A stretch of DNA of 64,000 nucleotides from Escherichia phage A7_1, in the sequence record OP795442; one strand, 5' to 3'. The position numbers and the translations under genes are program-made. Of the stretch, positions 1 to 64,000 are shown piece after piece. Positions within the stretch are counted from its first letter, which is position 1. Every line of letters begins with the position of its first letter. The notes under the pieces are model-generated. The model had not been told where the DNA came from, did no database searches, and was given only the letters and a program-made list of their open reading frames with translations.

Positions 1-894
1 GAGGTTTCAGGGATAGGCAACATTGATCAAGTCATCACCGATGATATCCGTGCTGGTAAAGTGACTTCCGGTAACACTGTTATCACTCGCACTGTCGGGT
101 CTAATGACCCCGCTCTTGAAGTTCGTGGACCAGGTGAGATTCAGGGCGACCTTAATGTAACCGGAACTGTAACTGGTAACATCGATCTTAGCTCTCAGGA
201 CGTTAACGTTGCTTCTATGACCTCAACGGGAACAGTAAATGCCCTTTCCATTGAGTCTCGTACATCGGTAACTGGATTATCTGGTACATTCGGTGAAGAT
301 TATGAAGGTGCACCTACATACGGGATAACTTCTCTTTCCGGCGCAAACATCAACAAGAACCTTCGAGTTGGTGGAAACCTGACTGTTGTTGGTAACATCT
401 CTGGCAATATCGACTTGTCTGGAAAGGCGATCGAGCCTGCATCTTTGTCTACCACGACAGCTACGTTAACGACGGCGAACATAACAGACCTGACTGTAAC
501 TGGTCAGTTTAATATCCCGACTGTACCGTTAAATGTTCAATCCCTTAGTTCTGAAAACGCTATTTCCGCAAGCAAGTTCAGCACCACACCAAAAGAAGTA
601 AGCACCACCTCTTCTTCTTATATCCCAGACGGCTCAACGAGCATATATAACGTAAACGTTATAAATGATGTTGAAGTGAAAGCGCCGATTGGCCTGTTGA
701 GTTCAGGAAAAGGTGAGTCAGTATTCCTCTTCTTTGAACAGGATGGTACTGGTGGACATGCGGTAACATTCGGATCGGAGTTTGTTGTGCACGGTACTGA
801 AACCATCAACACAGATGCAAACACTGTATCGGTAGTTAACATGGTTTATCGTGGCAAAGGCCCATTGATTGACGTATTCATCACTCGTCGCTAA
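1..894 (+). CDS. tail fibre protein, C-terminal part (5' end lies outside the window)
   Basis: Frame is open from base 1 into track ORF 61..894; Gly/Thr/Ser/Asn-rich with repeated G-N-(I/L)-x-(V/L)-x-G motifs; followed by a terminator. Confidence 0.7.
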   Translation, partial: EVSGIGNIDQVITDDIRAGKVTSGNTVITRTVGSNDPALEVRGPGEIQGDLNVTGTVTGNIDLSSQDVNVASMTSTGTVNALSIESRTSVTGLSGTFGEDYEGAPTYGITSLSGANINKNLRVGGNLTVVGNISGNIDLSGKAIEPASLSTTTATLTTANITDLTVTGQFNIPTVPLNVQSLSSENAISASKFSTTPKEVSTTSSSYIPDGSTSIYNVNVINDVEVKAPIGLLSSGKGESVFLFFEQDGTGGHAVTFGSEFVVHGTETINTDANTVSVVNMVYRGKGPLIDVFITRR

Positions 895-895
895 T

Positions 896-922
896 AGAGG
901 CCCTTCGGGGCCTTTTCTTTTT
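896..922 (+). terminator. rho-independent terminator
   Basis: GC hairpin gaggcccttcggggcctt followed by a T-run. Confidence 0.8.
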
Positions 923-933
923 AGGAGGACAAC

Positions 934-2169
934 ATGATCCCTTTTCCAATTATTAATTTCGGTGGCGGTGTTCCACTACCTGTAGGCGTTACAATCAAGT
1001 ATGCAGTAAGTACCAGCACCGGAAATATTTTTATTCTGCTTACCAATGGGCATCTATATGTAACCGGATCTAATTATCTAAACGGGCTTGGTAAAACAGG
1101 GACCACAAATAATGCAACTTCGGGATGGTCACTTACTAACACAGGTGTTGAAGAAGTTTATGAGGTAGGAACAGAAAGTACACTGTACGGCGGTGTGTGG
1201 GTTAAGAAAAATAATAACCACTATGAATATATCTCTGCTGTAGTCTTTCCCGCTGTTGACACAACTCTCCAAAACAGTTGGAACGTCTTGCCTGAATCCG
1301 CATACATCGTTGGTGGTGTAAATATCTTATCTTCAGCAATACAAATAGCCAGATCATACGCGATCCAACCCGACGGCACTGTTTACAGACTGCTTCCAGA
1401 GGGGCCGCAAGTAGCTTGGCCTGAAAAAACAAAATACCTGTATTTTGCAAACTATAATGCTATTCGTGTCGAGGTGGATGGGACTTTAAAATACCGAGGC
1501 GACAATGGTGTAGATCAAGTGGCAGGCACTTCTGCCGGAACAACATTATCAACTTGGACAACCATCGGGGATTCTTCTGTAAGGTATATTAGGGCAAAAT
1601 GTGCTCGTGGTCAAGTGGCTAACACGAGTGGCGGTTCAGGTGCTCAATCTATTGTACTTGTTGTTGCACAGAGGGAAGATGGGTCATGGGATGCAGTTGG
1701 ATCGGCAGCAAGAGCAGGGATAAACTCAACCAACGTCCTCGGTCCTAATTTAGCACCTATGACAAGCATACCTGCGGGGGTTGAAGTTTATGTCACCAAC
1801 CAGATCAGCTATACAAACGCAAGTGTGAGCACAAGGGCAGCACTGCAAGTATTCATCTCTGACAGGGTTAATGGCATCTATCAATCAACGGGTGGACAAG
1901 GGGGATACACCTATTCTTTATTTAGGAATCTTCCTATAACCACCAACGCAACATCTTTCGAGAACATATCCGAAGATATTATAAACGATGGCGGTATCCT
2001 CAACATGACAGGTTCATTATCCGACACTTTCAAAGTGATTGTTAGTGGTAATGGTAATCTTTACTGGACAGGGAGAGGTTACACAGGGGCTATGTACCCT
2101 GCTGACTTTACGGCCTCTAATACGATAGCTCAGAAGTTTAACTTGGAAGGTATAGTTATTCCAGCATAA
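934..2169 (+). CDS. tail fibre / receptor-binding protein paralogue
   Basis: 411 aa; Gly/Thr/Asn-rich repeats (LYVTGSNYLNGLG, LYWTGRGYTG) shared with the paralogues at 61364-63707. Confidence 0.7.
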   Translation: MIPFPIINFGGGVPLPVGVTIKYAVSTSTGNIFILLTNGHLYVTGSNYLNGLGKTGTTNNATSGWSLTNTGVEEVYEVGTESTLYGGVWVKKNNNHYEYISAVVFPAVDTTLQNSWNVLPESAYIVGGVNILSSAIQIARSYAIQPDGTVYRLLPEGPQVAWPEKTKYLYFANYNAIRVEVDGTLKYRGDNGVDQVAGTSAGTTLSTWTTIGDSSVRYIRAKCARGQVANTSGGSGAQSIVLVVAQREDGSWDAVGSAARAGINSTNVLGPNLAPMTSIPAGVEVYVTNQISYTNASVSTRAALQVFISDRVNGIYQSTGGQGGYTYSLFRNLPITTNATSFENISEDIINDGGILNMTGSLSDTFKVIVSGNGNLYWTGRGYTGAMYPADFTASNTIAQKFNLEGIVIPA

Positions 2170-2171
2170 AG

Positions 2172-2205
2172 AAAAGGCGCTCAAATGAGCGCCTTTATTT
2201 TTATC
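2172..2205. terminator. bidirectional terminator
   Basis: Hairpin aggcgctcaaatgagcgcct flanked by an A-run and a T-run, between convergent genes. Confidence 0.75.
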
Positions 2206-2217
2206 TAAATTTTACGA

Positions 2218-3393
2218 TCAAAACGGAATATCGTCGTCAAAATCCATATCATCTACAGACATATTTACATGTCCTTCAATATCAGGGGTAGGTGAATCTT
2301 CTGCTGACGGAGTTAACTGCGGTTCCGGCTCAGGTTTCTTTTCCTCTTGCTTAGGAGTTGAAGCACCGTTACGGATCTTATCTTCCAATTGACAGATGAA
2401 TCGGAAATTCTCTTCAGTCTTAGCAATAAAGGTTTCGATATTGTCACGACCCCAACGGGCAGAAAGAATGCCACACTGGCCTAAACGAGCACCGAAAGAG
2501 TAATCATCCATAGATTTAAACTCTTCACGCAGTTTTGCTTTGATCGAATCCATCGCTGCAAGAACTTGTTCTACGATCACACCCTGATTTGCAATAGTTT
2601 CATCAGGGAACATTGCATCGGTAATAGACAGTGCATTACCTAAACGAATAGGTAGATCATCTTTACCTTTACCTGAACGTGATCCTGTTCCAGTACTTGC
2701 ACCTTTTGGACCGTAAGCTTTAAAGCCTGTAACCGTACCATCATCTGAACGAACACCTGCAATACGACCACCTTCTGTAATCTGACCCGCCTGTTCATCA
2801 GTGAGGTTTACAGTAACTTCTGTGCCGTCTTCCAGCTTAACAACTACCTTATTGCCTTCAATAGATGTGATATCACCATAAATCTTCTTAGCTGCACCAC
2901 CAGACGGCTTTTGCTGCTGTTGGGAACCACTTGATTGCTGCTGTTTCTGACGAGGCTCACGAGCACCGGATGCGTCAGTAATTTTGATACGTGCTTTCTT
3001 ACCTTCTGTAGAAGAACCTTGACTACCATCTTCTTTGGTATAGGTCTTGATAACAACAGGTAAACGAATTTTCATACCCTCTTTAAGATCAGTGTAACCA
3101 CCTTCAGGATTTTTAATCTGGAACTGATTCTCATACTTCAGGTTTTTAACTTCACCCTCACCAAAAGAAATCCATGCTTGATCTTCACCTTCTTTAAGAA
3201 GAACCGCATAGCGGTGGGTATTGTTAATGCTTTTCTGCTGACCAGTATTCTTGTCTTTGAAGGTAGTCACTCGTGGGCTACCATCTTCATTAATACGTTT
3301 GATCATGATACGTTCAATCGTACCTGCTGCAATGTTTACTGTGGTATCGGAAACAGCATCGTATACAGCATTGATAACTTTAACTTCAGACAT
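2218..3393 (-). CDS. SSB-like DNA-binding protein with acidic C-terminal tail
   Basis: 391 aa ending DMDFDDDIPF, the acidic tail typical of SSB proteins; Gln/Gly/Ser-rich linker; the N-terminal domain is not obviously an OB fold to me. Confidence 0.6.
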   Translation of the reverse strand: MSEVKVINAVYDAVSDTTVNIAAGTIERIMIKRINEDGSPRVTTFKDKNTGQQKSINNTHRYAVLLKEGEDQAWISFGEGEVKNLKYENQFQIKNPEGGYTDLKEGMKIRLPVVIKTYTKEDGSQGSSTEGKKARIKITDASGAREPRQKQQQSSGSQQQQKPSGGAAKKIYGDITSIEGNKVVVKLEDGTEVTVNLTDEQAGQITEGGRIAGVRSDDGTVTGFKAYGPKGASTGTGSRSGKGKDDLPIRLGNALSITDAMFPDETIANQGVIVEQVLAAMDSIKAKLREEFKSMDDYSFGARLGQCGILSARWGRDNIETFIAKTEENFRFICQLEDKIRNGASTPKQEEKKPEPEPQLTPSAEDSPTPDIEGHVNMSVDDMDFDDDIPF

Positions 3394-3476
3394 TTAAATC
3401 TCCTTTAACTATTGAACACACCACTTAAGGCCGAGAAACTATATTACAACTAACTTATTTGAATTGCAAATAACTT

Positions 3477-3857
3477 TTAGAGATAAACTCGCTTAACTTT
3501 TTCATGAACATTATCAAACAAAGTGTTGATCATCTGCAAGTCTTTAATAAGTTCTTCCGTAAATTGTTCTTCTTTGTGAGCAAACACACGAGAACGGTCA
3601 ATGTTTACGGGATCTGCACTTTGGTCACCAGACAGGTCGAAAATGTCGATACCAATACGAGCACGACCTTTTTCAATCTTATTCTCATCATCAATACCAT
3701 AAACACTCATGATTTGCATTTCACGATCTTCTTCACTGTTTGTGTAAATGATCGTCGTATTCAAATTCTTAACACCATCGTAAATGTGAATGTTACGTGT
3801 CGCAGAGATAGGAATCCAATCAGCAACCAAATAATCTTTACCGTCGAAAATACTCAT
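3477..3857 (-). CDS. hypothetical protein
   Basis: Track ORF, 126 aa, fits leftward gene packing. Confidence 0.5.
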   Translation of the reverse strand: MSIFDGKDYLVADWIPISATRNIHIYDGVKNLNTTIIYTNSEEDREMQIMSVYGIDDENKIEKGRARIGIDIFDLSGDQSADPVNIDRSRVFAHKEEQFTEELIKDLQMINTLFDNVHEKVKRVYL

Positions 3858-3911
3858 CTTCTTTCCTCTTTTGTTTAAGTGGGGCCATTATGCCCCACAC
3901 TTAACTTTCTG

Positions 3912-4499
3912 TCAAGGACGTTTCGGTGGACTAACGACACCTTTTTTAGATAAAGGTAATTCGTCTGCATCTTTTCCACGAAGAGATTCTAGCCACTCAT
4001 CTAAAGACAGGGGTACTTTACCATCACCTTTGGACCATACAGATAAGCAATACAGATCGTATGCAGATGGACCTCGATCACCTTTGTCACCATTCAACCC
4101 TTTTAAACTATCCAGCCAATCCTTCTCATTTAGTGGGATAGCGCCAGGATCTTCTTTACGAAGAACTCTCAGGTATGTTTCATAAGCAGACTCTCCACGG
4201 GGACCAATTGGACCAGGTAAACCTTGCGGTCCCTTTGCATACTCAAGACACTTAGAATCTAAATATGCAGACTTTGAACCATCATTAACCACTGAAACTT
4301 TATACAATGACCAAGCCAACAGAACTATCCAACAAGCAAACAATGCAAGCGGGTAAGGGATCATTGAAGTAAAGAATGACAGGGCTAAAATTACAACCTT
4401 GTTCTTGTGATCACGACGGAAAGCGATGATCACAGGGGCTAACCAGATAGCAAAGATAACCCACGCAGATAAGATAAACAACCAACTAATGTATTCCAT
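3912..4499 (-). CDS. membrane protein, superinfection-immunity-like N-terminus plus two short collagen-like G-X-Y segments
   Basis: Two N-terminal TM helices around an FRRDHKNK motif; GPQGLPGPIGPRGES and GLNGDKGDRGPS each followed by SAY(E/D). Confidence 0.6.
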   Translation of the reverse strand: MEYISWLFILSAWVIFAIWLAPVIIAFRRDHKNKVVILALSFFTSMIPYPLALFACWIVLLAWSLYKVSVVNDGSKSAYLDSKCLEYAKGPQGLPGPIGPRGESAYETYLRVLRKEDPGAIPLNEKDWLDSLKGLNGDKGDRGPSAYDLYCLSVWSKGDGKVPLSLDEWLESLRGKDADELPLSKKGVVSPPKRP

Positions 4500-4687
4500 T
4501 AAGCCTCCTCAGTATCGTCTTTAAAGTAATCTAACATCCAACTCTCTACAGGTTTCGCATAGTAACCTGTTCGCCCTTTCTTTTGGAACTCCATAACAAT
4601 TTCATTTGCAATACTTTTTGTGATTGCGATCCCGATTAGTGCTCCACCAGGACCCATTACTGCGTGTGAACTAAAAACATTACTCAT
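4499..4687 (-). CDS. hypothetical small protein
   Basis: Track ORF, 62 aa, start overlaps the upstream stop. Confidence 0.45.
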   Translation of the reverse strand: MSNVFSSHAVMGPGGALIGIAITKSIANEIVMEFQKKGRTGYYAKPVESWMLDYFKDDTEEA

Positions 4688-4750
4688 ATTTAACCCCCTT
4701 TATTCTCTCCGCAACCGACAAGAAGAAGTATACATAAAATGATTAACCTC

Positions 4751-4908
4751 TTCAATAGCTACCTCCAAAATATTTTGTAGCCTCTACTGCAAATATTGTC
4801 CCAAGTATGAACCATGTCGCACTTAGCACGTTGAAAGGTAAAAACCTCGATCCTGCAAGAGAAACCATAATAAAAAATGTTACAAAAATCTCTGGAGAAA
4901 TCATCATT
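4751..4908 (-). CDS. small hydrophobic protein (about 52 aa, not in track)
   Basis: Hand-translated MMISPEIFVTFFIMVSLAGSRF...; ATG overlaps the stop of 4904..5305 (ATGA); approximate coordinates. Confidence 0.4.
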
Positions 4909-5305
4909 GTTTGATAGCCCCTTTGGCAATCATCTCGTCAAGTTCATCTTCCGCACGACACATGATTTGGTAGATAGTTTCTGGATTGTTTAAGAATTCT
5001 GTGTACTTCTTGATACGACAAACTAAACGTGCACGAACTTTACGCTCACGGGCCACATGATTAAAGTAATGTCCCTTTTGTCTGTAGACCCAAGCATAAT
5101 ATACAGTTTTTGCTCTCTGGCGATCAGAACCTAAACGTTCAGCTAATTCCGTGTACGGGTCATTGTTGGTTGGACCAAACAAAAATATTTCTGCAAAACT
5201 TTCCTTCATGATACGAGCTTCTTCATCCGTAACTCGCGGACATTCTTCAGAACCGTAACGTGGGGTTTTAGTGGCATTTGGCTTCTTAGGGTATACTTTA
5301 CGCAT
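4904..5305 (-). CDS. hypothetical protein
   Basis: Track ORF, 133 aa. Confidence 0.5.
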   Translation of the reverse strand: MRKVYPKKPNATKTPRYGSEECPRVTDEEARIMKESFAEIFLFGPTNNDPYTELAERLGSDRQRAKTVYYAWVYRQKGHYFNHVARERKVRARLVCRIKKYTEFLNNPETIYQIMCRAEDELDEMIAKGAIKQ

Positions 5306-5372
5306 TTCATCACTCCTCTAATTAAAACTCTTACTCCCGATGTGAGGAGCCTTTCGGCCCCTCCCTTAAATA

Positions 5373-5981
5373 TCAATCACAACTGCTTGAAGAACTGCTA
5401 CTGCTACTATCCGAAGAATAACTATCGTAAGATGATGAGCTATCATACGAACTTGATCGACTTGAAGAACAGTAAGAACTTGAACTACTTGTACGATCTT
5501 CACTGGATGACATTACGGCAGCATACGTTGCCACACCACCTAAAGCTGCCACCTGAGGATCAACCTGGCTAGTTCCATATCCGTTTGGAGAGTCGCTCAT
5601 TTTACGTGGCGCTGCCCGACGTGCCTGATCAATATATTGTCGCTTTGCCTTCGGTGGTAATTTCTTACCTTGAGCATAAGACGGCAGTTCAACACCCTTC
5701 AGTTGTTCATCCAAAGGTTTCGGCGGCGTAGCCTGTGATTTTGGTCGTTCAACAGAGATATCAACAACCTTCATCGTCTTATCTTTGATGTTTAACCCAA
5801 CCAATACCTCATTTTCTTTTAATGGTTCTTCCAGATCGCGTGTTTCAACTGGACCGAATTTAACGCTTTCAGTTTCCTGACGCTGTTCGGCCTGCTTTGC
5901 AATATACTTGTCGATCGCCGCAGTTTCTACTTCCAGCGGAATAAACAGTGATTTTACCCAAGCAACAAACTTCTTGATCAT
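5373..5981 (-). CDS. hypothetical protein with Ser/Tyr/Asp low-complexity C-terminal tail
   Basis: 202 aa; last ~45 residues are about 70% Ser. Confidence 0.5.
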   Translation of the reverse strand: MIKKFVAWVKSLFIPLEVETAAIDKYIAKQAEQRQETESVKFGPVETRDLEEPLKENEVLVGLNIKDKTMKVVDISVERPKSQATPPKPLDEQLKGVELPSYAQGKKLPPKAKRQYIDQARRAAPRKMSDSPNGYGTSQVDPQVAALGGVATYAAVMSSSEDRTSSSSSYCSSSRSSSYDSSSSYDSYSSDSSSSSSSSSCD

Positions 5982-6202
5982 ACTCTTTCTCCTTTTTCAT
6001 CAATAACAATCAGTGGCTCAATAACTAAAAGACGTTGCTTCATAAGACTTTTTATAGTCTCATCAATGTCAGACAGAAGAATATCTTTTTGACCTTCTAT
6101 CCAATTGAGTGCTGCCTTTTCTGAAACAAATGCAATACCTTCTTGACCAATATCCCATTCACAGAATACTTTATACACCATCATCTTCTCCCTTGTCAAC
6201 AT
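5978..6202 (-). CDS. hypothetical protein
   Basis: Track ORF, 74 aa, overlaps neighbours by 4 nt. Confidence 0.45.
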   Translation of the reverse strand: MLTREKMMVYKVFCEWDIGQEGIAFVSEKAALNWIEGQKDILLSDIDETIKSLMKQRLLVIEPLIVIDEKGERV

Positions 6203-6488
6203 TATTCGGGTTAAGTTTCTTTTCTGCGGCCTTCAAAATAATATCCAGCTTTTCAATTTCCTTATGTAAAGGCTCAGATAATAACTTCTCACCAAAAAGC
6301 CAGAATTTCTTCATGCCTTTCTTAACGCACTTTCCCATAAAGCCCGCGAGGTCTTCTAGTCGCCAAGCAATAAAACTAAATATTGCAGCTAAAAGGTGAA
6401 TCAAGGCCAGCAGTAAACGATGCGGGTTTAGTACAGCAAGGCACAGGATCATAAAGATTATTTTAGTAAAACCCCAAATAATTTTCAT
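6171..6488 (-). CDS. small membrane protein
   Basis: 105 aa with two hydrophobic helices. Confidence 0.45.
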   Translation of the reverse strand: MKIIWGFTKIIFMILCLAVLNPHRLLLALIHLLAAIFSFIAWRLEDLAGFMGKCVKKGMKKFWLFGEKLLSEPLHKEIEKLDIILKAAEKKLNPNNVDKGEDDGV

Positions 6489-6871
6489 TCGTAATTGATC
6501 TCCACTTTAACAATTTTACCAGTTTTATCATTGAATACTTCAATATCGTAGTATTCAATAACACCTTCATCATCAAAAGAACTTTTTTGTTTGCAAGGTG
6601 ATACCCAAAAACCGTGGATTACTGCCTCCTCCAGTCCGTCGGTATGTGATACAACACTCAATGTCGGGTAAGGAACCATAATAGGTTTTACCTCACCACA
6701 ACCACACGTACAGCAAAATACTTCATCTTCTTCCAGTTGGTACAGTCGCTTTTCTGGAACAAAAGTCAGATGCGCCAAAGGATATTTAGAAACGATGGCA
6801 TTAATATAAGGCTTTCCTGCCAAGCTGTCAATAAAATCATTAAATTCTTTTCTATTTTTTGATAATCTCAT
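6485..6871 (-). CDS. hypothetical protein with Cys cluster
   Basis: 128 aa; CCTCGCGE motif; 4-nt overlaps with neighbours. Confidence 0.5.
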   Translation of the reverse strand: MRLSKNRKEFNDFIDSLAGKPYINAIVSKYPLAHLTFVPEKRLYQLEEDEVFCCTCGCGEVKPIMVPYPTLSVVSHTDGLEEAVIHGFWVSPCKQKSSFDDEGVIEYYDIEVFNDKTGKIVKVEINYE

Positions 6872-7104
6872 CGAGTACCTCCAAAAATATTTAAAGCTTT
6901 AGAATAATCAATGTGACCTGGAACAGTGTGGGCCTCTTGTACAAGGCATTGCCGACAAATACGTGACACAACTGTTGTCTTGATCTCTTCTGTATCGTAG
7001 AAGCGAGACATTACCTTTGTAACTTGATTACATTGAGTAATAACAAAATCGTGTTTACAACTTGGTTTGTTTTCTTCAGTTTCTTTCTTTTTAAAAGGCC
7101 ACAT
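6868..7104 (-). CDS. small zinc-ribbon-like protein
   Basis: 78 aa; CxxC-like cysteine pairs (CKHD...CNQ, CRQC). Confidence 0.45.
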   Translation of the reverse strand: MWPFKKKETEENKPSCKHDFVITQCNQVTKVMSRFYDTEEIKTTVVSRICRQCLVQEAHTVPGHIDYSKALNIFGGTR

Positions 7105-7112
7105 GGTGACTC

Positions 7113-7295
7113 CTATTCTTCAACTATTTCGTATTCATCTTTCAAGAGCATAAATTGATAGCCCTTGCCCTTATTCGCAATAATAGTACCAGACGCGCTT
7201 TCTTTTGTCACGAAAAGAATTGAATCTTTTTGGACACCGTAATACTTAAGTTGCTCAAGCAGTTTGGTCTTTGATTCTAAGATTTTGACTTTCAT
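7113..7295 (-). CDS. hypothetical small protein
   Basis: Track ORF, 60 aa. Confidence 0.4.
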   Translation of the reverse strand: MKVKILESKTKLLEQLKYYGVQKDSILFVTKESASGTIIANKGKGYQFMLLKDEYEIVEE

Positions 7296-7552
7296 CAGAT
7301 ATCAATTACTACGATTTCAAGCATTGAATTTTCAACAGCTTCCTTAAGCTCATCGTATACAATAATAGACCAATCATTGTTAAGATTACCTTTGATCAGT
7401 TTGGCTATCTGTTCTAACGAGGTCACAAAAGGTGTGTCACTCTCGTTATTGGAAAGACTTAACTTTGTATGGATAAAGCCATCATCGTCGGCAGTCTGCC
7501 AAAATGAAACAAATTCACCACTGACTTTATGTTTTGCTGAGTAAAATTTCAT
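7295..7552 (-). CDS. hypothetical protein
   Basis: Track ORF, 85 aa. Confidence 0.45.
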   Translation of the reverse strand: MKFYSAKHKVSGEFVSFWQTADDDGFIHTKLSLSNNESDTPFVTSLEQIAKLIKGNLNNDWSIIVYDELKEAVENSMLEIVVIDI

Positions 7553-7573
7553 TTAATTATCCTCTCTGCCAGT

Positions 7574-7840
7574 TTATAACTTTTCTTTACCTAAAGTAAG
7601 ACTAATTTCGAAAGTTTTTGTTATAACTTTGTCGTCTTTGTCGAAGAAATCGAATTGGACATAACTCTCGGTCGAACTGACAACCAGACCTACAGAGACA
7701 GTCCCTTCTGGTACGAGAGCCTTATATTCTTCTTTTAGCACAACGTCGTAAAAATACAACGCTCCACAATAAACTTCATCCCAACCATCAAAAGATTCGA
7801 TGAAAGCTTTTTCAATACCAACTAAAGTATTTTCTGACAT
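7574..7840 (-). CDS. hypothetical protein
   Basis: Track ORF, 88 aa. Confidence 0.45.
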   Translation of the reverse strand: MSENTLVGIEKAFIESFDGWDEVYCGALYFYDVVLKEEYKALVPEGTVSVGLVVSSTESYVQFDFFDKDDKVITKTFEISLTLGKEKL

Positions 7841-7863
7841 TATATTATCCTCTTCGTTTCAAG

Positions 7864-8130
7864 TTAGATATAGTCTACACCAGCTTGTTCCAACAAGTCA
7901 AGTCTCAATTTAAGTTCTTTTTCACGATAATCGGAAACAAGTTTATCCTTTTTCTTTTCTTCTTCCTCAAACTGTTCGAGAGGAAGAATACGAATAATGT
8001 GTTCTGCCTTCATGTAGGACGTTGAACCAATAAGCTGAACATTACCATTTGGTAACAATCGGCCCTTGATCACCCGATAACGAGGGAACAAGTCATATTT
8101 AACAATCGCGGTAACTGCTAGATTACTCAT
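7864..8130 (-). CDS. hypothetical protein
   Basis: Track ORF, 88 aa. Confidence 0.45.
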   Translation of the reverse strand: MSNLAVTAIVKYDLFPRYRVIKGRLLPNGNVQLIGSTSYMKAEHIIRILPLEQFEEEEKKKDKLVSDYREKELKLRLDLLEQAGVDYI

Positions 8131-8449
8131 GTGTATTCTCCATATCGCGAATTCGATCTTCTACCCAACCACGACGATAAATGTTGAGGTAAGATTTACC
8201 TTTTGAACCATGATGGGCATATTCGTCAAAATCAAAATCGAAAGGTGTCTCGGTGTTAAGACCTGCATCAAAGAATTGATTCTTCATTTCGAATTGCACT
8301 TTCATATCTGGATCATTTTTACCTAAAAATGAGGACAAATTAAAACAAAGGCCAGCACCTCGGTAAAAAGCCCCATCTTTTGGTGCACCGATATCTAACC
8401 ATTTTTTATATTCTCGGTAGAAATTCAGAAGTTGCGGACTGCTTTTCAT
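8123..8449 (-). CDS. hypothetical protein (paralogue of 18204..18500)
   Basis: Track ORF 8123..8500 begins at a TTG inside a palindrome; likely start is the ATG about 51 nt downstream (MKSSPQLL) behind a GAGGAG SD; shares WLD-GAP / GLC / F-DAGLN / PFD motifs with 18204..18500. Confidence 0.5.
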   Translation of the reverse strand: MKSSPQLLNFYREYKKWLDIGAPKDGAFYRGAGLCFNLSSFLGKNDPDMKVQFEMKNQFFDAGLNTETPFDFDFDEYAHHGSKGKSYLNIYRRGWVEDRIRDMENTHE

Positions 8450-8470
8450 TTTGTTCTCCTCATTTGTTTT

Positions 8471-8498
8471 GATAGGACTACTATAACATAGTCCTATC
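8471..8498. promoter_or_regulatory. perfect 9-bp inverted repeat (GATAGGACT / AGTCCTATC) in the leader of gene 8123..8449
   Basis: Read directly; 10-nt spacer; no flanking T-run so not a terminator; possible operator or RNA structure. Confidence 0.4.
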
Positions 8499-8582
8499 AA
8501 CTTGTATACTATTTAATTAAAGATTTTATGAATACTTGGTAGGACCCTTCTTTAAATACTCATCTGGATAATAAAAATCATC

Positions 8583-8960
8583 CTATACTCCAAATGTGGA
8601 TTTGATTTCAGCAATAACCTCATGCACATTGTTTTCGTTTACTTCAAATGTGTAGGACGTTGGTTTAAGGAACGTCTGAGGTGAAACATTAACAAAGAAT
8701 TCAAATTCATCATCAAAAATTTCAAAGTATTTTCCCGGTGTTGATTCTTGACTTTTGAAAACAGTACCATCTTCCATAGTAACAGAAGAAACAGATTTTT
8801 CACCAAGGGTGTATGTTTTTAACTCATCAACAACGAAACTAGGACCGTGACGACGTAGTATTTCAACCATAGTTCGGTTGGCCCCGCAAATACCTGTCCG
8901 CTTAATAAATAACTCTTCACACCGAGGATTGAGAATATAAGTTTTTCCTACTTGCATCAT
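8583..8960 (-). CDS. hypothetical protein, tandem paralogue 1 of 3
   Basis: 125 aa; N-terminus M-x-(V/I)-GKTY-x-LN shared with the next two genes. Confidence 0.55.
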   Translation of the reverse strand: MMQVGKTYILNPRCEELFIKRTGICGANRTMVEILRRHGPSFVVDELKTYTLGEKSVSSVTMEDGTVFKSQESTPGKYFEIFDDEFEFFVNVSPQTFLKPTSYTFEVNENNVHEVIAEIKSTFGV

Positions 8961-8970
8961 AACAACCCCC

Positions 8971-9330
8971 TTAGGATAAGTTAAATGTGGATTTGATCAG
9001 GTCGATAGTTTCTTGTGCGTTTTGCTCAGATACTGACACCTGGATAATTTTAAGATCACTGACCTCTTCGAAGTATTTGAACTCAGATTCACGAAGTTCA
9101 AAGTACATTGCCCCACAGCCCACACTGAATGAATCACACCCTACAGCACCATCTTCTGTTGTGATGTTATTAACATACTCATCACCTTCGATCATACTCA
9201 TGTTATTAACAATAAATCGCGGCCCGTGCTCATCCAGAAAAGAAACAATCTCGTGATTGTAACTTGGGTCAGCCTTAATAAATTCTTCCACGAATTTTGG
9301 ATTAAGTTTATAAGTTTTACCTACTTCCAT
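8971..9330 (-). CDS. hypothetical protein, tandem paralogue 2 of 3
   Basis: 119 aa; aligns with 9342..9716 (GKTY, HGP-F-VNN, EDG, YFEL-ESEF, NAQET-DLIK-TFNL). Confidence 0.55.
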   Translation of the reverse strand: MEVGKTYKLNPKFVEEFIKADPSYNHEIVSFLDEHGPRFIVNNMSMIEGDEYVNNITTEDGAVGCDSFSVGCGAMYFELRESEFKYFEEVSDLKIIQVSVSEQNAQETIDLIKSTFNLS

Positions 9331-9341
9331 CTTTGTTCTCC

Positions 9342-9716
9342 TTACGCCAGGTTAAAGGTAGCTTTAATCAAATCTAAAGTTTCTTGTGCATTACTACGAG
9401 AGACGGCAACCTGAATAATAACAGGGTCTTCATCTTCCCCGACTTCTTTGAAGAAGGGAAATTCACTCTCTGCAAGTTCAAAGTATACACACTTGTTACC
9501 TTCGCAGTCGTGAAAAACGTCACTACCTAAAGTACCATCTTCAAATATGACATTGTTAACATATGCAACATTATCATAGAAGTGGGTGGTGTTGACAACA
9601 AATTTAGGACCGTGCTTATAAATAAGGTCAACCAATTCTTGATTGTAGCTAGGGTCCATATTGATAAAAGCTTTTTCTAAGTCTTTATTAAGAATGTAAG
9701 TTTTTCCGATTTCCAT
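9342..9716 (-). CDS. hypothetical protein, tandem paralogue 3 of 3
   Basis: 124 aa; same motif set. Confidence 0.55.
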   Translation of the reverse strand: MEIGKTYILNKDLEKAFINMDPSYNQELVDLIYKHGPKFVVNTTHFYDNVAYVNNVIFEDGTLGSDVFHDCEGNKCVYFELAESEFPFFKEVGEDEDPVIIQVAVSRSNAQETLDLIKATFNLA

Positions 9717-9729
9717 CTTTGCTCTCCTC

Positions 9730-9905
9730 TTATTTGTTGATGAATTGGCTAAGGATTTCGATAAGATCTTTAGCTTGTTTCTTGTCGAGAATCACGCTGT
9801 CTCCTGCATGGCAGATTTCAATAACATCCTCTTCTGCATGATATTCAACTTCCTTTGCATGAAAATCTTCAGTTTCTTTAATCACTTTTACAATGCGCTG
9901 TGTCA
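9730..9905 (-). CDS. small protein (about 58 aa, not in track)
   Basis: Hand-translated MTQRIVKVIKETEDFHAKEVEYH...; GGGAGAG SD upstream; approximate coordinates. Confidence 0.4.
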
Positions 9906-10016
9906 TCTTGTTTCTCTCCCTTTCTCTCTTTCATCGTTTAGTTTCGATAAGGTGATAGTACATCAACTAACCAATTATTATTTAGCAATTAGTGCTAAAC
10001 GCCATAATCAATCTTA

Positions 10017-10259
10017 TTAATTTTCATTTAATACCCTTAGTGCTCTCTTTTCACAAATATCCCTGAGCCTGATTACCTCTCCTATTAGATAGGAAATAGC
10101 CTTAGCTTGTACTGGTTCATCGTAATCCCCAACCGTCCCAAACACTTCATCGAGAGATAGGAAGAACTCTGAAGAGTAAATACTGTTTTGATCTTCTATA
10201 GCACGGTCTGCATTAAATTTAATATCTTCCAGGGCGCTATTACTGATATTCATAGTCAA
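10017..10259 (-). CDS. hypothetical protein
   Basis: Track ORF, 80 aa. Confidence 0.45.
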   Translation of the reverse strand: MTMNISNSALEDIKFNADRAIEDQNSIYSSEFFLSLDEVFGTVGDYDEPVQAKAISYLIGEVIRLRDICEKRALRVLNEN

Positions 10260-10681
10260 ACTCCATAATCTATCTTAACAAGCTTCCCTTTGTAGTATCC
10301 AAAGTTTTTAGGAAATGCGTCGTACTCGAAGAAATCTCGGTCAAGGGTTCTATCTTTATCGTTATCAATCTCATCATAAAGTTTTTGTAGATCAGCTGTA
10401 AATAATTCCTTATTCTCTACTGATTTAGCCTTGTGCATCACAACCATAAGTCCGAATCTGTTTGAGTAAGCTATTGGGCATAGATGCGGGTTATTATACC
10501 CTTTCCACTGACCCTCTGTCATATTGCTGAGCATTCCCTGAACAAACGCCTTCCATGAATTAAATCTTGGGAACTTAATCGCATACTTGTTTGTGATTAT
10601 GACAATTCTCGTCCCACCACTCCTGTTTATCTGCATCTTAATATCTCCAGACCTCGTTACTTGTTTCGATGAGGGCATCAT
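10256..10681 (-). CDS. hypothetical protein
   Basis: Track ORF, 141 aa. Confidence 0.5.
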   Translation of the reverse strand: MMPSSKQVTRSGDIKMQINRSGGTRIVIITNKYAIKFPRFNSWKAFVQGMLSNMTEGQWKGYNNPHLCPIAYSNRFGLMVVMHKAKSVENKELFTADLQKLYDEIDNDKDRTLDRDFFEYDAFPKNFGYYKGKLVKIDYGV

Positions 10682-10723
10682 ACCAGAATGAATCTGTGTG
10701 TCAACACTTTTTATTCAGATAAT

Positions 10724-10750
10724 AAAAAACCACCCCGAAGGGTGGTTTAA
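10724..10750. terminator. bidirectional terminator
   Basis: Hairpin accaccccgaagggtggt with A-run before and T-run after. Confidence 0.75.
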
Positions 10751-10751
10751 A

Positions 10752-11276
10752 TTAATTGCACAGGATGGTCTTTATAGCTGCATCAACTTCTGGACCTTCC
10801 TTACCGATAAAAGAAGCAAGACCCTTAAGTTTACAGGCTTCATACACTGCCCTAGCTTCTTCTTTTGTCCTGTATCTCCCAATATGTTTTTTGTTGATCT
10901 TGACCCTCCATTTCTGGCGATCTTCTTCCCAAGATATGCCTTTTCTTTTTGTCCAGTAACGATTAAGGTCACCGGAGATAAACAGGCAGGTTTCTGGTGA
11001 ATATACCTTACCGCCTTTTAAATCTTTATCAAGGCACTTCCCCTTCCAATCCTTTGTTTGCATCCACGCTTTGAAATTGCTAAACCTGAGCCACTCTTCA
11101 CAGACGGTAGTCCCCTCATAAGAGGGGTCCCTTGACAAAGCGCCCTGATCGTAACAACGTTGAAGCATACTCATCCATCGCATGTAGAATGGGCACATCT
11201 TTTCGTCTGGCCTAACATTGTAACCTGCGTCGTTTATACCCTTTCCGTAAACCATAAAAAACTCCTTATAAATCAA
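10752..11276 (-). CDS. AP2-like DNA-binding domain protein, homing-endonuclease-related
   Basis: C-terminal ISWEEDRQKWRVKINKKHIGRYRTKEEARAVYEA resembles AP2 domains of phage homing endonucleases; no clear HNH or GIY-YIG catalytic motif seen. Confidence 0.5.
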   Translation of the reverse strand: MIYKEFFMVYGKGINDAGYNVRPDEKMCPFYMRWMSMLQRCYDQGALSRDPSYEGTTVCEEWLRFSNFKAWMQTKDWKGKCLDKDLKGGKVYSPETCLFISGDLNRYWTKRKGISWEEDRQKWRVKINKKHIGRYRTKEEARAVYEACKLKGLASFIGKEGPEVDAAIKTILCN

Positions 11277-11282
11277 TAACTA

Positions 11283-13937
11283 CTAATGGCACGCCCCCCA
11301 GTTCATCCCTGTGAGGTATTCTCCAGTTATCATCACTGGTGATTTCATCATCTTAGCTGCTTGTTCGACACAACGAACAACCATCTCTCCTACAGGGCAG
11401 TATGTAATAGTGAAGATACCATTTTCATCAGGATCACACTTAAACTTCCCTTCTTTCACACAATGACCATCTAAGACCATCTTCTTAGCCAAGCAAGCTT
11501 CTACAAATTTTTTCGCGTCAGCTTCGTTGTCAAAGGTCCAGGTCTTCTTGAACTTGTGTGGCACTTCAAGCTGGTATTCATCATGATAGTAAATGATACG
11601 GCGAACACCTTCATCATACCAACCTTTCTTAACCAACTGCCAGTGCAGGAGGATACCTACCAAGTCAAACAGTGCAGCACCACCATTCTGCTGATAAGCA
11701 TTAAGCAATGAGTGTTTGGAACGAGTGTAGATCTTACGTCCATCAAGACCGTAGATGAATCGCTTACCGTTAGCTTCCCAAAACTTCTCTAGTGCTTCTT
11801 TACGACCTTTCAAGCCGATGTTGCTATCCCAGAATGCGTCGATTACTGCCTGGGCCTTCTCAAGAGTGATCCCCAGCATTGATGCAATCTTCGCTGCCTG
11901 TGCCCCGTACATAATTCCGTATGTCACACCTTTACCTTCACCACGAGAAACCTTCTTCCCTGCCGCTTTGGTATACGCTTCTGCGTTTCGGGAGTGAGCA
12001 TCTCCAGATTCCATGATACGAAGATAAGCGCCACCATCGAAATCATACGCGCCCCATGCCGCGATCATACCTTCCAAGTTTGAACCGTCGATACCTACCT
12101 GATATTTACCCTCGGAGGCTCTAAACAGTTCACGCATCTCTTTACCGAGAAGAACTTTCTCATCCGGCTTAGGTACGTTTGCTACGATCGTATGCTTACG
12201 ACGACCTGTGTTAGTTATTCCACTATAACGGGCCGGAAGTTTACCGTCAACCCGTAGACGTGGATGGTTAAGCCATCCGGTATCAACCTTCTCTTCTTTC
12301 AGTGGGTCAAGAACAGATCGTCGGTTACGTAAAGACAGCCATTTAACAATCTGTTTAGCCATTTCACCATCTACTCGCTCAAGGTTAGGGCAAAGACCCT
12401 GCTGATCCTTAAGTTGTGGAGATGTTGGTAATGCACGGGCTTTCTTCCTGAAGAACTTATACATCTTCTCTTTATCTTGCCACTGCTTACCACTGATACC
12501 TAAACTTTTCAGAATCAGATCGCGATATTCAGTCTGGTCAAGATCATCAATATATTGACGAACAATGATATCGACTTCGTTATCGGGACGTTGTTTCTTA
12601 AACTGGTCCTTCGTCGCATCTTTAGTTCGCCACAATGTTGGGACCCAACCAGCATCACGAATAAGGAATTTTTTAACGTCATCCTGATTACCAATACGCA
12701 TCGGGATCATAATGTCCGGCATCTTTTGTTCTTTGATATCCATCAAAGCACGAGCCATATCTTCCGGCGGCAAAGGAACAAGCCCTTGCTGCTTAACGTT
12801 TTGTGCACGGATAAAATCACCCATTTTGGATTCATCTTCTACACCGTGTTCAACACAATACTTGATCGCGGCGGCAGTAAGAGATCCGTCAGCCTTAAAC
12901 GGCTTACTTGGTGCACCTTTAAACTCTAATGCTTCCCAATTGATATTATAACCTAACTTCTCTAACCATTTCCAACCTGTACCGGAAAGAGATCCATCAC
13001 CCTTGAAAGGCTTAGATGGGAATGTCGGTTGTGCTGATTTCGACATTTCTTTCTTCGGTAACTTAGGTTCAACCTCTAACTCAATGTCTGTCATCATCTT
13101 ATCGATACGATCACGGAGCTTGAGTGCTTTTTCTTCATCAAATGAAACACCCTGAATCTCTTGCTCAATCATCAGGTAGTCGGTCAGCATACCTCGACGC
13201 AGGGCATTCTTCCAGTTGATCATTTTAAACTTCTTCTGATCTTTGTCTGTTTCATCCTTAAACATGAAGCGTTTATCATCTGGCATGGATTCACAAGAGA
13301 TCTCTTTCATCAGAGCATCCCACACCATTTCGTTGATAATTACGTCTTCAATAATACGATCGCAATATTTCCAAAGTGGAAGGCCACGCCAATCTTCAAT
13401 CGCCACTTTCTGGTTGGCTACTCGCATACCCCAAGCTTCAAGCCCGTGAGGGCCTACAGGCTTCATTTTACCTGTGACTGGGTTCTTTACCATCTCGGGA
13501 CAACCACGAGGCAGAGGGCGATCTGGATACAATGTACGGGACATTGAAAGTGTATCGAAGATGTTTACTTGTTTACCATTAATCGTACCCATGCAACCAG
13601 GGTCTGCAAACATATCGTAAGTTGTTCCAAGCATCTTCTTAAACAACTGGAGGTCGTAGCCGAAGATGTTGTGGATAGCAATTGCTTTAGGCTCTGTGAC
13701 AAACCACTCGTTTAATTCCTCAATGGTCCGAATCTTAAAGTTTTTACCTTTAGATTGGATAAATTTAACAGCTTGATCGTAACCTTCCCGCTGGGGATCA
13801 AGAAAGATGTTCCAGTTATCTTTTTTATACTCTTTAAACAAGACGCAGTGAATCAGATCAACCTCTGTCAATAGACCATTCGCTTCCGCATCTCCAATAA
13901 ATAAGCCTTTCATTTTTTCTCCTTCTTCAAGCTCCAA
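11283..13937 (-). CDS. DNA polymerase, family A, with 3'-5' exonuclease domain
   Basis: 884 aa; N-terminal FIGDAEANGL (Exo I D-x-E); motif A DGSNLEGM; motif B R-GEGKGVTYGIMYG; motif C YHDEYQLE. Confidence 0.9.
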   Translation of the reverse strand: MELEEGEKMKGLFIGDAEANGLLTEVDLIHCVLFKEYKKDNWNIFLDPQREGYDQAVKFIQSKGKNFKIRTIEELNEWFVTEPKAIAIHNIFGYDLQLFKKMLGTTYDMFADPGCMGTINGKQVNIFDTLSMSRTLYPDRPLPRGCPEMVKNPVTGKMKPVGPHGLEAWGMRVANQKVAIEDWRGLPLWKYCDRIIEDVIINEMVWDALMKEISCESMPDDKRFMFKDETDKDQKKFKMINWKNALRRGMLTDYLMIEQEIQGVSFDEEKALKLRDRIDKMMTDIELEVEPKLPKKEMSKSAQPTFPSKPFKGDGSLSGTGWKWLEKLGYNINWEALEFKGAPSKPFKADGSLTAAAIKYCVEHGVEDESKMGDFIRAQNVKQQGLVPLPPEDMARALMDIKEQKMPDIMIPMRIGNQDDVKKFLIRDAGWVPTLWRTKDATKDQFKKQRPDNEVDIIVRQYIDDLDQTEYRDLILKSLGISGKQWQDKEKMYKFFRKKARALPTSPQLKDQQGLCPNLERVDGEMAKQIVKWLSLRNRRSVLDPLKEEKVDTGWLNHPRLRVDGKLPARYSGITNTGRRKHTIVANVPKPDEKVLLGKEMRELFRASEGKYQVGIDGSNLEGMIAAWGAYDFDGGAYLRIMESGDAHSRNAEAYTKAAGKKVSRGEGKGVTYGIMYGAQAAKIASMLGITLEKAQAVIDAFWDSNIGLKGRKEALEKFWEANGKRFIYGLDGRKIYTRSKHSLLNAYQQNGGAALFDLVGILLHWQLVKKGWYDEGVRRIIYYHDEYQLEVPHKFKKTWTFDNEADAKKFVEACLAKKMVLDGHCVKEGKFKCDPDENGIFTITYCPVGEMVVRCVEQAAKMMKSPVMITGEYLTGMNWGACH

Positions 13938-13947
13938 CTAGACTAAA

Positions 13948-13975
13948 ACAAAGCCCAGCCGGAGGTATGACCCTT
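13948..13975 (-). terminator. terminator-like hairpin just upstream of the polymerase gene
   Basis: On minus strand agccgaagggtcatacctccggct followed by gggctttgtttt; approximate coordinates. Confidence 0.4.
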
Positions 13976-13986
13976 CGGCTAGGTTA

Positions 13987-14079
13987 TCAAAAGTGTCGGT
14001 ATCCTTCATCAATAAAATAAAGCATCACTAACAGGGCGAATACCCCACATAAGAAGATCAAGCCCAATAAGGTGGGCAT
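13987..14079 (-). CDS. tiny hydrophobic peptide (about 30 aa, not in track)
   Basis: MPTLLGLIFLCGVFALLVMLYF...; ATG overlaps upstream stop (TGATG); approximate. Confidence 0.3.
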   Translation of the reverse strand: MPTLLGLIFLCGVFALLVMLYFIDEGYRHF

Positions 14080-14312
14080 CAGTCTTCTATTACCTCAAAT
14101 TCACCACTAAAAGCTACGATAGTTTCACCGTAGCCCATGTTCAATCGGGCAGTTGTAGGTTTGCCATTCCTAGATAGATAGTACACCCTCGCTTCGTAAA
14201 TGTCACCAACTTTTACACCGTAAGCCTGTAGGTCTTTGTTATTGATATCTTTATTTTCAGCATTGATTATTCGAACACTGCTGATCTCTGAGTATACAGA
14301 ATTATCTTTCAT
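14079..14312 (-). CDS. hypothetical protein
   Basis: Track ORF 14079..14354 overlaps its upstream neighbour; the internal ATG (MKDNSVYSE) abuts the upstream stop and is the likelier start. Confidence 0.45.
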   Translation of the reverse strand: MKDNSVYSEISSVRIINAENKDINNKDLQAYGVKVGDIYEARVYYLSRNGKPTTARLNMGYGETIVAFSGEFEVIED

Positions 14313-14596
14313 CAGTATTTTTCCTCTGGACGGAAAACTCCACGGCAAGCCCACATACTTGCTTCTTTGAGGCGATCTTTAGCCTTAGATAAGCAATCAG
14401 ATGCAAAAAGCACGGAATCTAGATCCCCTTCGGGAATCGAAGAGTCATTAGCCAGTCGATTATATTCCTCAATAATCTCGTCTTCTAATGCTTTTAAAAT
14501 AAGACCTAAACGAATTTCAGCATCTTTAATGGCATTCACCTTACCGATTTTTTCATCGGTGTGTGGTTTGTAGCCCTTAATGTCATCAATAGCCAT
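14312..14596 (-). CDS. hypothetical protein
   Basis: Track ORF, 94 aa. Confidence 0.45.
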   Translation of the reverse strand: MAIDDIKGYKPHTDEKIGKVNAIKDAEIRLGLILKALEDEIIEEYNRLANDSSIPEGDLDSVLFASDCLSKAKDRLKEASMWACRGVFRPEEKY

Positions 14597-15090
14597 TACC
14601 AGTCCTCCTCTGTTTGTTCATACTCTGAAGGGGTGATGAAGTAATTCTGACCCCGCTTGCACTGGTTGAAAGTCCCAACATACCAAGTACCGATATCCAT
14701 GTTGATGAAAGTTTCTTCTTGAACAAAGATCAGATCAGCAAGATTATTGTCTGATCGTTGGGTCGCTAACAAAATATGCTCAAAATCTGCCAACGTCATG
14801 TTATAAGAGAAACCATCTTCGTCCTCCATAACCGCAACAACAGAACTGCGCCCCTGAGTGAATTGACGAAACTGTAAACGTAAATGACGATGCTCATGTT
14901 CATTCGTCTTTACCTTTTTCCGATTTTCAAAGTATTCTTCGGAATAATACGGATGCTTTAACTTTAGCTTTTCAATCTCTTCTAAAGAAAGAGCGTCCTT
15001 GTCCCAACCAGTGAACCATTTACCGTTATGATCAAATACCGCAGGGTATTTACGCTTACTTAAATCTTTAAACATCATAATCCTCCCCAT
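14596..15090 (-). CDS. hypothetical protein
   Basis: Track ORF, 164 aa. Confidence 0.5.
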   Translation of the reverse strand: MGRIMMFKDLSKRKYPAVFDHNGKWFTGWDKDALSLEEIEKLKLKHPYYSEEYFENRKKVKTNEHEHRHLRLQFRQFTQGRSSVVAVMEDEDGFSYNMTLADFEHILLATQRSDNNLADLIFVQEETFINMDIGTWYVGTFNQCKRGQNYFITPSEYEQTEEDW

Positions 15091-15400
15091 AAATATCTTG
15101 AATTTTTGAACTTAGGTATTCAGGATCGCTACCATCATACCAGACTTCTACGAAAACCTTTTGGGAACCTTTAACGATCTTTGCACCGACTCTTTCAATA
15201 CCTTTAAAGAAAGATTGCAAGATGTAATCATCTAACACGTTTACTCCATAAGCATCGTGGAGGGATTTTTCATTGTGAACATACACAACCATCTTACCAT
15301 CATAGGTGATTTGGATATGGGGATCATCTTCCCAAGTAATAGCCGGAGAATCCGGCTCAAGCTTTGCAATAACACCAATAGTCAATCGGTTGTCACTCAC
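15068..15400 (-). CDS. hypothetical protein
   Basis: Track ORF, 110 aa. Confidence 0.5.
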   Translation of the reverse strand: MSDNRLTIGVIAKLEPDSPAITWEDDPHIQITYDGKMVVYVHNEKSLHDAYGVNVLDDYILQSFFKGIERVGAKIVKGSQKVFVEVWYDGSDPEYLSSKIQDIYGEDYDV

Positions 15401-16614
15401 TCTTTACCCCCTGCGATGCGTAACATTTTGATAGTTTTCTCCAGTTCTTTACGAGGTTTAGCAACTAAACGACGTTCGTGTCGCTTCAGGAAGCCTTCTA
15501 AGAACTCTAGCGGTTTAAAGGATAACACTTCCTGTACTGATTCGTCAACAGCATACTCTTTCTGGACCATACGATAAACCGGATTTTTTACAGTTACAGG
15601 AGTATAACCCTTCGTGATCGCCATCTGAGTAACAACACGTTTCTTACCGTCGGTCCACGAATCGTCAATAGGGAAAGAATCTTTTCCGTATTTTTCAGCG
15701 AACAACTTAACTGCTGTCTTTGTCAGGTCGTCCTGATCTTCTTGTGACCGACTTTGACCCCAATAATAGCCACCAGAGGTCTTAGCACGACGTTCTGAGA
15801 ACAAAGCAAGGTCATCGTACTGCTCAAGAGCTAAACGCGCCAGAAGCTCGATATCGTCGCTTTCTGACAGTAGTCGGTTTGCTTCATACTTAACCTCAAA
15901 AGTATTTGCACTATCACGATCACGGTCAAGAGTAAAGGCTTCCGGCTTAAAATCATAATCGAATTTAAAATTACCTGGAACACGAGTAACGAACAGTCCA
16001 TTTACAAACAGGTTGCAGTCGCCACCTGTGATAGAGCCATCCTCTTCTTCATTTTGGTATTCGTCCGCAGCATTGTATAGCTTAGTATAAGCTTTACCGC
16101 GGTCATTCTGAATAACGACTGTACGTTCAGTAGTTGGTGCATAGTTATCCATAATTTCCGACATAGCGTACTGAGGGATGTTTTCAATGATAACGGTCAC
16201 AGTATTTGAATCACGACCCGATAAGGCGTTTTCATGGATATCCACCGCCAAAATGTTCTGTTCGTATGTGGTATCGTAAACCATATTTGGAATCCAAAGA
16301 TCATTACCATTTTCGATAACGATATCTGCGCCTTCACGAACAAGCACCAGAAGACCCACTTTCAGACCTTCACCAAACTTACCGATCTTACTGTCATCAT
16401 CACGTTTGGTTGAAACACCCATCAAAAGGCCGGAAACAGGAACAACACCGCCACGAGAGATGATTGTGATCTTACCTTGATTACTATCATCATTCCCAAA
16501 ATAAATATTGAAATCTTCTGTATCGATAGCATTTTGCATGAGTTCACGAGCACCTTGCCACCATGACCAGTGGCTGACGTAATTTTCAGTGATGCTCAAT
16601 TTAATCTGTTTCAT
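15397..16614 (-). CDS. GHKL-superfamily (Bergerat fold) ATPase
   Basis: 405 aa; N-box RELMQNAIDT (E-x-x-x-N-x-x-D); G2-like box GKFGEGLKVG. Confidence 0.65.
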   Translation of the reverse strand: MKQIKLSITENYVSHWSWWQGARELMQNAIDTEDFNIYFGNDDSNQGKITIISRGGVVPVSGLLMGVSTKRDDDSKIGKFGEGLKVGLLVLVREGADIVIENGNDLWIPNMVYDTTYEQNILAVDIHENALSGRDSNTVTVIIENIPQYAMSEIMDNYAPTTERTVVIQNDRGKAYTKLYNAADEYQNEEEDGSITGGDCNLFVNGLFVTRVPGNFKFDYDFKPEAFTLDRDRDSANTFEVKYEANRLLSESDDIELLARLALEQYDDLALFSERRAKTSGGYYWGQSRSQEDQDDLTKTAVKLFAEKYGKDSFPIDDSWTDGKKRVVTQMAITKGYTPVTVKNPVYRMVQKEYAVDESVQEVLSFKPLEFLEGFLKRHERRLVAKPRKELEKTIKMLRIAGGKE

Positions 16615-16626
16615 TTATTTGTCCTC

Positions 16627-17343
16627 TTATTTGTTGTATTGATAAATTGCTTCAGCTAAGCCCCGTGGGGTTAGTGACCGGATCATCTTAGTTCTTGCTG
16701 ACTTACCTCCTAACTTATTCTGCTGATCTGACCAACCAGGTGCAACAGGAACCGGAGAGGTTTTTGGAATTATAAACCCATTTCCTGTCCAAAGTCCAGT
16801 CTTTTTCGGATAAGCATCCCTTGGTTTAATGTATTGAGGAAAATAAGGGTTAACATCATTTACCGGAAGGTAACCGCCATATTCCCAAGGGTTAAAATAT
16901 ACAGTAGGTTTTCGCCATTGTCCAGCTAAAACACTTACTGGGTTTTCAATCATATACGGACAATCGAAAACAAATTCAGCAAGCCAAGCTGCAATCTTCG
17001 CAGTTCTTACCGCCTTGACCTGGAAGAAAGGATCTTTTGCTTTCTTCGATGCAAAGTGACGAGAACCACTAACAGCCATATCGGTACATGGAGGATAGGC
17101 AAGGATCAGGTCCGGCGCAGGCAATCCTAAGTTCTCTACATTCTCCATCCATTCAATATCGATAAAGGCGTTAACGTAAGTGATGTTGGGATGAATTTCC
17201 TTTACGCCTTCATAATCCCCGTGATCAGCATCGTCATAGTTGAAGCAGTAGCATTTGTGCCCTGCCTTCGCCCAGGGAAGAACATCAATCCCTGAACCAG
17301 AAAAGAGACTCCAGATAATCTTTTTATTCATCGTAGCATCCAA
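16627..17343 (-). CDS. minimal C5-cytosine methyltransferase-like protein
   Basis: 238 aa; motif I LFSGSG, motif IV AYPPCTDMAVSG (Pro-Cys), motif VI-like MIENPV, C-terminal TPRGLAEA; unusually short with no obvious target-recognition domain. Confidence 0.55.
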   Translation of the reverse strand: MDATMNKKIIWSLFSGSGIDVLPWAKAGHKCYCFNYDDADHGDYEGVKEIHPNITYVNAFIDIEWMENVENLGLPAPDLILAYPPCTDMAVSGSRHFASKKAKDPFFQVKAVRTAKIAAWLAEFVFDCPYMIENPVSVLAGQWRKPTVYFNPWEYGGYLPVNDVNPYFPQYIKPRDAYPKKTGLWTGNGFIIPKTSPVPVAPGWSDQQNKLGGKSARTKMIRSLTPRGLAEAIYQYNK

Positions 17344-17636
17344 ATAGTGGTTAATTTACAAATACACCAGAAAATCCCGATCAGTGTAGCCAGAGTAATA
17401 ACACAAGTCAATACTATAGGTAAGAATATCGTCATAATCACTGCAAAAACTGAAATACCTATGCTTGCAATAAGATCCGGCACGAAATAGTGAAATGGAT
17501 CTCTTGCCTTTTTAATGTTGTCCCATGTTATTACTACGGAGCTAAGGACGAGCCAGAATAAAAAGTACAAAATGCAAGGAAATAAAGTCATGTGTGACTT
17601 AACCATATCAAACCACATGTTGTAGAATTCAATCAT
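17328..17636 (-). CDS. membrane protein
   Basis: 102 aa, three hydrophobic helices. Confidence 0.5.
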   Translation of the reverse strand: MIEFYNMWFDMVKSHMTLFPCILYFLFWLVLSSVVITWDNIKKARDPFHYFVPDLIASIGISVFAVIMTIFLPIVLTCVITLATLIGIFWCICKLTTIWMLR

Positions 17637-17956
17637 TCAGTTTTCCTCGGTACAGATGCAATAACAGCCTTTTCGACGAGACATACAATAAATCTCCCAA
17701 TCCCTGCCAAAAGGAGAGCAAAGACTGTAAAAGGCAACCCATAAATAAGAACCAAAATCATCAATCCAAAACAAGCGGAAAACAGGACTTCTGTGCCTAG
17801 CCACATTTTGGAGTAATTGATATAATTATGCCGCAATTTTAAAAACAGTCCAGCAATAGAGCCTACAGAAAATATACCAATCAACCAAGGTGCAGTTACA
17901 AATGAACGACTGAACCCTTCCCAAAAAACAAAAACATTAATGATTGCTTCGATCAT
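17633..17956 (-). CDS. membrane protein
   Basis: 107 aa, multiple hydrophobic helices. Confidence 0.5.
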   Translation of the reverse strand: MIEAIINVFVFWEGFSRSFVTAPWLIGIFSVGSIAGLFLKLRHNYINYSKMWLGTEVLFSACFGLMILVLIYGLPFTVFALLLAGIGRFIVCLVEKAVIASVPRKTE

Positions 17957-18207
17957 AAACCATACCTCGCTTCATATAAGAATTCATCAAGATCTTTACT
18001 GTCGTCGGAACCTTCTACTGTCAACGGCATCAGGTGTTCTTTGAAATAATAGCAAAGATTGCCGGAACTCGTTTCCACTAAACATGTGGTTTTGCAAACC
18101 ATCTTAACTTTCACCGATAGTCCCGCATCTTCATGGCTGTGGACCATTGCAAGACAACCATCATAAAGCTTATCCTCGTAAGGTAAGCAAGGATCTGGAT
18201 TTTTCAT
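17953..18207 (-). CDS. hypothetical protein
   Basis: Track ORF, 84 aa. Confidence 0.45.
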   Translation of the reverse strand: MKNPDPCLPYEDKLYDGCLAMVHSHEDAGLSVKVKMVCKTTCLVETSSGNLCYYFKEHLMPLTVEGSDDSKDLDEFLYEARYGL

Positions 18208-18500
18208 CGTGAACTTTCCTCCTCCGCATGTTTACGCACCCATTCTACACGGGACGCGTTCAGGTGTTTGTTATCGTCGTAGTGATACGCTTTCCAACCT
18301 TCGTCGAAAGGGAACTCCCAGTTCAGTCCGGCATCGGTAAACTGTTGCTGCATCTCTTTGAGTAACTTATAGTCACACTCTGAAAACTCTTCCAGTGCGT
18401 TACACAGACCGCAGGTCCGATCAAACGTCTCGGAGTGTGGTGCACCAGCGTCAAGCCACTCAGCATAGGCTTTATAGAATGCTTTAAGTTGCTCGCTCAT
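18204..18500 (-). CDS. hypothetical protein (paralogue of 8123..8449)
   Basis: 98 aa; shared motifs with 8123..8449. Confidence 0.5.
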   Translation of the reverse strand: MSEQLKAFYKAYAEWLDAGAPHSETFDRTCGLCNALEEFSECDYKLLKEMQQQFTDAGLNWEFPFDEGWKAYHYDDNKHLNASRVEWVRKHAEEESSR

Positions 18501-18896
18501 TTATTTATCCTCTGCATATGCAATCTTAGTCATGTAGTCAATACAATCATATTGAACATTGTGGCTATTAAAAACAGCCTTGTCTTTGTAAATAACTTGC
18601 CAATAATCAATGCTTTCAATTTCGGAAAGGTATGCAACACACTCCCCTTTTGGATTAATAAGTTCAACTCGATCAGTTTCTCGTAATTTCCAACCAGTAG
18701 GTAACTGAACAGCTTGTTCCTTAAAAATCACAATATCGTCACGGTGACCAGTTGCCCTTTTAAATGCCCGCAGTAATTCTTTGTATTCACGATATTTCAC
18801 ATAAAGGCCGTCCTCTGATTTTTCCATACGGGCTTCATTGATATTGCAATTACCATCCATATCTCCAACCAGGTCGTAACGATATACAGGTTTCAT
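18501..18896 (-). CDS. hypothetical protein
   Basis: Track ORF, 131 aa. Confidence 0.5.
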   Translation of the reverse strand: MKPVYRYDLVGDMDGNCNINEARMEKSEDGLYVKYREYKELLRAFKRATGHRDDIVIFKEQAVQLPTGWKLRETDRVELINPKGECVAYLSEIESIDYWQVIYKDKAVFNSHNVQYDCIDYMTKIAYAEDK

Positions 18897-19105
18897 TTTT
18901 TAACTTTCTCCTTTTTCTCAGGTTTTACATCGCAAACTTTTTGTTGATAACTGATCGGTGTTACATAGCGCCACGTCTTTTTAAGGTTCTCAACGAGGAT
19001 TCGCATTTGTTCCTCATCAGCACCCCAGCCTGCGGTATGTGCTATTTCATCAACACTCATCTGGCATTTAACGTACCATCTTGTAATTGTCTTCGATTGT
19101 ATCAT
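18893..19105 (-). CDS. hypothetical protein
   Basis: Track ORF, 70 aa. Confidence 0.45.
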   Translation of the reverse strand: MIQSKTITRWYVKCQMSVDEIAHTAGWGADEEQMRILVENLKKTWRYVTPISYQQKVCDVKPEKKEKVKK

Positions 19106-19132
19106 TATCGTTTCCTTAAGGTCAAGAGATTT

Positions 19133-19429
19133 TTATTTAATACCTAATTCTTTTGCACTGTAAATATCATTACCTTCATAGCCTTTGTAGTAGATCAGGA
19201 TATCTTTGACAATCTCTCCCGTCGGTCCGCTCCGGCGAGTACGTGGTCGCTGTGCATTGACCAAATAAACTTCACCACGAGTATTTATTTTTGTTGTACG
19301 ATGGCCTTCGACAAAGGTCAAAGTTGTATATGCAGGAACCTTAACAAGAACTTCTACCTGGTCACCAGCAGTATTCTGTTGTTCATTTGCCATATCGTCT
19401 TTAACAACAGTCGTCATAAGTTTGGTCAT
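19133..19429 (-). CDS. hypothetical protein
   Basis: Track ORF, 98 aa. Confidence 0.5.
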   Translation of the reverse strand: MTKLMTTVVKDDMANEQQNTAGDQVEVLVKVPAYTTLTFVEGHRTTKINTRGEVYLVNAQRPRTRRSGPTGEIVKDILIYYKGYEGNDIYSAKELGIK

Positions 19430-19431
19430 TT

Positions 19432-19695
19432 TTATTCTCCTTTGTTCAATGTGGATACGAATTCGATATAAGATTCTGCATTTCGTTTATGATAAATCTG
19501 AGGATAGCTGTCGGTTACTTTGCCGTATTTGATGTATCGCTCAAGCATACCGACAACACCACCAATGGAATGCACAACAACGCCTTCTTCACCGACAAAG
19601 GTAACCACTTCTACGAATGGACTGTTATCATAAGAACGATTTACAATCAGATCGCCGACTTCAAATTCGATTTTATCATTTTGTGAGTAGTGCAT
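19432..19695 (-). CDS. hypothetical protein
   Basis: Track ORF, 87 aa. Confidence 0.5.
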   Translation of the reverse strand: MHYSQNDKIEFEVGDLIVNRSYDNSPFVEVVTFVGEEGVVVHSIGGVVGMLERYIKYGKVTDSYPQIYHKRNAESYIEFVSTLNKGE

Positions 19696-19756
19696 TTGTT
19701 TCTCCTTTCTGTTTGGTATGGGAGAAGTATAGGGGAGTTTAGGAGGGGTGTCAATA

Positions 19757-19785
19757 GAAAAACCGCCCGAAGGCGGTTTATTTTG
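19757..19785. terminator. bidirectional terminator
   Basis: aaccgcccgaaggcggtt hairpin flanked by A-run and T-run. Confidence 0.8.
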
Positions 19786-19792
19786 AAAAATA

Positions 19793-20902
19793 TCAGAAAG
19801 GTGCTTCGTCGTCGAAATCTACATCTTCAACTTCCGGTACATCAGGAATGTCACCTGCGGATTCAACGATACTCTGTTGTTCCCACGTAGGTTCCTCTGA
19901 AGGTTGGTCCATTTCTTCCATAACCTTCTTGATCTCTTCCTCTTGCTCACGTAGGAAGTTATCATCCGGCTCAGGAATATCTTCCTCTTTAATATCTGAA
20001 CGAGTGAGATCACTGTTTTGTTCAGACAAAGGTTGAATCTCTGCGGCCTTAGGTTTGAAATCTGGAGAACGATGATCATCTTCTGGATGAGCGGCATACC
20101 ACTCACGAAGAGTTTCATAAGGACTCTCTAGGAAGCCCTCTGGCGGTTCCAGATAATCACCTGTATCAATGTCATAGAACACAGGGAATTTACCAGCACG
20201 ACCGTGTTTACGGTCATCCAGGATAACAAAGTAAGAAGTGTTACGTTGTTTCATCGGAAGCTCTGGATCTTTGTTACGTTCAATACCCCACATATAGTAA
20301 GTGTTTCGCATCATTGCACGGCTACCAGCAAACTGCGCCGACTGGACTTGACCACCAAATTCATGAGGCTTACCAGATTCAGGCTTGTTAAGGTGACAGA
20401 AGCAATAATAAGTAAAGCCAAGCTCTTTTGCCAGTTTGGAGATCTCATCCGAGAATCGTTCCAGTTCCTGGTTAGCTTCAGAAGCACTCATACCTTGCAC
20501 AAGACGAGTGATCGGGTCAATAAAGATATCTTCACAACCTTCTACGATCACTGCGTGACGGATAGCACCTTTCAGTTCATCCCATACTGCACGACCATAG
20601 TTGTTATAATAGATAACACTATCACCAACTTCATCAGTAGCTTTGATCAGTTCTTCTTGCTTAAAGTAGCCACGTTGACCTTCAAATACTTCATTACCCC
20701 AAATGTCACGGAAAGTTCCATCTTCTTGAGGAATCATTACCTTTTCTGCGTTAACAAAGTCTTTATGATAACGCTTACCTGCGATCTTCTTACAAGTGAT
20801 CTCGTTCTCTTCTTCAAACTTAAACACCGCAGCTTTTGACTTCTCAATACCCGTGATGTGTTCAACCATTTGGTTAAGAAGTTCAGACTTGCCCATTTTC
20901 AC
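19793..20902 (-). CDS. replicative helicase domain (T7 gp4-like), 3' exon of split primase-helicase
   Basis: Begins (V/M)KMGKSELL, the second half of a Walker A box; RecA-like core; ends with acidic tail DVDFDDEAPF. Confidence 0.8.
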   Translation of the reverse strand: MKMGKSELLNQMVEHITGIEKSKAAVFKFEEENEITCKKIAGKRYHKDFVNAEKVMIPQEDGTFRDIWGNEVFEGQRGYFKQEELIKATDEVGDSVIYYNNYGRAVWDELKGAIRHAVIVEGCEDIFIDPITRLVQGMSASEANQELERFSDEISKLAKELGFTYYCFCHLNKPESGKPHEFGGQVQSAQFAGSRAMMRNTYYMWGIERNKDPELPMKQRNTSYFVILDDRKHGRAGKFPVFYDIDTGDYLEPPEGFLESPYETLREWYAAHPEDDHRSPDFKPKAAEIQPLSEQNSDLTRSDIKEEDIPEPDDNFLREQEEEIKKVMEEMDQPSEEPTWEQQSIVESAGDIPDVPEVEDVDFDDEAPF

Positions 20903-21643
20903 CGTTATGTTCGACAGGGTTCGCTACTCCCTGCCCGTTCTCTTACGAACTGCTACATGTCCCCATGCAGACCAGACTATATCTTCAACCTGTTTCCAGG
21001 TGCTATGCACTTCGGACCGCTTGGTCCTACTCTACTCGATTCAAGAGTCTAGCTCTTGTCTTTCGATAGTCGTTGCTCCTTCCTCTCAACCGCTTTGTAA
21101 TTTGTCTTACGGTATCTCTGTGTATCCCAAAATGCTCTGCAATTTCTTTTTGTTGAAGCGTGGTATTAATAACCATTTCGTAAACCTGCTTCTCAAAATC
21201 ATCAGCATATCTATTTGGATTTCTTCTACCGTTGGCCCAACCATGATCGACATTTTCTTTCGTGGTTGTCCATTCCAAATTAACATCGTTGTTGTTTTGC
21301 CTGTCGCTATCTTTATGATTAACAACAGGAAGGTTATGAGGGTTATCAACGTAGTGTTCAGCCACCAATTGGTGAATAAATCTACGTGTAACCTTACCAT
21401 CTTTACTTAACGAAACTCTAAGATACCCTGAACTATTGGTATCCGGTTTGAGTTTTTTAAGCTTCCGGTAAACATCTCCCCTTCGGGTAATGATGTAATT
21501 TTCAAAACCTTTTATTCTTTTCATTTCCCCCTCCTTGCAATAAACAAAGAGGTTGAGAGGCTTGGATCAGGATTACGTGTTCTACGCTTCCCCTGAGTTC
21601 ACATAGTATTTAGTCGAGGCATCTCTGCCAAGGCTGGCTAGAC
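20903..21643 (-). mobile_element. intervening sequence in primase-helicase gene, candidate group I intron with HNH homing endonuclease ORF
   Basis: About 740 nt between primase stop and helicase start; contains an independent ORF with its own SD; approximate boundaries. Confidence 0.6.
21027..21524 (-). CDS. HNH-family homing endonuclease (intron-encoded candidate)
   Basis: 165 aa; N-terminal GFENYIITRRGDVY (NUMOD4-like), HNH-type core, basic C-terminal DNA-binding tail; AAGGAGGGGG SD. Confidence 0.8.
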   Translation of the reverse strand: MKRIKGFENYIITRRGDVYRKLKKLKPDTNSSGYLRVSLSKDGKVTRRFIHQLVAEHYVDNPHNLPVVNHKDSDRQNNNDVNLEWTTTKENVDHGWANGRRNPNRYADDFEKQVYEMVINTTLQQKEIAEHFGIHRDTVRQITKRLRGRSNDYRKTRARLLNRVE

Positions 21644-22588
21644 TTAATGTTTACCAGCACCGATGAAGTAACCTTCACCTGGACGACGACCCAAGGTAAG
21701 CTTGGTCATGGTGGGCCAAGGGAACTTCTTGCCGAGTTTAGGGATCTCATGTGCCTTTTCGCGGAACTGTGAATAAGTCGAGAAACCATCCGGCACATAT
21801 TCCTTTGGCTTCATTGCAGCCCAAAACAACTGATCAGAAAGTCCTTTGTTATACATGTCGCAAGGGTCCATATCTTCTGGAATGTCCACGACCTTCATTT
21901 GTGGAATTACAGAGTATACCGCTGCAACTGCATCTTTACCTTTCATGATCCCTTTGGCCTTCTCTGCTTCTGTCGCACGGTCAGCATCGAAAGCTACGAT
22001 AATCTCTTCAAACTTACTCAGAAGCTTATAGTTATTCTTCTGTGATAAGTTTTGCACGGCATTGGATGTACCGTTAGAGATAGATACAACTGTGAAGTTT
22101 GGTTTACGAGTGGAACCATCCTTCGGTTTGTACTTCTCTGTCAATACCTGCCACAAGATTGCAGCATCGTATTCACCTTCAGTGATAAAGATCATACGTT
22201 TGGAAGACTTGTTTGCACCTTCCAGACCAAACATATCACAGGCTACAGATTGGAAACCGATAGTTGTAAAGTGCCCTTTCTGTTGCTTAGGGATCGTAAG
22301 ATCACGCTTTTTAAAACCTACAACCTTACCTTCCAATGTGTACGGAAAATAATGTGCTTCTGGAGTCATACCGTCTTTAGCTGACAACTTGGTACGAATA
22401 CCAAATCGTTTAGCTGTCTTTTCGTCGATACCACGCTCAGGGATACTTTTACACGGGTAAGTCAATACATCTTCAACTGTTTCTTCCACACGAGACACAC
22501 CACCACCATAATTACGTGCTACTGAAGCTTTAGGATTTTTATGTCCGAACTTATAACCGCCAAACAAACTTTCGCCAATAGTGCTCAT
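21644..22588 (-). CDS. DNA primase (TOPRIM) domain, 5' exon of split primase-helicase
   Basis: 314 aa; TOPRIM motifs IFITEGEYDA and VAFDADRA; ends GEGYFIGAGKH-stop, the first half of a Walker A box. Confidence 0.8.
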   Translation of the reverse strand: MSTIGESLFGGYKFGHKNPKASVARNYGGGVSRVEETVEDVLTYPCKSIPERGIDEKTAKRFGIRTKLSAKDGMTPEAHYFPYTLEGKVVGFKKRDLTIPKQQKGHFTTIGFQSVACDMFGLEGANKSSKRMIFITEGEYDAAILWQVLTEKYKPKDGSTRKPNFTVVSISNGTSNAVQNLSQKNNYKLLSKFEEIIVAFDADRATEAEKAKGIMKGKDAVAAVYSVIPQMKVVDIPEDMDPCDMYNKGLSDQLFWAAMKPKEYVPDGFSTYSQFREKAHEIPKLGKKFPWPTMTKLTLGRRPGEGYFIGAGKH

Positions 22589-22746
22589 TACTGCTCCTTG
22601 ATCATCGTCGCCAAATAAATAGTGTTACCGTTTGAATTAATACCTGTTGTTACAGAACCCATCAATTTATAACCGTAATCGTAATATTCTACAATACGCC
22701 TTTCAAGAGATAGTGTATTTGTATAAGTCAGGATCTTAACGTCCAT
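22588..22746 (-). CDS. small protein (about 52 aa, not in track)
   Basis: MDVKILTYTNTLSLERRIVEYYDYGYKLMGS...; overlapping stop/start codons with both neighbours; approximate. Confidence 0.4.
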   Translation of the reverse strand: MDVKILTYTNTLSLERRIVEYYDYGYKLMGSVTTGINSNGNTIYLATMIKEQ

Positions 22747-23021
22747 CAAAAACCTCCAGTTTCTTCATTAAATGCCTGACTTACTTGTGCATCACGGACA
22801 CGTTCTTCAATACAACGATACACCACTTCATAAGGGATATCAAGAGCAATTTCTTCACCATCTTCATAAACAGTGATTGAAAAAATATCTAAGTAATCTT
22901 CGGCATCCCAATCTGATTCTGCATCTGGAATACCCTTGTACATAATAACCTCGGCCTCAACTACTACCTCTTTACCGATCGCTTTATGAAAATGTGTGAA
23001 TTCGAAGTTTACTGTACGCAT
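22746..23021 (-). CDS. hypothetical protein
   Basis: Track ORF, 91 aa. Confidence 0.5.
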   Translation of the reverse strand: MRTVNFEFTHFHKAIGKEVVVEAEVIMYKGIPDAESDWDAEDYLDIFSITVYEDGEEIALDIPYEVVYRCIEERVRDAQVSQAFNEETGGF

Positions 23022-23057
23022 TTTATTTTCTCCTGATAATTTATATTTATTTACTGC

Positions 23058-23249
23058 TTACTTTTTGGAAATGATATGTTCTTCACGAACTTGAAGCTTA
23101 GTGCCATCTGTCATCTCGACAAGGTAGGCATTGCAAAGAATGTATTCTTGCAGCATCAAGATCTTACCATCACCTTTCTTACCGTACTTTTCGCCAACTT
23201 GATCGAAGCTCACATCATCATTGATTGCATATTTGAACACATTATTCAT
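23058..23249 (-). CDS. hypothetical protein
   Basis: Track ORF, 63 aa. Confidence 0.45.
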   Translation of the reverse strand: MNNVFKYAINDDVSFDQVGEKYGKKGDGKILMLQEYILCNAYLVEMTDGTKLQVREEHIISKK

Positions 23250-23614
23250 GCGTATTCAACCTCACTGATCATTTCAAAGCCGTCATTTTGGATTAATGTT
23301 TTAACAAAGCCAATATTACCTTCTTCTATGTTTCGATGCAACCACATATAACCTTCAGCACAGTAAACATTAACACCGTAGCCTAGTTTAGCTGCCCGTT
23401 CAAAATCACCGCTTTCTTTCTTAACCAAACAACGAACCGTCTTTTTCATTAGTCTTTCCCCCTTATGATCAGGAACAACGTGTTTATTGATTACTTTAAC
23501 AATACGTTCCCGTAATTGTTGTGTATGCCCATATTTTGAAAAAGTCCCCATGATCTCACCAATATGCTTACTGAATAGGTGAGGTGGGATTTTTAACTTT
23601 CCGAGTTGATCCAT
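23246..23614 (-). CDS. hypothetical protein
   Basis: Track ORF 23246..23677 overlaps upstream gene by 62 nt; internal ATG (MDQLGKLK) behind a GAGGA SD is the likelier start. Confidence 0.5.
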   Translation of the reverse strand: MDQLGKLKIPPHLFSKHIGEIMGTFSKYGHTQQLRERIVKVINKHVVPDHKGERLMKKTVRCLVKKESGDFERAAKLGYGVNVYCAEGYMWLHRNIEEGNIGFVKTLIQNDGFEMISEVEYA

Positions 23615-23615
23615 A

Positions 23616-23840
23616 TCATTCCTCAATAATCTCAAGTTTACCGTTGATAGTGTACAACGTAGTTGCTTTATCTTCAATGGCTTTTAAAGCCTGAATGACA
23701 GAATCATAAAACTGTTCAGATTCCTTAACTTCTTGTTTGCACTTCTGGATATGATCAGCACTAATGTCGCGAAGACTCAGCAGTTGTGCACGGTTCAGTA
23801 CAGATAGGTCTACAGAAAAATCATCAACTTTAAAACTCAT
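23616..23840 (-). CDS. hypothetical protein
   Basis: Track ORF, 74 aa. Confidence 0.45.
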   Translation of the reverse strand: MSFKVDDFSVDLSVLNRAQLLSLRDISADHIQKCKQEVKESEQFYDSVIQALKAIEDKATTLYTINGKLEIIEE

Positions 23841-23885
23841 CTCTAATCTCCTTGTTTGTGTTCAGTTACTTTATCATTTTAAGAT

Positions 23886-23916
23886 AAAGATGCAACAAGT
23901 TTATTGCATCTTTTTG
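23886..23916. terminator. bidirectional terminator downstream of the helicase gene
   Basis: gatgcaacaagtttattgcatc hairpin with flanking T/A runs; approximate. Confidence 0.6.
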
Positions 23917-23922
23917 AATTAT

Positions 23923-25281
23923 TTATTGATCCTTGAAGATACTGGGGAACTTCTCGTGATAGAAGTTTACAACATCTTGGTCAACAATGATATCTTTTAC
24001 TCGTAAGCGTTTCAAAAGGCGAAGACCTTCTACACTCGTGGCACGGGAGAGCATAACATATGCTTGACCAGGTGTGAAAGTACCAAAGCCGAGATCGATG
24101 TTTACCTTACCTAAAGTTAAACCTTGTGCCTTGTGACCAGTGATCGCATAGCCCAACTTGAATGGGTATTGAATGTATTCACCAATAGATTTATCAACAA
24201 GAACAGTCTTTTCAACCATCTTCTTGATCATCTTTTTAGTCCCGTCCGGCATATCAACCTCTTCCTCTTCAAGCATCATCTTTTTCTCAGGTACTTGAGC
24301 AACGTTGTTCCATGTTGCAGGACCAATTGGGACCATCTTGCCATCGATATCTACAACAACAAAGGTTTTTGCGATACGACGCACAATACCGACTGTACCA
24401 TTGACATAATCAGGAACTTTCTTCTTCTGATCATTGTCGTTAACAACGATCATTACTTTAAGACCTTCTTTGAGAAAGAGCTTTTCGTTAACTGGACGTT
24501 CAACAAACTCACCAGTAATACGAGCATTAAATTCATGCTGTTCAGCATTAATCTTTGCGTATTCTTTGTTGTTGATCTCTTCTGCCAGCTTGTTCGTGGT
24601 AGTTAAAGTTACTGCTCCATCAAGTGGACGACCAAAGCAACGCTGATTAAAGAAGTTAACAGCATCGGGGATGTTCTTCCCGATACGGATATTATTAAGG
24701 TGTTCTGCAAACACAGGATCACTTTGACGATGCACTTTGGGAAGATAGGCATAGGTCAAATTCAAGGATTCCCAACTTTCACAACCAAAAGGAATTTCCT
24801 TGCCATGTAGCTCACGGAACAGGGGAACTTCTTCTTTCTTAAGAACAGGCTTGATCTGGAAACCATCGCCAAACATGATGATCTGGAGTCCACCAAAAGG
24901 CTTATCGGATTTACGATGATGGCGAAGTTTCATATCGATTTCCTTCAGTTTGTCACTTCGAGTCATACCGATCTCATCAAACACGATACCATCCAGTGCA
25001 TCAGATGCCATAAGCATAGCTGCCTTTTTAGATTTTGCCTTATAATCCTCGGAAGTTGTGACACCAAAGGTTAAACCAAACGCCTTGTGAGCCGTAACAC
25101 CACGGATGTTTAATGATGCTACACCTGTAGGACCAACAAACAGAAAACTATCGGCAAAGAAGTCACGCAATGCAGCGATCATCATACTTTTACCACTACC
25201 ACCAGGTCCGGTGATAAAAACGTTTTCACCATTCATGATTGCCTGCATCGCTGCTTCGTTACCGATCACTGTCTTAGTCAT
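23923..25281 (-). CDS. SF1B helicase, Dda/RecD/Pif1-like
   Basis: 452 aa; Walker A ITGPGGSGKS; C-terminal AITGHKAQGLT (RecD-like motif). Confidence 0.85.
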   Translation of the reverse strand: MTKTVIGNEAAMQAIMNGENVFITGPGGSGKSMMIAALRDFFADSFLFVGPTGVASLNIRGVTAHKAFGLTFGVTTSEDYKAKSKKAAMLMASDALDGIVFDEIGMTRSDKLKEIDMKLRHHRKSDKPFGGLQIIMFGDGFQIKPVLKKEEVPLFRELHGKEIPFGCESWESLNLTYAYLPKVHRQSDPVFAEHLNNIRIGKNIPDAVNFFNQRCFGRPLDGAVTLTTTNKLAEEINNKEYAKINAEQHEFNARITGEFVERPVNEKLFLKEGLKVMIVVNDNDQKKKVPDYVNGTVGIVRRIAKTFVVVDIDGKMVPIGPATWNNVAQVPEKKMMLEEEEVDMPDGTKKMIKKMVEKTVLVDKSIGEYIQYPFKLGYAITGHKAQGLTLGKVNIDLGFGTFTPGQAYVMLSRATSVEGLRLLKRLRVKDIIVDQDVVNFYHEKFPSIFKDQ

Positions 25282-25492
25282 TATTTAGTTCCTCATATTC
25301 ATATGGGTAGAGTAGATATCCTTTGTTGTCTTTTAGTGCTACGGCTATAACACTCTCAAGGTAAAAATCATCATCATAGTGAATTTCTTCAATTACAAGA
25401 ATATCACCTTTCTTTGGATGGTCATCGCGATCACTGAAATCATTTAGTAGCTTTATTTTTACGTTTTTCATATAACATCTCCGCTGCCACAA
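25274..25492 (-). CDS. hypothetical small protein
   Basis: Track ORF, 72 aa; true start may be the internal MKNVKIKLL. Confidence 0.4.
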   Translation of the reverse strand: MWQRRCYMKNVKIKLLNDFSDRDDHPKKGDILVIEEIHYDDDFYLESVIAVALKDNKGYLLYPYEYEELNND

Positions 25493-25652
25493 GGGTTAAG
25501 ATCATTGCCATATACATTACAATAGAGGTCACACTGATTTGAATGAATAGTTCATCAGTAACATGATTGAAGTAAACATTCTTTACATATCGAACCCCTA
25601 TAAGCCAAAATGCCATCACCACAGCAAATGTTAGTATCATACGTTTTATCAT
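25440..25652 (-). CDS. small membrane protein (holin-like candidate)
   Basis: 70 aa, two hydrophobic helices, charged C-terminus; directly upstream of the cell-wall hydrolase gene. Confidence 0.45.
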   Translation of the reverse strand: MIKRMILTFAVVMAFWLIGVRYVKNVYFNHVTDELFIQISVTSIVMYMAMILTLVAAEMLYEKRKNKATK

Positions 25653-26164
25653 TTCTTCTTCTCCTCTTTGTCTTTATAAAAGATGTGATTTTCTATGGTT
25701 ACTGTTCTTTTTAGAAGTTTACGCCAAACGGGTTTAACCTTCTTCGTATGATAATACAGAGATCCATATGTCGGGTCAAACCTTTTGTACAAAATCTCGT
25801 TATTTTTTAGCTTATGTACGAATTTTGATATACTAAGAGCACCCTCCCAAGAATCTTTATCTGTTATATTATAGGAAGATTTGGTTAGTGTCCACGAGAA
25901 CTGAGAGGCTTGATACACAACACCCTTCATAGTGGTTGGGAACTTATCATGCTTCATACGATTCATAGTTACGAATGCAACAGCCATTTGACCATTGACC
26001 GTTTCTCCTCTCGCTTCCATATAAACATTGCAAGCTAAGGCATTAATAGAGTTATCCTTTTTAGTGCATTTGTGGATAACTTTCTGTGCTCTCTCTTTGG
26101 CATAAGTAACGCCTGGTGCCAGAGACAGAGTACAAATAAAACTATATAATACTAATTTCTTCAT
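25649..26164 (-). CDS. SleB-like cell-wall hydrolase with N-terminal signal peptide
   Basis: 171 aa; signal-like MKKLVLYSFICTLSLAPGVTYA; conserved NVYMEARGE...AVAFV-MNR core. Confidence 0.7.
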   Translation of the reverse strand: MKKLVLYSFICTLSLAPGVTYAKERAQKVIHKCTKKDNSINALACNVYMEARGETVNGQMAVAFVTMNRMKHDKFPTTMKGVVYQASQFSWTLTKSSYNITDKDSWEGALSISKFVHKLKNNEILYKRFDPTYGSLYYHTKKVKPVWRKLLKRTVTIENHIFYKDKEEKKK

Positions 26165-26210
26165 TTTCCCTCCAATTGAGGACCCAGCTTATCACTGGGT
26201 CGCTCTCTTG

Positions 26211-26597
26211 TCAACTACCTTCTGTATGCTTTTTAATTTGGTCAGCGATCCCTTTCCATAGGCCGTTAAGGAAAGGGTTGCTTGTGATTACCTCGCCTAA
26301 CCAGGGGCCGTACAGGCGATATACGTAGTCATCTGTGATCGCATAGATACTTCCATCCCGTACAGCCAGTCCACGCACAAGAGATGTTGTTACACGACGG
26401 CCTGCGAATCCAGTTTTTTGATATTCCACTTCTGTATTCTCAATATAACCGACCAAATTCACAAGGTTTTTTGTCCCATCAATTGTAAAACCACACTTAT
26501 TTTCAAGATCTTCTGAAATAGTGCTGATCCCTTCTAGTGAGAAGTTGCCACCGAACTTTAGGCCATACTTAGCTGCAAGTTTATCGTGCGCTGTCAT
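26211..26597 (-). CDS. hypothetical protein
   Basis: Track ORF, 128 aa. Confidence 0.5.
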   Translation of the reverse strand: MTAHDKLAAKYGLKFGGNFSLEGISTISEDLENKCGFTIDGTKNLVNLVGYIENTEVEYQKTGFAGRRVTTSLVRGLAVRDGSIYAITDDYVYRLYGPWLGEVITSNPFLNGLWKGIADQIKKHTEGS

Positions 26598-26788
26598 TTT
26601 ACACTTTCCTTGATCAGTTGCTCAAAAGTTTCAACATCCTGAGTGATATGTGCTGTACTTCCATCACGGAAGACAACAACGGTAGTTTCTTCACCAAAAT
26701 GATTACCTTCACGAAAGAGAAGAATCTCTTCTACACGTAGAGCAACTTTAAGACCACCCTCACCTGTCAAATTTGCTTTTACGAACAT
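26594..26788 (-). CDS. hypothetical protein
   Basis: Track ORF, 64 aa. Confidence 0.45.
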   Translation of the reverse strand: MFVKANLTGEGGLKVALRVEEILLFREGNHFGEETTVVVFRDGSTAHITQDVETFEQLIKESVK

Positions 26789-26979
26789 TATAAACCTCCC
26801 ATGCTACGAAGAATAACATCTTTCATACGAATAAGAATTTCATTCTTATCCACCTCAGGAAAAATTTCAACCAGTTTAATAAGTAAACTTCTTCCACTTT
26901 TATACTCACCCGATCTTGCAAGGTGTAGAACAGTTCTTGCAAACTCTAACTCGTCTAAAGGTACTTTTCCTTCAACCAT
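26788..26979 (-). CDS. hypothetical protein
   Basis: Track ORF, 63 aa. Confidence 0.45.
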   Translation of the reverse strand: MVEGKVPLDELEFARTVLHLARSGEYKSGRSLLIKLVEIFPEVDKNEILIRMKDVILRSMGGL

Positions 26980-27233
26980 TCCGCAGCCTCCTTCAAGTTG
27001 TCAAACACTTTATAAGCAACACCTGTATATTCTGAATCCCAATCGTCACTTGGGTCATAATCCTCGTTAATCTCTTCTACATCAACATGATACTTATTTT
27101 CGTAGTCCTTTTCAACAAGAATACGAAGATCATGATAAACAGATGCTTCAACTTGGTCTGCTATTTTATCAAAGTAATCTCGATCTGTCATCTTTATACC
27201 CCACAACGTTGGAGAAAAGCTTCGCAAATGCAC
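26955..27233 (-). CDS. hypothetical protein
   Basis: Track ORF, 92 aa. Confidence 0.45.
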   Translation of the reverse strand: MHLRSFSPTLWGIKMTDRDYFDKIADQVEASVYHDLRILVEKDYENKYHVDVEEINEDYDPSDDWDSEYTGVAYKVFDNLKEAAEWLKEKYL

Positions 27234-27445
27234 AAAAAATCTTCTTTTTCTACATTCTTGATATCCATACCGATCTCTTTAAAAAGTTTAGGAAGATCAA
27301 GAGCCTTCGCGTCCTTTTCTAACTTGAAATAGCCGTTCTTATCATACGGAATTTTTTGGAGGAATAGAACATCTGGATTATCAGAGCCTTTTGTTTTTGT
27401 TGCTAGATAATCATAAATATCTTCACGAGGTACTGGCTTCTTCAT
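27194..27445 (-). CDS. hypothetical protein
   Basis: Track ORF, 83 aa. Confidence 0.45.
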   Translation of the reverse strand: MKKPVPREDIYDYLATKTKGSDNPDVLFLQKIPYDKNGYFKLEKDAKALDLPKLFKEIGMDIKNVEKEDFLCICEAFLQRCGV

Positions 27446-27446
27446 A

Positions 27447-27890
27447 TTATTCTCCTGTCAAATTTAATTTGTCACCTTTTCGCATCTCAAGGAAGGCTTT
27501 GAGATCTCCAAACTTAGTTTCCGTAAACGCAGAACCTGCCGGAGCTTTGTTATAATCCCATGTTTCCTTTGCTTCGTCAATATCTCCCACACGAGATTCA
27601 ATTTTCTTTCTGAATTCGTAAACGGAATACTTTGAACGAATAACTTTCGGCGGTACGTAACGCATAATGCCTGCGTCGCTTGATCTCTTTGATAATGAAA
27701 CCTTTTGTTGATGCATTTTAACACATCTTAAAACGTACTCCTCGAATTCCTTTTTAAAAGCCAGGTGAATCAAGGATTCTGGTGCAGAGAAGTGAACCTT
27801 GCGATAAGACCCATCATCATCCATAAGGTAACACACTTCTGGTTTTCCTGCAAAAACTTCAACATCAAAACTTTCAATCTGGAACTTCAT
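27447..27890 (-). CDS. hypothetical protein
   Basis: Track ORF, 147 aa. Confidence 0.5.
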   Translation of the reverse strand: MKFQIESFDVEVFAGKPEVCYLMDDDGSYRKVHFSAPESLIHLAFKKEFEEYVLRCVKMHQQKVSLSKRSSDAGIMRYVPPKVIRSKYSVYEFRKKIESRVGDIDEAKETWDYNKAPAGSAFTETKFGDLKAFLEMRKGDKLNLTGE

Positions 27891-27934
27891 AAAGTAAAAC
27901 CCCCATCGGTTAGGATAGGGGTATATTACATTGG

Positions 27935-28129
27935 TTACTCTACAGAGTCAACCGTTTCAACAAAGATAATATCACCATATTTCAGCTTACGGCGGTTGTC
28001 ACCTTTGTGGGTGTGGTCCACAGGGTTAAATGATCCAATATCATTGGAATGTTTCCAGCCAGATTTAACAGAAAACTGCTTAACAACAGCAGCAAAATCT
28101 TCCGGCTTTAACTCAATCATATGCTCCAT
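27935..28129 (-). CDS. hypothetical protein
   Basis: Track ORF, 64 aa. Confidence 0.45.
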   Translation of the reverse strand: MEHMIELKPEDFAAVVKQFSVKSGWKHSNDIGSFNPVDHTHKGDNRRKLKYGDIIFVETVDSVE

Positions 28130-28216
28130 TACATACTCCTTTCATAAGAAATTTCTCTATAGGGGCTTCATAGAGTAAAACCCCTATTGATTAAGATAGA
28201 ACCTATTATCAGTTAT

Positions 28217-28606
28217 TTACTCGTCAACAACTTTCCAACTCCAAAGATAACCATCTTTAGGCATAGTGGAACCTTTAACAAATATCATTTCGTCATAAAG
28301 ATCATCTTCGTTCGGCAAATCTTCTAAAAGTTTAAACTCAACATTGTTATACTCATTATAGATGATTTGTGCACGGAGTTTCTTGCCTACCTTAATGGAG
28401 TTAGTTTCTGATCGAACACATTCAATAATGTATCCCTTTTCATAAGAAATTTCTTCACGAGATACCTTATAGACCTTGACCAACGCAGGAAATTCCTTTT
28501 GTATTTTCAAAGCTGTATGCTGCGCTTCTTGTTCACTATCATAACCCTTGAAGAATTTAAAAACTTCACCTTCCCACTTGATCCAGACTTCATATTCTTT
28601 TTCCAT
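28217..28606 (-). CDS. hypothetical protein
   Basis: Track ORF, 129 aa. Confidence 0.5.
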   Translation of the reverse strand: MEKEYEVWIKWEGEVFKFFKGYDSEQEAQHTALKIQKEFPALVKVYKVSREEISYEKGYIIECVRSETNSIKVGKKLRAQIIYNEYNNVEFKLLEDLPNEDDLYDEMIFVKGSTMPKDGYLWSWKVVDE

Positions 28607-28616
28607 GTATCACCTC

Positions 28617-28934
28617 TTAAGAAATAAGTTGGATTTTTGGACCTTTTTCTTTTTCTGCTTGACGCAGGCGTTCACGAACGTACAGTTCGATATCAGTTGG
28701 TCGCCACAATTCAACTATAACCACATCGAAACGGTTTTCGTGAGCACCAGGTTGTTTATTCATGTAGCTTGCCATCAGGTCTGCACTTTCTTGATCAGCA
28801 AATACAGCTTTTGCTACGATTGGCTTACCATCTTCAGTTTGTCCCATACTCATGCTCGGAATGTTGTGACCTGCATCATTATCACGAATAGCAAACACAA
28901 GAGTAGTTTCAGCATTTTTCAGAAAGTCAGTCAT
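28617..28934 (-). CDS. hypothetical protein
   Basis: Track ORF, 105 aa. Confidence 0.5.
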   Translation of the reverse strand: MTDFLKNAETTLVFAIRDNDAGHNIPSMSMGQTEDGKPIVAKAVFADQESADLMASYMNKQPGAHENRFDVVIVELWRPTDIELYVRERLRQAEKEKGPKIQLIS

Positions 28935-29154
28935 TAATAATCTCCACGTCAGAATTGATATCAGTTTTATAAAACAGTCCCAGAGTTTCTGCGACCCCTA
29001 TCTCTATGAAAACAGCATCCTCATACACAACTGCATCAGAGGTTGCGTATACTTTATTATAAATTGGCTGGCCTGTAAAGTCACAATCAACAATATATTT
29101 AAACTTTTGGCCTTTCTTTACATCACGGGCCTTGATCAGCTTAACATTAATCAT
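28927..29154 (-). CDS. hypothetical protein
   Basis: Track ORF, 75 aa. Confidence 0.45.
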   Translation of the reverse strand: MINVKLIKARDVKKGQKFKYIVDCDFTGQPIYNKVYATSDAVVYEDAVFIEIGVAETLGLFYKTDINSDVEIIND

Positions 29155-29842
29155 CGGTACTCCCTATTTGTAATGGTACAATACCTAAAGCTTCCAAACC
29201 TGCCTCCACGACCTTACGATTTACAGAAGCCTCAAACTCTGCTTGTGCTTTCGCCTTAACAACCTCGGAGTTTTCCTTAAACACGTTAATCGCATGTTGA
29301 GTGATATCCGGCAGCTTTGAATGAACACGAGTGATCTTATTCTTAAGTTCAGTCAATTCTTTCTTTGTTGCCTTACCTTTCTCAATAAGTTGCTGGACTT
29401 CAATTACGGCTTCCAGATGGTCCTTTAAAAGATCTTTTAAGTCTTTATCCACGTTCAAGCCGATCATGTCAGAACTGTTTTGTTGTCCCTCAATGCCAGG
29501 AACATATCCATCGCCCTTGATATATCTTAATGTGATTGGTACGCCTTGTCCACTATGGGATGCCACTAACTCTGCCCATTGGTAAGATGTTAATTCAATC
29601 TCAATGACACGAGAGTTTCGTGACGTATAATAAGACGGCAAACCATAAGAGATCTCCTGGTATGCGGTATCAATACGTAAACAAACACGTTGATTATGGG
29701 TCGTGTCTGATCCGAACATTTCCACATTCCCACCAGTTGGGTGAGTGATTGATGCCAACCCATAAGCTGGGTGTGTCTGGATTACACGCTCAAATACTCC
29801 AGCTTCAGATAATTTTACTTCGGGCTTCATTACGTTTCTCAT
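29147..29842 (-). CDS. hypothetical protein
   Basis: Track ORF, 231 aa, coiled-coil-like C-terminal half. Confidence 0.55.
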   Translation of the reverse strand: MRNVMKPEVKLSEAGVFERVIQTHPAYGLASITHPTGGNVEMFGSDTTHNQRVCLRIDTAYQEISYGLPSYYTSRNSRVIEIELTSYQWAELVASHSGQGVPITLRYIKGDGYVPGIEGQQNSSDMIGLNVDKDLKDLLKDHLEAVIEVQQLIEKGKATKKELTELKNKITRVHSKLPDITQHAINVFKENSEVVKAKAQAEFEASVNRKVVEAGLEALGIVPLQIGSTDD

Positions 29843-29850
29843 AAAATCCC

Positions 29851-30051
29851 CTATTTTATTTTTACAATGTATTTAGAAGTTCTTCGGATTCTTTGGGTCC
29901 TTGTCCAAGTTGGGTCAACATACTCTATTCCTGCCATACCCTTACTCGGGATGATTCTGGTGATAATCCCCTTAAATATAGTTTTACGATCGTCATAAGT
30001 AAAAGCTACTTTGTCACCAACTTTCATCTCTATACCCATTAAATCTTTCAA
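29851..30051 (-). CDS. hypothetical protein
   Basis: Track ORF, 66 aa. Confidence 0.45.
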   Translation of the reverse strand: MKDLMGIEMKVGDKVAFTYDDRKTIFKGIITRIIPSKGMAGIEYVDPTWTRTQRIRRTSKYIVKIK

Positions 30052-30055
30052 ATCA

Positions 30056-30280
30056 TCAACCCCGTCTTTCTTTCAGTTCCTGTAAGAACAACTCATCAGC
30101 AAGATTATTTAAACTATTTGCCAGATTTCGGGCTTGTTCACGAGTAACACGAATACCAACAGAATCACAACCCTCACGATCGCAGTAGTCAATTCCGATC
30201 AGGATTTTACCTTTTTCAGTTGAGGGTGTAATATTAATTTCTGCCTGATAATCTACGCCAATATCCTGGAATGTCATCAT
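30056..30280 (-). CDS. hypothetical protein
   Basis: Track ORF, 74 aa. Confidence 0.45.
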   Translation of the reverse strand: MMTFQDIGVDYQAEINITPSTEKGKILIGIDYCDREGCDSVGIRVTREQARNLANSLNNLADELFLQELKERRG

Positions 30281-30435
30281 TTTGTGTATACCTCTTGTAT
30301 TTCTGCGATTAATGTTTCAGAGGAACTGGCAATTTCTGCTCGGACTTCCTCTGCTTTTTCTTTATCTTCAAATAGGGTCGGATGAATTTGAGCATCCTCA
30401 CCACAATGAAGACACAGTATAGCATAATACTTCAT
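30277..30435 (-). CDS. small protein (about 51 aa, not in track)
   Basis: MKYYAILCLHCGEDAQIHPTLFEDKEKAEEV...; overlapping stop/start with both neighbours; approximate. Confidence 0.35.
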   Translation of the reverse strand: MKYYAILCLHCGEDAQIHPTLFEDKEKAEEVRAEIASSSETLIAEIQEVYTK

Positions 30436-30797
30436 CACTTATTACCTTTTTCTTCTTCATGCGGCTTAACAATAATCTCTTCAATAATCTCAGGATCAAT
30501 GTTTTTAGTATACATAAAAGTATAAAGCGCCGTTTTCAAAGCGGCACGTTTACCATAGTAATGATCTGCGATGCCATTCTGTTTTGATAGTTTATGAATC
30601 TCCACTATTTTGCTTTCAACTTCTTCGTTGGAGATCTCTATATACTCGACTGCTGACATGCGTTCAATAAATATTGCATTAAGACCGTATAACTTGGCAT
30701 CTCGCTCCACGTATTCTTTGAATCGCTGCCACTCTACCTCATCTTTGATAAGGTCTGCAATTTTAAAGATTACTGGGTGCTTACGTGATTTGGTCAT
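30435..30797 (-). CDS. hypothetical protein
   Basis: Track ORF, 120 aa. Confidence 0.5.
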   Translation of the reverse strand: MTKSRKHPVIFKIADLIKDEVEWQRFKEYVERDAKLYGLNAIFIERMSAVEYIEISNEEVESKIVEIHKLSKQNGIADHYYGKRAALKTALYTFMYTKNIDPEIIEEIIVKPHEEEKGNK

Positions 30798-30853
30798 TTA
30801 TTCTCTCCTCGTTTGTTTTGATAGGGTCATATTACACGACCCTTGATATGTTG

Positions 30854-31111
30854 TCAACTAAAAATTAAAGAAACAACGTGGTAAATTACTTGGGGAAAGA
30901 TAACTACGAAGTACAGATCAACAAATCCAGAGATAAAGTGATAAGCCTTCAGTTTTGTACGTTTACCTTTGTAAAAATCAGAGATGATTTTGAAATATTT
31001 ATAAAGATTCCTTAAAAGTGCAAAACCGATCAACCCCAATCCACTAAGAACCACAACAAAAAGTGAAAACTGGACGTCCGCACTAAAAACACCAACAATA
31101 AGATCTAACAT
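30854..31111 (-). CDS. small membrane protein
   Basis: 85 aa, three hydrophobic segments. Confidence 0.5.
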   Translation of the reverse strand: MLDLIVGVFSADVQFSLFVVVLSGLGLIGFALLRNLYKYFKIISDFYKGKRTKLKAYHFISGFVDLYFVVIFPQVIYHVVSLIFS

Positions 31112-31392
31112 TAAATTTCCTCCAAATCAGCTTCTACGACATAGATACCTGGTAAAACTCTATAAGCCCAGGTGTTAAAAGTACAAGAATACATAATTCC
31201 TTTTACCTTGTAAGTTTTATTTGCAAACTGGCTTACAGGGTCAGTGACTTTAACTACGGTGTCACTTGCAAACTTAGGCATACCGTGCTTTGAAATTGCT
31301 TCACGATCAACTTTGTAAACATCCCTCCCAAAGAACTTTTCTAGTGGACAAAGATTATTCTCAAAATCAGTACCCATAGTCAACATCTCCAT
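31111..31392 (-). CDS. hypothetical protein
   Basis: Track ORF, 93 aa. Confidence 0.45.
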   Translation of the reverse strand: MEMLTMGTDFENNLCPLEKFFGRDVYKVDREAISKHGMPKFASDTVVKVTDPVSQFANKTYKVKGIMYSCTFNTWAYRVLPGIYVVEADLEEI

Positions 31393-31633
31393 TAATTACC
31401 GAGGTGCTTTTGTTTGTCTTACCATTTGAAGTCTTGATATGAGTATCTGCATGAGGACAATACACCACATTCAGACTCATATCTCCTGGGTTAGCTTTGA
31501 GACGATAAATCTTACAACCTGCCTCTTTCATTTCTTGCGGTAAAATGTAATTAGTAGTCTTATCGACAACGCCCTTTTGATCACAACCGGAAATGAAACA
31601 TACCATAAAAATCGCAGCAATAATCTTTTTCAT
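31367..31633 (-). CDS. putative lipoprotein
   Basis: 88 aa; signal peptide with lipobox-like FISGC (MKKIIAAIFMVCFISGCDQ). Confidence 0.55.
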   Translation of the reverse strand: MKKIIAAIFMVCFISGCDQKGVVDKTTNYILPQEMKEAGCKIYRLKANPGDMSLNVVYCPHADTHIKTSNGKTNKSTSVINGDVDYGY

Positions 31634-31980
31634 TTTACCTCCATCATAAATACTTTAACTTTTCGTACCTCTAATCTTACTTTATTAGAGCCTTGAAGTC
31701 TATTTCTTTTTTCAATTGCGTCATTAATGTCGCCATAGAAGTAGTGATCCTTACCTATTGTTGGTATTCCATTGCCGCCTTGCATAGCCAGTGTATACAT
31801 TTCTTTTCCACCTTGCAACCCTTTTGATACTTTTTCTTCAAAATATTTATTGAATTGGGTTGGTGAAGTGTCAATTTCTACATCATCTTCCCATCCCATA
31901 ACTTTATCCCAAAAACGGTCAATCTTGTCAAGAACTTTGTTACTAATCTTTTTAATCTTCTTCAACATAATCTTCCCCAT
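31630..31980 (-). CDS. hypothetical protein
   Basis: Track ORF, 116 aa. Confidence 0.5.
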   Translation of the reverse strand: MGKIMLKKIKKISNKVLDKIDRFWDKVMGWEDDVEIDTSPTQFNKYFEEKVSKGLQGGKEMYTLAMQGGNGIPTIGKDHYFYGDINDAIEKRNRLQGSNKVRLEVRKVKVFMMEVK

Positions 31981-32440
31981 TATTTATTTGGATACCGAAA
32001 CGATTTTCGTTAGTGGAAAAGAAACCATTTTCCATGCGGCGAATCTCTTCTTTCATCACTTCCTGCATCGTTAATTTAAGGATTTCTTTGTTTAATTTTG
32101 GCTTAACTTCACGAAGCTTGTCAAGAAGTTTTTCCATTTCTTCTTTTACTTTTTCTTCCTCATTTTCTATCTCTAATTGGTCCATTGCATCTTTACAAAC
32201 ACAGCAATGACCTGTTACTCTTAAAATGTGATTTTGTATAGGTAGTGCTTTTCTACCGCAATACCCACAAAGAATAGAACCACCAGAGTTTCGAGCATCT
32301 ACTGTCAATGTAGGTTTAGCCCCTTCTGCTTGAGAATCCCAAGTCTTTTTACCCTGGTAATCATACATAAAGAATTCGTAGGATCTTTCATCAACGTGGT
32401 CTTCGAGCATATGTAAAGTTCGTGTATTGAAATGTTTCAT
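31952..32440 (-). CDS. hypothetical protein with zinc-ribbon-like Cys cluster
   Basis: 162 aa; CGYCG...CCVC; first gene of the leftward unit. Confidence 0.5.
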   Translation of the reverse strand: MKHFNTRTLHMLEDHVDERSYEFFMYDYQGKKTWDSQAEGAKPTLTVDARNSGGSILCGYCGRKALPIQNHILRVTGHCCVCKDAMDQLEIENEEEKVKEEMEKLLDKLREVKPKLNKEILKLTMQEVMKEEIRRMENGFFSTNENRFGIQINNGEDYVEED

Positions 32441-32560
32441 TTTTAACTCCTCGTCGTTTGTATGTGCTAACTATACGAGAACTTGAGGGGAAGATCAATA
32501 CTTGATTTGCATTTTATTTTCATTATACTGTGCACATCTAAAACGAGAAGGAGATAACAA
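32441..32560. promoter_or_regulatory. divergent promoter region
   Basis: Rightward TTGATT-17-TATACT plus AAGGAG SD before 32561; leftward TTGATC-17-TATAGT plus GAGGAG SD before 32440. Confidence 0.55.
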
Positions 32561-33124
32561 ATGAGTCAAGATAAAGAGTTAGCCATTGCGATATCCGTAG
32601 CTGCTTCTGCCCATGTTGACCAAGTAGATAAAGGGGGGAATATCTATATTCTTCATCCTTTGCAGGTGATGCAAACATTGCAGCAAAAGGGAAGGGGAGA
32701 TTTAATGGCAGCAGGAGTTTTGCATGATGTGATTGAAGATACTGAAATCACTATGGAACACCTCTTTAAAAAGGGGATTTCAGAAAGAACCTTAGTGATT
32801 GTCGATGCAGTGACAAAGAAACGTAAGCAATCTTCATCTGATTACCTAGAGGGGATTTTAGAGAGTGAGGGTGCTTGTCATGTTAAGCTTGCGGATCTTA
32901 AACACAACTTAGATATTCTGCGAACTTGTAGCACCACAGAAAAAGACTTGCAACGGGTCAGGAAGTATGTAACAATGCACTTGTTGATTACGGAGATGGT
33001 TGATTGGTATGAAAGTATCGGAAGGTATCTCGATTATTGTGATTCTTTTGCCTATTCTAGCTATCTCGACGAACGTAAAGAATTTGTTCAGAAACTTATT
33101 AAAAAATGGAAGGAGTTTAAATGA
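32561..33124 (+). CDS. HD-domain (p)ppGpp hydrolase, SpoT/Mesh1-like small alarmone hydrolase
   Basis: 187 aa; AHVDQVDKGGNIYILHPL, AAGVLHDVIEDTE, VIVDAVTK, KLADLKHNL match the RelA/SpoT hydrolase HD signature. Confidence 0.8.
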   Translation: MSQDKELAIAISVAASAHVDQVDKGGNIYILHPLQVMQTLQQKGRGDLMAAGVLHDVIEDTEITMEHLFKKGISERTLVIVDAVTKKRKQSSSDYLEGILESEGACHVKLADLKHNLDILRTCSTTEKDLQRVRKYVTMHLLITEMVDWYESIGRYLDYCDSFAYSSYLDERKEFVQKLIKKWKEFK

Positions 33125-33654
33125 AAAAGGTATTGAGTATTGAGCCGTTCACAACAACATACTTTGACGATTTGGAACGTCATGGTGATTATGGGGTACA
33201 AGACGCTGATGGTTGGAAAGAATTCCCTGAAGAAACAAAAGGTGACATTACAAAGCTCGGTTGTAAGATCAATGGATCTGAACCAAAAGGTGTTTACACC
33301 ATGTTTTCTTTCCTTGAAGCTATGAACCCAACGTACAAGGGAGATCGGCAATTTGGTTTTTCTTTTGCATCATTCCTTACTTGTAGCTGTGGTCATGGGG
33401 GTTGTGCAGGCTATCATGATAATGTGGTTATTCGACGTAAAAAGAATACCGTGATGGTCATGGGTAAAAAGGGAGATGGTTATGACGAAGGTGTTGTATT
33501 GACAGGTGAATCTGTTGTATACTTCGATAAAAAGCAGTGGGACGGTGTTCTAGAACACTACCTTAAACTCTTCAAAGAAAATCCTGATGGTGTTTTTGAA
33601 GATGCGGGTTTTATGTTTACTGGTCGTTGGGGGACTAAAAATTTTTCAAAATAA
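33121..33654 (+). CDS. hypothetical protein
   Basis: Track ORF, 177 aa; Cys/His cluster CSCGHGGCAGYH. Confidence 0.5.
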   Translation: MKKVLSIEPFTTTYFDDLERHGDYGVQDADGWKEFPEETKGDITKLGCKINGSEPKGVYTMFSFLEAMNPTYKGDRQFGFSFASFLTCSCGHGGCAGYHDNVVIRRKKNTVMVMGKKGDGYDEGVVLTGESVVYFDKKQWDGVLEHYLKLFKENPDGVFEDAGFMFTGRWGTKNFSK

Positions 33655-33724
33655 TTTAAAAACTTGTTGACTTAAGAAATAGAAAAGATATACTTATCAC
33701 ATCAAAAACAAGAGGAGATATAAA

Positions 33725-34954
33725 ATGCAAGCAACTTATCAACGTATGGACCAAACCATGTTCAAAAAACGTATCAGTGTTCGTGATATGGAATCACTGA
33801 TTCGCCTAGGAGCTTCCATCGGAAAGACCGTATTCTTTTTTGGTGGCGCTGGTCTTGGTAAGTCTGAAAAAGTAAAACAGATCGCTGATTCCATGTTCCC
33901 ACATCGTGTAGGTAATAACCTTTGTGATGTTCGTCTGTCGGATAAAGAGCCACAAGATATCGCAGGTATTCCGATTCCGATCTCTTATCCAGATCCGAAA
34001 ACTGGTAAAGAAGTCACTCGTACCGTATATGCAGTTCCAAACTTTTGGCCTACTGATCCTGATTGGGAAGGTATCGTGTTCTTGGATGAACTGCCAAATG
34101 CACCATTGGGCACTCAGCACTCTGCATATCAGGTTATTCTTGATCACGTTGCAGGTGAGCATAAGTTCCCGAAAGGTACTGTGTTTGTAGGTGCAGGTAA
34201 CCGTGATACTGATGGAGCAGGGACTACTTCTATGCCTGGCCCATTGGTTAACCGTATGATCATTGCAGAAGTTGATTATAATCTGGATGTGTGGATCGAA
34301 GACTATGCGATTCCGTTCCGTCTGCACCCGAACATTATTGGTTTCTTGAAGCAGTTTCCAGAGCATTTCTATACTGGTGACGTAGAAAACCGAAGTACTC
34401 CGGTTTATTCATCTCCTCGTCAATGGAAAACAGCATCTGACATTCTGTACAAGTATGATGCGGGTGAGATTAATGAATTTATCGCAGAGGTTGCTCTTGC
34501 AGGTACAGTTGGTGAAGGCCTGGAAGTACAGATCCTTGCTTATCATTTACGTGCTAAAGAACTTCCTCCGATTGAAGATATCTTTAGTGGTGCAGTTGAA
34601 GAACATAAACTTGATCGCAGTAAGAACGACCTTGTTTACGTCCTGGCACAAACTGGCCTTCGTCGCATGGAAGATGAGGTTATGGATAATGACATGACGG
34701 ATGATAAGTTCCTTGAACGTGCAGGTAACTTCCTTACGTTCATGTACAATAACTATTATGCAAACAACAAGGATACGATGATTGCTTTGATCTTGGGCGT
34801 GTTCCGTGGTCCAAACGATAAGCCATCTATCTTGACTGTTAACCCGAAACGTCAGAAAATGATTCCGCTTATGCGTAAGAGTTGCCCGACTGTTTCTGCC
34901 GCAGTTATGGAATACATGACTCGATATGGTCAACTGATTAAAGAATTCGAATAA
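33725..34954 (+). CDS. MoxR-like AAA+ ATPase
   Basis: 409 aa; Walker A GGAGLGKS, Walker B VFLDELPNA, sensor region VGAGNRD. Confidence 0.8.
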   Translation: MQATYQRMDQTMFKKRISVRDMESLIRLGASIGKTVFFFGGAGLGKSEKVKQIADSMFPHRVGNNLCDVRLSDKEPQDIAGIPIPISYPDPKTGKEVTRTVYAVPNFWPTDPDWEGIVFLDELPNAPLGTQHSAYQVILDHVAGEHKFPKGTVFVGAGNRDTDGAGTTSMPGPLVNRMIIAEVDYNLDVWIEDYAIPFRLHPNIIGFLKQFPEHFYTGDVENRSTPVYSSPRQWKTASDILYKYDAGEINEFIAEVALAGTVGEGLEVQILAYHLRAKELPPIEDIFSGAVEEHKLDRSKNDLVYVLAQTGLRRMEDEVMDNDMTDDKFLERAGNFLTFMYNNYYANNKDTMIALILGVFRGPNDKPSILTVNPKRQKMIPLMRKSCPTVSAAVMEYMTRYGQLIKEFE

Positions 34955-34959
34955 TCTCT

Positions 34960-35020
34960 TGACAACGAAAAACAGTTAACTTAATATAAGGGCATCTCGA
35001 AAGAGGTGTCCTTTTTTAAT
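34960..35020 (+). promoter_or_regulatory. promoter plus leader hairpin for the HNH endonuclease gene
   Basis: TTGACA-17-TAATAT followed by a catctc/gaggtg hairpin and T-run; approximate. Confidence 0.4.
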
Positions 35021-35029
35021 TTGGAGAAA

Positions 35030-35524
35030 ATGATGGATTTCATAAAAGAAGGATTTTCTTTCGACCCCCTTGCAAAGTTTCTACTAAGGAGAAATGGAAG
35101 AGAAGTAGGGAATGTAGTAAAGAATCATAAAGGTTATGATAAAGACTATGTACGTGTAACATGGTCAAGGGAAAGGAAAAGAAAATCTGCGTATGCTCAC
35201 AGGATCATTTGGGAATTGCATTATGGCAAGATACCTGATGGTTATTGTATAGACCACATAAATGGAGATGGTTTGGATAACAGGATTGAAAACTTAAGAT
35301 TGGCAACTAAGAGTCAGAATGGTCAAAACAGGAAAAACAACAAGAATAAAAAGGATGGTCTTCCTAAAGGTGTAGTTATGAATCATGGAAAATACACAGG
35401 AAGGGTCTATGTAAATGGAAAAAGGTTACAGAAAATTAGTTCCGACCTTGACGAAATAGTCAATTGGTTGGAGAATAAACGTAAAGAAAATCACGGTGTG
35501 TTCATGAACAATGGAGAACAATAA
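35030..35524 (+). CDS. HNH homing endonuclease, free-standing
   Basis: Track ORF 35006..35524 begins at GTG inside a hairpin; ATG at about 35030 behind GGAG; core HRIIWELHYGKIPDGYCIDHINGDGLDNRIENLRLATKSQN. Confidence 0.8.
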   Translation: MMDFIKEGFSFDPLAKFLLRRNGREVGNVVKNHKGYDKDYVRVTWSRERKRKSAYAHRIIWELHYGKIPDGYCIDHINGDGLDNRIENLRLATKSQNGQNRKNNKNKKDGLPKGVVMNHGKYTGRVYVNGKRLQKISSDLDEIVNWLENKRKENHGVFMNNGEQ

Positions 35525-37062
35525 TGTCAAAAATTAGTCAAGAAGAAAAAGATATGATCGAAATGCAAGTCTTCGAAGCTGAACGTATTATTGAAGCTGC
35601 AAGTCTTCAACTTATGCGCTTCAAAGCGTTCTACGGGGTTATGCTTTCGTCTATGCCTGTTAAAAAGGCGACGGAGTGGTGTAGTACAATGGCGACTGAT
35701 GGACGTAACCTGTATTACCATCCAGAGTTCGTTGCAGGTATGACAGAAGAACGTAAAAAATTGGTACTTGAGCGACTTTCCAAATCTGAGAAAGATCCTA
35801 AAAAGCTGAAAGAGGGTATTGAGTTTATCAATGTCTTCTATCGTCGAAAGACTGCTCGTGAGCTTGCTCTTATTCTTGAGCACGAATGCGATCATGTGAT
35901 CTCTGATCACGCTTCTCGTGGTAAAGGGTTTAATCATGAGCTTTACAATATTGCAGCGGATCATCGTATCAATACAACGGCTGTGCTTATTCACCAGAAA
36001 GGGGATGAGCTAGGTAAAGCCTGGTTCCCTGCCGGAGAGAGAACGGTATTTGATAAAAATGCTGAATTTGGATTTATGGCCTGGTCTTACTGTGATTTCC
36101 GATTCAAAGATATGTATACTGAGCAGATCTATGAAATCCTGAATAAAGAGCAAGATGATAAAGAAAAATCCAAAGGGAAAGGTTCTGGTTCTGGAAGTGG
36201 AGAGGGTGATGGTGAAGAAGGTGGTCAAGGTCGTAAAGGTGTTGATCAACACATGGATCAGAATGGTGATCCAGAAGATTCAGAAGGTGATGATATCGAA
36301 GATGCACTGGGAATCGACCGTAAAGCGAAGCCTAAGCAAACAGCAGAGGAACGCCAGTATAACGATGGGGTTATGCGTCGAGCCATTGAGAATGCCGTAC
36401 AGGCAGCAGGAAGCGGTGCACCGGAAGATGCTCGTCGTTTTGTAGAAGCGGCGGGTAAACCAAAGATTAATTATCTTCGTTTGTTGCGTAAAACTATTGA
36501 ACGTCTGTTCAAAGATGATGTATCATATCGTCGTTTGTCACGCCGTAGTCACTCGTTAACTCGGACTCTTCGTGGCTCGGGTTACTTATCTGGACGACAG
36601 ACGATTGGTTTACCCTCAAAGAATAAACAGAAGACTATTCGTGCAGGTGTCTTCTTCGACGTATCTGGATCATTTAACGATGATCTGTTAAGACCAACAA
36701 TGCGTGAGATTCGTGGATTGTGTAATCTTTACGATGAGTTTGAAGTTACAATGGCTTGCTGGTCAACAAAGGTTGGTAACATTGAAACGTATACGAAGAA
36801 GAATGTGAATGAGATTGCTAACTACAAGATCAAGACCACATTTGGTACGGATGTTTCTTGTGTGTTCGAGGCATTAGATGAAATGAAAGACCCTATGGAT
36901 CAGATCATCATCTACACTGACGGTTACTTTGCTGATGTATCCCAAAAGAAAGATTGGGCCAAAAAGTATGGTAAGAATGTTCTTTGGATTATCCTGGGTC
37001 GTGGGTCTTCGTTCACCCCGCCTTTTGGCAAGGCAATTGATTTTGACAAGTATCTTAAATAA
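35524..37062 (+). CDS. VWA-domain protein with N-terminal HExxH metallopeptidase-like domain (MoxR partner)
   Basis: 512 aa; HECDH zincin-like motif; C-terminal VFFDVSGSF MIDAS motif; Gly/Asp/Glu-rich linker. Confidence 0.8.
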   Translation: MSKISQEEKDMIEMQVFEAERIIEAASLQLMRFKAFYGVMLSSMPVKKATEWCSTMATDGRNLYYHPEFVAGMTEERKKLVLERLSKSEKDPKKLKEGIEFINVFYRRKTARELALILEHECDHVISDHASRGKGFNHELYNIAADHRINTTAVLIHQKGDELGKAWFPAGERTVFDKNAEFGFMAWSYCDFRFKDMYTEQIYEILNKEQDDKEKSKGKGSGSGSGEGDGEEGGQGRKGVDQHMDQNGDPEDSEGDDIEDALGIDRKAKPKQTAEERQYNDGVMRRAIENAVQAAGSGAPEDARRFVEAAGKPKINYLRLLRKTIERLFKDDVSYRRLSRRSHSLTRTLRGSGYLSGRQTIGLPSKNKQKTIRAGVFFDVSGSFNDDLLRPTMREIRGLCNLYDEFEVTMACWSTKVGNIETYTKKNVNEIANYKIKTTFGTDVSCVFEALDEMKDPMDQIIIYTDGYFADVSQKKDWAKKYGKNVLWIILGRGSSFTPPFGKAIDFDKYLK

Positions 37063-37071
37063 GGAGGATCT

Positions 37072-37443
37072 TTGAGCGAGTATACTTACAAGTTGTCAGT
37101 CGGTAGGCGTGGAGTGGTTATGACTATCAACATGATTAATGAAAGTGCGGAGGCTGTGAAATGGTGGGCCTCCACCTTTAACGGGAAAGGTTTTACTTTA
37201 TCTCGTCATAAGGTTGGATCAGGAAAGCCAATAGATCTTGTCAAGGAGGACACTTTCTTGTATCCTGATCGTATTGCTGATGAAGATATTGATTTCCTAT
37301 CTGCTACGGTTGGTAGTTTGTTGGATGAGGAGCCAGACATTGTAAGGTTACTCTCTTTACTTACAGCAATGTGGTCAGCAGGTCATGATGAGGAAAGTAT
37401 GCATACGATGGTAAGGAATACGTTGAGACGTTGGTCTAAGTAA
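37072..37443 (+). CDS. hypothetical protein
   Basis: Track ORF, 123 aa, TTG start 3-5 nt after AAGGAGGA. Confidence 0.45.
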   Translation: MSEYTYKLSVGRRGVVMTINMINESAEAVKWWASTFNGKGFTLSRHKVGSGKPIDLVKEDTFLYPDRIADEDIDFLSATVGSLLDEEPDIVRLLSLLTAMWSAGHDEESMHTMVRNTLRRWSK

Positions 37444-37489
37444 CAACATTTCCTTTATGCCCATTTAGGCATACAATACTATATTAGAT

Positions 37490-37535
37490 GATAAACCCCT
37501 CAACCTGCTCGGTTGCTTCGACGGGGTTTATATAT
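37490..37535 (+). terminator. terminator-like hairpins
   Basis: aaacccc...ggggttt stem then an AT-rich palindrome aaaaaattaa/ttaatttttt; approximate. Confidence 0.45.
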
Positions 37536-37652
37536 CTATTAAAAAATTAACCACACTCACATTCGTTCGGTACTTAATTTTTTAAGTCACCACAAAATTG
37601 TGTTGACACCACAATGAAACAGATGTAGAGTTAACAAGAGAAGGAAAGTCAA

Positions 37653-37751
37653 TTGGATAAGTTTTACATATACTGTCTAACATTGGGATTGATCTTCATG
37701 ATTGTTGGATCAGTGGGTAAAGTTTTACTCAATAGTTTTGGAATTTATTAA
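37653..37751 (+). CDS. tiny hydrophobic peptide (about 32 aa, not in track)
   Basis: TTG start after AGAAGGAAAG SD; (M)DKFYIYCLTLGLIFMIVGSVGKVLLNSFGIY; approximate. Confidence 0.3.
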   Translation: MDKFYIYCLTLGLIFMIVGSVGKVLLNSFGIY

Positions 37752-37763
37752 GAGGAGATCGTA

Positions 37764-38006
37764 ATGAGAGTACGTCAACATCGTGGTACATTGATCGAAA
37801 GTTTGAAAACTGTTAAACAGATTGAAGGTACAAAACAAGCTCTTGTGGATCATATCAACAAAGAGTTAGGTAAACCGTTTAACTTCTCTGTTGATTCGAT
37901 CAGTATTGTGGAAAAAGGAGTTGATGAGCGTATCAACTGGAACAACCATCTGATCCTGATTGATGGATTTGGTGTATTTGGTTATTGTGATCAACATCCT
38001 GTTTAA
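37764..38006 (+). CDS. hypothetical protein
   Basis: Track ORF, 80 aa, GAGGAG SD. Confidence 0.5.
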   Translation: MRVRQHRGTLIESLKTVKQIEGTKQALVDHINKELGKPFNFSVDSISIVEKGVDERINWNNHLILIDGFGVFGYCDQHPV

Positions 38007-38015
38007 GAGGTGGTT

Positions 38016-38117
38016 ATGGGTATTAAATGGTGGTTGTTTGTAGTTCCTGCAAATGATAATGCAGGTGGTGATGGTAAACGTGCAGTCGCACAAACCTATG
38101 TCTATGGTCGTCATTAA
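38016..38117 (+). CDS. tiny protein (about 33 aa, not in track)
   Basis: MGIKWWLFVVPANDNAGGDGKRAVAQTYVYGRH behind AAGAGGTGG SD; approximate. Confidence 0.3.
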   Translation: MGIKWWLFVVPANDNAGGDGKRAVAQTYVYGRH

Positions 38118-38126
38118 GGGGTTATT

Positions 38127-38534
38127 ATGGATGCTTTTTTGAGTATGGTGTTTGCACTAACAGTGGTTGATTGGGTATTTATCGGTATCTATTTACTGTG
38201 TATTCCTTTTGTGATCTGGTTTTACATTGACCTTTTGGCAGGTACTGGCAAGGTAAGTGGGATGGATTACTTCATGTTTATTGTTGTGATCCTGATGGGA
38301 CCTTTAGCTTTGTTGTCTTTCCTTATTGCAAACATTGTGGTAAGAGGGGGCGCTATCAAACAAGCCATTCTTTTAAAGGTGAGTGGAACTGATATCGGTA
38401 AGAAGATCATTGTCTGGAACATTACACGTAAGCTTAAGAAGACTGATACCAAATGGGTTAATCCTTTAGAGCGAGCCGTTCAGAAACGTCACAAAGTCTT
38501 AATAGGGAGAAAACATGGGAAATGCAATCCGTAA
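38127..38534 (+). CDS. membrane protein
   Basis: 135 aa, three hydrophobic helices. Confidence 0.5.
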   Translation: MDAFLSMVFALTVVDWVFIGIYLLCIPFVIWFYIDLLAGTGKVSGMDYFMFIVVILMGPLALLSFLIANIVVRGGAIKQAILLKVSGTDIGKKIIVWNITRKLKKTDTKWVNPLERAVQKRHKVLIGRKHGKCNP

Positions 38535-38678
38535 AATCAAGTGGAAGTTTTGGGAATACGCGCTGGTTGTTGCTGGATATCTTTTCGGATACGGTCATGA
38601 AGTGTACTATGGTGTGAAGCATAATCGAAACATGGCGTACTTCGCGTGGAAGTTTCCAGAGCGTAAGGAAAAGAAATG
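38515..38678 (+). CDS. small protein (about 54 aa, not in track)
   Basis: MGNAIRKIKWKFWEYALVVAGYLFGYGHEV... behind AGGGAGA SD; stop overlaps next ATG; approximate. Confidence 0.35.
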
Positions 38679-39197
38679 AAAGTCACAGAAAGCTTAGTTA
38701 AAAAGCTTCGAATAGAAGAACTCCAGGAAGAAAGGCTCGATCCTATCGAGGTTATCATTGAGAACTACGAGAATGGTAGAGGTAAGCTTATAGTCACCTC
38801 AAGTGGTAAGTCTTGGGTAGGCCAATGGAATGCAATGGGAGGTAGTGTAGAGTCCTTCATCCAACGGGTAGATAATGACTACCTTATCGGATGTATGGGG
38901 CGAGCGCCTAAATTCATTGAAGACAAGGATGAAGATCCTGTCTTCATTAAGAAGATGATCTTGAAGCAACGCCGGACCGATTCAATAACTAAAGGGCAGG
39001 CGAGATGGGCTTGGGATTATACGGAGACGTTTGCCCCTGACCGTGATCACATCCTTCATGGGGTTCCTTTTGCGCTTCAACCCCTGAGGGAGTTAGAAGA
39101 ACCTTGGTATCTGGACTGGCCCACAAAAATCAATACGGATTATGTACACCAAAGTAAGATCCTGGATGTTGTTCGTAAAGTCATAAAGCCAAATTAA
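38676..39197 (+). CDS. hypothetical protein
   Basis: Track ORF, 173 aa. Confidence 0.5.
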   Translation: MKVTESLVKKLRIEELQEERLDPIEVIIENYENGRGKLIVTSSGKSWVGQWNAMGGSVESFIQRVDNDYLIGCMGRAPKFIEDKDEDPVFIKKMILKQRRTDSITKGQARWAWDYTETFAPDRDHILHGVPFALQPLRELEEPWYLDWPTKINTDYVHQSKILDVVRKVIKPN

Positions 39198-39204
39198 TCA
39201 CAAA

Positions 39205-39235
39205 AAGGGGTTGACGGGAGTCGCCCCTTAAGTTA
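39205..39235 (+). terminator. terminator-like hairpin
   Basis: aggggttgacgggagtcgcccct, weak T-run; approximate. Confidence 0.45.
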
Positions 39236-39272
39236 GACTTCAGTTATCGAAACAAAGAGGGGGAAACACATA

Positions 39273-39488
39273 ATGACTAAGATTGTAACTTACGTGTTCG
39301 AAGGTGATTCTGTACCCAGTGAATTTTTTGAAGATGTTTACAGCAATGATCGTGGAGTGGAACCTTTAAAGGTTTTACTTGTTGATGTTACCAACTACGG
39401 TGATGATATCGAAGTCACAGTGCAAGGAACAACCCGAGAAGTCATTGATGAACGTATGAAGTATTGGACACTGTTGCTGAAAAAATAA
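39273..39488 (+). CDS. hypothetical protein
   Basis: Track ORF, 71 aa. Confidence 0.5.
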   Translation: MTKIVTYVFEGDSVPSEFFEDVYSNDRGVEPLKVLLVDVTNYGDDIEVTVQGTTREVIDERMKYWTLLLKK

Positions 39489-39520
39489 AAAAGTTATTTT
39501 AAATTACATAGGAGAAAGAA

Positions 39521-40162
39521 ATGGCTATCTATGCAAAACTGAAAGAAAGTAAGAAAAGTTATTTTATTTCAATGGACCCATCTAACCGACGTATGATTGA
39601 AAATCATGGTGATCGATTCATTGTTCGACCTTCTGAGAATAACGATTCTTACTTACGTCCGGTGGGTCCACGTATTGAGGGTCAGTTCTTAACATCCCGA
39701 GATATCGAAGAGTATTTTACATTCTTCCCTGAATGGTCAGCAGAGTCAGCAGAATACATCGTTAACTTGGCGATCCCGCAGGGTCAGGTGTCTATTGATG
39801 ATCAGTATCTGTTGGGTGATTTAACTGGGGACTATAGAATTAAAACAAGCCACCCGAATATGTGGCGACTCTATAACAACTCTACTAACCCTGATGATTA
39901 TGTCCTAATCAAGCAGAGTAATTTGGAGAAATACTTCACCTTAGAGGAAGATTGCTTAAAGAGAGCATTGAATAAGTTTGACAATTACACCTCTTCTTCT
40001 TCTTCTTCTTCTTCTTCTGTTGAAAAGGAACAGGAACTCGCAGATGATGATGTTTTTGAATTGAAGATTAAACGCACAGTAAGGGTTAAGGATGCAGAAA
40101 TCACAGAGGACAATCTGGATCAGTTCATTGCACAGCTTACTAAACTGGTTAAAGGAGAATAA
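39521..40162 (+). CDS. hypothetical protein with poly-Ser tract
   Basis: 213 aa; internal run of 9 Ser encoded by a (TCT)n repeat. Confidence 0.55.
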   Translation: MAIYAKLKESKKSYFISMDPSNRRMIENHGDRFIVRPSENNDSYLRPVGPRIEGQFLTSRDIEEYFTFFPEWSAESAEYIVNLAIPQGQVSIDDQYLLGDLTGDYRIKTSHPNMWRLYNNSTNPDDYVLIKQSNLEKYFTLEEDCLKRALNKFDNYTSSSSSSSSSVEKEQELADDDVFELKIKRTVRVKDAEITEDNLDQFIAQLTKLVKGE

Positions 40163-40165
40163 AAG

Positions 40166-40480
40166 ATGATTATCGATCAAAGAACGCAAGTAGTTATTGA
40201 CAAGACTTTCAGTGTACGTAAAAGTATCATTGCAGACATTAGTCTTGAGCGTATGACCGAAGAGGGTATTGATACTTCTGTAAACTACCCCTTGATGGAA
40301 GAAGACTTCCTACGTAAAATTATGAAGCAGAGTTTTACCGACTACGTTCGGGTAGAAACGAACAAAGACATGTGGTTAGTCTTTAAACTATCTGCCGATA
40401 CTGATCACGAACAAGAATTCAATGCGGCATTAGCCTGGATTCTTAAATACTGTAATGACAATGATCTGGAGGTAATGTAA
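40166..40480 (+). CDS. hypothetical protein
   Basis: Track ORF, 104 aa. Confidence 0.5.
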   Translation: MIIDQRTQVVIDKTFSVRKSIIADISLERMTEEGIDTSVNYPLMEEDFLRKIMKQSFTDYVRVETNKDMWLVFKLSADTDHEQEFNAALAWILKYCNDNDLEVM

Positions 40481-40707
40481 TGCACAAGCTTCCAAAGAAC
40501 TTTCGATTCTATCGTGATCTGAAATTAAAGTCTGTGCTGTTTGTCGAGAATTTAGAGTTAGAGGAGTTTTATGGTTTTGAATGGTACGAAGGGGATATGG
40601 GAGAGATGAACCTCAAGAATGTTCTCGAATTTTGGGGCAACGATGATGGAGAAGGATACAGCCCCACTCCAAAACACGAGCTTTCCCTTGTTGAGATTAG
40701 ACAGTAA
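40480..40707 (+). CDS. hypothetical protein
   Basis: Track ORF, 75 aa, ATG overlaps upstream stop. Confidence 0.45.
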   Translation: MHKLPKNFRFYRDLKLKSVLFVENLELEEFYGFEWYEGDMGEMNLKNVLEFWGNDDGEGYSPTPKHELSLVEIRQ

Positions 40708-40812
40708 CAAAAGAAGGGGCCTAAACAGGCCCCTGTAAGCATAAACAAGCACAAGACGATAAATGACCTTACCAAAGATAAAAGGTCCTCACAAACGCAT
40801 ACAGGAGCTTAC

Positions 40813-41631
40813 ATGGCCTATCGTAAATTTGACCCACTAATCATTTATGAAGTTGTCCCAATGAGTGTCTCCAATCCTCATGGTTTGCAATCACCTACCC
40901 CACTTGACCATAAGACAATGATCAGGAATGCAGAGTACACCTTAAGAGATCTTGAGAACGAAGAGATTGAAAGTGCTGTGCATGGATTGAAAGACCTGAT
41001 CCGTGAACTTGATACGGATGATTCTGTTCAAGAATATATTGAAAAGTCAGAGGCGCTAATCACGAAGTTTCATGAGTACCGCACTAAGGTATCGCGTATT
41101 CTTGATGAAGCTTTTGATCCTTCATCAAAAGACCCGATAAATGATGACAAGGCAATAGCCTTACTCAGCCAAATAGCTGACGCTACTGACAGCATGGACC
41201 CTGGTTTTGTAAGGGCTGATCATACCTGTGTAGATCAGTTTCCTTTAGCCTATCTTAAATCCAAAAAAGCATTCGGTAGTCTGGCTTTTGTCTGGGAGTA
41301 TGAGAAAGATTCCCTTACTCGTTACATCAATCGGGTAGGTAAGAAAGATACTTCAGTTACGTTAAATATCTTTTGTGATGGTTCCTTGATGGTCCATAAC
41401 AACTGGACAAAAGAGAGCATCCTCTTTGGTAAAGAAAGAGATCAGAAATTTAAACTGGTAAACTATATCCGTTTCGCAACAGAGGATAGTAAAATGGGTA
41501 AGTCATTTAAAGAGGAGGACTTTAAAACTTTCTTTGAGGATTGGCTTTCCCCAACAGAAGAAGAGATCCAACTCTTCAAGGCTGTAAATGGGGATGTTTC
41601 GTTCGACCTCTACACACTTTTTAATGAGTGA
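40813..41631 (+). CDS. hypothetical protein
   Basis: Track ORF, 272 aa; last gene of the rightward unit. Confidence 0.55.
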   Translation: MAYRKFDPLIIYEVVPMSVSNPHGLQSPTPLDHKTMIRNAEYTLRDLENEEIESAVHGLKDLIRELDTDDSVQEYIEKSEALITKFHEYRTKVSRILDEAFDPSSKDPINDDKAIALLSQIADATDSMDPGFVRADHTCVDQFPLAYLKSKKAFGSLAFVWEYEKDSLTRYINRVGKKDTSVTLNIFCDGSLMVHNNWTKESILFGKERDQKFKLVNYIRFATEDSKMGKSFKEEDFKTFFEDWLSPTEEEIQLFKAVNGDVSFDLYTLFNE

Positions 41632-41651
41632 TATTTGTTCGCTGAAACAAA

Positions 41652-41748
41652 TTCAGATTTCAGATCCAAAATCTATTTGAGATATTTCCCTGTGATATTT
41701 GTTTCATGGGGAATTTTCAGATTTCAATTTGAAATTCTATTTGAGATA
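41652..41748. repeat. two about 33-bp imperfect direct repeats
   Basis: ttcagatttca(g/a)at...aaat(c/t)ctatttgagata occurs twice about 63 bp apart; approximate. Confidence 0.6.
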
Positions 41749-41926
41749 AATTTAAGACTCCTGCCACCGTGCCCCATCCATACTGTGTCATTCCTGCATA
41801 CCTGCACCACTAGATCAACTTAGTTGATGCCCCTCTTACAGACTCACCCTCCAGATTCAATACGTTACTGCTCCACTATACATACGATACAAAGCAAACA
41901 TACGACACTCATGACCAGAATAATTT

Positions 41927-42094
41927 GAGAACTTGAGAGGTTTTTCATTTTTGAGATCGTAACCTGAAAACTGTGCACGAGAACTTGAGAGGTTTTTCGA
42001 TACAGGGATTAGGAACTTGAGAGCTTTTTCATTTTTGAGTTTGCATTTGAACTTGAGAACTTGAGCTACAGGCCAGATACTTGAGAGGTTTTTC
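41927..42094. repeat. iteron array, five copies of about 17-bp gaacttgagaggtttttc
   Basis: Direct repeats at about 41930, 41980, 42013, 42049 and 42077; interspersed catttttgag and gaaaaatttttc palindromes; no ORF. Confidence 0.7.
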
Positions 42095-42451
42095 AAATTT
42101 CAGTTTCATTTCAAAATTGAAAAATTTTTCATAAGCATAAAAGTATAGAGGTTGTCAAGGTCTTTGATAAGAAATTTTTCAGGGGGTGAGAATTATTCTC
42201 ATTTGCAAAATAGCGGGCAGGGGTGGTGATTGCCTCGTGAAACCGTCCTCATCACCGTGAATATATAATAGCACCGTTTTTGATTCGAAAGCAACAACAT
42301 TTTAAAAATATTTTTCGGTAAATTTTAGGCGAGCTACCAGCGATTATAGCTATCGATGCCCTTCGGCTATCATCACCCAAGTTTAACGCCGTTGGTAGGC
42401 GATTGTTTTCCTATGTAGGCATTATGGCCCCTGGCGGGGCCGTTGTCAACA

Positions 42452-42730
42452 TTATTTTTTATCTTCTTGCCAGGTAAGAACGCCTAACCAAAAATACACG
42501 TCGCCCTTAGCGTTCGGCGGTATCTTGCTTTCTTTCCCGCCAGCACACGCCCAAAGGTAACCATCGGTAAACGTATCAAGGTAGTCCATATCTTCCACCT
42601 TTCGATCCGCCAGGTTAAGGATAGTATTAACGTCTAAGCCTGTTGCGCTTGCTACCTGGTAGACCGTGCCACCTTGCCAGCCTAACGAGTGCATAAGATG
42701 CAAAGTAGTAGTAGTGGTGATGGTAGTCAT
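42452..42730 (-). CDS. hypothetical protein, leftward orphan gene
   Basis: Track ORF, 92 aa; own TTGCCA-17-TATAGT promoter on minus strand; locally higher GC. Confidence 0.45.
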   Translation of the reverse strand: MTTITTTTTLHLMHSLGWQGGTVYQVASATGLDVNTILNLADRKVEDMDYLDTFTDGYLWACAGGKESKIPPNAKGDVYFWLGVLTWQEDKK

Positions 42731-42778
42731 AGTATCGCCCTTTCTTCTGTTGTGCGCCCTGGTTGGCGCGGTAAAAAG

Positions 42779-42870
42779 ACTATAAATGATCTTCCTTTAT
42801 ATGGCAAGGAAAAAGAAAATTAAAAAAGATTGAAAATAATGTTGACGTGGTGAATCTGGTAGCGTAGTAT
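42779..42870. promoter_or_regulatory. divergent promoter pair
   Basis: Rightward TTGACG-17-TAGTAT; leftward TTGCCA-17-TATAGT. Confidence 0.55.
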
Positions 42871-42927
42871 TCATCTCATCGAACGGCGACATGCCAACAA
42901 GTAAACAAATAAAAGGGCAACAACAAA

Positions 42928-43113
42928 ATGAATAAAAGAATTACAAACGTAAATCCTGGCGAACGTTTCCAACATGAGGGGCATTTGCACACTGTAGTAA
43001 GCAACAAAGAGCATACTGTAAGAGTAAATAGAAATATCTTGCAACTTCGCGATCGTTTTGGTATCGTACAGACTTACACTTTCGAAGCAAATAAAACAGT
43101 TAAAACTTTCTGA
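42928..43113 (+). CDS. hypothetical small protein
   Basis: Track ORF, 61 aa. Confidence 0.5.
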   Translation: MNKRITNVNPGERFQHEGHLHTVVSNKEHTVRVNRNILQLRDRFGIVQTYTFEANKTVKTF

Positions 43114-43124
43114 GGATTTTTAAA

Positions 43125-43460
43125 ATGGCACTAGTCACTAAGTATTTCATTGAAGGCCAGCAAGCGGCGCAACAAGGTTACAGCCGTGTTACTCGTTACA
43201 AGAAAGAAGAAAACAAGATTGAATTTTTCAAGGGTTACGATAGTGTAAACCGTGATGCAATGGTCCTACGCTTCGAATCCGATCCAGTGGGCAAGCCTGT
43301 TACCTCTTACCAGGCATCACCGCAGATTGTTTATGTTGGTACTGTTAAAGAATGTAACGACAAGTTAATCACTTTGAAGCAGGCCGATCGTGCGGGTTAC
43401 TTTGTTGTTTACACTGCTGACGGTAAGCCTTACCAGTACGAAAGCAAATATTTTAAATAA
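43125..43460 (+). CDS. hypothetical protein
   Basis: Track ORF, 111 aa. Confidence 0.55.
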   Translation: MALVTKYFIEGQQAAQQGYSRVTRYKKEENKIEFFKGYDSVNRDAMVLRFESDPVGKPVTSYQASPQIVYVGTVKECNDKLITLKQADRAGYFVVYTADGKPYQYESKYFK

Positions 43461-43466
43461 AAAGTA

Positions 43467-43523
43467 TTGACAGAAAGAAAGAAGTAAATTAAATTATACC
43501 ACGTAACGCCGCAATCGTGCGGC
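43467..43523 (+). promoter_or_regulatory. sigma70-like promoter plus 5' GC hairpin cassette
   Basis: TTGACA-17-TAAATT then hairpin gccgca-atcg-tgcggc. Confidence 0.55.
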
Positions 43524-43550
43524 AATAAAAACTGATAGGAATTGAACAAA

Positions 43551-43763
43551 ATGGCTAAAATCATCATTAAAAAATCCCGTGTATCTTCTGTTGCTCGCGT
43601 CGAAATGGTAAACACTATGCCAGGTTACCGGACTCGCGAGGAAGCCCGAAGCGTTGCAAAACAGATTAAAGCCCGTGGCTTAACTGTAAGTGCACCGACC
43701 AAAACACAAGAAGGATGGAAGGTATCTATTAAATCCGGTACACTGTCAATCAATAAACACTAA
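43551..43763 (+). CDS. hypothetical basic small protein
   Basis: Track ORF 43542 has a TTG start; ATG at 43551 (MAKIIIKKSR) is likelier. Confidence 0.5.
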   Translation: MAKIIIKKSRVSSVARVEMVNTMPGYRTREEARSVAKQIKARGLTVSAPTKTQEGWKVSIKSGTLSINKH

Positions 43764-43825
43764 TAGCCAAAACATTAACGGGGCAACTTTGCCCTCATTA
43801 AATAACATTATCCAGGAGTATTAAC

Positions 43826-43984
43826 ATGACTAGCCAAAACACTAACATTGAAAAAATCAACATTACTAAAGAGCGTAAAGCATGGAATGAAACATTAAAT
43901 CTCAAAGGTAAGAAGCTGAATAAAACTAAACGCGATCGCAGTACAAAGCGGGCCTTTTGTGAATTTACAGCGGATCAAGAGTGA
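43826..43984 (+). CDS. small basic protein (about 52 aa, not in track)
   Basis: MTSQNTNIEKINITKERKAWNETLNLKGKK... behind CCAGGAGT SD; approximate. Confidence 0.35.
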   Translation: MTSQNTNIEKINITKERKAWNETLNLKGKKLNKTKRDRSTKRAFCEFTADQE

Positions 43985-44175
43985 TGATTAAAGTTATTGC
44001 ACTTACTGCTTTATTGTGTATACCATTTTTGGCGCACGGTACTAAGTTTTACGGTGCTAACTTGATAGATTGTAAAGCTCATATGCTGGACCATGAAACA
44101 GGCAACAAATTTCTTAAGCCTTTCCAGATCAATCCAGCGGCATTTAGTGACCGGTGTTTTGTATCAGGAAGGTAA
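43984..44175 (+). CDS. small protein with signal-peptide-like N-terminus
   Basis: Track ORF 43981..44175; MIKVIALTALLCIPFLAHG. Confidence 0.45.
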   Translation: MIKVIALTALLCIPFLAHGTKFYGANLIDCKAHMLDHETGNKFLKPFQINPAAFSDRCFVSGR

Positions 44176-44287
44176 AGCCAGTACGCTGATAATGCATTAC
44201 GATCCGACAACAAAGAAAGGTAGTCTATCAATCCAGGTTGGAGAGGTGGAAGAGTTTTCCGGTGAAATAGTCTGTAATTAATATCTT

Positions 44288-44319
44288 GAGGCCCGTCATT
44301 GTACGGGCCTTTTTCTTTT
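44288..44319 (+). terminator. rho-independent terminator
   Basis: aggcccgtcattgtacgggcct followed by T-run. Confidence 0.8.
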
Positions 44320-44343
44320 ATGAAAATAATTTTGAAAATGTTG

Positions 44344-44411
44344 TTGACAGTAAAATCGATTCTGTTAAGATGTATCACATCAGGACGGGGAACGAAGTAA
44401 ACACTCCCCGT
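44344..44411 (+). promoter_or_regulatory. promoter plus hairpin cassette with no downstream ORF
   Basis: TTGACA-16/17-TAAGAT then acgggga...tccccgt hairpin; next start codon is after a second cassette. Confidence 0.5.
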
Positions 44412-44470
44412 TAAGTAGTCCAGGAGTAAGACATACGAAAAACTCCCCTGATAAAAAGATTTAAAAGTGG

Positions 44471-44527
44471 TTGACACAAAATTAAAAACTGTTAAGATGT
44501 ATCACATACGGCGGCAATAGTGCCGCC
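44471..44527 (+). promoter_or_regulatory. promoter plus 5' GC hairpin cassette
   Basis: TTGACA-16-TAAGAT then ggcggca-atag-tgccgcc. Confidence 0.6.
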
Positions 44528-44547
44528 TCCAACAAAGAGAAATTATC

Positions 44548-44799
44548 ATGGCTAACAAAACTAAAACCACTAAAACTTATAACGGTCACAAAAACAAAAA
44601 TCATTGGAACGTTTCTCTATGGCTTAACAATGATTCATCACTTTACCAGCTGGCGAAAGAATTTATTAACGCTAACACTAATCGTAATGATGCGGCGCGG
44701 GATATGATGATTTTTCTGGAACAAACTGGACAATATAAAACTCCAGACGGTTTCAAGTACAGCACTACGGCGATCCGTGCTGCAATGGTTGGAATGTAA
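44548..44799 (+). CDS. hypothetical protein (paralogue of 46366..46605)
   Basis: 83 aa; shares HWNVSLW and C-terminal TPDGFKYSTTAIRAAMVGM. Confidence 0.55.
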   Translation: MANKTKTTKTYNGHKNKNHWNVSLWLNNDSSLYQLAKEFINANTNRNDAARDMMIFLEQTGQYKTPDGFKYSTTAIRAAMVGM

Positions 44800-44817
44800 T
44801 ATTCAATACTGTAACAA

Positions 44818-44836
44818 TGGCGGGATTAGTTCCCGC
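44818..44836 (+). promoter_or_regulatory. 5' leader GC hairpin
   Basis: ggcggga-ttagt-tcccgcc. Confidence 0.5.
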
Positions 44837-44855
44837 CTTTGCGGAGAAATATCTA

Positions 44856-45143
44856 ATGAGCAAAGTAATTGACTGTAAAGTGTTAACCAAATCATTGTCA
44901 ATCAGTGAGTGCACCAATGGTTATTGGCTTTATGATGAAACACGCGGCATGAATCTAGCTATGGAAGCTAAAACGGCTGAGGCGGCGTATGTGCAAGCCC
45001 TGGAATACTACCAGAGACGTTTAAAGGAAGTAGAAAACAATTATCAGAATCTCAAAGAGAAAGTAGATCATTTCGTTGGTCAATTCGTTGACGATGACGA
45101 GGAAGACGGGCACTACTGCAACCGCTGCGGATCTTACAGTTAA
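44856..45143 (+). CDS. hypothetical protein
   Basis: Track ORF 44817 begins inside the hairpin; ATG at about 44856 behind GGAG is likelier (MSKVIDCKVL). Confidence 0.5.
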   Translation: MSKVIDCKVLTKSLSISECTNGYWLYDETRGMNLAMEAKTAEAAYVQALEYYQRRLKEVENNYQNLKEKVDHFVGQFVDDDEEDGHYCNRCGSYS

Positions 45144-45147
45144 GTAC

Positions 45148-45207
45148 TTGCAATTAGTTTTAAGTACTGTATAATGTTTTACATCGAGAGCGGGAATAGT
45201 TCCCGCC
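45148..45207 (+). promoter_or_regulatory. promoter plus 5' GC hairpin cassette
   Basis: TTGCAA-16-TATAAT then gcgggaa-tag-ttcccgc. Confidence 0.6.
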
Positions 45208-45229
45208 TCACATCAAAGAGATTAAAATT

Positions 45230-45457
45230 ATGGCTATCCTTATTGTTCGTGTATCCGGTACAGTTGGTAACTCCCAGGTTGTAGCAGTTGTAACAAGCAA
45301 AAAGATTAATGAATCTTCTAAAATCTTGAACGAATGGGCCGTTGCTAACTTTGGTCAATGGTCGAGCGTCGAGTATCTCGAATCTTACCAGGTGCCAACT
45401 ATTAGCCTAACCGATCTCAATGTTGATCGCCTGTTATGCCTGGATGAATTGATTTAA
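45230..45457 (+). CDS. hypothetical protein
   Basis: Track ORF, 75 aa. Confidence 0.5.
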   Translation: MAILIVRVSGTVGNSQVVAVVTSKKINESSKILNEWAVANFGQWSSVEYLESYQVPTISLTDLNVDRLLCLDELI

Positions 45458-45464
45458 AAAGTAG

Positions 45465-45524
45465 TTGCAAAGTAAAACGAATAAAGTATAATACATTACA
45501 TCAGGGGGAGAAATGATTCTCCCC
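45465..45524 (+). promoter_or_regulatory. promoter plus 5' GC hairpin cassette
   Basis: TTGCAA-16-TATAAT then gggggaga-aatga-ttctcccc. Confidence 0.6.
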
Positions 45525-45541
45525 ACTAAAAGGAAACTAAA

Positions 45542-45685
45542 ATGAAAACTTGTCAGTGTGGTAAAAAGTCTATTGCTGGTCTGCGTCGCGGTGTTGCTTT
45601 ATGCCAGTATCATTACAATAGTCAAGTATGGGGTAAAACGTGGGCTGACCAGGTTGAAGCAGCAAAGAAAGCAAAAAGTAATTGA
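45542..45685 (+). CDS. small Cys-rich protein (about 47 aa, not in track)
   Basis: MKTCQCGKKSIAGLRRGVALCQYHYNSQVW... behind AAGGA SD; the antisense track ORF 45570..45887 is rejected; approximate. Confidence 0.4.
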   Translation: MKTCQCGKKSIAGLRRGVALCQYHYNSQVWGKTWADQVEAAKKAKSN

Positions 45686-45738
45686 CAGCAAGAAGAAAAA
45701 GAGTAAACTGTATTACGTAGGGCGGCAATAGCGCCGCC
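45682..45738 (+). promoter_or_regulatory. promoter plus 5' GC hairpin cassette
   Basis: TTGACA then ggcggc-aatagc-gccgcc. Confidence 0.55.
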
Positions 45739-45762
45739 ACATCAAAGATAGAGAGAATCAAA

Positions 45763-45981
45763 ATGGCCAATATCCGCACTGTACTGAAAAATGCAAAACA
45801 AGTTTTATTTTCTGACGATGAATATTTTAATCGCAATATCAAAGGCGTTCGGAACATTGAGGATGTAAAGGAATTATTTGGAATCAAAGGTAACGTATAT
45901 CGTAAAGGATTGCACGGTAATAATTTTGAATATAAGTTGGCTGATAGTGATTATAATTTTACACTGACCACCATTAGTTGA
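45763..45981 (+). CDS. hypothetical protein
   Basis: Track ORF, 72 aa. Confidence 0.5.
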   Translation: MANIRTVLKNAKQVLFSDDEYFNRNIKGVRNIEDVKELFGIKGNVYRKGLHGNNFEYKLADSDYNFTLTTIS

Positions 45982-46000
45982 AAGTTTTAACCTAGCGCTA

Positions 46001-46029
46001 TTGACTTAAGCCGATAGTGCTGGCATAAT
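46001..46029 (+). promoter_or_regulatory. sigma70-like promoter (copy 1 of a duplicated promoter)
   Basis: TTGACT-17-CATAAT; about 40-bp leader nearly identical to the promoter at 46294. Confidence 0.6.
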
Positions 46030-46061
46030 AACTTTTATCAAGAACATCAAAGGAAAGTAAA

Positions 46062-46274
46062 ATGGCTATCATTACTAAAATCAAAGTAAACAAAACACTG
46101 GTTAAGCTGGAAGAAGTGAAAGCAGGTTATAAAGTATCTTGGTGTGGCATGTATCGGATGTTCACAGATATAGACGATGCAATCAATTACTACACTAACA
46201 CGATTAAAAACTTTGTTCGTGCTGATGTGATTATTGCAGTGGAAGCACATAAAGCATCGAAAGAAAGTAAGTAA
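46062..46274 (+). CDS. hypothetical protein
   Basis: Track ORF, 70 aa. Confidence 0.5.
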   Translation: MAIITKIKVNKTLVKLEEVKAGYKVSWCGMYRMFTDIDDAINYYTNTIKNFVRADVIIAVEAHKASKESK

Positions 46275-46293
46275 AATTATTACCACAGTACTA

Positions 46294-46322
46294 TTGACAA
46301 CTACTGATAGTACTGACATAAT
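46294..46322 (+). promoter_or_regulatory. sigma70-like promoter (copy 2 of a duplicated promoter)
   Basis: TTGACA-17-CATAAT followed by the same ataacttttatcaag leader. Confidence 0.6.
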
Positions 46323-46365
46323 AACTTTTATCAAGTAGTACAAATCAAAAAGAGAGAATATCATC

Positions 46366-46605
46366 ATGGCTAAATCTAAAACTTTCAACGATCACAAAAA
46401 CAAAACTCATTGGAATGTTTCCTTGTGGATTAATAATGGTGAAGCACTGTATCGGCTTGCTCAAAATTGCATTGCACAAAGTAAAACTAAAGATATTGCT
46501 GCGGAATGTATGTACCGCAGATTAAAAGCGAACGGCACTACAACAACGCCGGACGGATTTAAGTATAGCACCACTGCGATCCGTGCCGCGATGGTTGGAA
46601 TGTAA
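46366..46605 (+). CDS. hypothetical protein (paralogue of 44548..44799)
   Basis: 79 aa; HWNVSLW and C-terminal TPDGFKYSTTAIRAAMVGM shared. Confidence 0.55.
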   Translation: MAKSKTFNDHKNKTHWNVSLWINNGEALYRLAQNCIAQSKTKDIAAECMYRRLKANGTTTTPDGFKYSTTAIRAAMVGM

Positions 46606-46624
46606 AAAGAAAAAGTAAAAGTAG

Positions 46625-46682
46625 TTGACACAAAGAAACAAAACAAGTAAATTAATCACATCAGGCGGGGAATGGCCCCGCT
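46625..46682 (+). promoter_or_regulatory. promoter plus 5' GC hairpin cassette
   Basis: TTGACA-17-TAAATT then gcgggg-aatgg-ccccgc; nearly identical to the cassette at 48749. Confidence 0.65.
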
Positions 46683-46703
46683 AAAAGAGAAGAGAGAAAT
46701 CAA

Positions 46704-47036
46704 ATGAGCTTTTTATCTATCGTGCAGACTAACTTTGAAAATGATTTTATTGCTCAAGCTATCAACATTGACAAAGGTATCCCAAATATCAATTTTGGTT
46801 TTAATAGTGGTGGTTATGAGAGATACCAGTATTTTGTAACTGACGATGGAAGTGTTTTAGGTATCAATACGGTGATGGCTAATATCCAAAACATTAATTT
46901 CAATGATCCCGATGAGCGCTCATTCTATATCGTCGGTATCCAGGTGAACTACAATGATGACTCTTTAATCGATGATTACACTGGCGAGACGTTAGAGAGT
47001 GCTTACGGTGATGAATCAGAAGAAGAAGAAGAATAA
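46704..47036 (+). CDS. strongly acidic small protein
   Basis: 110 aa; many Asp/Glu, almost no Lys/Arg; ends DESEEEEE. Confidence 0.55.
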   Translation: MSFLSIVQTNFENDFIAQAINIDKGIPNINFGFNSGGYERYQYFVTDDGSVLGINTVMANIQNINFNDPDERSFYIVGIQVNYNDDSLIDDYTGETLESAYGDESEEEEE

Positions 47037-47050
47037 GATTAAAAAAGTAG

Positions 47051-47110
47051 TTGACTGAAAGAGTATAAAGAAGTAAGATAATTAACGAATAGGGGGAAAC
47101 ATCTTCCCCC
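47051..47110 (+). promoter_or_regulatory. promoter plus 5' GC hairpin cassette
   Basis: TTGACT-17-TAAGAT then ggggga-aacatc-ttccccc. Confidence 0.6.
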
Positions 47111-47136
47111 ATAAACAAAAGAAAGAGAGATTAAAA

Positions 47137-47319
47137 ATGACAGAACTGATTGCAACTACAAAGATCGAAGGCGTTAACGATGTTACTTTGTCCTATGATC
47201 CTTCTACTCTGGTTTATGTTGTGAAATATGGCAGAATGATCGCAGAACTTGATTGCATTGATGAGGCTTTCGAAAAATATTTCGAACTTATCAATATTGC
47301 TTATGATGACTACCGTTAA
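47137..47319 (+). CDS. hypothetical protein
   Basis: Track ORF, 60 aa. Confidence 0.5.
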   Translation: MTELIATTKIEGVNDVTLSYDPSTLVYVVKYGRMIAELDCIDEAFEKYFELINIAYDDYR

Positions 47320-47349
47320 TATACAACGCAAAAATAGAAAGGTGATAAA

Positions 47350-47559
47350 ATGATCAATGAAAAAACAATCAATGACGTTCGAGAGGAAGTTTTAGCCGTT
47401 GCCGTAGAATCTGGCGCACGTCAGGCATTTTGGAAAGCTACTGATCTTTACCCTGAGCAAGCCGAAAATATTCTCAATCAGGTCAGCGTTAAACTTGAAA
47501 AAATGGGAAAACTGAAAACAAGTGAGCGCCTCGACCAAATCATTAAAGAAAGTTTTTGA
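47350..47559 (+). CDS. hypothetical protein
   Basis: Track ORF, 69 aa. Confidence 0.5.
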   Translation: MINEKTINDVREEVLAVAVESGARQAFWKATDLYPEQAENILNQVSVKLEKMGKLKTSERLDQIIKESF

Positions 47560-47596
47560 TTGACTTTTAACATTGCCCCTATTAGTATTCAGGGGC
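47560..47596 (+). promoter_or_regulatory. promoter overlapped by a hairpin
   Basis: TTGACT-17-TAGTAT with gcccct...aggggc stem spanning the -10 element. Confidence 0.5.
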
Positions 47597-47623
47597 AAGA
47601 TTAAAAGAAACAAGGACACAAAG

Positions 47624-47935
47624 ATGAATGATATTGTTAGCATCATAGGTTTACTCGGCATAGGTTACATCGCCACATCAATTACAATGAGTTACTTCAA
47701 TAAAAGGCGTGATAAAATGTTTTGTTACTTTGAATACCGTTACCGTGGTAAGGTTGGATCATCCCGTGACTATGGTCCGATGTTAGAGATTGATGCGGTA
47801 GGAGCAATGCAGTATCGCCAGTCACTTGGGGCTGAGATAATTTTTGAAGTGTACCGCAGTACAGAAGAAGAGATCCACGACATTATTGACGAGCGTCAAT
47901 ATTACCACGAACAACAAACTAAACGCAGGGCTTAA
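47624..47935 (+). CDS. small membrane protein
   Basis: Track ORF 47573 begins in the promoter; ATG at about 47624 (MNDIVSIIGLLGIGYIATSI) is likelier. Confidence 0.5.
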   Translation: MNDIVSIIGLLGIGYIATSITMSYFNKRRDKMFCYFEYRYRGKVGSSRDYGPMLEIDAVGAMQYRQSLGAEIIFEVYRSTEEEIHDIIDERQYYHEQQTKRRA

Positions 47936-47938
47936 CAT

Positions 47939-48079
47939 ATGACTAATACAAACCGACAAAAAATCATCAAAACTAAAAAACTTGATTTCAATACTTATCA
48001 AGAATGTAAGAAGAAGAAAGTAAAAGATAAGCGAGAGAACAAGCGGCACGAATGGATCACTAATACAATCGATCTTTAA
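47939..48079 (+). CDS. small basic protein (about 46 aa, not in track)
   Basis: MTNTNRQKIIKTKKLDFNTYQECKKKKVKDKRENKRHEW...; weak SD; approximate. Confidence 0.3.
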   Translation: MTNTNRQKIIKTKKLDFNTYQECKKKKVKDKRENKRHEWITNTIDL

Positions 48080-48084
48080 CAATC

Positions 48085-48112
48085 AAGGCCCGCTATAATG
48101 TGGGCCTTTCTT
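48085..48112 (+). terminator. rho-independent terminator
   Basis: aggcccgctataatgtgggcct then ttcttt. Confidence 0.7.
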
Positions 48113-48126
48113 TATGGAGAACAGAC

Positions 48127-48354
48127 ATGATTAATATTCTTTCACTTACAGAAGTGATCCGCTTCCTCAAAAACAACGCCCTGGGAACGTCTATAGCGTA
48201 TCTAATCCCTCAAGGTAAAGATTATGCCAGCGTTACACGTTCAATCACTGCTACGGCTTCCAGGGAAGAAATAAAGGTCAGCGTAAGCCAATTGTTGATT
48301 GTTGATCCATCATCTTGCGAGACTATCCAGGCAGTAAAGATAATTAGAAAATAA
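48127..48354 (+). CDS. hypothetical protein
   Basis: Track ORF 48100 overlaps the terminator; ATG at about 48127 behind GGAGA (MINILSLTEV). Confidence 0.45.
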   Translation: MINILSLTEVIRFLKNNALGTSIAYLIPQGKDYASVTRSITATASREEIKVSVSQLLIVDPSSCETIQAVKIIRK

Positions 48355-48367
48355 TTTAAAAAACTTC

Positions 48368-48396
48368 TTGCATCCATTATTGAGAGGATGTATATT
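48368..48396 (+). promoter_or_regulatory. sigma70-like promoter
   Basis: TTGCAT-17-TATATT. Confidence 0.5.
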
Positions 48397-48439
48397 AGTT
48401 TCATCAAGACGAAATGATGATAATCAAAAGGTGATTGCT

Positions 48440-48733
48440 ATGTTATACGAAGTTTTTGCAGGTTTCTGTTTTTATGGTGCTGCCGCCGTTCGCCAGTGTG
48501 ATGATTATGTAGTTGAATCATTCGATGATCCTTTGGCGTGTGAGATTGTTACTACGGCGTATGAGCAAGATCGCCGTTGGATTAATCCGGCCTGTATCGC
48601 ATCGCCTGAGGTTGAACCTATGCCGGAAGGTGAGGAATTAACAGAGGAAGACTTGCAAGAAGTAAAAGAAGTTATGAGCTACATGATTGATAATCTGGAC
48701 GCTGAAAACTTACAACGTGCATTGCAAAAATAA
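48440..48733 (+). CDS. hypothetical acidic protein
   Basis: Track ORF 48368 begins in the promoter; ATG at about 48440 (MLYEVFAGF) is likelier. Confidence 0.5.
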   Translation: MLYEVFAGFCFYGAAAVRQCDDYVVESFDDPLACEIVTTAYEQDRRWINPACIASPEVEPMPEGEELTEEDLQEVKEVMSYMIDNLDAENLQRALQK

Positions 48734-48748
48734 TTTAAAAAAAAGTAG

Positions 48749-48805
48749 TTGACTCGAAGAAACAAAACAAGTAAATTATTCACATCAGGCGGGGAATGGC
48801 CCCGC
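48749..48805 (+). promoter_or_regulatory. promoter plus 5' GC hairpin cassette
   Basis: TTGACT-17-TAAATT then ggcgggg-aatg-gccccgc; duplicate of the cassette at 46625. Confidence 0.65.
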
Positions 48806-48821
48806 TGAACAAAAAGAGATT

Positions 48822-49202
48822 ATGAAAATGGCTAAAAATACTAACGTTTGTGATTACGCTGATCTGGTTACTCTGAATGCAGATTCTAAAATCAACCTGT
48901 CAAACGTGGAAGCGGTGCACGTCCTGGCCCGCCGCTGGTTCCAAAAGTTATATGGTAATACTTATTTCTCTTTAAGTGTAGATGTGGAGATCGCTGGTAA
49001 ATTGGTAGAAGTAGTTAACGTCCCGTTTACATATGGTTATGGTGATCATTTCGATACCGTGGCACTGGAAGAATTTAGCAAGGTTATCAACATGGAAGGA
49101 AAAGAGTTTTCAGAGTATAGTTACCTTTCCCGTTTTTGCCGTGACAATAACATCCCTGTTTATTCGAACGCTGTTGATGTTAAACGCAAAAAAGATATGT
49201 AA
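48822..49202 (+). CDS. hypothetical protein
   Basis: Track ORF, 126 aa. Confidence 0.55.
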   Translation: MKMAKNTNVCDYADLVTLNADSKINLSNVEAVHVLARRWFQKLYGNTYFSLSVDVEIAGKLVEVVNVPFTYGYGDHFDTVALEEFSKVINMEGKEFSEYSYLSRFCRDNNIPVYSNAVDVKRKKDM

Positions 49203-49208
49203 TTATTA

Positions 49209-49267
49209 TTGACAGTACATAGAAAACAAGTAAACGGTATTACATAGAAAGCGGGAACACTTCCCGC
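49209..49267 (+). promoter_or_regulatory. promoter plus 5' GC hairpin cassette
   Basis: TTGACA then gcgggaa-cac-ttcccgc. Confidence 0.55.
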
Positions 49268-49289
49268 TTATATTCCAGGAGTAAGAGAA

Positions 49290-49541
49290 ATGATCGAACA
49301 AATCAAAACTACGACGGCTAATGTAACGGGTACAATATCGCACTTTATTAGTGATGAATCGCGGGGCGTTCCTTATTGTGCAGTACATGTAAACAAAAAT
49401 GGCGACTACTGGTTAACGGCGTATGGATCTTATTCTTTCGGACGTAGTGCACACCAAAAGATCCTGGATAAAGTACAACCAACGGGTAAAAATATTACCG
49501 CTGAGATGTTTAATAAATCACTTGCAAAGTTAAAAGCGTAA
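49290..49541 (+). CDS. hypothetical protein
   Basis: Track ORF, 83 aa. Confidence 0.5.
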   Translation: MIEQIKTTTANVTGTISHFISDESRGVPYCAVHVNKNGDYWLTAYGSYSFGRSAHQKILDKVQPTGKNITAEMFNKSLAKLKA

Positions 49542-49581
49542 AGTATAATACATCACATCAGGCGGGGAGTGTTTCCCCGCC
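49523..49581 (+). promoter_or_regulatory. promoter plus 5' GC hairpin cassette
   Basis: TTGCAA-15-TATAAT then ggcgggga-gtgtt-tccccgcc. Confidence 0.55.
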
Positions 49582-49602
49582 ACAAAATGAAAGGCCAACA
49601 AA

Positions 49603-49782
49603 ATGAAATCAAGCATGATGGTAGCGACTGTAAACATTATCATTGGTAACGGAACTGGACACCACGAAATCATAAAAAACAAGGCTTACTCTATTAGCTC
49701 CCTCAAAAACGACATGCGTTTATCTTTGGGCCAAATCCGCGCTTACTTTCGTGAAGGCTATCAGAAAAAAGTAGCAAATTAA
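49603..49782 (+). CDS. small protein (about 59 aa, not in track)
   Basis: MKSSMMVATVNIIIGNGTGHHEIIKNKAYSISS...; approximate. Confidence 0.4.
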   Translation: MKSSMMVATVNIIIGNGTGHHEIIKNKAYSISSLKNDMRLSLGQIRAYFREGYQKKVAN

Positions 49783-49785
49783 TAG

Positions 49786-49819
49786 TTGACGCAAAGGTCA
49801 TTTTAATTTAATCTATAAC
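49786..49819 (+). promoter_or_regulatory. sigma70-like promoter
   Basis: TTGACG with AT-rich -10 region; approximate. Confidence 0.45.
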
Positions 49820-49842
49820 AAATCGACAAATGAGGCATAATC

Positions 49843-50145
49843 ATGTTTACCAAAGCAAATGAGTATTTCTTTTTAGATTTACTTGATGAAAGTATCTTTG
49901 TAGCTATGGGCAAAAAGTCAATGGTCTTTAAACGCAAAAAAGATAATGGTGACTTTGAAGATAGCGAAGCCGTGCTAACAGTCAAGGAAGGTAAAGATCC
50001 TGCAACGTCTGTTTTAATCTACACCTTGACCAACGGCGGTGAAGTTATCGCATCAGGGAGTAGCCATCCGATCCCAAAATCGGAAGTGAACACTGTAATT
50101 ATTGGTTTTGTTGCAGCTTGTTTCTACGAGGAAAAAAGCAAATGA
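49843..50145 (+). CDS. hypothetical protein
   Basis: Track ORF, 100 aa. Confidence 0.5.
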   Translation: MFTKANEYFFLDLLDESIFVAMGKKSMVFKRKKDNGDFEDSEAVLTVKEGKDPATSVLIYTLTNGGEVIASGSSHPIPKSEVNTVIIGFVAACFYEEKSK

Positions 50146-50306
50146 ATCCGCAAAATTTATCTTATGTAAACTGGCCCAATAAGGCTGAGAAGAAAGAAAA
50201 CTTGAAACGTCTGGTTAACTTTTATCGTGAAGCTGGTCATAGTAAAGTAACAGCGGTTAAAATGGCAAAGCGCCACCTTAACAAGCCAAGTACTAAACTA
50301 ATTTAA
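50142..50306 (+). CDS. small basic protein
   Basis: Track ORF 50118 extended; ATG at 50142 overlaps upstream stop (ATGA); MNPQNLSYVNWPNK. Confidence 0.45.
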   Translation: MNPQNLSYVNWPNKAEKKENLKRLVNFYREAGHSKVTAVKMAKRHLNKPSTKLI

Positions 50307-50314
50307 AAAACTTG

Positions 50315-50343
50315 TTGACGTTGGCTTGTGCCGTACCTATAAT
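50315..50343 (+). promoter_or_regulatory. sigma70-like promoter
   Basis: TTGACG-17-TATAAT. Confidence 0.6.
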
Positions 50344-50378
50344 GGACGGCATAGGCAAACGAAATAGGATTTATAGAA

Positions 50379-50585
50379 ATGAAAAAGAAAATTGTATATA
50401 ATATTATTAGCTTTATCGCAACTATCCTCCTGGCTATTGCTGGTCTATCTTTGATTGTTGCAGTAGGATCTCTGTTTCCTGGGGCAATAAGTATTAGCAT
50501 AGCTTTCGCCGCATTGTCTGTTTTTACAGGGTATGCAGGGATTAAAGTTACTTACTGGTCAGAAGATTACAAATATTCAAACTAA
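50379..50585 (+). CDS. small membrane protein
   Basis: 68 aa, two hydrophobic helices. Confidence 0.5.
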   Translation: MKKKIVYNIISFIATILLAIAGLSLIVAVGSLFPGAISISIAFAALSVFTGYAGIKVTYWSEDYKYSN

Positions 50586-50598
50586 ATTGAGGTGTAAG

Positions 50599-50748
50599 AT
50601 GTACAAGCTATTAACCTGGGAAACAGAATCATCGTCACCGATCAGCCGGACCTTTTTTGATTTGTGCACGGCTTACAGGCTGGCAAAGGGAGGATATCAT
50701 AAGGCCCAAATCATTGATGAATTTAATGTTATCCTTTATGAATTTTAA
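50599..50748 (+). CDS. hypothetical small protein
   Basis: Track ORF 50533 extended; ATG at about 50599 behind GAGGTG (MYKLLTWETESS). Confidence 0.4.
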   Translation: MYKLLTWETESSSPISRTFFDLCTAYRLAKGGYHKAQIIDEFNVILYEF

Positions 50749-50795
50749 TCAATTCATACACTTAAAAGAAAGTTAGAAAAAGTTTTAAAAAGTGG

Positions 50796-50848
50796 TTGCA
50801 ACAGGTATTGGATAGTAGTATAGTACTTTCAACGGGGCGAGATGGCCC
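50796..50848 (+). promoter_or_regulatory. promoter plus weak 5' hairpin
   Basis: TTGCAA then TAGTAT-like -10, then gggc-gagatg-gccc; approximate. Confidence 0.45.
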
Positions 50849-50877
50849 AAAACGAAAAAACTTGAAAGGTGATTATC

Positions 50878-50970
50878 ATGATGGCAATTTTCTTAGTTTC
50901 TCTTCTGGTTGCTGTATGTTCTGCCACTGCTGCCGCTGTACTTTATGACACTCGCTACAATGAGGAATAA
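50878..50970 (+). CDS. tiny hydrophobic peptide (about 30 aa, not in track)
   Basis: MMAIFLVSLLVAVCSATAAAVLYDTRYNEE behind AAAGGTGA SD; approximate. Confidence 0.3.
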   Translation: MMAIFLVSLLVAVCSATAAAVLYDTRYNEE

Positions 50971-50975
50971 TAAAA

Positions 50976-51194
50976 ATGAATATTGTCAACATTACAGGTA
51001 AGACCGAGATCCTTAAGAATCTTGCACCAGGTGAGTCCACCGTATGGATCTGCAAAGATGGAGAAGTAGAAAAACAAATGAGATTGTTTACCGCTATTTG
51101 TTGTCGGTTAAATATGAAAGTTACACAAATCCGATCGATGATTGTTAGTGTGGGAAACATTCCGACTGAATGCATAATTCTTACAAAGATTTAA
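50976..51194 (+). CDS. hypothetical protein
   Basis: Track ORF, 72 aa. Confidence 0.5.
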   Translation: MNIVNITGKTEILKNLAPGESTVWICKDGEVEKQMRLFTAICCRLNMKVTQIRSMIVSVGNIPTECIILTKI

Positions 51195-51201
51195 AAATAG
51201 C

Positions 51202-51229
51202 TTTACAACAACGATAAAATCAGTACAAT
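51202..51229 (+). promoter_or_regulatory. sigma70-like promoter
   Basis: TTTACA-16-TACAAT. Confidence 0.45.
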
Positions 51230-51270
51230 ACAAATCAGGCAATAAAGCCAACTAAAGAAAGGTAAAGACC

Positions 51271-51510
51271 ATGCAAACTATTATCACTAAGTTTCTTCCT
51301 CCTACGAATACCCGTGGCGCTCGCATCAAAGCAAAATGTTGGTTGACAGATATCACTATCGCCTATCCGGTAGCCGAGATCAACGAAGCCCATAAACTGG
51401 CGGCAGAAGTGTTAATTACAAAATTGAAGATGACAACAGATATTGATTGGAAAATTGTTGCAAGTGGTGAAACACCGGACGGATCAGGTTATGCATTTAT
51501 CATCAAATAA
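51271..51510 (+). CDS. hypothetical protein
   Basis: Track ORF, 79 aa. Confidence 0.5.
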   Translation: MQTIITKFLPPTNTRGARIKAKCWLTDITIAYPVAEINEAHKLAAEVLITKLKMTTDIDWKIVASGETPDGSGYAFIIK

Positions 51511-51513
51511 TTG

Positions 51514-51569
51514 TTGACAACAGCAAAGTAAGCGCGTAGTATTCATTTTACAGGGGCGACAAGCGCCCC
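51514..51569 (+). promoter_or_regulatory. promoter plus 5' GC hairpin cassette
   Basis: TTGACA-17-TAGTAT then ggggcg-acaa-gcgcccc. Confidence 0.65.
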
Positions 51570-51578
51570 GCTTATCAG

Positions 51579-51860
51579 ATGAGACAAATCATGAAAATAT
51601 CATTGGACGTTGCAATCAAGGCCATCGAATCCGGTTACACTCTGGTTAAGGACGATAAGGCTAAAATCGTGCATCACGTTAACAAGGAAACAGGCGAAAG
51701 CATGATCACATATAAAGCCGCCTACTTTCTCCAATCAGTAGCAGATCCGCGCCTGCAACGCCAGGTTACGGCGGCTATCGCTAAAAAATTATGTGCTTTA
51801 CAAGGTACAAGTTTTAACGAGATCGCCCCGTGTTTTGATTGGTCAAGCTTGAAAAAATAG
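51579..51860 (+). CDS. hypothetical protein
   Basis: Track ORF, 93 aa; start may be the second ATG at about 51591. Confidence 0.5.
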   Translation: MRQIMKISLDVAIKAIESGYTLVKDDKAKIVHHVNKETGESMITYKAAYFLQSVADPRLQRQVTAAIAKKLCALQGTSFNEIAPCFDWSSLKK

Positions 51861-51861
51861 T

Positions 51862-51920
51862 TTGACAATACGCAGTTATCTGGTAAAGTGTACTACATAG
51901 CGCGGAAATACTTCCCGCCA
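51862..51920 (+). promoter_or_regulatory. promoter plus 5' GC hairpin cassette
   Basis: TTGACA then gcgcggaa-ata-cttcccgcc (imperfect). Confidence 0.5.
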
Positions 51921-51937
51921 TTAATGAGGATAATTTA

Positions 51938-52075
51938 ATGAAAACTTTCAACGCAACAGCCTCGACAATTGGTTATATTATTACAGTGCAAGCCGTAGAT
52001 CTGGTAGCAGCAGCAAACAAGATTAAAAGAATGATCCCGCTAGGTAGTGAATTTTCCGTTTGGGAAGTAAAATAA
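51938..52075 (+). CDS. small protein (about 45 aa, not in track)
   Basis: MKTFNATASTIGYIITVQAVDLVAAANKIKRM... behind GAGGA SD; approximate. Confidence 0.35.
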   Translation: MKTFNATASTIGYIITVQAVDLVAAANKIKRMIPLGSEFSVWEVK

Positions 52076-52078
52076 TTC

Positions 52079-52140
52079 TTGACAATAGTTTGTTACTTGA
52101 TAGAATGTATTTCGTAGGGCGGGGCAATGGAGCAACGCCC
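52079..52140 (+). promoter_or_regulatory. promoter plus 5' GC hairpin cassette
   Basis: TTGACA-16-TAGAAT then gggcg...cgccc stem. Confidence 0.55.
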
Positions 52141-52158
52141 ATTAATGAGGCTAGCATC

Positions 52159-52263
52159 ATGTTAGAGAAAATTTTCACGGTTGCAGTGGTTGGCCTGGCG
52201 TTATCGGTTGGAGTGGTTGCAACTATGGCTAATATGATCCTATCTTCCCACGGTATCGGTTAA
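52159..52263 (+). CDS. tiny membrane peptide (about 34 aa)
   Basis: Track ORF 52060 begins at TTG upstream of the promoter; ATG at about 52159 behind GAGG (MLEKIFTVAVVGLALSVGVVATMANMILS). Confidence 0.35.
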   Translation: MLEKIFTVAVVGLALSVGVVATMANMILSSHGIG

Positions 52264-52275
52264 GAGAGACACATC

Positions 52276-52662
52276 ATGAAAACAGAAATCATTATTGAAA
52301 TCATCAACGGTTACAAAGAGGCTTTTATCTTTGCTGAATCAGCCAGGAATCACGAAGGTGATTTTATAGATGACATGACTGATTATGATTTTTCAGATCA
52401 AGCCCAGCAACGGATCATTCGTGACGTGGCGGCTTTTTGTGACGCCAATGATGCCGCTATCTCTGAGGCAATGAGCGACGGCGCAACAGCCAACCAGATC
52501 GGGAATGATTTACATTTTACCCGTAACGGTCACAGCGTAGGCTTTTGGGATCGCCCTGAGATATACACTACTAACACGGCTAACCGTTTGACCAATGCCG
52601 CTAAATTTATGCCAAACGTGTCAGCCTACATTGGGAAAGATAATCTGATTTATATTGAATAA
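52276..52662 (+). CDS. hypothetical acidic protein
   Basis: Track ORF, 128 aa. Confidence 0.55.
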   Translation: MKTEIIIEIINGYKEAFIFAESARNHEGDFIDDMTDYDFSDQAQQRIIRDVAAFCDANDAAISEAMSDGATANQIGNDLHFTRNGHSVGFWDRPEIYTTNTANRLTNAAKFMPNVSAYIGKDNLIYIE

Positions 52663-52668
52663 AAAGTA

Positions 52669-52723
52669 TTGACAAGCTGAATCAACCTGACAAGATGTAT
52701 CACATAGGGGCGATAAACGCCCC
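52669..52723 (+). promoter_or_regulatory. promoter plus 5' GC hairpin cassette
   Basis: TTGACA-17-AAGATG-like -10 then ggggcg-ataaa-cgcccc. Confidence 0.6.
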
Positions 52724-52743
52724 ATAACAGAAAGGGTAATCTT

Positions 52744-52938
52744 ATGACGTTAGCAACATGTACCGGATCAAAAATTGCTTGCTTTGAGTTTATGGAAGAC
52801 TACCACACGACCGCAATCACTGACCAATATATTACAGTGATCACGCGTGACGGTATCGCCTGGCATGTTCCGGTTTATGATGGGGATACCTATGAAGTCA
52901 CCGACAGCGACGGCAATACAGCTATCTTTGTTGTCTAA
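52744..52938 (+). CDS. hypothetical protein
   Basis: Track ORF, 64 aa. Confidence 0.5.
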   Translation: MTLATCTGSKIACFEFMEDYHTTAITDQYITVITRDGIAWHVPVYDGDTYEVTDSDGNTAIFVV

Positions 52939-52949
52939 GGGGGAACACT

Positions 52950-53177
52950 ATGCACAATAACATCATTACCGATCGTGCCGCCACTATGCGCCCTGGCGAT
53001 CGGGCACGTTTACAGGTTGGCGCTTATCCGTTCCCTACTTATGACTTTTGCAAGGTGACGGCAGTCGAAAACAATCCCTTTGATCCTGATACTGTGATCA
53101 TATGGTACGAAGGAAGGGGAAATAAGTATGAAGATGTTTTATGGCGGGATGAGCATATCAACATTATTCGTTACTAA
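52950..53177 (+). CDS. hypothetical protein
   Basis: Track ORF, 75 aa, GGGGGA SD. Confidence 0.5.
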   Translation: MHNNIITDRAATMRPGDRARLQVGAYPFPTYDFCKVTAVENNPFDPDTVIIWYEGRGNKYEDVLWRDEHINIIRY

Positions 53178-53237
53178 TCGCCACCTAACAGCCTAAATAG
53201 TAGGAGGCAATGCAATCCCTACTCAATGAGAATGGAG

Positions 53238-53264
53238 CGCCCTGGCTTATGCTGGGGCGTTTTA
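53238..53264 (+). terminator. terminator-like hairpin
   Basis: cgccc-tggcttatgctg-gggcg then tttt; approximate. Confidence 0.4.
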
Positions 53265-53294
53265 TGTTGTATGGAAATAATTTAGAAAATAAGC

Positions 53295-53351
53295 TTGACG
53301 CCGGGAATGTTAGCGCGTATAGTTTATCACATAGGGCGGCAATAGTGCCGC
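53295..53351 (+). promoter_or_regulatory. promoter plus 5' GC hairpin cassette
   Basis: TTGACG-17-TATAGT then ggcggc-aatag-tgccgc. Confidence 0.65.
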
Positions 53352-53371
53352 TCATAATTGGAGTAGAGATC

Positions 53372-53545
53372 ATGGCAATTCTGGCGAAAGATGTAAAAGT
53401 AGGTATGACCTTTAATGATTGTGAAGTTGTCTATGTTGCCGCGCACGGCGACGGTATCATTACCATTGAAACAGAACACTTTGATCGAGATTGTGGCGAG
53501 ATGGAATATTTTTCTTGCGAGTATCATGAAAACGATGAGTTTTAA
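53372..53545 (+). CDS. hypothetical small protein
   Basis: ATG at about 53372 behind GGAGTAGAG; track ORF 53210..53545 is the same frame extended upstream through terminator, promoter and hairpin. Confidence 0.45.
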   Translation: MAILAKDVKVGMTFNDCEVVYVAAHGDGIITIETEHFDRDCGEMEYFSCEYHENDEF

Positions 53546-53549
53546 ACTA

Positions 53550-53604
53550 TTGACACTGTAAGTAATTGTGTTAATATTTTTGTGTAGGGCGGCAATGTTG
53601 CCGC
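53550..53604 (+). promoter_or_regulatory. promoter plus 5' GC hairpin cassette
   Basis: TTGACA-16-TAATAT then gggcggc-aatgt-tgccgc. Confidence 0.6.
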
Positions 53605-53625
53605 TCACTGACTGGAGCTATCACC

Positions 53626-54027
53626 ATGACCTTTACAATCACCTCTTACACTGACGTTGCCAGCATTGCTAAAACTTTCGGCCCTGAAGCCCTTAAATAT
53701 GCGGTATCCAATGGTAATCTGACAAAAGAGGAATGTTATCTGATTGGAAGCTGTAAACGTTGGGCGGTATCTCGTAACATCGAGATTGAAAACGTAAATG
53801 ATGGCAACATCGAATATAGCGTTGATGCAGTATTCCAAGTTGTTGATTTAGGTGGTATCTATAATACCAATCTTAATGATGTGCGTATCGTTCGCACTGG
53901 CTTTGGGGCTTATGATGTTCCAGTTCGTGAAGCTATGGAAAAAGGTTATATTAATCCAGCCATTTTAAGCATGATCATGACTGAGGCCAAACAACGTAAC
54001 GAGATACGGGCTATCCTGGGCCTGTAA
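53626..54027 (+). CDS. hypothetical protein
   Basis: Track ORF, 133 aa. Confidence 0.55.
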   Translation: MTFTITSYTDVASIAKTFGPEALKYAVSNGNLTKEECYLIGSCKRWAVSRNIEIENVNDGNIEYSVDAVFQVVDLGGIYNTNLNDVRIVRTGFGAYDVPVREAMEKGYINPAILSMIMTEAKQRNEIRAILGL

Positions 54028-54048
54028 TGAAATATTAATGGAAAACTA

Positions 54049-54101
54049 TTGACACGGATCGTCAATATGCTAATATTTATCACGTAGGGCGGCAACGCCC
54101 C
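54049..54101 (+). promoter_or_regulatory. promoter plus 5' GC hairpin cassette
   Basis: TTGACA-16-TAATAT then gggcg-gcaa-cgccc. Confidence 0.6.
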
Positions 54102-54126
54102 AGATTAATAAAAATAGGAAATAAAT

Positions 54127-54333
54127 ATGACTACTTCAATGATCAGATCTTCCGACATTAAAAAGGCTTTATCTGCATTGCGTTATCATCATAGAATGAA
54201 AGTAATCAACGATGAGAGCTATCTAGATTCATCGTTAGAAAGCGATACGTTGGAAGCCATTTCAAAATTATCTGATTTGCATAAACGCATGACCGAAAGC
54301 AACCGATCCGACTTCATAGGGGGCGAAATATGA
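54127..54333 (+). CDS. hypothetical protein
   Basis: Track ORF, 68 aa. Confidence 0.5.
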   Translation: MTTSMIRSSDIKKALSALRYHHRMKVINDESYLDSSLESDTLEAISKLSDLHKRMTESNRSDFIGGEI

Positions 54334-54590
54334 GCATTGCAATGTTAATCAATACCGTAGAAGAGGCGAAAGCATTAAAGTTACGTGTTGAACTGATTGA
54401 TCAGCCAGGTGGAGATCTCCTTGTACAAATCTATCCCCCAAAGGATGATTCTGGCGCTTATGATTGGTGCTACTCTGACACGTTCGAACAAGTAGACATT
54501 AAAGCAATAACATCATTTATCAATAGGGCTATACTTGAGCAAACGATAGAACTTAACGGGATGTTAAAAACACCCTGGCACATTTACTGA
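54330..54590 (+). CDS. hypothetical protein
   Basis: Track ORF, 86 aa, 4-nt overlap with upstream gene. Confidence 0.5.
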   Translation: MSIAMLINTVEEAKALKLRVELIDQPGGDLLVQIYPPKDDSGAYDWCYSDTFEQVDIKAITSFINRAILEQTIELNGMLKTPWHIY

Positions 54591-54597
54591 GTTCGAC

Positions 54598-54629
54598 AAA
54601 AGGGCTTGACTTGTTCAGCCCTTTTTTGC
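54598..54629 (+). terminator. rho-independent terminator
   Basis: agggcttgacttgttcagccct then tttttt. Confidence 0.8.
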
Positions 54630-54767
54630 TATTCTTATCAAACGGGCGGCACCTGGGAACAGGGGGGAGGTAATCACTGGACGACTCCGCTATATAGTGA
54701 TAGTAAATAGCTATCAATAATCTCCAAAAATAAAATAAAACATATCGAATCTTTACAATTCTTTCTG

Positions 54768-54796
54768 TTGACACAACAACCGCATTACAGTATTAT
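54768..54796 (+). promoter_or_regulatory. sigma70-like promoter driving an ORF-less leader
   Basis: TTGACA-17-TATTAT; no plausible ORF for about 340 nt downstream. Confidence 0.55.
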
Positions 54797-54804
54797 TTAT
54801 CTCG

Positions 54805-55069
54805 TAGGGCAGCGAAGCAGTGATGTAAAGTAGTTACTCTATGATGTAAGTTCTGAGAAGTCGAATCCGATAAAGTATCAGAAAGTTTCTAAGTTTTCGA
54901 ATCGTCCAGATGAAAAAGGCTGGCAAGTGTTGAGAAAGGGCACGTTGAGTAAGTCCTGAACAGGGGCGCTCCTAGACACCTTCTACTGAGATTGCGATCG
55001 AAGTGTTAAACTGTGAGAAACGATAAAGAGTACCAGGAAAGAAAGAAGTAAAAGAAGTGAAAAAGATTG
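54805..55069 (+). ncRNA. candidate non-coding RNA or long untranslated leader
   Basis: Promoter-proximal stretch with no ORF longer than about 10 codons, then a second promoter; inferred from sequence only. Confidence 0.3.
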
Positions 55070-55099
55070 TTGACACGAAGGTAAGTTTTGTACTATTAT
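55070..55099 (+). promoter_or_regulatory. sigma70-like promoter
   Basis: TTGACA-18-TATTAT. Confidence 0.55.
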
Positions 55100-55143
55100 C
55101 TATCTTGTAGGGCAAACTTCAAAAACATTAAAAAGGGTACAAA

Positions 55144-55419
55144 ATGTTACAGCTTAACGCCAAATTAGACAAAGAAATCACTGAATTTTGGGATATGGTA
55201 GTAGCTACAGATGTTGACGGTGTAGCAAGTCCTTACCTCAACAACATCGAATACCACAATGTTGCTGCAATGAATGCAGAATACGCAGAAGAAGGCGGCG
55301 CGGATAAGTTTGCTAAAAGCAACGGTTTCACTGATGCTAACGACATGATGCAATCAGTATTGTGGCAAGCCCAGGAAGATTTTCAAGAAAAAACCCTTGA
55401 ATTCGCCAGACGTTCATAA
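55144..55419 (+). CDS. hypothetical acidic protein
   Basis: Track ORF, 91 aa. Confidence 0.5.
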   Translation: MLQLNAKLDKEITEFWDMVVATDVDGVASPYLNNIEYHNVAAMNAEYAEEGGADKFAKSNGFTDANDMMQSVLWQAQEDFQEKTLEFARRS

Positions 55420-55471
55420 TAGAATAATCAAACGGGCCGAAAGGCCCACTAACTAACCTAACAGGATTATC

Positions 55472-55744
55472 ATGATGAATCGCATCGACCAATTGAAAGT
55501 AGTTCAGCATATGGCCTACCGTATCCTTGAAGTTCAGAAAGGAAGCAAAAAAGAAGTATGTGAGAAAGCGTACAAGGTATTCAGCCATAAATCTGACGAT
55601 TGGAAGTTGCAGAAAGTCAAAAAGGCCGACATTCTGGGCTATCTTGAAGAAGAGATCCGACTTGCAGACCAAAAACAGATTCGTCGTGATGAGGCTGAAC
55701 ATAACCAGGCTTGGAAAGAATGGTTTAAAGGGTACACTAAGTAA
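55472..55744 (+). CDS. hypothetical protein
   Basis: Track ORF, 90 aa. Confidence 0.5.
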   Translation: MMNRIDQLKVVQHMAYRILEVQKGSKKEVCEKAYKVFSHKSDDWKLQKVKKADILGYLEEEIRLADQKQIRRDEAEHNQAWKEWFKGYTK

Positions 55745-55752
55745 TACTAAAA

Positions 55753-55778
55753 CAGGGGTCATATGGCCCCTTTGTAAA
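55753..55778 (+). terminator. terminator-like hairpin
   Basis: aggggtcatatggcccct then ttgtaaat. Confidence 0.55.
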
Positions 55779-55805
55779 TATCCTATTAATTTACAATTTT
55801 CCCTA

Positions 55806-55835
55806 TTGACAGAGAAGTCAGTTTTGCACTATAGT
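55806..55835 (+). promoter_or_regulatory. sigma70-like promoter
   Basis: TTGACA-18-TATAGT. Confidence 0.55.
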
Positions 55836-55875
55836 TAAGTTCCTGGCAGCAAACAACAAAACAAAGGATAATAGC

Positions 55876-56295
55876 ATGAACATCAAATCAACTAATCCAG
55901 CATACTCTTTCGATAACGCCTTTTGTCACGGTAGCGCCGCCAAAGGTTTTGAAATTGATGGTAAACTGGTTATCGTCAATGTTGATGGGGAAGAGGTTGC
56001 AGTTTATCCAGTAGCAGACGTTAAAAGCCGTTTACAATGCCGCATGGATGTTAACGATTATCGCCTTGATCCGGTTCGTGTAGTTGCCCTGGTTCTGGAA
56101 GAGGAAATTAAAGCAATGCAGCACAGCAACAAATTTATCGGCGATGCACAGGACAACATGAAAGTAAGCCGCCACAAAGTTAATGAAGCACTGAAAGATT
56201 TTGGCTTTAAAGATCTAGTTATCAAACGTGATGAAAAATTCCGCTTTCGTAATGATCTGGCAAATCGCTACTATGAAATATATGAAGCACTTTAA
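55876..56295 (+). CDS. hypothetical protein
   Basis: Track ORF, 139 aa. Confidence 0.55.
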   Translation: MNIKSTNPAYSFDNAFCHGSAAKGFEIDGKLVIVNVDGEEVAVYPVADVKSRLQCRMDVNDYRLDPVRVVALVLEEEIKAMQHSNKFIGDAQDNMKVSRHKVNEALKDFGFKDLVIKRDEKFRFRNDLANRYYEIYEAL

Positions 56296-56298
56296 TAA

Positions 56299-56322
56299 AA
56301 AGGCCGCAATAGCGGCCTTTGT
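56299..56322 (+). terminator. terminator-like hairpin
   Basis: aggccgcaatagcggcct then ttgtct. Confidence 0.6.
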
Positions 56323-56325
56323 CTA

Positions 56326-56354
56326 TTGACACCTGGTAAGCATTTCTTTAATAT
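56326..56354 (+). promoter_or_regulatory. sigma70-like promoter
   Basis: TTGACA-17-TAATAT. Confidence 0.6.
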
Positions 56355-56406
56355 GTATCTTGTAGGGCAAGCAATAACGCAAGCCTATAAACAGGACAAA
56401 CTAATC

Positions 56407-56604
56407 ATGACCATCGCTAATGAACTGATCGCTGTACTGAATGAAGCCAAATCTAATGATATCGATGTACAGATTAAAGAGTTACCCAATGGTCTGATCG
56501 GTTGTACTTGCACTTGTGTCGGAAGTGACTACACAGAAGTAAGCTCACTAGAATCTTTGATCCGTCACCTCAAGGCGATAGTAGAAGATTGGAGAATCAT
56601 CTAA
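56407..56604 (+). CDS. hypothetical small protein
   Basis: Track ORF 56326 begins at the TTG of the -35 element; ATG at about 56407 (MTIANELIAVLNEAK) is likelier. Confidence 0.45.
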   Translation: MTIANELIAVLNEAKSNDIDVQIKELPNGLIGCTCTCVGSDYTEVSSLESLIRHLKAIVEDWRII

Positions 56605-56612
56605 TCAACAAA

Positions 56613-56640
56613 GGGGCCGCTATTGCGGCCCTTATTATAT
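56613..56640 (+). terminator. rho-independent terminator ending the rightward array
   Basis: ggggccgctattgcggcccc then ttattatat. Confidence 0.7.
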
Positions 56641-57328
56641 CCATCGGCGTGACTCCCCCAACTCTATTAATCCCTTCCCCATTTGGATCATCATATCTTA
56701 CCCTATCTAATCATCAATCCAATCACCCTTTGGAATCTCTCTCCCAAAAATCTAAACTAATCTGATAGCTTACCACAACATAACACACAAAGAAAGAACT
56801 ATTTTGCCCACAAAGAAAGGCAGTTTTAAAGAGATACCATTGCCAGAGTATGGAGGTGGCGCGACCGTAGGGAGCGACACTATAAAACGAGTATACCCCT
56901 CCTACCGCTATGCGGTCATCGGTGATAACCGATATCGTTACACGCTATCTGTTCTCTTCGTTTCCTCGTTTTATAGTGTCTATCTGTAGTAATCTTTTAT
57001 CCTTTGTCAACAGATTAATTGGCTTATAGACAATTATTTATAGTGATTTATTATGCATAGCTACTGATTATGTATGCAATAAGGATACAATAAGGATACA
57101 GTAGCGGTAGTGTAGCGACGCTGTAAATATCAACAAAGAGATGCCGTATTTGCCCACAGAATGAACAAGTAAGCAGGGCGGTACGCCCTTTTGCTAATGA
57201 GCGTAGCTCTTTTGCTAGGTAAAACTCTCTTCTCTCTTCTTTCCCAAAATAAATTTTTTCTTGCTTTTATTGCCAGAGTATGGCGGGGCGCTCAGGCTAT
57301 TGATGGCCCTGATGGAGTCGCTCCTGTA

Positions 57329-57432
57329 CAGTTGGAATAGTTCACAGTTGGATAGTCACAAGTTGGTATTATTCTTCCCACTAGTTGGAACAGGCCAGAA
57401 CTGGCAAGGCTTAGAGTCGCTCCACTTGTTGG
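57329..57432. repeat. five AGTTGG-containing iterons
   Basis: cagttggaat, cacagttggat, cacaagttggt, cactagttggaac, cacttgttggac; approximate. Confidence 0.55.
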
Positions 57433-57638
57433 ACGGAAGAAGGGCGCTTGCAGTGCGTATAAGTTGTATTATGTTAAATGCAGATCGAAATCGGTATTCT
57501 AAATCAGATTCAGAAGTCAATAGAAATCTTTAACTTTATTGTTGGGGTAGCACAACATTTTTCTTGACAAGTCGAATCAAAGATGTATTGTGGATTGAAA
57601 ATAAATGAAGATAATGCTTGACTTCTTGGATATTTTGA

Positions 57639-57655
57639 AAACATCGGACCCCCTC
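57639..57655. repeat. homopolymeric C tract (C5 T C5 T C5)
   Basis: Read directly; approximate. Confidence 0.7.
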
Positions 57656-58064
57656 CCCCTCCCCCACGGTCGCCGTGCCTGGCAGCAGTGCCAACGCACT
57701 CAACAAAAAAGAGGCAAACATCCTGTTCTTATCGACGAAGACAACTGACCTCTACTGACGTGACTACAATTGGTGCGTCTCTTCAGGCCATCACCTTTGG
57801 GCACAGATATATTTGGGCAGGATAAATAATGGACCCACCCCGTCATTAGTGACTCAAAATTTTGGCGGGAGGGTATAAAAACTAAAAAGTGGTCGTTTAA
57901 AATTTATGGCAGAGGTCCACTCAGGGTAGACATATACTAAAAATTCTAAACTACTGGAAATTATAAACTACAAGACGGGTGGATGTATAGGGAAGGGAGG
58001 TGACTCAGTGGGAAGTGGTATGTGGTAAGGGATTTATACACACGAGCCTCACTAGGCAAATGTG

Positions 58065-58226
58065 ACTCTGTGGACAATAGGTATTACTCTGTGGACAATC
58101 GGAATAACATGAAGTAGGTCAGTCTCTTCAGAAAGTCTTGACCATTGTGGAAATATATGAAGTAATCCGTCAACCAAAATGGTTTACATTGTGGAAAGTA
58201 AACCAAAATGGTTTAGATGTGGGTAA
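58065..58226. promoter_or_regulatory. cluster of DnaA-box-like TGTGGA(C/A/T)AA motifs
   Basis: TGTGGACAA x2, TGTGGAAAT, TGTGGAAAG, TGTGGGTAA, each 1-2 mismatches from the TGTGGATAA complement of the DnaA R-box; approximate. Confidence 0.35.
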
Positions 58227-58508
58227 ACAGATGTGACTCGACAGGCAAAGTGGTGTGTCTCAGTAGGCCAACAGTGGTTACTCTTTAGGCAAACTACCTG
58301 ATTTTGGGATGAATCGATATTTGTGGGAATCGTTGTACGATATTTGGGCATTATTGTAGGTGGAGTACAACAGTTTGGAAGGACTATATAGTTTGGTGAG
58401 CACAACATTTTTGGTACTGGTACAGTATTTTTGGGGGAAGCATGGTGGCTTGGTTGCAATCCAGATGCAAAAAGCACCCACAATTGGGGTGCTCTCTGTA
58501 GTTCAGGA

Positions 58509-58907
58509 TCATACAGCCAGTCGTCTGAGGGCATACGTTGGATTGTCAATGTCAAATAGATTGACAAGCTTAACAATTCTGTAGCTCTGGGCTTTTACTG
58601 ACTTGTATTGAGATTTATCTTTATCTTCTTGAAGGATGATAGATTCAATTCCGTTATCATAGGCATACTCAAGGTAGCTTTGAGTGAACCCAAGGGCATC
58701 TGCATCCTTCTTGGCTATTTGGTAGACAAATTGCGCCTCTGTTCCGTCATAAATTACCTTCTTGTCTTTCGGTTCTATATAGATTCTACGTGCAGAGCCA
58801 GAACCAATCTTCTGCTCTTGTTCTTTACGTTTTTCAGCCTCTTCTGCCAAAGATTTCCGTGTACCATTCCAACGATGTGCGATTTTACTTACCATTCCGG
58901 CCTCCAA
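58509..58907 (-). CDS. hypothetical protein
   Basis: Track ORF, 132 aa; last gene of the leftward unit. Confidence 0.45.
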   Translation of the reverse strand: MEAGMVSKIAHRWNGTRKSLAEEAEKRKEQEQKIGSGSARRIYIEPKDKKVIYDGTEAQFVYQIAKKDADALGFTQSYLEYAYDNGIESIILQEDKDKSQYKSVKAQSYRIVKLVNLFDIDNPTYALRRLAV

Positions 58908-59152
58908 GTGATATCAACTTTAATTTCTACCTGTGCCAACACGAAAGGGCGGTCATCACCACTGAAGTTATGTCGCCAATCCGTCTCTCGAATGTCCAGA
59001 TAGTCTTTGCTCTTAACGTCATAGAACGTAAACGTACCCGATTTCCTGAACACTTCGTCAATAGGGCCGTCTACATGACCGAAGTATGCGCCTCTTTTAA
59101 TTTCCTGAAAGTTATAGTGTGCCATATTACCCCTTAATAATGTACCTGTCAA
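58889..59152 (-). CDS. hypothetical protein
   Basis: Track ORF, 87 aa. Confidence 0.5.
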   Translation of the reverse strand: MTGTLLRGNMAHYNFQEIKRGAYFGHVDGPIDEVFRKSGTFTFYDVKSKDYLDIRETDWRHNFSGDDRPFVLAQVEIKVDITWRPEW

Positions 59153-59343
59153 TAGTATTCATATTCATCGCCCATGTACCATGAATCGTAACCTTGACCA
59201 TAGGTGTATGATTTAGTTGGTGTTTTCTTTGTCTGTTCTTTAGAAAATAGTGCCGTACCGTCCTTAAGGAAGCCAGTAGCTTCCTCTCCTTTTACTACGA
59301 CACGTCCTTTCTTTTTCCACTCTTCAAATGTACGGTATACCAT
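59149..59343 (-). CDS. hypothetical protein
   Basis: Track ORF, 64 aa. Confidence 0.45.
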   Translation of the reverse strand: MVYRTFEEWKKKGRVVVKGEEATGFLKDGTALFSKEQTKKTPTKSYTYGQGYDSWYMGDEYEYY

Positions 59344-59346
59344 ATC

Positions 59347-59466
59347 TAATCCTCAATTTCTAATTTAACAATTGAAGTTAATGTATCGCCGCAACAAACG
59401 TTAATGTATCCGTTATTAAGGTCAAACAGGACGTGCTCAACTGTTACCATTTCGTAAATGTTCATA
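59347..59466 (-). CDS. tiny protein (about 39 aa, not in track)
   Basis: MNIYEMVTVEHVLFDLNNGYINVCCGDTLTS... behind GGAGAG SD; approximate. Confidence 0.3.
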
Positions 59467-59468
59467 TC

Positions 59469-59678
59469 TCACTTCTCTCCGTGCTCCGCTTCGTCTGCTG
59501 CGGTGATAAGTGCTGCCGCAAGCTTACGTGCTGCCTCTGGTGTATAGTACATTAATGTATTTCCTTCTTCATATTCATCGGGATTGAAGTCTACAGAGAC
59601 GAGGTTGCCGATCCCAGACTTCTTGATGCTAACCTCGGTTTCGTCGAAATCAACGTCTTCAATGCGTACAGTTTTCAT
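59469..59678 (-). CDS. hypothetical protein
   Basis: Track ORF, 69 aa. Confidence 0.45.
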   Translation of the reverse strand: MKTVRIEDVDFDETEVSIKKSGIGNLVSVDFNPDEYEEGNTLMYYTPEAARKLAAALITAADEAEHGEK

Positions 59679-59864
59679 AGTAATTTCCTCTTTATTGTCG
59701 GTAGGGTAATTATGATTTAAACCCTGATGTTAAGTGCTCACCAAGTGCCCCACTGACCCTTCTTTGTGTCAGTGTGATTCATCGTCCTTTCTCCATAATG
59801 TACACCATAATCATGGAGAACGCCAGTATCAGTAGTGGTAGCGCGATCACTACCCCAGCAGTTA

Positions 59865-60011
59865 TCATAGTTGCTCCAGAGCCGACAGCACGGCGACGGA
59901 TGCGAGTAACACTAAGATAATGCCATAAGTCAAGTAGTGATACCAGTTAGGCCATAAAAGGTAGTCACAATTCTCCCAACGGGCGTTCGGGTTATCGTCA
60001 GTATCCTTCAT
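59865..60011 (-). CDS. small membrane protein (about 48 aa)
   Basis: C-terminal part of track ORF 59865..60152 from internal ATG (MKDTDDNPNARWEN...ILVLLASVAVLSAL); the upstream part clashes with 60013..60246; approximate. Confidence 0.3.
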   Translation of the reverse strand: MKDTDDNPNARWENCDYLLWPNWYHYLTYGIILVLLASVAVLSALEQL

Positions 60012-60012
60012 T

Positions 60013-60210
60013 TTACTTCTTACTCGCCCAAGGTAATTCAAGCTTAGTGGGCCGGATGGTAAATTTACGCTCAGGGTTTCCGGTACACAGTTTAGCGACA
60101 ACGATCGCAGCAGCTTGCATACTTCCAAATACGAGGAATTGTCCATCAACAATACAAATTTCTTCTTGCCCTTCCTGCGTGATTACGTATGCGTCATGAT
60201 ATTTGCTCAT
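60013..60210 (-). CDS. hypothetical protein
   Basis: Track ORF 60013..60246; likelier start is the internal ATG (MSKYHDAYVITQEG) behind GAGAGGTGG. Confidence 0.4.
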   Translation of the reverse strand: MSKYHDAYVITQEGQEEICIVDGQFLVFGSMQAAAIVVAKLCTGNPERKFTIRPTKLELPWASKK

Positions 60211-60476
60211 AAATCCACCTCTCGACAACCTAAATAGTCTGTGCAATAGGTACGGAATGAGGTCTTTGCATCTTCCAGAGTAAACCCTGCTGGCATAGCG
60301 AGGTCTGACTCATCCCAAAAGATGTACTCTACGTGACCATCACCGTAGATCACCTCTTGAATGCTTGCCAGATTAGTAGCCTTCATCTCAAATTCTCCTC
60401 GATTATACTCCGCATGAAACTTAAATGGACAGAAAAATTGATTATCTAACATACCCGCACGACGTTTCTTTTCCAT
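60207..60476 (-). CDS. hypothetical protein
   Basis: Track ORF, 89 aa. Confidence 0.5.
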   Translation of the reverse strand: MEKKRRAGMLDNQFFCPFKFHAEYNRGEFEMKATNLASIQEVIYGDGHVEYIFWDESDLAMPAGFTLEDAKTSFRTYCTDYLGCREVDL

Positions 60477-60485
60477 TATAACCCC

Positions 60486-60953
60486 TCACTTTTTGCTGAT
60501 GATTAATTTCTGAATGTTTTCAACGGCTTGGTCGAAGGGAATCTCATATTCTTCGATCAGTGCCAGAAGTTTTGCTTTTGCTTCTTGATTGCGCTCTTCT
60601 TGCACCTCTTTAAGAAGTTCGCCATACTTATCTTTCAGCATTTGCTCAGAGATATCATATGCCTCTGCCAGAATAGCATCGATTTTGTCGTCGAGTTCTA
60701 AACATTCCGGCGTTGCAGTCTTGCCACTTGACCAGCAAGCACCCATATAGCCATCTATACCAACGATGAAGTCATTCCAGTTAGTGTAGTAGCTTACTCC
60801 CTTGGAAATATCGTAATCCTGAGCTAAGGCTTCTTTGAACATCTCATCTGCAAGCTTCTGGATCAGTTCTTTACGATCAGGAGTGCAGAAAGCAAAGAAA
60901 TAGCTGGACGTATGTTCAGGAAATTCACGACGATAGACTGTTAAGCTGTACAT
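60486..60953 (-). CDS. hypothetical protein
   Basis: Track ORF, 155 aa. Confidence 0.5.
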   Translation of the reverse strand: MYSLTVYRREFPEHTSSYFFAFCTPDRKELIQKLADEMFKEALAQDYDISKGVSYYTNWNDFIVGIDGYMGACWSSGKTATPECLELDDKIDAILAEAYDISEQMLKDKYGELLKEVQEERNQEAKAKLLALIEEYEIPFDQAVENIQKLIISKK

Positions 60954-60988
60954 TTTGTTCTCCTCTTTGATTTGATATGCTCAGTATA

Positions 60989-61153
60989 TTAGTTTCCGGT
61001 GTACTCTGCAACCTTTTCTTGCAATTCTGTGTGAATTTTTGCCAGTTTCTGCATTTTGTCCCTGTCCCAAGGCTTCTTCTCAAAGTCAGAAACAGCATCT
61101 GCGTAAGTCTCGATCATTGCCATCAGGTCGTAGTATTTTTCTTGTGGTGTCAT
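60989..61153 (-). CDS. hypothetical protein
   Basis: Track ORF 60989..61243; internal ATG (MTPQEKYYDLMAMIE) behind AGGAGA is the likelier start. Confidence 0.45.
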   Translation of the reverse strand: MTPQEKYYDLMAMIETYADAVSDFEKKPWDRDKMQKLAKIHTELQEKVAEYTGN

Positions 61154-61324
61154 GTTAGTCTCCTGTTTAGTTGATGAACTTAATGTACAGGACAAAAAGG
61201 GAGAATGCAAGAACTTTTTAAAGCCTCTTAGAAGGCTTCTCACGAGGTTATTTAAGTAGGGTATACATTCGGGTAGGTTAGTCAGCTTAGGTCGTTACAG
61301 TGCACCTTGTGAAGCCACAGGCAA

Positions 61325-61353
61325 TAAAAAACCGCCCGAAGGCGGTTTGTGTT
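61325..61353. terminator. bidirectional terminator
   Basis: aaccgcccgaaggcggtt hairpin flanked by A-run and T-run. Confidence 0.8.
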
Positions 61354-61363
61354 TATTGAGTTG

Positions 61364-62561
61364 TTATTCCGGCAATTCCAAGGGTGTAAACTCGAAGAGT
61401 TGCATACCTATGTAACCTGGGAGCAATCCTGCACTGCTATTACCGACACCATATAGGATTCCTTTATCTACATAGTAGTGTGCAACATAGCCACCTTTTA
61501 GTGATGAATATTCTCCACCATATGGTACAGTCGCTGCAAGCTGTGTAAATACTGAATATGAAGACTGGAATTGTGCGCCTGCGCCTTGTAAACTACCCGT
61601 AGCTGCTCCTGTATAGTATACCCTTTTTTCTTCCGGGTGGAGAATACGGGCGCTAAAGTGACCAATGTACAAAGGAGGTAATGAAGGTACATTGGAAAAT
61701 ACCAACGTTGGCGCAACAACGTTTATATTACCCGAGTTGTTTACCCCGAGACTTCCTGACACACTTTGTCCTTGTGCGTAAACGGAGTAACTACCATTTG
61801 AAAGCACAATCCTAAAAAATCCAAACGTTGTCGCAATTATGTCAACTACCGTACCACCGCTAATTTGGCTTTGCCTAAGCCAAGTTGTATTGCTTGAAGT
61901 TGTTCCATTTTGTCCATTATTTGAAAGACCTGCGACATAAACTTCACCACTTTTGGTCAGAAGATAGGATGTATCGTATGTTGACCAGTCAAGATCTATT
62001 TTTTCAACATTCGTGAAGTCAGTCCTTAAGGTTAAGGTTTTTACCGTAGAGGTATCTCCTTTCCCCAAACCCCCTGAGTTGTTAGTACCAGGTTTTTACC
62101 GTAGAGGTATCTCCTTTCCCCAAACCCCCTGAGTTGTTAGTACCACACATTGCATACTGCCCATTGGTAAAGACAACAGCCAGATTACGATGCCCGATCG
62201 CCACCTGCTTAACTATAAGTCCTCTAGGTATAGGCATATCGGCAGTTACATCCGTGGGTGTCCTTATCGTAGTCCCATAACCCGTATTGAAATATTGATT
62301 AAACCCCATAAACAGCCACCTACCTGCGGTTGTCCTCATGAGAACAGCACTAGATGCAGTCCATATCTCTTCCACTTCTCTTGCCAGATAGCGCCATGTT
62401 GTAGCATTTCCCCCTGTACCGCTGAAGTATTGATCTCCTATACCATAGACGTTACCGGAGTTCATAAGCACAACAATGCCACCATTGCCAGCGGCAAACT
62501 TCTTAACGTTACCTTCCACCACTGGCAATTCGGCAGAGCCTAAGTTCATCATTTCTAACAT
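61364..62561 (-). pseudogene. tail-fibre paralogue disrupted by a 55-bp tandem duplication
   Basis: Track ORFs 62082..62561 and 61364..62068 both encode GLGKGDTSTVKT at the junction; removing one 55-bp copy joins them in frame. Confidence 0.7.
62036..62145. repeat. perfect 55-bp tandem duplication
   Basis: ggtttttaccgtagaggtatctcctttccccaaaccccctgagttgttagtacca occurs twice back to back. Confidence 0.9.
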
Positions 62562-62570
62562 AATTTTTCC

Positions 62571-64000: not shown

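Follow-up and report, generated by a model that had tools for sequence, protein, structure and literature searches.

An Aph1-like small alarmone hydrolase with predicted adenosine specificity at a divergent promoter region of a Vequintavirinae phage

We have analyzed a window of 64,000 nucleotides from Escherichia phage A7_1 (OP795442), whose genome is of the Escherichia phage A5-4-like type in the Vequintavirinae and near-identical to that of A5-4. On the plus strand, positions 32561-33124 hold an ATG-started ORF for a protein of 187 amino acids (21.5 kDa), which we describe here as an Aph1-like, PbcSpo-type hydrolase. The gene is the first one after a divergent intergenic region of 120 bp (32441-32560) with sigma70-like hexamers on both strands; it opens the rightward arm, and the promoter-proximal position given to it by the first-pass annotation was thus confirmed. 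The putative rightward promoter (TTGATT-16-TATACT, 32502-32529, plus strand, 9/12) lies about 30 nt before the hydrolase start, and its -35 block and the TACT of its -10 hexamer are conserved in the distant phage CR8. The putative leftward promoter (TTGATC-17-TATAGT, 32470-32498, minus strand, 9/12) has both hexamers in CR8-conserved blocks. The number of promoter-like sites in the region (19) was not above that in shuffled sequences (16.2), and therefore the case for the promoters rests on their position and conservation. A ribosome-binding site, AAGGAG (32548-32553, plus strand), is located 7 nt before the ATG. The GC content of the gene (39.2%) agrees with that of the window (40.2%), and a recent horizontal import of the gene was rejected on this basis. 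The downstream gene (33121-33654, plus strand, 177 amino acids, PHROG 8242) overlaps the hydrolase stop with its own start (ATGA) and has its own AAGGAG. It was considered and rejected as a partner of the hydrolase, because it had no match in Pfam, PDB, and PADLOC searches and because, although it occurs only in this lineage and in CR8, three genes separate it from the hydrolase in CR8.

Further along the arm, a MoxR-VWA pair had been assigned to one operon with the hydrolase, and this part of the earlier description was not upheld. The ATPase of the pair (33725-34954, plus strand, PHROG 1297), an AAA+ protein given here as context, had no match in Pfam (even at E<=10, AAA_3 and AAA_5 included), NCBIfam, PDB sequences, or PADLOC, and a Pfam domain is on record for 0 of its 79 homologs. 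In its AlphaFold2 (AF2) model (pLDDT 89.5), the top 15 Foldseek matches were all NorQ/CbbQ ATPases (TM 0.57-0.65 on target length), of the MoxR class whose members act together with VWA proteins, and the Walker A (GGAGLGKS) and Walker B (FLDE) motifs are invariant; we call it MoxR-like by predicted fold only. Its presumed partner (35524-37062, plus strand) carries a DUF2201_N metallopeptidase-like domain (E 6.5e-25) and a DUF2201 VWA-like domain (E 7.9e-08), and is named 'HNH endonuclease' by PHROG 1314 and RefSeq records. A homing HNH gene stands between the ATPase and VWA genes in this phage only. Stronger promoter-like sites (10/12) are present upstream of both the ATPase and HNH genes, and the ATPase gene is followed by a terminator-like hairpin, so that a single operon is not supported. 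In other genera of the Vequintavirinae, the VWA gene is found on the opposite arm, and the MoxR-VWA pair is absent near the hydrolase homologs of Streptococcus, Aeromonas, and Pseudomonas phages. Considering that the gene order varies among the Vequintavirinae genera and that the pair is missing beside the outside homologs, we rejected a functional coupling of the hydrolase with the pair; judged from gene order, the linkage of ATPase and hydrolase is lineage-specific synteny.

The hydrolase protein carries the motifs ILHPLQV (amino acids 30-36), LHDVIEDT (54-61), and KLADLKHNL (109-117), and Pfam HD_4 was matched at 30.7 bits against a gathering cut-off of 27.2. This was the sole Pfam match in the 187 amino acids, a synthetase domain being absent, so that the full HD-hydrolase signature without a synthetase, as noted by the first-pass annotation, was found. 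The TIGR00691 spoT_relA model was matched over positions 1-85 of 687 only, which correspond to its N-terminal hydrolase part, and PHROG 990 was matched at E 1.3e-51; these matches, like the PDB match given below, are far above chance level. The AF2 model showed a single all-helical domain (pLDDT 92.8, pTM 0.89), and we regard the fold as established. Both the metal site H...HD...D and the ED dyad of the RSH superfamily are present (H32, H55-D56, E59-D60, D112), and neither a synthetase domain nor regulatory C-terminal domains accompany them, as in a single-domain small alarmone hydrolase (SAH). By these signatures, the protein is a RelA/SpoT-type HD hydrolase and a single-domain SAH with an intact catalytic core, in agreement with the earlier description of a phage-encoded SAH. 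In public records, the gene is annotated as 'hypothetical protein' or, wrongly, as 'GTP pyrophosphokinase', and some records title orthologs 'guanosine-3',5'-bis(diphosphate) 3'-pyrophosphohydrolase'. In a plasmid search, homologs of Aph1 size were frequent on large Bacillus and Pseudomonas plasmids, which is uninformative for the phage.

The first-pass annotation had called the protein a SpoT/Mesh1-like (p)ppGpp hydrolase; the HD superfamily assignment stood, whereas the likeness to SpoT and MESH1 gave way to a closer one. The best PDB sequence match was 7SMG, a '(p)ppApp hydrolase' named Aph1 (E 1.4e-21), followed by the HD domains of Rel/SpoT at about 1e-11 and by MESH1 at 7e-8 to 7e-7. The AF2 model superposed on 7SMG with TM 0.89-0.92 and an rmsd of 1.3-1.6 A over about 140 residues, and on MESH1 with TM 0.64-0.67 and an rmsd of 3.7 A. 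Aph1 is therefore nearer to the protein than SpoT, Rel, and MESH1 are, with an E-value lower by 10 orders of magnitude and a TM of 0.9 against 0.65. Members of the Aph1 family have been defined by being found with the C-terminal ~53 residues of Aph1 (Y90-E143), from which the HD motif is excluded (Ahmad et al. 2023, PMC10083569). Residues Y90-L141 of Aph1 (52 amino acids) alone found the hydrolase (phmmer E 3.8e-4, scaled to a PDB-size database with Z=177,635; BLASTP 2e-6) in a single pass, as against the iterative search in Ahmad et al. 2023. The same segment also found all phage orthologs and missed the HD fragment of S. aureus Rel.

The catalytic HD core (amino acids 1-143; 32561-32989, plus strand) was delimited by an alignment of 61 sequences and by mapping on 7SMG, and is equivalent to full-length Aph1. 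Its metal and catalytic residues are H32, H55-D56, E59-D60, K109, D112, and N116; among the 61 homologs, H32, H55, E59, D60, K109, D112, N116, and Y136 are invariant, and D56 is present in 60. When residues were brought into correspondence through the 7SMG alignment and the residue numbering of PMC10083569, five of the six Aph1 signature residues were found to be retained, namely D24 as D23 (conserved in 56/61 homologs), D116 as D118 (43/61), R119 as R121 (57/61), K133 as K135 (54/61), and Y134 as Y136 (61/61). The sixth, R96, which is placed remote from the active site in Aph1 (PMC10083569), is present as R in 34 of the 61 homologs and is replaced by G98 in the hydrolase, as it is by G in most phage orthologs, including those of CR8, PVP-SE1, Av-05, and P0002. 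The guanine-contacting R43/R44/S45 of TtRel correspond to D23/K24/G25 in the hydrolase, where Rel has R-K-N/S. In S. aureus Rel, an R occupies the D23 site, two residues are deleted at the D/R site, and K-Y is replaced by E-T. We regard these catalytic and specificity residues as established, and we infer from them a preference of the hydrolase for adenosine-based substrates; the predicted specificity would correct the public annotation and would imply that the phage leaves ppGpp alone through this gene.

These residues bear directly on the explanation that the enzyme would be a (p)ppGpp hydrolase, which would lower the host ppGpp, blunt the stringent response, and spare transcription and translation capacity for the phage. 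The HD superfamily shared with SpoT, Rel, and MESH1 agrees with this explanation, as do the titles of the ortholog records. All 12 purified Aph1 homologs hydrolyzed ppApp and two of them showed modest ppGpp hydrolysis (Ahmad et al. 2023, PMC10083569), and the Aph1 signature is therefore compatible with ppGpp activity. However, the guanine contacts of TtRel are replaced in the hydrolase, the D-x-x-R and K-Y elements are missing in Rel, and both sequence and fold are much nearer to Aph1 than to SpoT or MESH1. Moreover, D23 and R121 are the very sites that both had to be changed, as D24R and R119A, for Aph1 to gain ppGpp hydrolysis (PMC10083569). Because Aph1 specificity residues stand in place of the guanine-binding residues of Rel and SpoT, a blunting of the stringent response, one of two roles named by the first-pass annotation, is less likely, and we consider the explanation by ppGpp unlikely as a whole. 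The other role named there, the countering of alarmone toxins, is plausible.

Among the toxin-antitoxin defenses against phages, the toxic alarmone synthetases (CapRel, FaRel, PhRel, and their relatives) are widespread, and enzymes that erase their products would be an obvious viral answer. We propose that the protein is probably an active, metal-dependent, Aph1-like SAH that removes 3'-pyrophosphate from adenosine and serves as an early counter-defense against toxSAS toxins; counter-defense on (p)ppApp and/or tRNA CCA ends is its most likely role. In this proposal, a host-type promoter would drive the hydrolase gene from the point at which the non-structural region switches between divergent directions, and from this location we infer that it is probably made early. 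It would then strip the 3'-pyrophosphate from adenosine-based substrates and undo the products of host toxSAS toxins (CapRel-type, FaRel-type) or of injected Tas1-type toxins. One such product would be (pp)pApp, a drain on ATP and a block to purine synthesis; the other would be the pyrophosphate that is attached to the 3' adenosine of tRNA CCA ends and brings translation to a halt. The phage carries a second dedicated counter-defense gene, an Acb2/Vs.4 homolog. The use of the hydrolase as a counter-defense during infection is our interpretation, and it draws on the established orthology to a tested enzyme: the SAH of Salmonella phage PVP-SE1 neutralized five of five toxSAS toxins in E. coli, among them toxins that make (pp)pApp and toxins that pyrophosphorylate tRNA (Jimmy et al. 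2020, PMC7229694), in a rescue by co-expression and not in infection. In the literature that we searched, the erasure of toxSAS products by phage hydrolases was likewise seen only by co-expression in E. coli, never in infection. Since the phage grows on E. coli K-12, the ortholog is tractable.

A narrower form of this proposal, which we put forward only tentatively, would take the 3'-pyrophosphorylated tRNA CCA end, and not a free alarmone, as the substrate in the cell and would assign to the hydrolase the opening step in a phage kit for the repair of tRNA 3' ends. The phage carries a CCA-adding enzyme with an HD domain, RlaP, and cREC-type RNA-repair genes; tRNA genes were not found in the window. 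If this reading is true, the A76 with which every tRNA ends would account for the adenine-specific pocket, and the Vequintavirinae would have a built-in resistance to translation-blocking defenses of the CapRel, FaRel2, and PhRel types. In that case, the lineage-specific C-terminal helix could also serve tRNA binding or oligomerization. This C-terminal extension (amino acids 144-187; 32990-33121, plus strand) was modeled by AF2 with pLDDT 74-95 as a lengthening of the last core helix (127-157) and an additional helix (162-186). It is common only to the hydrolases of this phage, P0002, and Certrevirus CR8, and is absent from most homologs. In its AF2 model, the hydrolase therefore departs from the compact 8-helix protomer without helix 9 that is a feature of Aph1. 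Because the extra helix is missing in Aph1, the oligomeric state and perhaps the regulation may differ.

The proposed counter-defense also has to be weighed against a general nucleotide or cofactor phosphatase, acting as an NADPH phosphatase like MESH1 or in nucleotide salvage, with no link to alarmones or defense. The structural relative MESH1 is an NADPH phosphatase (PDB 5VXA), the homolog of PAK_P1 sits among nucleotide-metabolism genes, and the gene follows a 'thymidylate kinase' gene in other Vequintavirinae; however, that gene is missing from this phage, and the hydrolase is far less similar to MESH1 than to Aph1. The hydrolysis of ppApp by every purified Aph1 homolog (PMC10083569) and the rescue from toxSAS toxicity by the ortholog (PMC7229694) also argue against a general phosphatase, which we consider very unlikely. 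Least probable, with hardly any chance of being correct, is an immunity to the phage's own (p)ppApp synthetase toxin. This is exactly the role of Aph1 toward the MuF-fused Apk2 (PMC10083569), and in the streptococcal prophage IPP64 a MuF/SPP1 gp7-family gene lies upstream of the homolog at a distance of two genes. However, no RelA_SpoT synthetase or MuF domain was detected by Pfam in the 147 window ORFs and the ORFs of at least 70 amino acids in the A5-4 remainder, in scans that listed nearly all of the matched families, the gene has an early-type divergent promoter position distant from the head-morphogenesis genes, and the PVP-SE1 enzyme is described as stand-alone (Jimmy et al. 2020, PMC7229694). 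We regard this lack of a detectable cognate synthetase as established.

In comparison with known systems, Aph1 (adenosine 3'-pyrophosphohydrolase 1) from a Bacteroides caccae prophage is the nearest solved relative (33-34% identity). Both proteins have the HD catalytic core, are phage-borne, lack the Rel insertions, and share the equivalents of D24 and R119; enzymes of the Aph1 family hydrolyze ppApp and mostly not ppGpp (PMC10083569). On the other hand, Aph1 belongs to a temperate phage and gives immunity to a MuF-fused (p)ppApp synthetase encoded next to it, whereas the hydrolase stands alone in the genome of a large myovirus of the Vequintavirinae, in whose ORFs Pfam scans showed no integrase or repressor. 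In addition, G replaces R96 in the hydrolase, and 44 additional C-terminal residues form the added helix, while in Aph1 the compact 8-helix fold underlies a tetramer. SpoT/Rel and the metazoan MESH1 share with the hydrolase the HD superfamily fold, the metal-binding H..HD..D, and the ED dyad. They differ in the weaker similarity (E 1e-11 to 7e-7; TM 0.6-0.67) and in the guanine contacts, which are replaced in the hydrolase; moreover, Rel contains an insertion of 8 residues, and both Rel and SpoT consist of several domains.

The hydrolase is not new as a kind, since the effect of its PVP-SE1 ortholog on toxSAS toxins had been examined already in 2020. Gene 220 of PVP-SE1 is 100% identical in DNA to gp108 of SSE121, which matched the hydrolase with 47% identity (E 3e-44) and has the same Aph1-type signature. 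We took gene 220 as the tested construct, as it gave the only match to the hydrolase family found in the PVP-SE1 genome. The PVP-SE1 enzyme was described as a stand-alone member of the PbcSpo subfamily (Jimmy et al. 2020, PMC7229694), and our putative filing of the hydrolase as PbcSpo-type uses this 47% identity as a proxy. PVP-SE1 resembles this phage in the subfamily, in the G at the R96 position, and in the location of the gene near a divergent early promoter and an ATPase gene. However, its protein has 169 amino acids, with an 11-residue N-terminal extension and without the last helix of the hydrolase. Its gene is the second of the arm, after a 'thymidylate kinase' gene which this phage lacks, and its VWA gene is on the arm opposite to the hydrolase. 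Two further single-domain SAHs, compared here by description, counter (pp)pApp-producing and tRNA-pyrophosphorylating toxSAS toxins: ATfaRel, a type IV antitoxin of Cellulomonas marina, and PaSpo of Salmonella phage SSU5. ATfaRel, like MESH1, restores the aminoacylation of tRNA pyrophosphorylated by FaRel2, for ATfaRel in vitro, and PaSpo removes the pyrophosphate modification from tRNA. They differ from the hydrolase in that ATfaRel is encoded beside its toxin and PaSpo belongs to a different SAH subfamily.

The hydrolase gene of Escherichia phage A7_1 lies at 32561-33124 on the + strand, exactly where the first-pass annotation had placed it. It starts with ATG, 7 nt behind a consensus ribosome-binding site (AAGGAG), and encodes 187 residues. 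The three motifs quoted for it are present (ILHPLQV at aa 30-36, LHDVIEDT at aa 54-61 and KLADLKHNL at aa 109-117), and Pfam and NCBIfam agree that it carries no synthetase domain. The protein scores above the gathering cut-off of Pfam HD_4, its NCBIfam spoT_relA match covers no more than positions 1-85 of the 687 in the model, which is the hydrolase portion at the N-terminus, and it matches PHROG 990, 'metal-dependent phosphohydrolase', with E 1.3e-51. At the sequence level, this predicted family membership is far beyond chance. By tblastn, the family was found in 429 phage records, including Vequintavirinae, Pakpunavirus, Aeromonas T4-like phages and streptococcal prophages. The records of the close relatives A5-4, LTH01, A73, UPEC06 and W70 call the protein 'hypothetical protein' or, wrongly, 'GTP pyrophosphokinase'; in UPEC06 (L001:3662-4225, a comparison locus) the latter is a mis-annotation because the synthetase domain is absent. 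The GC content of the gene (39%, against 40% for the window) indicates a native base composition.

The top PDB sequence match was 7SMG, annotated as a (p)ppApp hydrolase (E 1.4e-21), ahead of Rel/SpoT HD domains (E about 1e-11) and MESH1 (E 7e-8 to 7e-7). An AlphaFold model built with 61 homologs as input (pLDDT 92.8, pTM 0.89) gave the same picture: the four chains of 7SMG were the best structural matches (TM 0.89-0.92 by target length, rmsd 1.3-1.6 A), whereas MESH1 gave TM 0.64-0.67 and rmsd 3.7 A, with SpoT, PaSAH and Rel ranking below. 7SMG is Aph1, the founder of the (p)ppApp-specific hydrolase family (PMC10083569). The operational criterion of that paper was applied too: a search with just the C-terminal 52 residues of Aph1 retrieved the window protein together with its orthologs in phages, but not the Rel fragment.

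The specificity residues point in the same direction. Aph1 has a six-residue signature of D24, R96, D116, R119, K133 and Y134, and its double mutant D24R + R119A accepts ppGpp (PMC10083569). The alignment shows D24-K25-A26, so the 7SMG chain is numbered as in the paper. The five active-site-proximal residues are all kept in the window protein, as D23 (conserved in 56 of 61 homologs), D118 (43/61), R121 (57/61), K135 (54/61) and Y136 (61/61), whereas the distal R96 is replaced by G98. The catalytic residues H32, H55, E59, D60, K109, D112 and N116 do not vary in the 61 homologs. Rel of S. aureus, when aligned directly, departs from every signature element: R occupies the first site, two residues are deleted at D-x-x-R, and E-T replaces K-Y. 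It also has an 8-residue insertion missing from Aph1 and the phage proteins. On the one hand, the earlier description as SpoT/Mesh1-like is right in that the HD hydrolase core is intact. On the other hand, sequence, fold and signature residues side with Aph1, and we assign the protein, from its sequence and predicted model, to the adenosine-specific branch (Aph1 family), which corrects that description and the GenBank labels.

A phage member of this family has probably been tested already. Jimmy et al. 2020 assayed a 'stand-alone' small alarmone hydrolase (SAH) of Salmonella phage PVP-SE1, of the PbcSpo subfamily, against toxic small alarmone synthetases (toxSAS; PMC7229694). It neutralised 5/5 toxins, CapRel, PhRel2, FaRel2, PhRel and FaRel (PMC7229694, Table 1), so that the rescue of E. 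coli covers both toxSAS classes. Gene 220, the only member of the hydrolase family found in the PVP-SE1 genome, is presumably the construct used, judging by sequence. It is identical at the DNA level to SSE121 gp108, whose protein matches aa 1-154 of the window protein with 47% identity (E 3e-44) and has its signature too, with G where Aph1 has R96. In vitro, pyrophosphorylated tRNA can be aminoacylated again through the action of the SAHs ATfaRel and MESH1, and PaSpo of phage SSU5 takes the modification off tRNA. Both kinds of toxSAS product, (pp)pApp and tRNA-A76-3'-pp, carry a 3'-pyrophosphate on adenosine, so that a pocket selective for adenine would suit both.

The window shares 98.9% identity with Escherichia phage A5-4, a 145-kb member of the Vequintavirinae isolated on E. 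coli K-12, and 94-97% with LTH01, A73, UPEC06 and W70. In a crude gene call, a long arm of leftward genes spans 2218-32440 and the rightward arm runs from 32561 to about 57500; the hydrolase gene comes first past this major divergent switch. The 120-bp intergenic region holds two back-to-back sigma70-like promoters, TTGATC-17-TATAGT leftward (- strand) and TTGATT-16-TATACT rightward (+ strand). Promoter-like sites there are no more numerous than in shuffles. The hexamers of both fall within blocks kept in Cronobacter phage CR8, in which the hydrolase has only about 43% protein identity to that of the window, and therefore the promoter-proximal placing claimed for the gene is supported. The hydrolase would thus be made early in infection.

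We propose that, early in infection, the hydrolase would cleave adenosine 3'-pyrophosphates of free nucleotides, of tRNA ends or of both, and that such cleavage would cancel toxSAS-type abortive-infection defences. Several findings suggest this role: the metal and catalytic residues of the HD fold are intact, the specificity pattern is of the Aph1 type, a tested phage SAH is an ortholog, no cognate synthetase was detected, and the gene sits directly behind a conserved host-type promoter. Between the two roles first suggested, the countering of toxSAS is the more likely. Blunting of the stringent response by ppGpp hydrolysis is unlikely: enzymes of the Aph1 family cleave (p)ppApp rapidly and for the most part leave ppGpp untouched, and the similarity ranking speaks against it, as do the specificity residues, although 2 of 12 Aph1 homologs have modest ppGpp activity. 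A generic phosphatase is very improbable, given the much weaker similarity to MESH1 and the rescue from toxSAS by the ortholog. Self-protection from a synthetase toxin encoded by the phage itself, as in Aph1/Apk2, has a parallel in a homolog of Streptococcus phage IPP64 two genes past a MuF-family gene, but is hardly credible here, as neither a RelA_SpoT synthetase nor a MuF domain was detected in all 147 window ORFs or in ORFs of at least 70 aa in the rest of the A5-4 genome, with match lists complete or nearly so.

The hydrolase had also been placed in one operon with a MoxR-VWA pair; the pair is reasonable at the fold level, and the shared operon is doubtful. The 409-aa ATPase (33725-34954, +) has no match in Pfam (even at E<=10), NCBIfam, PDB sequences or PADLOC, and no Pfam domain is recorded for any of its 79 homologs. 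The 15 best structural matches of its model (pLDDT 89.5) are NorQ and CbbQ, MoxR-class AAA+ ATPases that work with the VWA partners NorD and CbbO. Further along, at 35524-37062 (+), a 512-aa protein combines DUF2201_N (metallopeptidase-like) and a DUF2201 VWA-like domain, which makes the pairing reasonable; it also has a Gly/Ser/Glu/Asp-rich low-complexity linker around aa 210-260. Against a common operon stand better promoter matches (10/12) at 33667-33694, before the ATPase, and at 34959-34987, before an HNH_3 homing-endonuclease gene, a terminator-like hairpin at 34988-35013, 3' of the ATPase, that overlaps the start of the HNH gene, and gene order. The HNH gene itself (35006-35524, +), between the ATPase and VWA-like genes, is present in A5-4 and absent from LTH01, A73, UPEC06 and W70 (query aligning in 2 pieces, 91% coverage), and is therefore a recent mobile insertion. 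Seunavirus, Mydovirus and Avunavirus carry the VWA gene on the opposite arm; their hydrolase gene comes second, behind a 'thymidylate kinase'-annotated gene missing from the window phage. No MoxR gene was found near the homologs of Aeromonas phage 31, Pseudomonas phage PAK_P1 or IPP64. The linkage is read as synteny conserved inside one subfamily, which does not speak for a function shared by hydrolase and pair.

Further annotations in this neighbourhood deserve mention. The VWA-like protein is called 'HNH endonuclease' in PHROG 1314 and in RefSeq CR8, Mydo, Av-05 and SSE121 (L002:9419-10975, L003:2044-3471, L004:2214-3650 and L005:1170-2606), which looks like a propagated mis-annotation, and the ATPase homolog P0098 of Salmonella phage SSBI34 is mis-named 'ribosomal protein uS19'. 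The stop codon of the hydrolase gene overlaps (ATGA) with the start of the gene for a 177-aa protein (PHROG 8242; 33121-33654, +). This protein has a C-x-C-G-H-G-G-C motif, was found only in this lineage and Certrevirus, and gave no Pfam, PDB or PADLOC match. Elsewhere, three tandem FRD2-family (T4 Frd2-like) genes on the leftward arm (8123-9330, -) are paralogs, as are two DUF7249 genes on the rightward arm (about 46704-47036 and 48368-48733, +), both beginning MA.K.K...HKNK.HWNVSLW.

Other putative conflict genes accompany the hydrolase. The 94-aa ORF at 14312-14596 (-), on the leftward arm, matches Pfam Acb2_Tad1_hairpin (E 1e-14 to 1e-16) and T4 Vs.4 (PDB 7UQ2, E 1.6e-27), and is likely an anti-CBASS cyclic-nucleotide sponge. 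Beyond the window, A5-4 (L007, genome 96000-145365; e.g. L007:12732-14009, -) encodes a CCA tRNA nucleotidyltransferase with a PolyA_pol head, and an HD domain match falls in the same set of ORFs. Also encoded there are RlaP, an RNA-repair nucleotidyltransferase, a protein with a cREC_REC domain for cyclic-phosphate processing, NADAR and three genes called 'anti-restriction nuclease'. Should the hydrolase act on tRNA, these genes for RNA repair and counter-defence may work alongside it, and the Acb2/Vs.4 homolog with the CCA-adding, RlaP and cREC genes would fit a genome armed for toxSAS-type conflicts. Phosphatase/phosphoesterase, macro-domain and RNA ligase genes also lie within a few kb on the hydrolase arm of Mydo (L003:11441-12459), Av-05 (L004:9404-11489) and PAK_P1 (L010:4296-6710), an apparently recurring RNA-repair neighbourhood in these three phages.

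Phage stand-alone SAHs, their neutralisation of toxSAS and the Aph1 family are already published; our contribution is the assignment to the adenosine-specific branch, the case against self-immunity and the lineage-specific C-terminal helix. Proof that such hydrolases matter in real infection is missing for the whole class in the literature searched, and a K-12-infecting phage is a handy system for testing this. Besides G98, the window protein differs from Aph1 in a 44-residue C-terminal extension, in which the model shows a longer last core helix and a further helix (aa 162-186); among the homologs compared, only Certrevirus CR8 and one metagenomic protein share it. Because the Aph1 tetramer is said to be permitted by the absence of a ninth helix (PMC10083569), the oligomeric state may differ. 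In IPP64 (L008:1665-3869), the 137-aa homolog is the second gene after a 527-aa head-morphogenesis gene of the MuF/SPP1 gp7 family, from which a 69-aa ORF separates it; the layout matches that of the module made up of Apk2 toxin, Tis1-like immunity protein and Aph1. Therefore, the family occurs in both contexts, and that of this phage is the stand-alone one.

Follow-up and report, generated by a model that had tools for sequence, protein, structure and literature searches.

We consider it likely that the locus at 33725-37062 of the window (the whole 64,000 nt stretch of Escherichia phage A7_1, OP795442, that was analysed) combines two separate things, a two-gene phage module and a selfish HNH_3 gene. 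The module is made of a MoxR-type AAA+ ATPase and a protein carrying a zincin and a VWA domain (VWA-peptidase below), and the HNH_3 gene lies between them; this estimate applies to the explanation taken as a whole. The locus is an ordinary, well-supported case, and both of its components belong to kinds already known.

The locus and its surroundings

The window phage is a coliphage of the Vequintavirinae and shares 99.2% identity with phage A5-4. All three ORFs of the original prediction are found where it had placed them, and Table 1 summarizes their features. To the left of the locus lies a divergent replication module encoding the DNA polymerase, a helicase and a primase, and a gene for an HD-domain hydrolase is found upstream of the pair formed by the ATPase and VWA-peptidase genes. 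The pair is part of a non-structural early/middle region of small genes adjoining the replication genes. No tRNA gene and no Rfam family, intron families included, was detected in the window, and an NCBIfam search gave no match for the ATPase, the HNH protein or the VWA-peptidase.

Table 1. Features of the locus (window coordinates; aa, amino acids)
Feature	Position	Strand	Remarks
MoxR-type AAA+ ATPase, 409 aa, phrog_1297	33725..34954	+	conserved motifs, profile, fold
Walker A GGAGLGKS, residues 40-47	33842-33865	+	motif
Walker B VFLDELPNA, residues 118-126	34076-34102	+	motif
Sigma70-like promoter match TTGACA-17-TAATAT	34959..34987	+	resident intergenic spacer
Intrinsic-terminator-like hairpin (11 bp stem, GAAA loop, then T6)	34988..35019	+	directly 3' of the -10 element
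Resident RBS GGAG plus ATGA	35023..35033	+	last sequence common to HNH-less genomes
Predicted free-standing HNH_3 homing endonuclease gene, 164 aa	35030..35524	+	Pfam HNH_3, intergenic ORF
Inserted cassette, 490 nt	35034..35523	+	absent in four close relatives
New GGAG at the HNH 3' end	35513-35516	+	
HNH stop TAA, overlapping the downstream ATG (TAATG)	35522-35524	+	
DUF2201 protein (zincin + VWA), 512 aa	35524..37062	+	Pfam DUF2201_N + DUF2201
High-divergence tract, first 120 nt of the VWA-peptidase gene	35524..35643	+	candidate co-conversion or target-immunity tract
Zincin motif HECDH, residues 120-124	35881-35895	+	plus invariant H129
Disordered acidic/Gly-rich linker of the DUF2201 protein	~36181-36270	+	
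MIDAS motif DVSGS, residues 379-383	36658-36672	+	plus T442, D466

The first gene encodes a MoxR-type ATPase

The first gene had been predicted to encode a MoxR-like AAA+ ATPase, and profile and fold searches agree. The profile of its family matched midasin AAA domains (E=3e-15). With the AF2 model of the protein (pLDDT 87.6) as query, the best Foldseek matches were NorQ (E=1e-7, target TM-score ~0.6), CbbQ2 (6l1q) and CHU_0153 (2r44); RFC clamp-loader subunits gave E-values near that of NorQ, but much lower TM-scores. By hhalign, the ATPase aligned (E=1.2e-49) with a DUF2201-adjoining ATPase that itself passes the Pfam models AAA (37.3 bits for a cut-off of 21.2), AAA_3 (32.2 for 27) and AAA_5 (25.7 for 22). 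Residues G40, G43, G45, K46, S47, D121 and E122 are invariant among 25 homologues. Weak matches to bpMoxR were detected in 10 of the 25 family members, and weak AAA_5 and Mg_chelatase matches were also obtained within the family. The window ATPase itself matched no Pfam family, even at E<=1, and stayed under the gathering scores of AAA_3, AAA_5 and bpMoxR; a single-sequence search against PDB sequences returned nothing. Its assignment to the MoxR group is based on the profile and fold evidence.

Two beta-hairpins, at residues 82-103 and ~142-148, are present in the model at the places expected from strand order for the helix-2 insert and the pre-sensor-1 hairpin (positions read from the secondary structure of the model, without superposition). 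From residue ~200 onward, the protein continues as an all-helical extension. This additional C-terminal region of ~200 residues distinguishes it from NorQ and CbbQ, with which it shares ~15% sequence identity.

The third gene encodes a zincin-VWA protein of the DUF2201 family

Both domains proposed for the 512-aa protein were recovered above the Pfam cut-offs: DUF2201_N (PF13203) with 88.7 bits for a cut-off of 23.2 (E=6.5e-25), and the VWA-like DUF2201 (PF09967) with 32.9 bits for a cut-off of 26.4 (E=7.9e-8). All 66 homologues carry the two domains. In 33 sequences, with identities down to 22%, H120, E121, H124 and H129 are invariant, as are D379, S381, S383, T442 and D466, so that the MIDAS is complete. 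Profile comparisons matched the integrin I-domain and, around HECDH, zincins of the M48, minigluzincin (MJ1213) and BepA types. Among solved structures, the best sequence match of the zincin domain had an E-value of 8e-4, structure searches being dominated by the VWA domain; a single-sequence search of the VWA-peptidase against PDB sequences found only Gly/Ser linkers of engineered constructs. The full HExxH motif and its third ligand support the N-terminal domain being a zincin-like metallopeptidase, and catalysis is predicted from these residues.

The PHROG family of this protein, phrog_1314, is labelled 'HNH endonuclease'. We reject this label as a mis-annotation of the VWA-peptidase family; it has spread to RefSeq CR8 gp117 and others.

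Linkage and spread of the pair

That the ATPase and the VWA-peptidase are partners is strongly backed by their conserved adjacency in viral and in genome/MAG loci. Of 61 IMG/VR loci, 59 have the DUF2201 gene downstream of the ATPase gene in the same orientation, and in 44 of these it lies within 150 nt. A scan of genomes and MAGs, run with a narrower family alignment, scored the ATPase gene upstream of DUF2201 in 61 of 64 loci; in 2 of the 3 remaining ones, the two ORFs overlap. The original prediction had called this a classical MoxR-VWA pair. Adjacency holds in most loci, but contiguity is not universal: in phages of the genus Vequintavirus they are encoded on different strands with 3.7 kb between them, and unrelated genes separate them in ~15 of 80 IMG/VR loci. 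Tight coupling is therefore not needed.

The family of the pair comprises 24,569 cluster representatives at E<=1e-10 (~24,600 at 50% identity), and tblastn with the ATPase found 814 phage records, spread over unrelated phage groups. The pair is present in N4-like phages, Vequintavirinae, jumbo phages and many uncultured marine and freshwater viral contigs. In loci of gut Firmicutes it is found beside a SNF2-like helicase, forming a recurrent SNF2-like helicase-MoxR-DUF2201 triad. Single cellular loci have an AddAB-like nuclease/helicase pair, an Mrr-like nuclease domain or a WYL-domain gene nearby.

The 123-aa gene downstream of the pair (phrog_12385) was considered as a third partner and rejected: it is conserved only in the A5-4 and Certrevirus groups (~34% identity), and is unrelated to the gene following the ATPase gene in rV5-like phages.

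By homology, the pair corresponds in Vequintavirinae to N4 gp24/gp25 and to the jumbo-phage couple of MoxR and a vWA protein with N-terminal metallopeptidase (Iyer et al. 2021, PMC7824862), and is therefore not new. The 14 core genes of N4-like phages include gp24 and gp25, both transcribed as middle genes (PMC4193335). In Schitoviridae the same two families are found in the same order and on the same strand. In the N4-like phage Bas96, for instance, the ATPase was found by tblastn and the downstream gene matches the DUF2201 profile (hhalign E=5.9e-45). Outside this group, Klebsiella jumbo phage K64-1 labels its homologue 'gp25-like'. The N4-like proteins differ from those of the window in being shorter (~350 and 390 aa) and devoid of the long acidic linker, with only ~24-28% identity, and Bas96 has no HNH gene between the partners. 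With the group 2.2 jumbo phages (PMC7824862), the window pair shares architecture and family, and both its proteins match GAP32, G17, vB_Ec-M-J, K64-1 and PBECO4. There too, a chaperone-cochaperone couple with proteolysis is predicted. The window phage, with its genome of 145 kb, is not a jumbo phage, unlike those of Iyer et al. Our literature search returned nothing on MoxR together with N4-like or rV5 phages, nor any experimental study of the pair in phages.

A mobile HNH_3 gene between the partners

The second ORF was clearly assigned to Pfam HNH_3 (E=3.6e-23, 81 bits for a cut-off of 24.8), and GenBank already labels the A5-4 copy, A5-4_50, 'HNH homing endonuclease'. We take ATG 35030 as its start, in agreement with how A5-4 is annotated and with where the CB7 orthologue begins; ORF calling began at GTG 35006. 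The gene had been described as sitting exactly between the partners, and its stop codon does overlap the ATG of the VWA-peptidase gene.

Comparing related phages with and without the HNH gene gave a clear-cut picture. In LTH01, A73, UPEC06 and W70 (94-97% nucleotide identity), a single A replaces the 490-nt cassette, with clean and identical boundaries. The GC content of the cassette is 35.7%, versus 42-43% in the flanking genes. An orthologous HNH protein (68.5% amino acid identity) is encoded at the same site, immediately before the DUF2201 start codon, in the Pectobacterium phages CB7 and phiTE of the genus Certrevirus, while CR8, of the same genus, is without an HNH gene. In P7_Pc, a different HNH_3 gene occupies another point of this spacer, at the stop codon of the ATPase gene. 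The proteins encoded on either side of it are 99.6-100% identical to those of HNH-less CR8, hence this gain is very recent.

The HNH gene had also been credited with a promoter of its own, and this part of the prediction does not hold. The promoter, the hairpin and the GGAG RBS are all resident in the spacer: they are 100% identical in the 80-nt spacer of the HNH-less phages LTH01, UPEC06, A73 and W70, in which the VWA-peptidase gene is the one they serve, and so the promoter is not HNH-specific. The hairpin (RNA fold of -16.5 kcal/mol, z = -5.8) is kept in HNH-less phages, and its position is kept in the Certrevirus phages CR8, P7_Pc and CB7. The resident RBS, which belongs to the VWA-peptidase gene where no HNH gene is present, has passed to the HNH ORF in the window. 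The insertion point of the HNH_3 gene lies exactly between this RBS and the VWA-peptidase start codon. The HNH_3 gene would be expressed from the resident promoter and RBS, and the cassette would restore downstream expression through its new RBS and the TAATG stop/start overlap.

A tract of high divergence adjoins the insertion. Over its initial 120 nt, the VWA-peptidase gene has 26-27 mismatches relative to each of the four HNH-less relatives (22%), against a background of ~2.6% (for LTH01, 20/1230 in the ATPase gene and 49/1419 in the rest of the VWA-peptidase gene; Fisher p=3e-15). Upstream of the insertion, 79 nt of spacer show 0 mismatches. The tract is a candidate for co-conversion or for target-site immunity, with either of which it is consistent. 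We infer that the HNH protein is an active endonuclease, which would probably cut alleles lacking the HNH gene in the opening ~120 nt of the VWA-peptidase gene, a part that is extensively recoded in the allele carrying it. Between HNH+ and HNH- alleles of two genera, one nucleotide separates the two classes, a GAG to GAA change before AASLQLMR in the EAASLQLMR block. One separating position is too weak to delimit a target site.

Homing into a conserved locus, as first proposed, is supported by the presence/absence pattern among close relatives, by the shared site in another genus and by the flanking divergence tract. The opposite reading denies the HNH gene any active homing: it would be a long-standing resident that has repeatedly been lost, or a nuclease domesticated for some phage function. 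As this reading would have it, A5-4 and the window phage share one identical, intact ORF. Moreover, the 68.5% identity of the window and CB7 HNH proteins is similar to those of the flanking genes (74.5% and 63.8%); since it lies between these two values, old vertical inheritance with repeated clean loss keeps a small share of probability. Against it, the absences are exact and leave an identical, functional 80-nt spacer in all four HNH-less relatives, the 22%-diverged tract is sharply bounded and adjoins the insertion on one side only, the GC content of the cassette is 7 points under that of its flanks, and P7_Pc has very recently acquired another, unrelated HNH_3 gene in this spacer. We judge this reading distinctly unlikely. 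The sequence comparisons support the HNH gene being a real mobile insertion.

The free-standing seg and mob endonucleases of T-even phages are a close known parallel, showing intronless homing with patchy presence, a diverged flank and the use of resident expression signals. The window gene resembles them as a small nuclease gene in a spacer between conserved genes, patchy among close relatives, beside a diverged and probably co-converted flank, and dependent on resident signals. It differs in belonging to the HNH_3 family, rather than to the GIY-YIG type of T-even phages, and is only distantly related to the T4 mob HNH proteins. Another difference is that two HNH_3 lineages use two points of a single 70-80 nt spacer; the activity and the target of the window protein are predicted ones.

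Possible functions of the pair

By analogy with NorQ-NorD, CbbQ-CbbO and midasin, we infer that the two proteins interact and that a client is proteolysed. The VWA domain would dock on the ATPase hexamer, and its MIDAS would bind a specific client through an acidic residue of that protein. This client would be remodelled through ATP hydrolysis, and the zincin domain, tethered by the disordered acidic linker, would cleave it. Overall, the pair may work as an ATP-dependent protease or maturation machine with two components and a specific substrate.

The likeness to NorQ-NorD and CbbQ-CbbO includes the best structural matches of the ATPase and an adjoining gene for a partner with a C-terminal VWA/MIDAS; the window partner differs in carrying a zincin peptidase domain in place of the N-terminal regions of NorD and CbbO. 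The likeness could be taken further, the pair being a metal or cofactor-insertion chaperone without proteolysis, as for NorQ/NorD, CoxD/CoxE or CobS/CobT, with HExxH in a metal-handling or regulatory role. NorQ and CbbQ are the nearest solved relatives of the ATPase, and it is established that the characterised bacterial MoxR-VWA pairs mostly mature metalloenzymes (listed in PMC7159879). However, the full HExxH...H with its catalytic Glu is invariant across the family, and the sequence around this motif matches zincin families known to be active (M48, BepA, minigluzincin). Furthermore, NorQ-NorD and CbbQ-CbbO differ from the window pair in that no metalloenzyme client is encoded near the latter, and none is conserved beside the pair in phages. 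This makes a pure metal chaperone very unlikely.

Gene context and expression bear on two other possibilities. In the first one, the pair is a virion-assembly chaperone and maturation protease, which assembles tail or head parts and processes structural proteins. Such a role was proposed explicitly for jumbo phages by Iyer et al. 2021 (PMC7824862), the MoxR-VWA proteins of the archaeal virus ATV have been shown to act in this way, the ATV tail system is among the studied MoxR-vWA couples (Kaur et al. 2020, PMC7159879), and in roseophage RPP1 genes for virion proteins are near the gp24/gp25 homologues (PMC4193335). Gene context does not favour it here: the window pair is in the early/middle cluster beside replication genes, outside the structural module, the Bas96 pair lies between the RNAPII genes and dCTP deaminase, and cellular homologues are linked to an SNF2-like helicase gene, or in one locus each to AddAB-like or Mrr-like genes, not to virion genes. 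Gp24 and gp25 are not known to be listed in N4 virion proteomes, which also counts against assembly, as does the middle transcription of the two N4 genes. We consider a role in assembly rather improbable.

In the second one, the pair serves host takeover or counter-defence: early in infection, the MIDAS adaptor would recognise a host protein, for example a defence factor or one bound to DNA, the ATPase extract it and the zincin destroy it. The position by the HD-domain hydrolase and replication genes, middle expression in N4 (PMC4193335) and the very wide spread of the pair fit this idea, and the SNF2-like neighbours in gut Firmicutes, with the Mrr-like, WYL-domain and AddAB-like neighbours of single loci, suggest DNA-conflict contexts. 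On the other hand, core status in N4-like phages fits an essential housekeeping function better than an accessory counter-defence (PMC4193335), and no known anti-defence family matches the pair. PADLOC gave no match for either phage protein or for the bacterial DUF2201 protein, so the pair was rejected as a known defence or anti-defence system. The evidence for this idea is contextual throughout, and counter-defence, too, seems to us rather improbable.

A more general proposal, which we make tentatively and hold to be doubtful, is that the module is an ATP-driven, adaptor-guided protease of phages and mobile elements, acting early on a DNA-associated or host-defence client rather than in assembly. 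If so, the triad of gut Firmicutes would represent this activity in cells or mobile elements.

Significance

The locus exposes a mis-annotation that has spread, namely the 'HNH endonuclease' label of the VWA-peptidase family, and indicates that the spacer between the ATPase and VWA-peptidase genes tolerates insertions. It also provides a clean natural system for intronless homing: A5-4 (HNH+) can be set against A73 and W70 (HNH-), all from the same source and with the same host. To the question of the pair's function the locus adds little. The pair itself is among the most widespread phage modules whose function is only predicted, and an assay that identified its client would give a function to tens of thousands of genes.

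Genome setting of the locus

Positions 33000-38000 of the window could be aligned over their full length with Escherichia phage A5-4 (Vequintavirinae, 145 kb), at 99.2% identity, and with coliphages LTH01, A73, UPEC06 and W70 at 94-97% identity, in the latter case in two pieces covering only 90% of the query. A divergent control region (~32440-32560) is found a short distance to the left of the locus, and beyond it, on the minus strand, are replication genes (see the table of features). Rightward on the plus strand, the gene order is HD-domain hydrolase, phrog_8242 protein, ATPase, HNH, VWA-peptidase, then many small ORFs. Further along the same strand, a segment of ~19 kb (41631-60486) has no ORF of 150 aa or more, and is presumably occupied by a series of small early genes. 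Neither tRNA genes nor Rfam families were detected in the window. Some mosaicism was seen: a 71-aa ORF (39273-39488) is missing from LTH01 (region 39240-39510), ORF 39521-40162, which has a poly-Ser run, contains an internal patch only 73-80% identical even to A5-4 (region 39700-40100), and further patches relative to A5-4 occur at 31100-31300, 32200-32300 and 35900-36100.

Coordinates of the main features in the window
Feature	Position	Strand	Length	Remark
DNA polymerase	11283-13937	-		left of control region, replication gene
Primase/helicase		-		left of control region, replication gene
Dda-like helicase	23923-25281	-		left of control region, replication gene
ATPase	33725-34954	+	409 aa	
HNH	35030-35524	+	164 aa	
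Inserted block	35034-35523		490 nt	stands in place of a single A of the HNH-less relatives
VWA-peptidase	35524-37062	+	512 aa	DUF2201_N and DUF2201

The HNH gene is inserted in a resident spacer

The three ORFs and all motifs quoted in the original prediction are present in the window, and the HNH ORF matches Pfam HNH_3 (3.6e-23). Loci with and without the HNH gene were then compared. In the junction alignment, the four HNH-less relatives (LTH01, A73, UPEC06 and W70) share an identical 80-nt spacer between the two flanking genes, composed in order of the ATPase stop codon, TTGACA-17-TAATAT, a hairpin followed by a T-run, GGAG, ATGAA and the VWA-peptidase ATG. The hairpin has 11 bp (-16.5 kcal/mol, z=-5.8). 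Sequence in common with these relatives extends to 35033, where the inserted block begins. The resident ATG (35030), with the resident RBS ahead of it, serves as start of the HNH ORF. Close to the 3′ end of this ORF is a new GGAG (35513-35516), and the HNH stop codon shares bases with the start codon of the VWA-peptidase (TAATG). The HNH gene had been credited with a promoter of its own; TTGACA-17-TAATAT and the RBS belong to the spacer of the HNH-less phages, and therefore the promoter is not the HNH gene's own. As read from the sequence, the cassette appears to borrow resident signals and to re-supply translation signals to the displaced VWA-peptidase gene.

The promoter-like element is directly followed by the terminator hairpin (34959-35019), with positions conserved in Certrevirus phages. 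Transcripts from the spacer promoter would start inside the hairpin and escape termination, and read-through from the ATPase gene would terminate there.

The closest other HNH proteins, at 67-68.5% identity, are those of the Pectobacterium phages CB7, phiTE and PcCB7V (Certrevirus). In CB7 and phiTE, the two loci that were read, the HNH gene occupies this same site, immediately ahead of the start codon of DUF2201, and Certrevirus CR8 has no HNH gene at the locus. In phage P7_Pc, the proteins encoded by the flanking genes have 99.6-100% identity with their CR8 counterparts, and the HNH_3 gene is a different one, with 39% identity restricted to the nuclease core; its point of insertion is the stop codon of the ATPase gene, before the hairpin. 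This is a second, independent and very recent insertion into the same spacer.

A tract of divergence was found on one side of the insertion. Over the initial 120 nt of the VWA-peptidase gene, 26-27 positions (22%) are mismatched with each HNH-less relative; with LTH01, differences amount to 20/1230 across the ATPase gene, 49/1419 over the remainder of the VWA-peptidase gene and 0/79 for the spacer upstream (Fisher p=3e-15). Among themselves, the HNH-less phages have only 0-9 differences over the same 120 nt. Among the differing codons of the tract, 10 are synonymous and 8 are not. The GC content of the cassette is 35.7%, compared to 42-43% for the flanking genes. Such features are those usually seen with free-standing homing endonucleases whose target flank has been recoded or co-converted. 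Across the two genera compared, one nucleotide only separates all HNH+ from all HNH− alleles, which is too little to set the target. The proposal of homing into a conserved locus is supported by the exact absence of the gene in four relatives, its presence at the same site in CB7 and phiTE, and the one-sided divergence tract.

Elsewhere in the window, the primase/helicase gene looks split (19793-22588, minus strand), as ORFs 21644-22588 and 19793-20902 match consecutive positions of the phrog_239 profile (101-366 and 368-657). Between them, ORF 21027-21524 has weak HNH_3 (2e-4) and helix-turn-helix matches, and looks like a second homing-endonuclease-type insertion.

Domains of the two proteins

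The ATPase matches a single family, phrog_1297 'ATPase' of PHROGs (2.8e-100), and no model of Pfam or NCBIfam. In a search with a profile built from 25 homologues, midasin AAA domains came first (3e-15), followed by Clp/Hsp100 and RFC proteins. With its AlphaFold model (pLDDT 87.6, confident), the best PDB matches in Foldseek were NorQ, CbbQ2 ('a MoxR AAA+ ATPase') and CHU_0153; RFC subunits reached similar E-values but much lower TM-scores. The profile also aligned (hhalign E=1.2e-49) with an ATPase whose gene immediately precedes a bacterial DUF2201 gene; this ATPase scores above the Pfam cut-offs of AAA, AAA_3 and AAA_5. Walker A, Walker B, N159, R177 and R232 are invariant in the 25 homologues, the pattern expected of an active AAA+ protein. 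The predicted MoxR class is accepted on profile, fold and hhalign evidence, although the window protein itself stays below any curated family threshold. In Salmonella phage SSBI34, an ATPase homologue carries the name 'ribosomal protein uS19', a propagated mis-annotation.

The VWA-peptidase scores above the cut-offs of two Pfam models, DUF2201_N ('putative metallopeptidase', 6.5e-25) and DUF2201 ('VWA-like', 7.9e-8), as expected from the N-terminal zincin and C-terminal MIDAS first proposed. In 33 homologues, down to 22% identity, H120, E121, H124, H129 and R132 (the HExxH zincin site) and D379, S381, G382, S383, T442 and D466 (a complete MIDAS) are invariant. The family profile matches an integrin I-domain (2e-4) and, around HExxH, M48 peptidase (8e-4), minigluzincin MJ1213 and BepA. 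Residues 220-249 form a disordered acidic/Gly-rich linker. The family, phrog_1314, is labelled 'HNH endonuclease' in PHROGs, and the label is repeated in several GenBank/RefSeq records (RefSeq CR8 gp117, FFH2, PBECO4 and others); because the VWA-peptidase has no HNH domain, this is a propagated error.

Linkage of the pair

The ATPases of 61 diverse IMG/VR loci of sufficient length have only ~30-35% identity with that of the window; 59 of these loci have a DUF2201 gene downstream on the same strand, within 150 nt in 44 of the 59. Reciprocally, with a DUF2201 query, 61 of 64 genome or MAG loci scored an ATPase homologue upstream on the same strand, and in 2 of the other 3 the ORFs simply overlap. 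As far as gene linkage can tell, the two proteins are partners. The pair is also present in jumbo phages and in N4-like phages, where gp24 and gp25 ('vWFA domain') are 2 of only 14 core genes, and belong to middle transcripts (PMC4193335). DUF2201 itself counts 24,569 representatives at E<=1e-10 in a 50%-clustered library. The pair is therefore a known and widespread module, not the novelty implied at the outset.

While linkage upholds the pairing, contiguity is not absolute. In rV5-like Vequintavirus phages, as read in WalterGehring (locus L095, 1255-7551), the two genes are divergent, on opposite strands and 3.7 kb apart, so that the pair has been broken up in genus Vequintavirus; in that locus they flank a divergent control region. 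In ~15 of 80 IMG/VR loci, 0.3-3.5 kb of unrelated genes separate them. Such cargo in uncultured viral contigs (L016 1284-3968, L017, L052, L056, L073, L087) includes, by reading of the ORFs alone, an SmpB-like ORF, a 335-aa repeat protein apparently ending in a PD-(D/E)xK-like motif, an ORF whose N terminus shows a GDS(W/L)-type motif, another containing a CxxxCxxC-like, Cys-rich motif, and a family of ~100 aa that is repeated.

A recurrent array of gut Firmicutes, found in 16 of 80 genome loci (L004, L091, L118-L131, L175, among them the Allobaculum mucilyticum chromosome), associates an SNF2-like helicase (~1170 aa, WH_1 + DUF8437), a MoxR ATPase and a DUF2201 protein. One such locus adjoins Mrr-like and WYL-domain genes, another AddAB-like genes. 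This three-gene array is absent from PADLOC.

Possible role of the pair

PADLOC models did not match the ATPase or the VWA-peptidase, and literature searches found no experimental study of the phage pair. What is established for the pair is which domains it has, that its catalytic and MIDAS residues are intact, that the two genes are linked, and that they lie in a non-structural early/middle region. By analogy with NorQ-NorD, CbbQ-CbbO and midasin, the VWA domain would dock on the ATPase ring, the MIDAS would hold an acidic residue of a client, ATP hydrolysis would remodel that client, and the tethered zincin domain would cleave it. Context favours early or middle remodelling or proteolysis of a phage or host client. 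Virion assembly, the role proposed in print for the jumbo-phage pair (Iyer et al. 2021, PMC7824862), is ranked next. Pure cofactor insertion is the least likely, because the catalytic Glu is invariant.

We conclude that the original observation was correct and its interpretation largely right, promoter and implied novelty excepted. The HNH gene itself has, from its sequence, the appearance of a typical intronless homing element, and is already so annotated in A5-4. What is new here is the exact geometry of the insertion, the finding that two HNH lineages, in two genera, have made recurrent use of this spacer, and a divergence tract present on one side only.

Follow-up and report, generated by a model that had tools for sequence, protein, structure and literature searches.

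In the window, by which we mean the whole 64-kb stretch of Escherichia phage A7_1 that was analysed and to which all coordinates refer, an array of short direct repeats lies within a non-coding region at the border between a rightward operon and a long run of small genes. The repeats are unique to this locus, are under selective constraint, keep a fixed geometry and have homologues in other genera, and they are accompanied by promoter motifs and a lack of coding capacity. Their single locus and single orientation, their conservation above that of the spacers between them and their cross-genus homology support, at the level of sequence, their assignment to selected direct repeats of a protein-binding type. 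The region is the best-conserved non-coding DNA in these genomes. Our preferred reading, to which we assign a probability of roughly 0.4, is that the array forms the core of an iteron-type, transcription-activated replication origin of this phage lineage.

The ORF-poor stretch that contains the array extends from 41632 to ~42451. An iteron region had been placed at 41640-42130 in the initial annotation; the repeats are there, but the non-coding DNA reaches further, over the whole of this stretch. Positions 41000-43000 are 99.8% identical to Escherichia phage A5-4 (OP744025.1, 145 kb, unclassified Vequintavirinae), and four further close relatives, UPEC06, A73, W70 and LTH01, are 91-97% identical to the window. 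To the left lies a rightward operon that includes genes for an HD-domain phosphohydrolase, a MoxR-type ATPase and a 512-aa PHROG 1314 protein. This operon is without an intrinsic terminator, and its last gene (40813-41631, plus strand) encodes a 272-aa protein of no assigned function. To the right, one small leftward gene (42452-42730) is followed by a 14.6-kb run of small rightward genes, and sigma70-type promoter matches were found in some of the few gaps between these genes that were scanned. In the A5-4 record terL occupies positions 1-1488 and the array region 74.4-75.3 kb, which places the two ~73 kb apart on opposite sides of the map; this distance from the packaging genes was counted in favour of an origin.

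The array consists of four full copies of (G)AACTTGAGAGGTTTTTC, a motif of 16-20 nt, within 41927-42094, together with a tandem pair of half-copies. Iterons 1 (41927-41946) and 2 (41979-41998) both read GAGAACTTGAGAGGTTTTTC, the second without any variation across the five close relatives, while iteron 3 (42011-42030, AGGAACTTGAGAGCTTTTTC) carries one mismatch and iteron 4 (42075-42094) reads AGATACTTGAGAGGTTTTTC. The tandem half-iterons at 42050-42067 (GAACTTGAGAACTTGAGC) are made of the halves AACTTGAG/AACTTGAGC. All of these copies, full and half, lie on the plus strand in a single orientation. The five ~17-bp copies counted initially correspond to these four full copies and, as a fifth, the tandem halves taken as one, and the spacing of roughly 30-50 bp given for them was slightly too narrow, since the full copies are 52, 32 and 64 bp apart from start to start. 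These distances equal 4.95, 3.05 and 6.1 helical turns, so that the four full iterons would fall within 34 degrees of one helical face.

Such clustering is well above what chance would provide. For example, a search with the 16-mer ACTTGAGAGGTTTTTC, allowing up to three mismatches, gave six matches in the window where 1.1 were expected, a number reached in none of 100 shuffles, and every one of the four good matches of the 64 kb falls inside the array region. Similarly, the hexamer TTGAGA occurs 23 times on the plus strand of the window, nine times within the ~410 bp from 41677 to 42081, against a background of 0.18 per 500 bp, and it is absent from the minus strand of that interval. The iteron core is found at this single locus and nowhere else in the 145-kb A5-4 genome. 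The array therefore holds what is looked for in an iteron origin, namely at least three direct repeats of ~17-22 bp that share one orientation and are unique in the replicon.

Upstream of the iterons, a part that we call module 0 comprises two 57-nt direct repeats on the plus strand (41628-41684 and 41692-41748), which are 75% identical and lie 64 bp apart. Each contains GTGATATTTGTT, TCAGATTTCA and CTATTTGAGATA, and the first overlaps the stop codon of the 272-aa gene. The two 33-bp imperfect direct repeats of the initial annotation are present as the better-conserved parts of these longer units. Certrevirus phages have, at this position, non-coding DNA with ~76% identity to module 0. It is followed by a C-rich, G-poor tract (41750-41925, plus strand, 57 C vs 21 G) that is confined to the A5-4 group and is the most variable segment among the close relatives, with 17% of its columns varying. 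Its excess of C over G ranks second among the 150-nt stretches of the 64-kb window, and the top-ranking stretch, 56600-56800, also comes directly after the last gene of a rightward block. The tract looks like a Rho-utilisation (rut) site, a candidate element that would end the upstream rightward operon.

Downstream of the iterons, 42095-42165 is AT-rich (GC 18-25%). The GC minimum of 18%, at 42092-42146, comes directly after the last iteron and includes the lowest-GC 50-mer of the non-coding region, which makes this tract a candidate DNA-unwinding or bending element. An AT minimum directly after the last iteron is also seen in Ro1, and it lies elsewhere in Certrevirus and PVP-SE1. Within the tract is the A5T5 palindrome GAAAAATTTTTC (42119-42130). 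The AT-rich palindromes noted at the outset are present: GAAAAATTTTTC occurs exactly once, a related sequence, AGAAATTTTTCA, is found at 42171-42182, and a separate perfect palindrome, TGAGAATTATTCTCA, follows at 42187-42201.

The elements of the right half were defined from an alignment of ten phages and follow the order palindrome, block C, block D and P_L1. The perfect palindrome is a single copy in the window, and a palindrome TGAGAATnATTCTCA to the right of the array is kept in kind across genera, Certrevirus, Mydovirus and phi92 having 2-5 copies spaced 29 bp apart. It is likely to be an operator for a dimeric protein, and it resembles a Fur box. The E. coli Fur box has the consensus GATAATGATAATCATTATC, and the palindromes of this module B (AATGAGAATCATTCTCATT) match it at 13-16 of 19 positions in relatives and at 14 of 19 in the window. 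In phi92, five Fur-like sites scoring 15-16/19 lie within ~100 bp, and arrays at 29-bp spacing occur there and in Certrevirus. Unlike a Fur box, however, position 3 of the half-site is a conserved G (GAGAAT rather than GATAAT), and the one copy in the window has a score within background, with 12 equal matches elsewhere in the 64 kb. The palindrome overlaps the -10 hexamer of a weak candidate rightward promoter (42164-42193, plus strand, TTGATA-18-GAGAAT, 9/12), where an operator might be expected; this promoter candidate was recovered inconsistently in other genera.

Block C and a leftward promoter candidate, P_L2, together occupy 42202-42294 on the minus strand. Block C (...CAGAATAGCGGGCAGG..GGTGATTG...) is strongly conserved, and P_L2, which was read by eye, consists of TTGCTT (42294..42289), an 18-nt spacer and TATTAT (42270..42265), its -10 being a conserved TATAAT-like element of block C. 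It is conserved in most of the aligned phages and is weaker in the window (3/6 plus 5/6) than in KaOmega, Ro1 and PVP-SE1 (9-10/12); Ro1 and KaOmega have TTGCAA/TTGCCA-17-TATATT. Block D (42322-42420, GGCGAGCTACCrGCGAT ... CGCCGTkGG..GGCG) is ~100 nt long and contains a hairpin with compensatory changes in its stem, and it lies 140-144 bp from the palindrome across genera. It exists as two alleles that do not follow phylogeny, one being that of the window, P7_Pc and Ro1 and the other that of UPEC06, A73, KaOmega, CR3, PVP-SE1 and phi92. Beyond it is P_L1 (42449..42421, minus strand, TTGACA-17-CATAAT), a leftward sigma70-type promoter with 11/12 matches and the top promoter score within 40500-44500, whose hexamers and 17-18-nt spacing are kept in all ten aligned phages although its spacer sequence varies. 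P_L1 and P_L2, which are motif matches and not mapped transcription starts, are both directed at the AT tract and the iterons.

What these promoters would transcribe has little capacity to encode anything. The description of the region as ORF-free is true in substance: mechanical ORFs of 62 aa (plus strand) and 79 aa (minus strand) exist, both with TTG starts, but neither is conserved. The 79-aa ORF runs over the iterons and is annotated in the GenBank records of four relatives, its repetitive translation merely mirrors the repeats, and in UPEC06 it is interrupted by an in-frame stop. No conserved ORF was found in other genera over the homologous arrays or downstream of P_L1 and P_L2. An Rfam scan of 38000-46000 gave only two matches, both with chance-level E-values, and block D has no Rfam family; scans for tRNA and tmRNA found no genes. 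Block D was also considered as a structured RNA and rejected, the leftward RNA of the window folding no better than shuffled sequences (z = -0.35). Its mixed alignment folds poorly, and alignments made for each type separately reach consensus energies that are modest on either strand.

Conservation among the five close relatives (91-99.8% identical) points to selection on the iterons themselves. Variable columns make up 4 of 98 in the iterons (4%) and 10 of 70 in the spacers (14%; Fisher p = 0.024), and the difference from all adjoining non-coding DNA is larger in significance (p = 0.002). Conservation of repeat number in relatives, proposed initially as a check, was borne out, the number and positions of the iterons being the same in all five. 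To look beyond this group we used a sensitive blastn search, in which three intergenic sub-segments matched unannotated DNA of other genera: 41653-41747 is conserved in Certrevirus, 42170-42274 in Seunavirus and phi92-like phages, and 42322-42449 in Mydovirus, Henunavirus and others. The array is in fact one module of a 0.8-1 kb ORF-free region whose position is the same in Certrevirus, Seunavirus, Mydovirus and Henunavirus, and of which phi92-like phages have a diverged form. In the Vequintavirinae genera this stretch comes directly 3' of a gene of ~270-285 aa, which is a very distant homologue of the 272-aa gene of the window with a common C-terminal F.D...PT..E motif; in phi92 it comes after a 183-aa gene instead.

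Each such stretch in the other genera contains three direct repeats of 63-78 bp. These homologous ~70-bp units, 16 of them from five genera, align as one family with the consensus GG(G/T)(A/T)CTYGA(T/G)(C/A)G(G/A)nTTTTC, AATTTCGAGATCGTATTT, ~10 variable bases and GAAAAAATTTTT. The core differs between lineages, reading GGTCTCGATCG in Certrevirus, GTTCTCGATCG in Mydovirus, GTACTCGATC in Seunavirus and GTACTTGAGAGG in Henunavirus and the phage of the window. Within one genome every copy carries that genome's version, CTCGATCG or CTTGAGAG; such concerted evolution is what iterons recognised by a single binding protein would be expected to show. Measured from first to last core, the array covers 141-148 bp in every genus (148 bp in the window). 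Remodelling of the middle unit has given rise to extra short copies in the A5-4 lineage, where the outer copies retain the ancestral span; the sole complete unit of the canonical cross-genus type in the window (~65 bp) starts with iteron 4 and extends through GAAAAATTTTTC. Integral helical phasing is found in the A5-4 lineage only, the copies of other genera being spaced by 63-78 bp. In four genera each unit has two GATC sites ~22 bp apart, and these phages encode Dam-type methylases; the GATC sites are lost in the lineage of the window. That phi92 carries the same unit in inverted copies was considered and rejected, the resemblance being short and the putative core having been left unaligned with that of the other genera by MAFFT.

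We searched the surroundings for an initiator and for host-factor sites. The ~270-aa gene is syntenic, fast-evolving and directly upstream of the region in every Vequintavirinae genus compared. The 272-aa protein of the window was not retained as an initiator candidate: it has no Pfam domain, its PHROG family has no assigned function, and its AlphaFold2 model (pLDDT 36) is unusable. Database searches with this protein return two sub-families only, and it is closer to the Certrevirus than to the Henunavirus homologue, yet the iteron core matches Henunavirus; such a lack of co-variation between protein similarity and core type counts against an initiator role. No DnaA box (TTATCCACA with up to one mismatch) is present in 41600-42500, although to our knowledge the lambda origin has none either and DnaA boxes are not universal to iteron origins. 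We found no similarity to plasmid replicons or E. coli DNA. The possibility that each iteron unit is a promoter was rejected, because neither inspection by eye nor promoter scans gave an acceptable -35/-10 pair on either strand; the only promoter candidate that overlaps the iterons scores 9/12 (42053-42081), which leaves a simple operator reading without direct support. GC skew was set aside as an origin marker, as it follows gene orientation and transcription only. A skew analysis of rV5 likewise tracked transcription direction only, and the subfamily is without a defined origin (PMC3606486). The initial annotation had proposed an iteron-type origin or an array of operators, and what holds of this is the presence of selected repeats of a probably protein-binding type in an origin-like layout, while the region has no DnaA boxes and the iterons overlap no convincing promoter. 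Counted against an origin were the lack of an identified initiator, of DnaA boxes and of plasmid similarity, the displaced AT minimum in Certrevirus and PVP-SE1, the restriction of integral phasing to this lineage, and a GC skew that follows transcription only.

From these features we infer protein binding, transcription and a link to replication, which could be connected as follows. A phage early protein would bind the 3-5 same-orientation iterons, and the bound repeats would form a bent or wrapped protein-DNA complex beside the AT-rich tract, as the fixed ~145-bp span and the A-tract palindromes suggest. Host RNA polymerase would start at P_L1 and P_L2, 170-330 bp to the right, and transcribe leftward into DNA without ORFs. 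This transcription may activate unwinding or supply an R-loop primer, in the manner of T4 oriE, oriF and oriG and of the lambda origin, and the palindromic operator between promoters and iterons might gate the traffic. The layout is origin-like: iterons with an AT-rich tract beside them (in this phage), and conserved promoters whose transcripts would run into the array with nothing to encode. A promoter directing non-coding transcription into an AT-rich element, as at R-loop origins, is present at the level of motifs. In addition, a leftward RNA over 41750-41925 would be G-rich, the template being C-rich, and so would favour hybrids; this composition is specific to the A5-4 lineage.

A second non-coding region lies 15 kb from the array, where the early block meets leftward genes. 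Four DnaA-box-like 9-mers are clustered there within 192 bp (58034-58226), and pairs of GATATTTG occur both in this region (58316/58339) and in module 0 (41630/41694). In KPP-1 the corresponding region carries TGATATTTT repeats as well as palindromes of the Fur-box type. Conservation of the second region is poor, and it can be aligned for the five close relatives only, whereas the iteron region has cross-genus blocks. For the Mydovirus KPP-1 a 514-bp terminal repeat has been reported, positioned in the second region; no other termini have been reported in the subfamily, and those of KPP-1 are 8.2 kb away from its iterons. The second region also seems to be where the assemblies of A73, W70 and UPEC06 break. 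In Bas54 a ~2-kb intergenic stretch tolerated no transposon insertions. It was considered as a homologue of the array and rejected, its positional match being to the other, convergent non-coding region, that is, the second one. The cluster of DnaA-box-like sites and this insertion-free counterpart in Bas54 weaken the origin reading of the array. The Bas51 loci are without blocks B and D and have no similar repeat array.

The main alternative, which we regard as possible but on balance doubtful, is that the region has no origin function and instead regulates transcription where it borders the early-gene block. A DNA-binding protein of phage or host would coat the iterons and another would bind the palindrome, and early promoters would be switched or a roadblock or insulator formed; a roadblock would stop leftward transcripts from P_L1 and P_L2 running antisense into the upstream operon as well as upstream read-through into the early genes. 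The region does lie exactly between the end of the rightward operon and the 14.6-kb run with its own sigma70 promoters, it contains several promoter-like sites, including face-to-face candidates around the perfect palindrome, and a palindrome inside a promoter spacer or -10 hexamer is in the classic position for a repressor. Moreover, two motif families, the GATATTTG pairs and, in KPP-1, the Fur-box-like palindromes, are common to both non-coding regions, so that one regulator may act at both borders of the early block, which lends this alternative support. The 13-16/19 matches to the Fur consensus point the same way, but the conserved GAGAAT departs from the GATAAT of Fur and the single 14/19 match is within the background of the window. 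Further arguments against control of transcription are that the iterons overlap no convincing promoter (9/12 at best), that a 0.8-1 kb region with a fixed ~145-bp span far exceeds what a promoter and its operator need, and that the leftward promoters have no gene to express.

It is improbable that the region is instead a cis site for packaging, a pac site wrapped by the small terminase, or for DNA entry, in the manner of the T5 injection stop, even though phased repeats and A-tracts spanning ~145 bp look like wrapped recognition sites. The paired GATC sites in four genera, together with Dam-type methylases, recall the pac site of P1, which is methylation-controlled, but these sites are lost in the window lineage. 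Nor does the region lie beside the terminase gene as a pac site would, being ~73 kb away. If the ends are in the second region, as reported for KPP-1, the array would lie 6-10% of the genome inward from one end, and the T5 first-step-transfer boundary has a comparable position; the termini reported for the subfamily, however, map to that other region, and Certrevirus CB7, PhiTE and several Vequintavirus phages were reported to be circularly permuted with even read depth. A long terminal repeat like that of SPO1 or T5, formed by the early block, was also rejected, since CB7 shows even read depth and no BAL-31-sensitive ends. Three GenBank records (LTH01, RUS_R7 and EC152) begin inside the array region, but we rejected these starts as evidence of termini, because three such starts in ~120 records hardly exceed chance and assemblies tend to break at repeats in any case. 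Scarcely credible is a reading of the repeats as non-functional products of slippage or duplication in a gene-poor spacer: their irregular arrangement (52/32/64 bp plus half-copies) would suggest recent duplication, and the neighbouring C-rich tract is poorly conserved, but homologous units persist in at least five genera with span and position kept, and the iterons are more conserved than their spacers and in a single orientation throughout. The two non-coding regions that bracket the 14.6-kb early block could also be joined into one system for staged genome entry and start-up, which we consider very improbable. Here the virion ends would lie in the second region, as reported for KPP-1, and the early block would enter first and be expressed. 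At the inner border of this block the iteron array, bound by protein, would be a checkpoint comparable to the first-step-transfer stop of T5. RNA polymerase, starting at the two leftward promoters that have no ORF, would then power internalisation of the rest of the genome, as in T7, and/or prime its replication, and the specificity of this control would be set by the two interchangeable block D alleles.

Known systems resemble an origin at this site in part. Like the iteron origins of lambda and of plasmids (RK2, R6K, pSC101, P1 oriR), the array has ~17-22-bp repeats of the same orientation, phased in this phage and beside an AT tract, and its copies evolve in concert within each lineage; unlike them, it has no Rep or O-type gene adjoining or overlapping, no DnaA boxes and no plasmid similarity, and in most genera its repeats are part of long ~70-bp units. 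The origin of the lactococcal phage c2 is intergenic between transcription blocks and has an early promoter whose untranslated transcript is required in cis. Our region is likewise placed between transcription blocks, but c2 has another host, belongs to another phage family and shows no homology. Clustered short repeats at a unique site, with GATC in most genera, also recall P1 pac and the T5 injection stop, from which the region differs in its distance from the terminase gene and in the location of the reported termini. T4 oriE has evenly spaced direct repeats and depends on an early promoter, and similar iterons occur in syntenic regions of related phages, whereas at T4 oriF and oriG an AT-rich unwinding element lies downstream of a promoter, and there the transcript forms an R-loop that serves as primer (PMC3016281). 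The array resembles oriE (repEA/repEB) in being a cluster of direct repeats in a large lytic myovirus, with a host-type promoter and near a change of transcription unit. In contrast, the T4 repeats are 12 nt long, those of the window are 16-20-nt cores inside ~70-bp units, and there is no sequence similarity; no gene like repEB was recognised, and even in T4 the part of the iterons in origin firing is unproven. As at oriF and oriG, the promoters of the window would direct transcription into AT-rich non-coding DNA, there being no gene for them to express, but the T4 elements are ~100 bp with MotA-dependent middle promoters and no iterons, while those of the window are plain sigma70-like and 170-330 bp from the AT tract.

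The papers on rV5, CB7, KPP-1, BASEL and HIDEN-SEQ contain no mention of the region that we could find. An iteron or control region in a phage is of a familiar kind; we found no account of the composite architecture or of its being conserved between genera while the cores switch. Vequintavirinae and their kin are widely isolated for possible therapeutic use against E. coli, Klebsiella, Salmonella, Cronobacter and plant pathogens. Neither an origin nor a master control site is known for them, and the region is a concrete target with separately mutable parts. If it is an origin, it could provide phage-dependent replicons, engineering handles and a model for iterons and their binding protein changing specificity together. 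If it is a transcription switch, it would show how early genes are timed in these phages, possibly with a Fur-like iron-sensing input. In GenBank the region is either blank or routinely mis-annotated with small hypothetical ORFs, which are placed on inconsistent strands.

Block D, a conserved stretch of about 100 nt within the non-coding control region (42322-42420), occurs as two sequence alleles that differ in their internal hairpins when the window and the compared loci (L002, L006, L009 and L011-L016) are taken together. The distribution of these alleles is independent of phylogeny. For example, the A5-4-like allele differs from that of UPEC06 and A73 despite 94% overall identity, and within Certrevirus P7_Pc and CR3 also carry different alleles. 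Such scatter against phylogeny implies that block D cassettes are exchanged between phages. In the rV5-type Vequintavirus Bas51 (L017), both block D and block B, the palindrome module around 42187-42201, are absent altogether from the loci compared, and the gene order of the window (1388-32459) is unlike that of rV5-type Vequintavirus. Specifically, the MoxR/VWA operon of the window is divergent from leftward replication genes, whereas Bas51 has rIIA/rIIB and the replication genes after the ATPase, all on the same strand.

Two genes border the control region. On its right, a minus-strand gene for a 92-aa protein (42452-42730, phrog_19316) is common to Phapecoctavirus-like phages (phiWec179, WPEC1 and others) at 77-80% nucleotide identity; these phages otherwise lack the control region, and Certrevirus lacks the gene. 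The gene appears to be a small mobile one that was inserted next to the control region. On the left, the gene for a 272-aa acidic protein (40813-41631) has a homologue directly upstream of the control region in all of the Vequintavirinae genera examined, with one intervening gene in PVP-SE1; phi92 has other genes in its place. This family evolves extremely fast, with 15-21% identity between genera and a conserved C-terminal F.D...PT..E motif. A domain search with the protein returned no domain, and structure prediction gave no usable model.

Within the non-coding regions of several genera, palindromes of the AATGAGAATCATTCTCATT / AATGATAATnnTTATCATT type form arrays of two to five. They resemble the E. 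coli Fur box (16/19 matches at best) and are found at 42187-42201 in the window, at L014:1403-1515, at L009:2988-3110 and in the KPP-1 record (L027, ~116-117.7 kb), where the second non-coding region contains them too. Phage early control may receive an iron-responsive or Fur-mimicking input through them.

A second large ORF-poor region (56600-58450) sits at the convergent junction where the early-gene block ends. It includes four DnaA-box-like 9-mers inside 58034-58226, a cluster in which the tandem 21-bp repeat ACTCTGTGGACAAT(A/C)GG (58065-58106) is counted, along with two copies of palindromic GT(C/A)AACCAAAATGGTTTA and 30-nt repeats. An alignment of the region is possible for the five close relatives alone (82-91% identity, with A5-4 itself at just 91%), and the assemblies of A73, W70 and UPEC06 appear to be broken within its equivalent. 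Its position matches both a Bas54 intergenic region free of transposon insertions and the reported 514-bp terminal repeat of KPP-1.

Across the whole window, the top two 150-nt stretches for C-over-G skew fall at 41750-41925 and 56600-56800, each immediately downstream of the gene that closes a rightward transcription block. Neither block ends in an intrinsic terminator, and both stretches look like Rho-utilisation sites. The 8-mer GATATTTG with T or G as the next base has only four plus-strand occurrences in the window (41630, 41694, 58316 and 58339), one pair in each of the non-coding regions flanking the early-gene block. Related (A/T)GATATTT(G/T) repeats are located at equivalent places in Certrevirus, Henunavirus and KPP-1.
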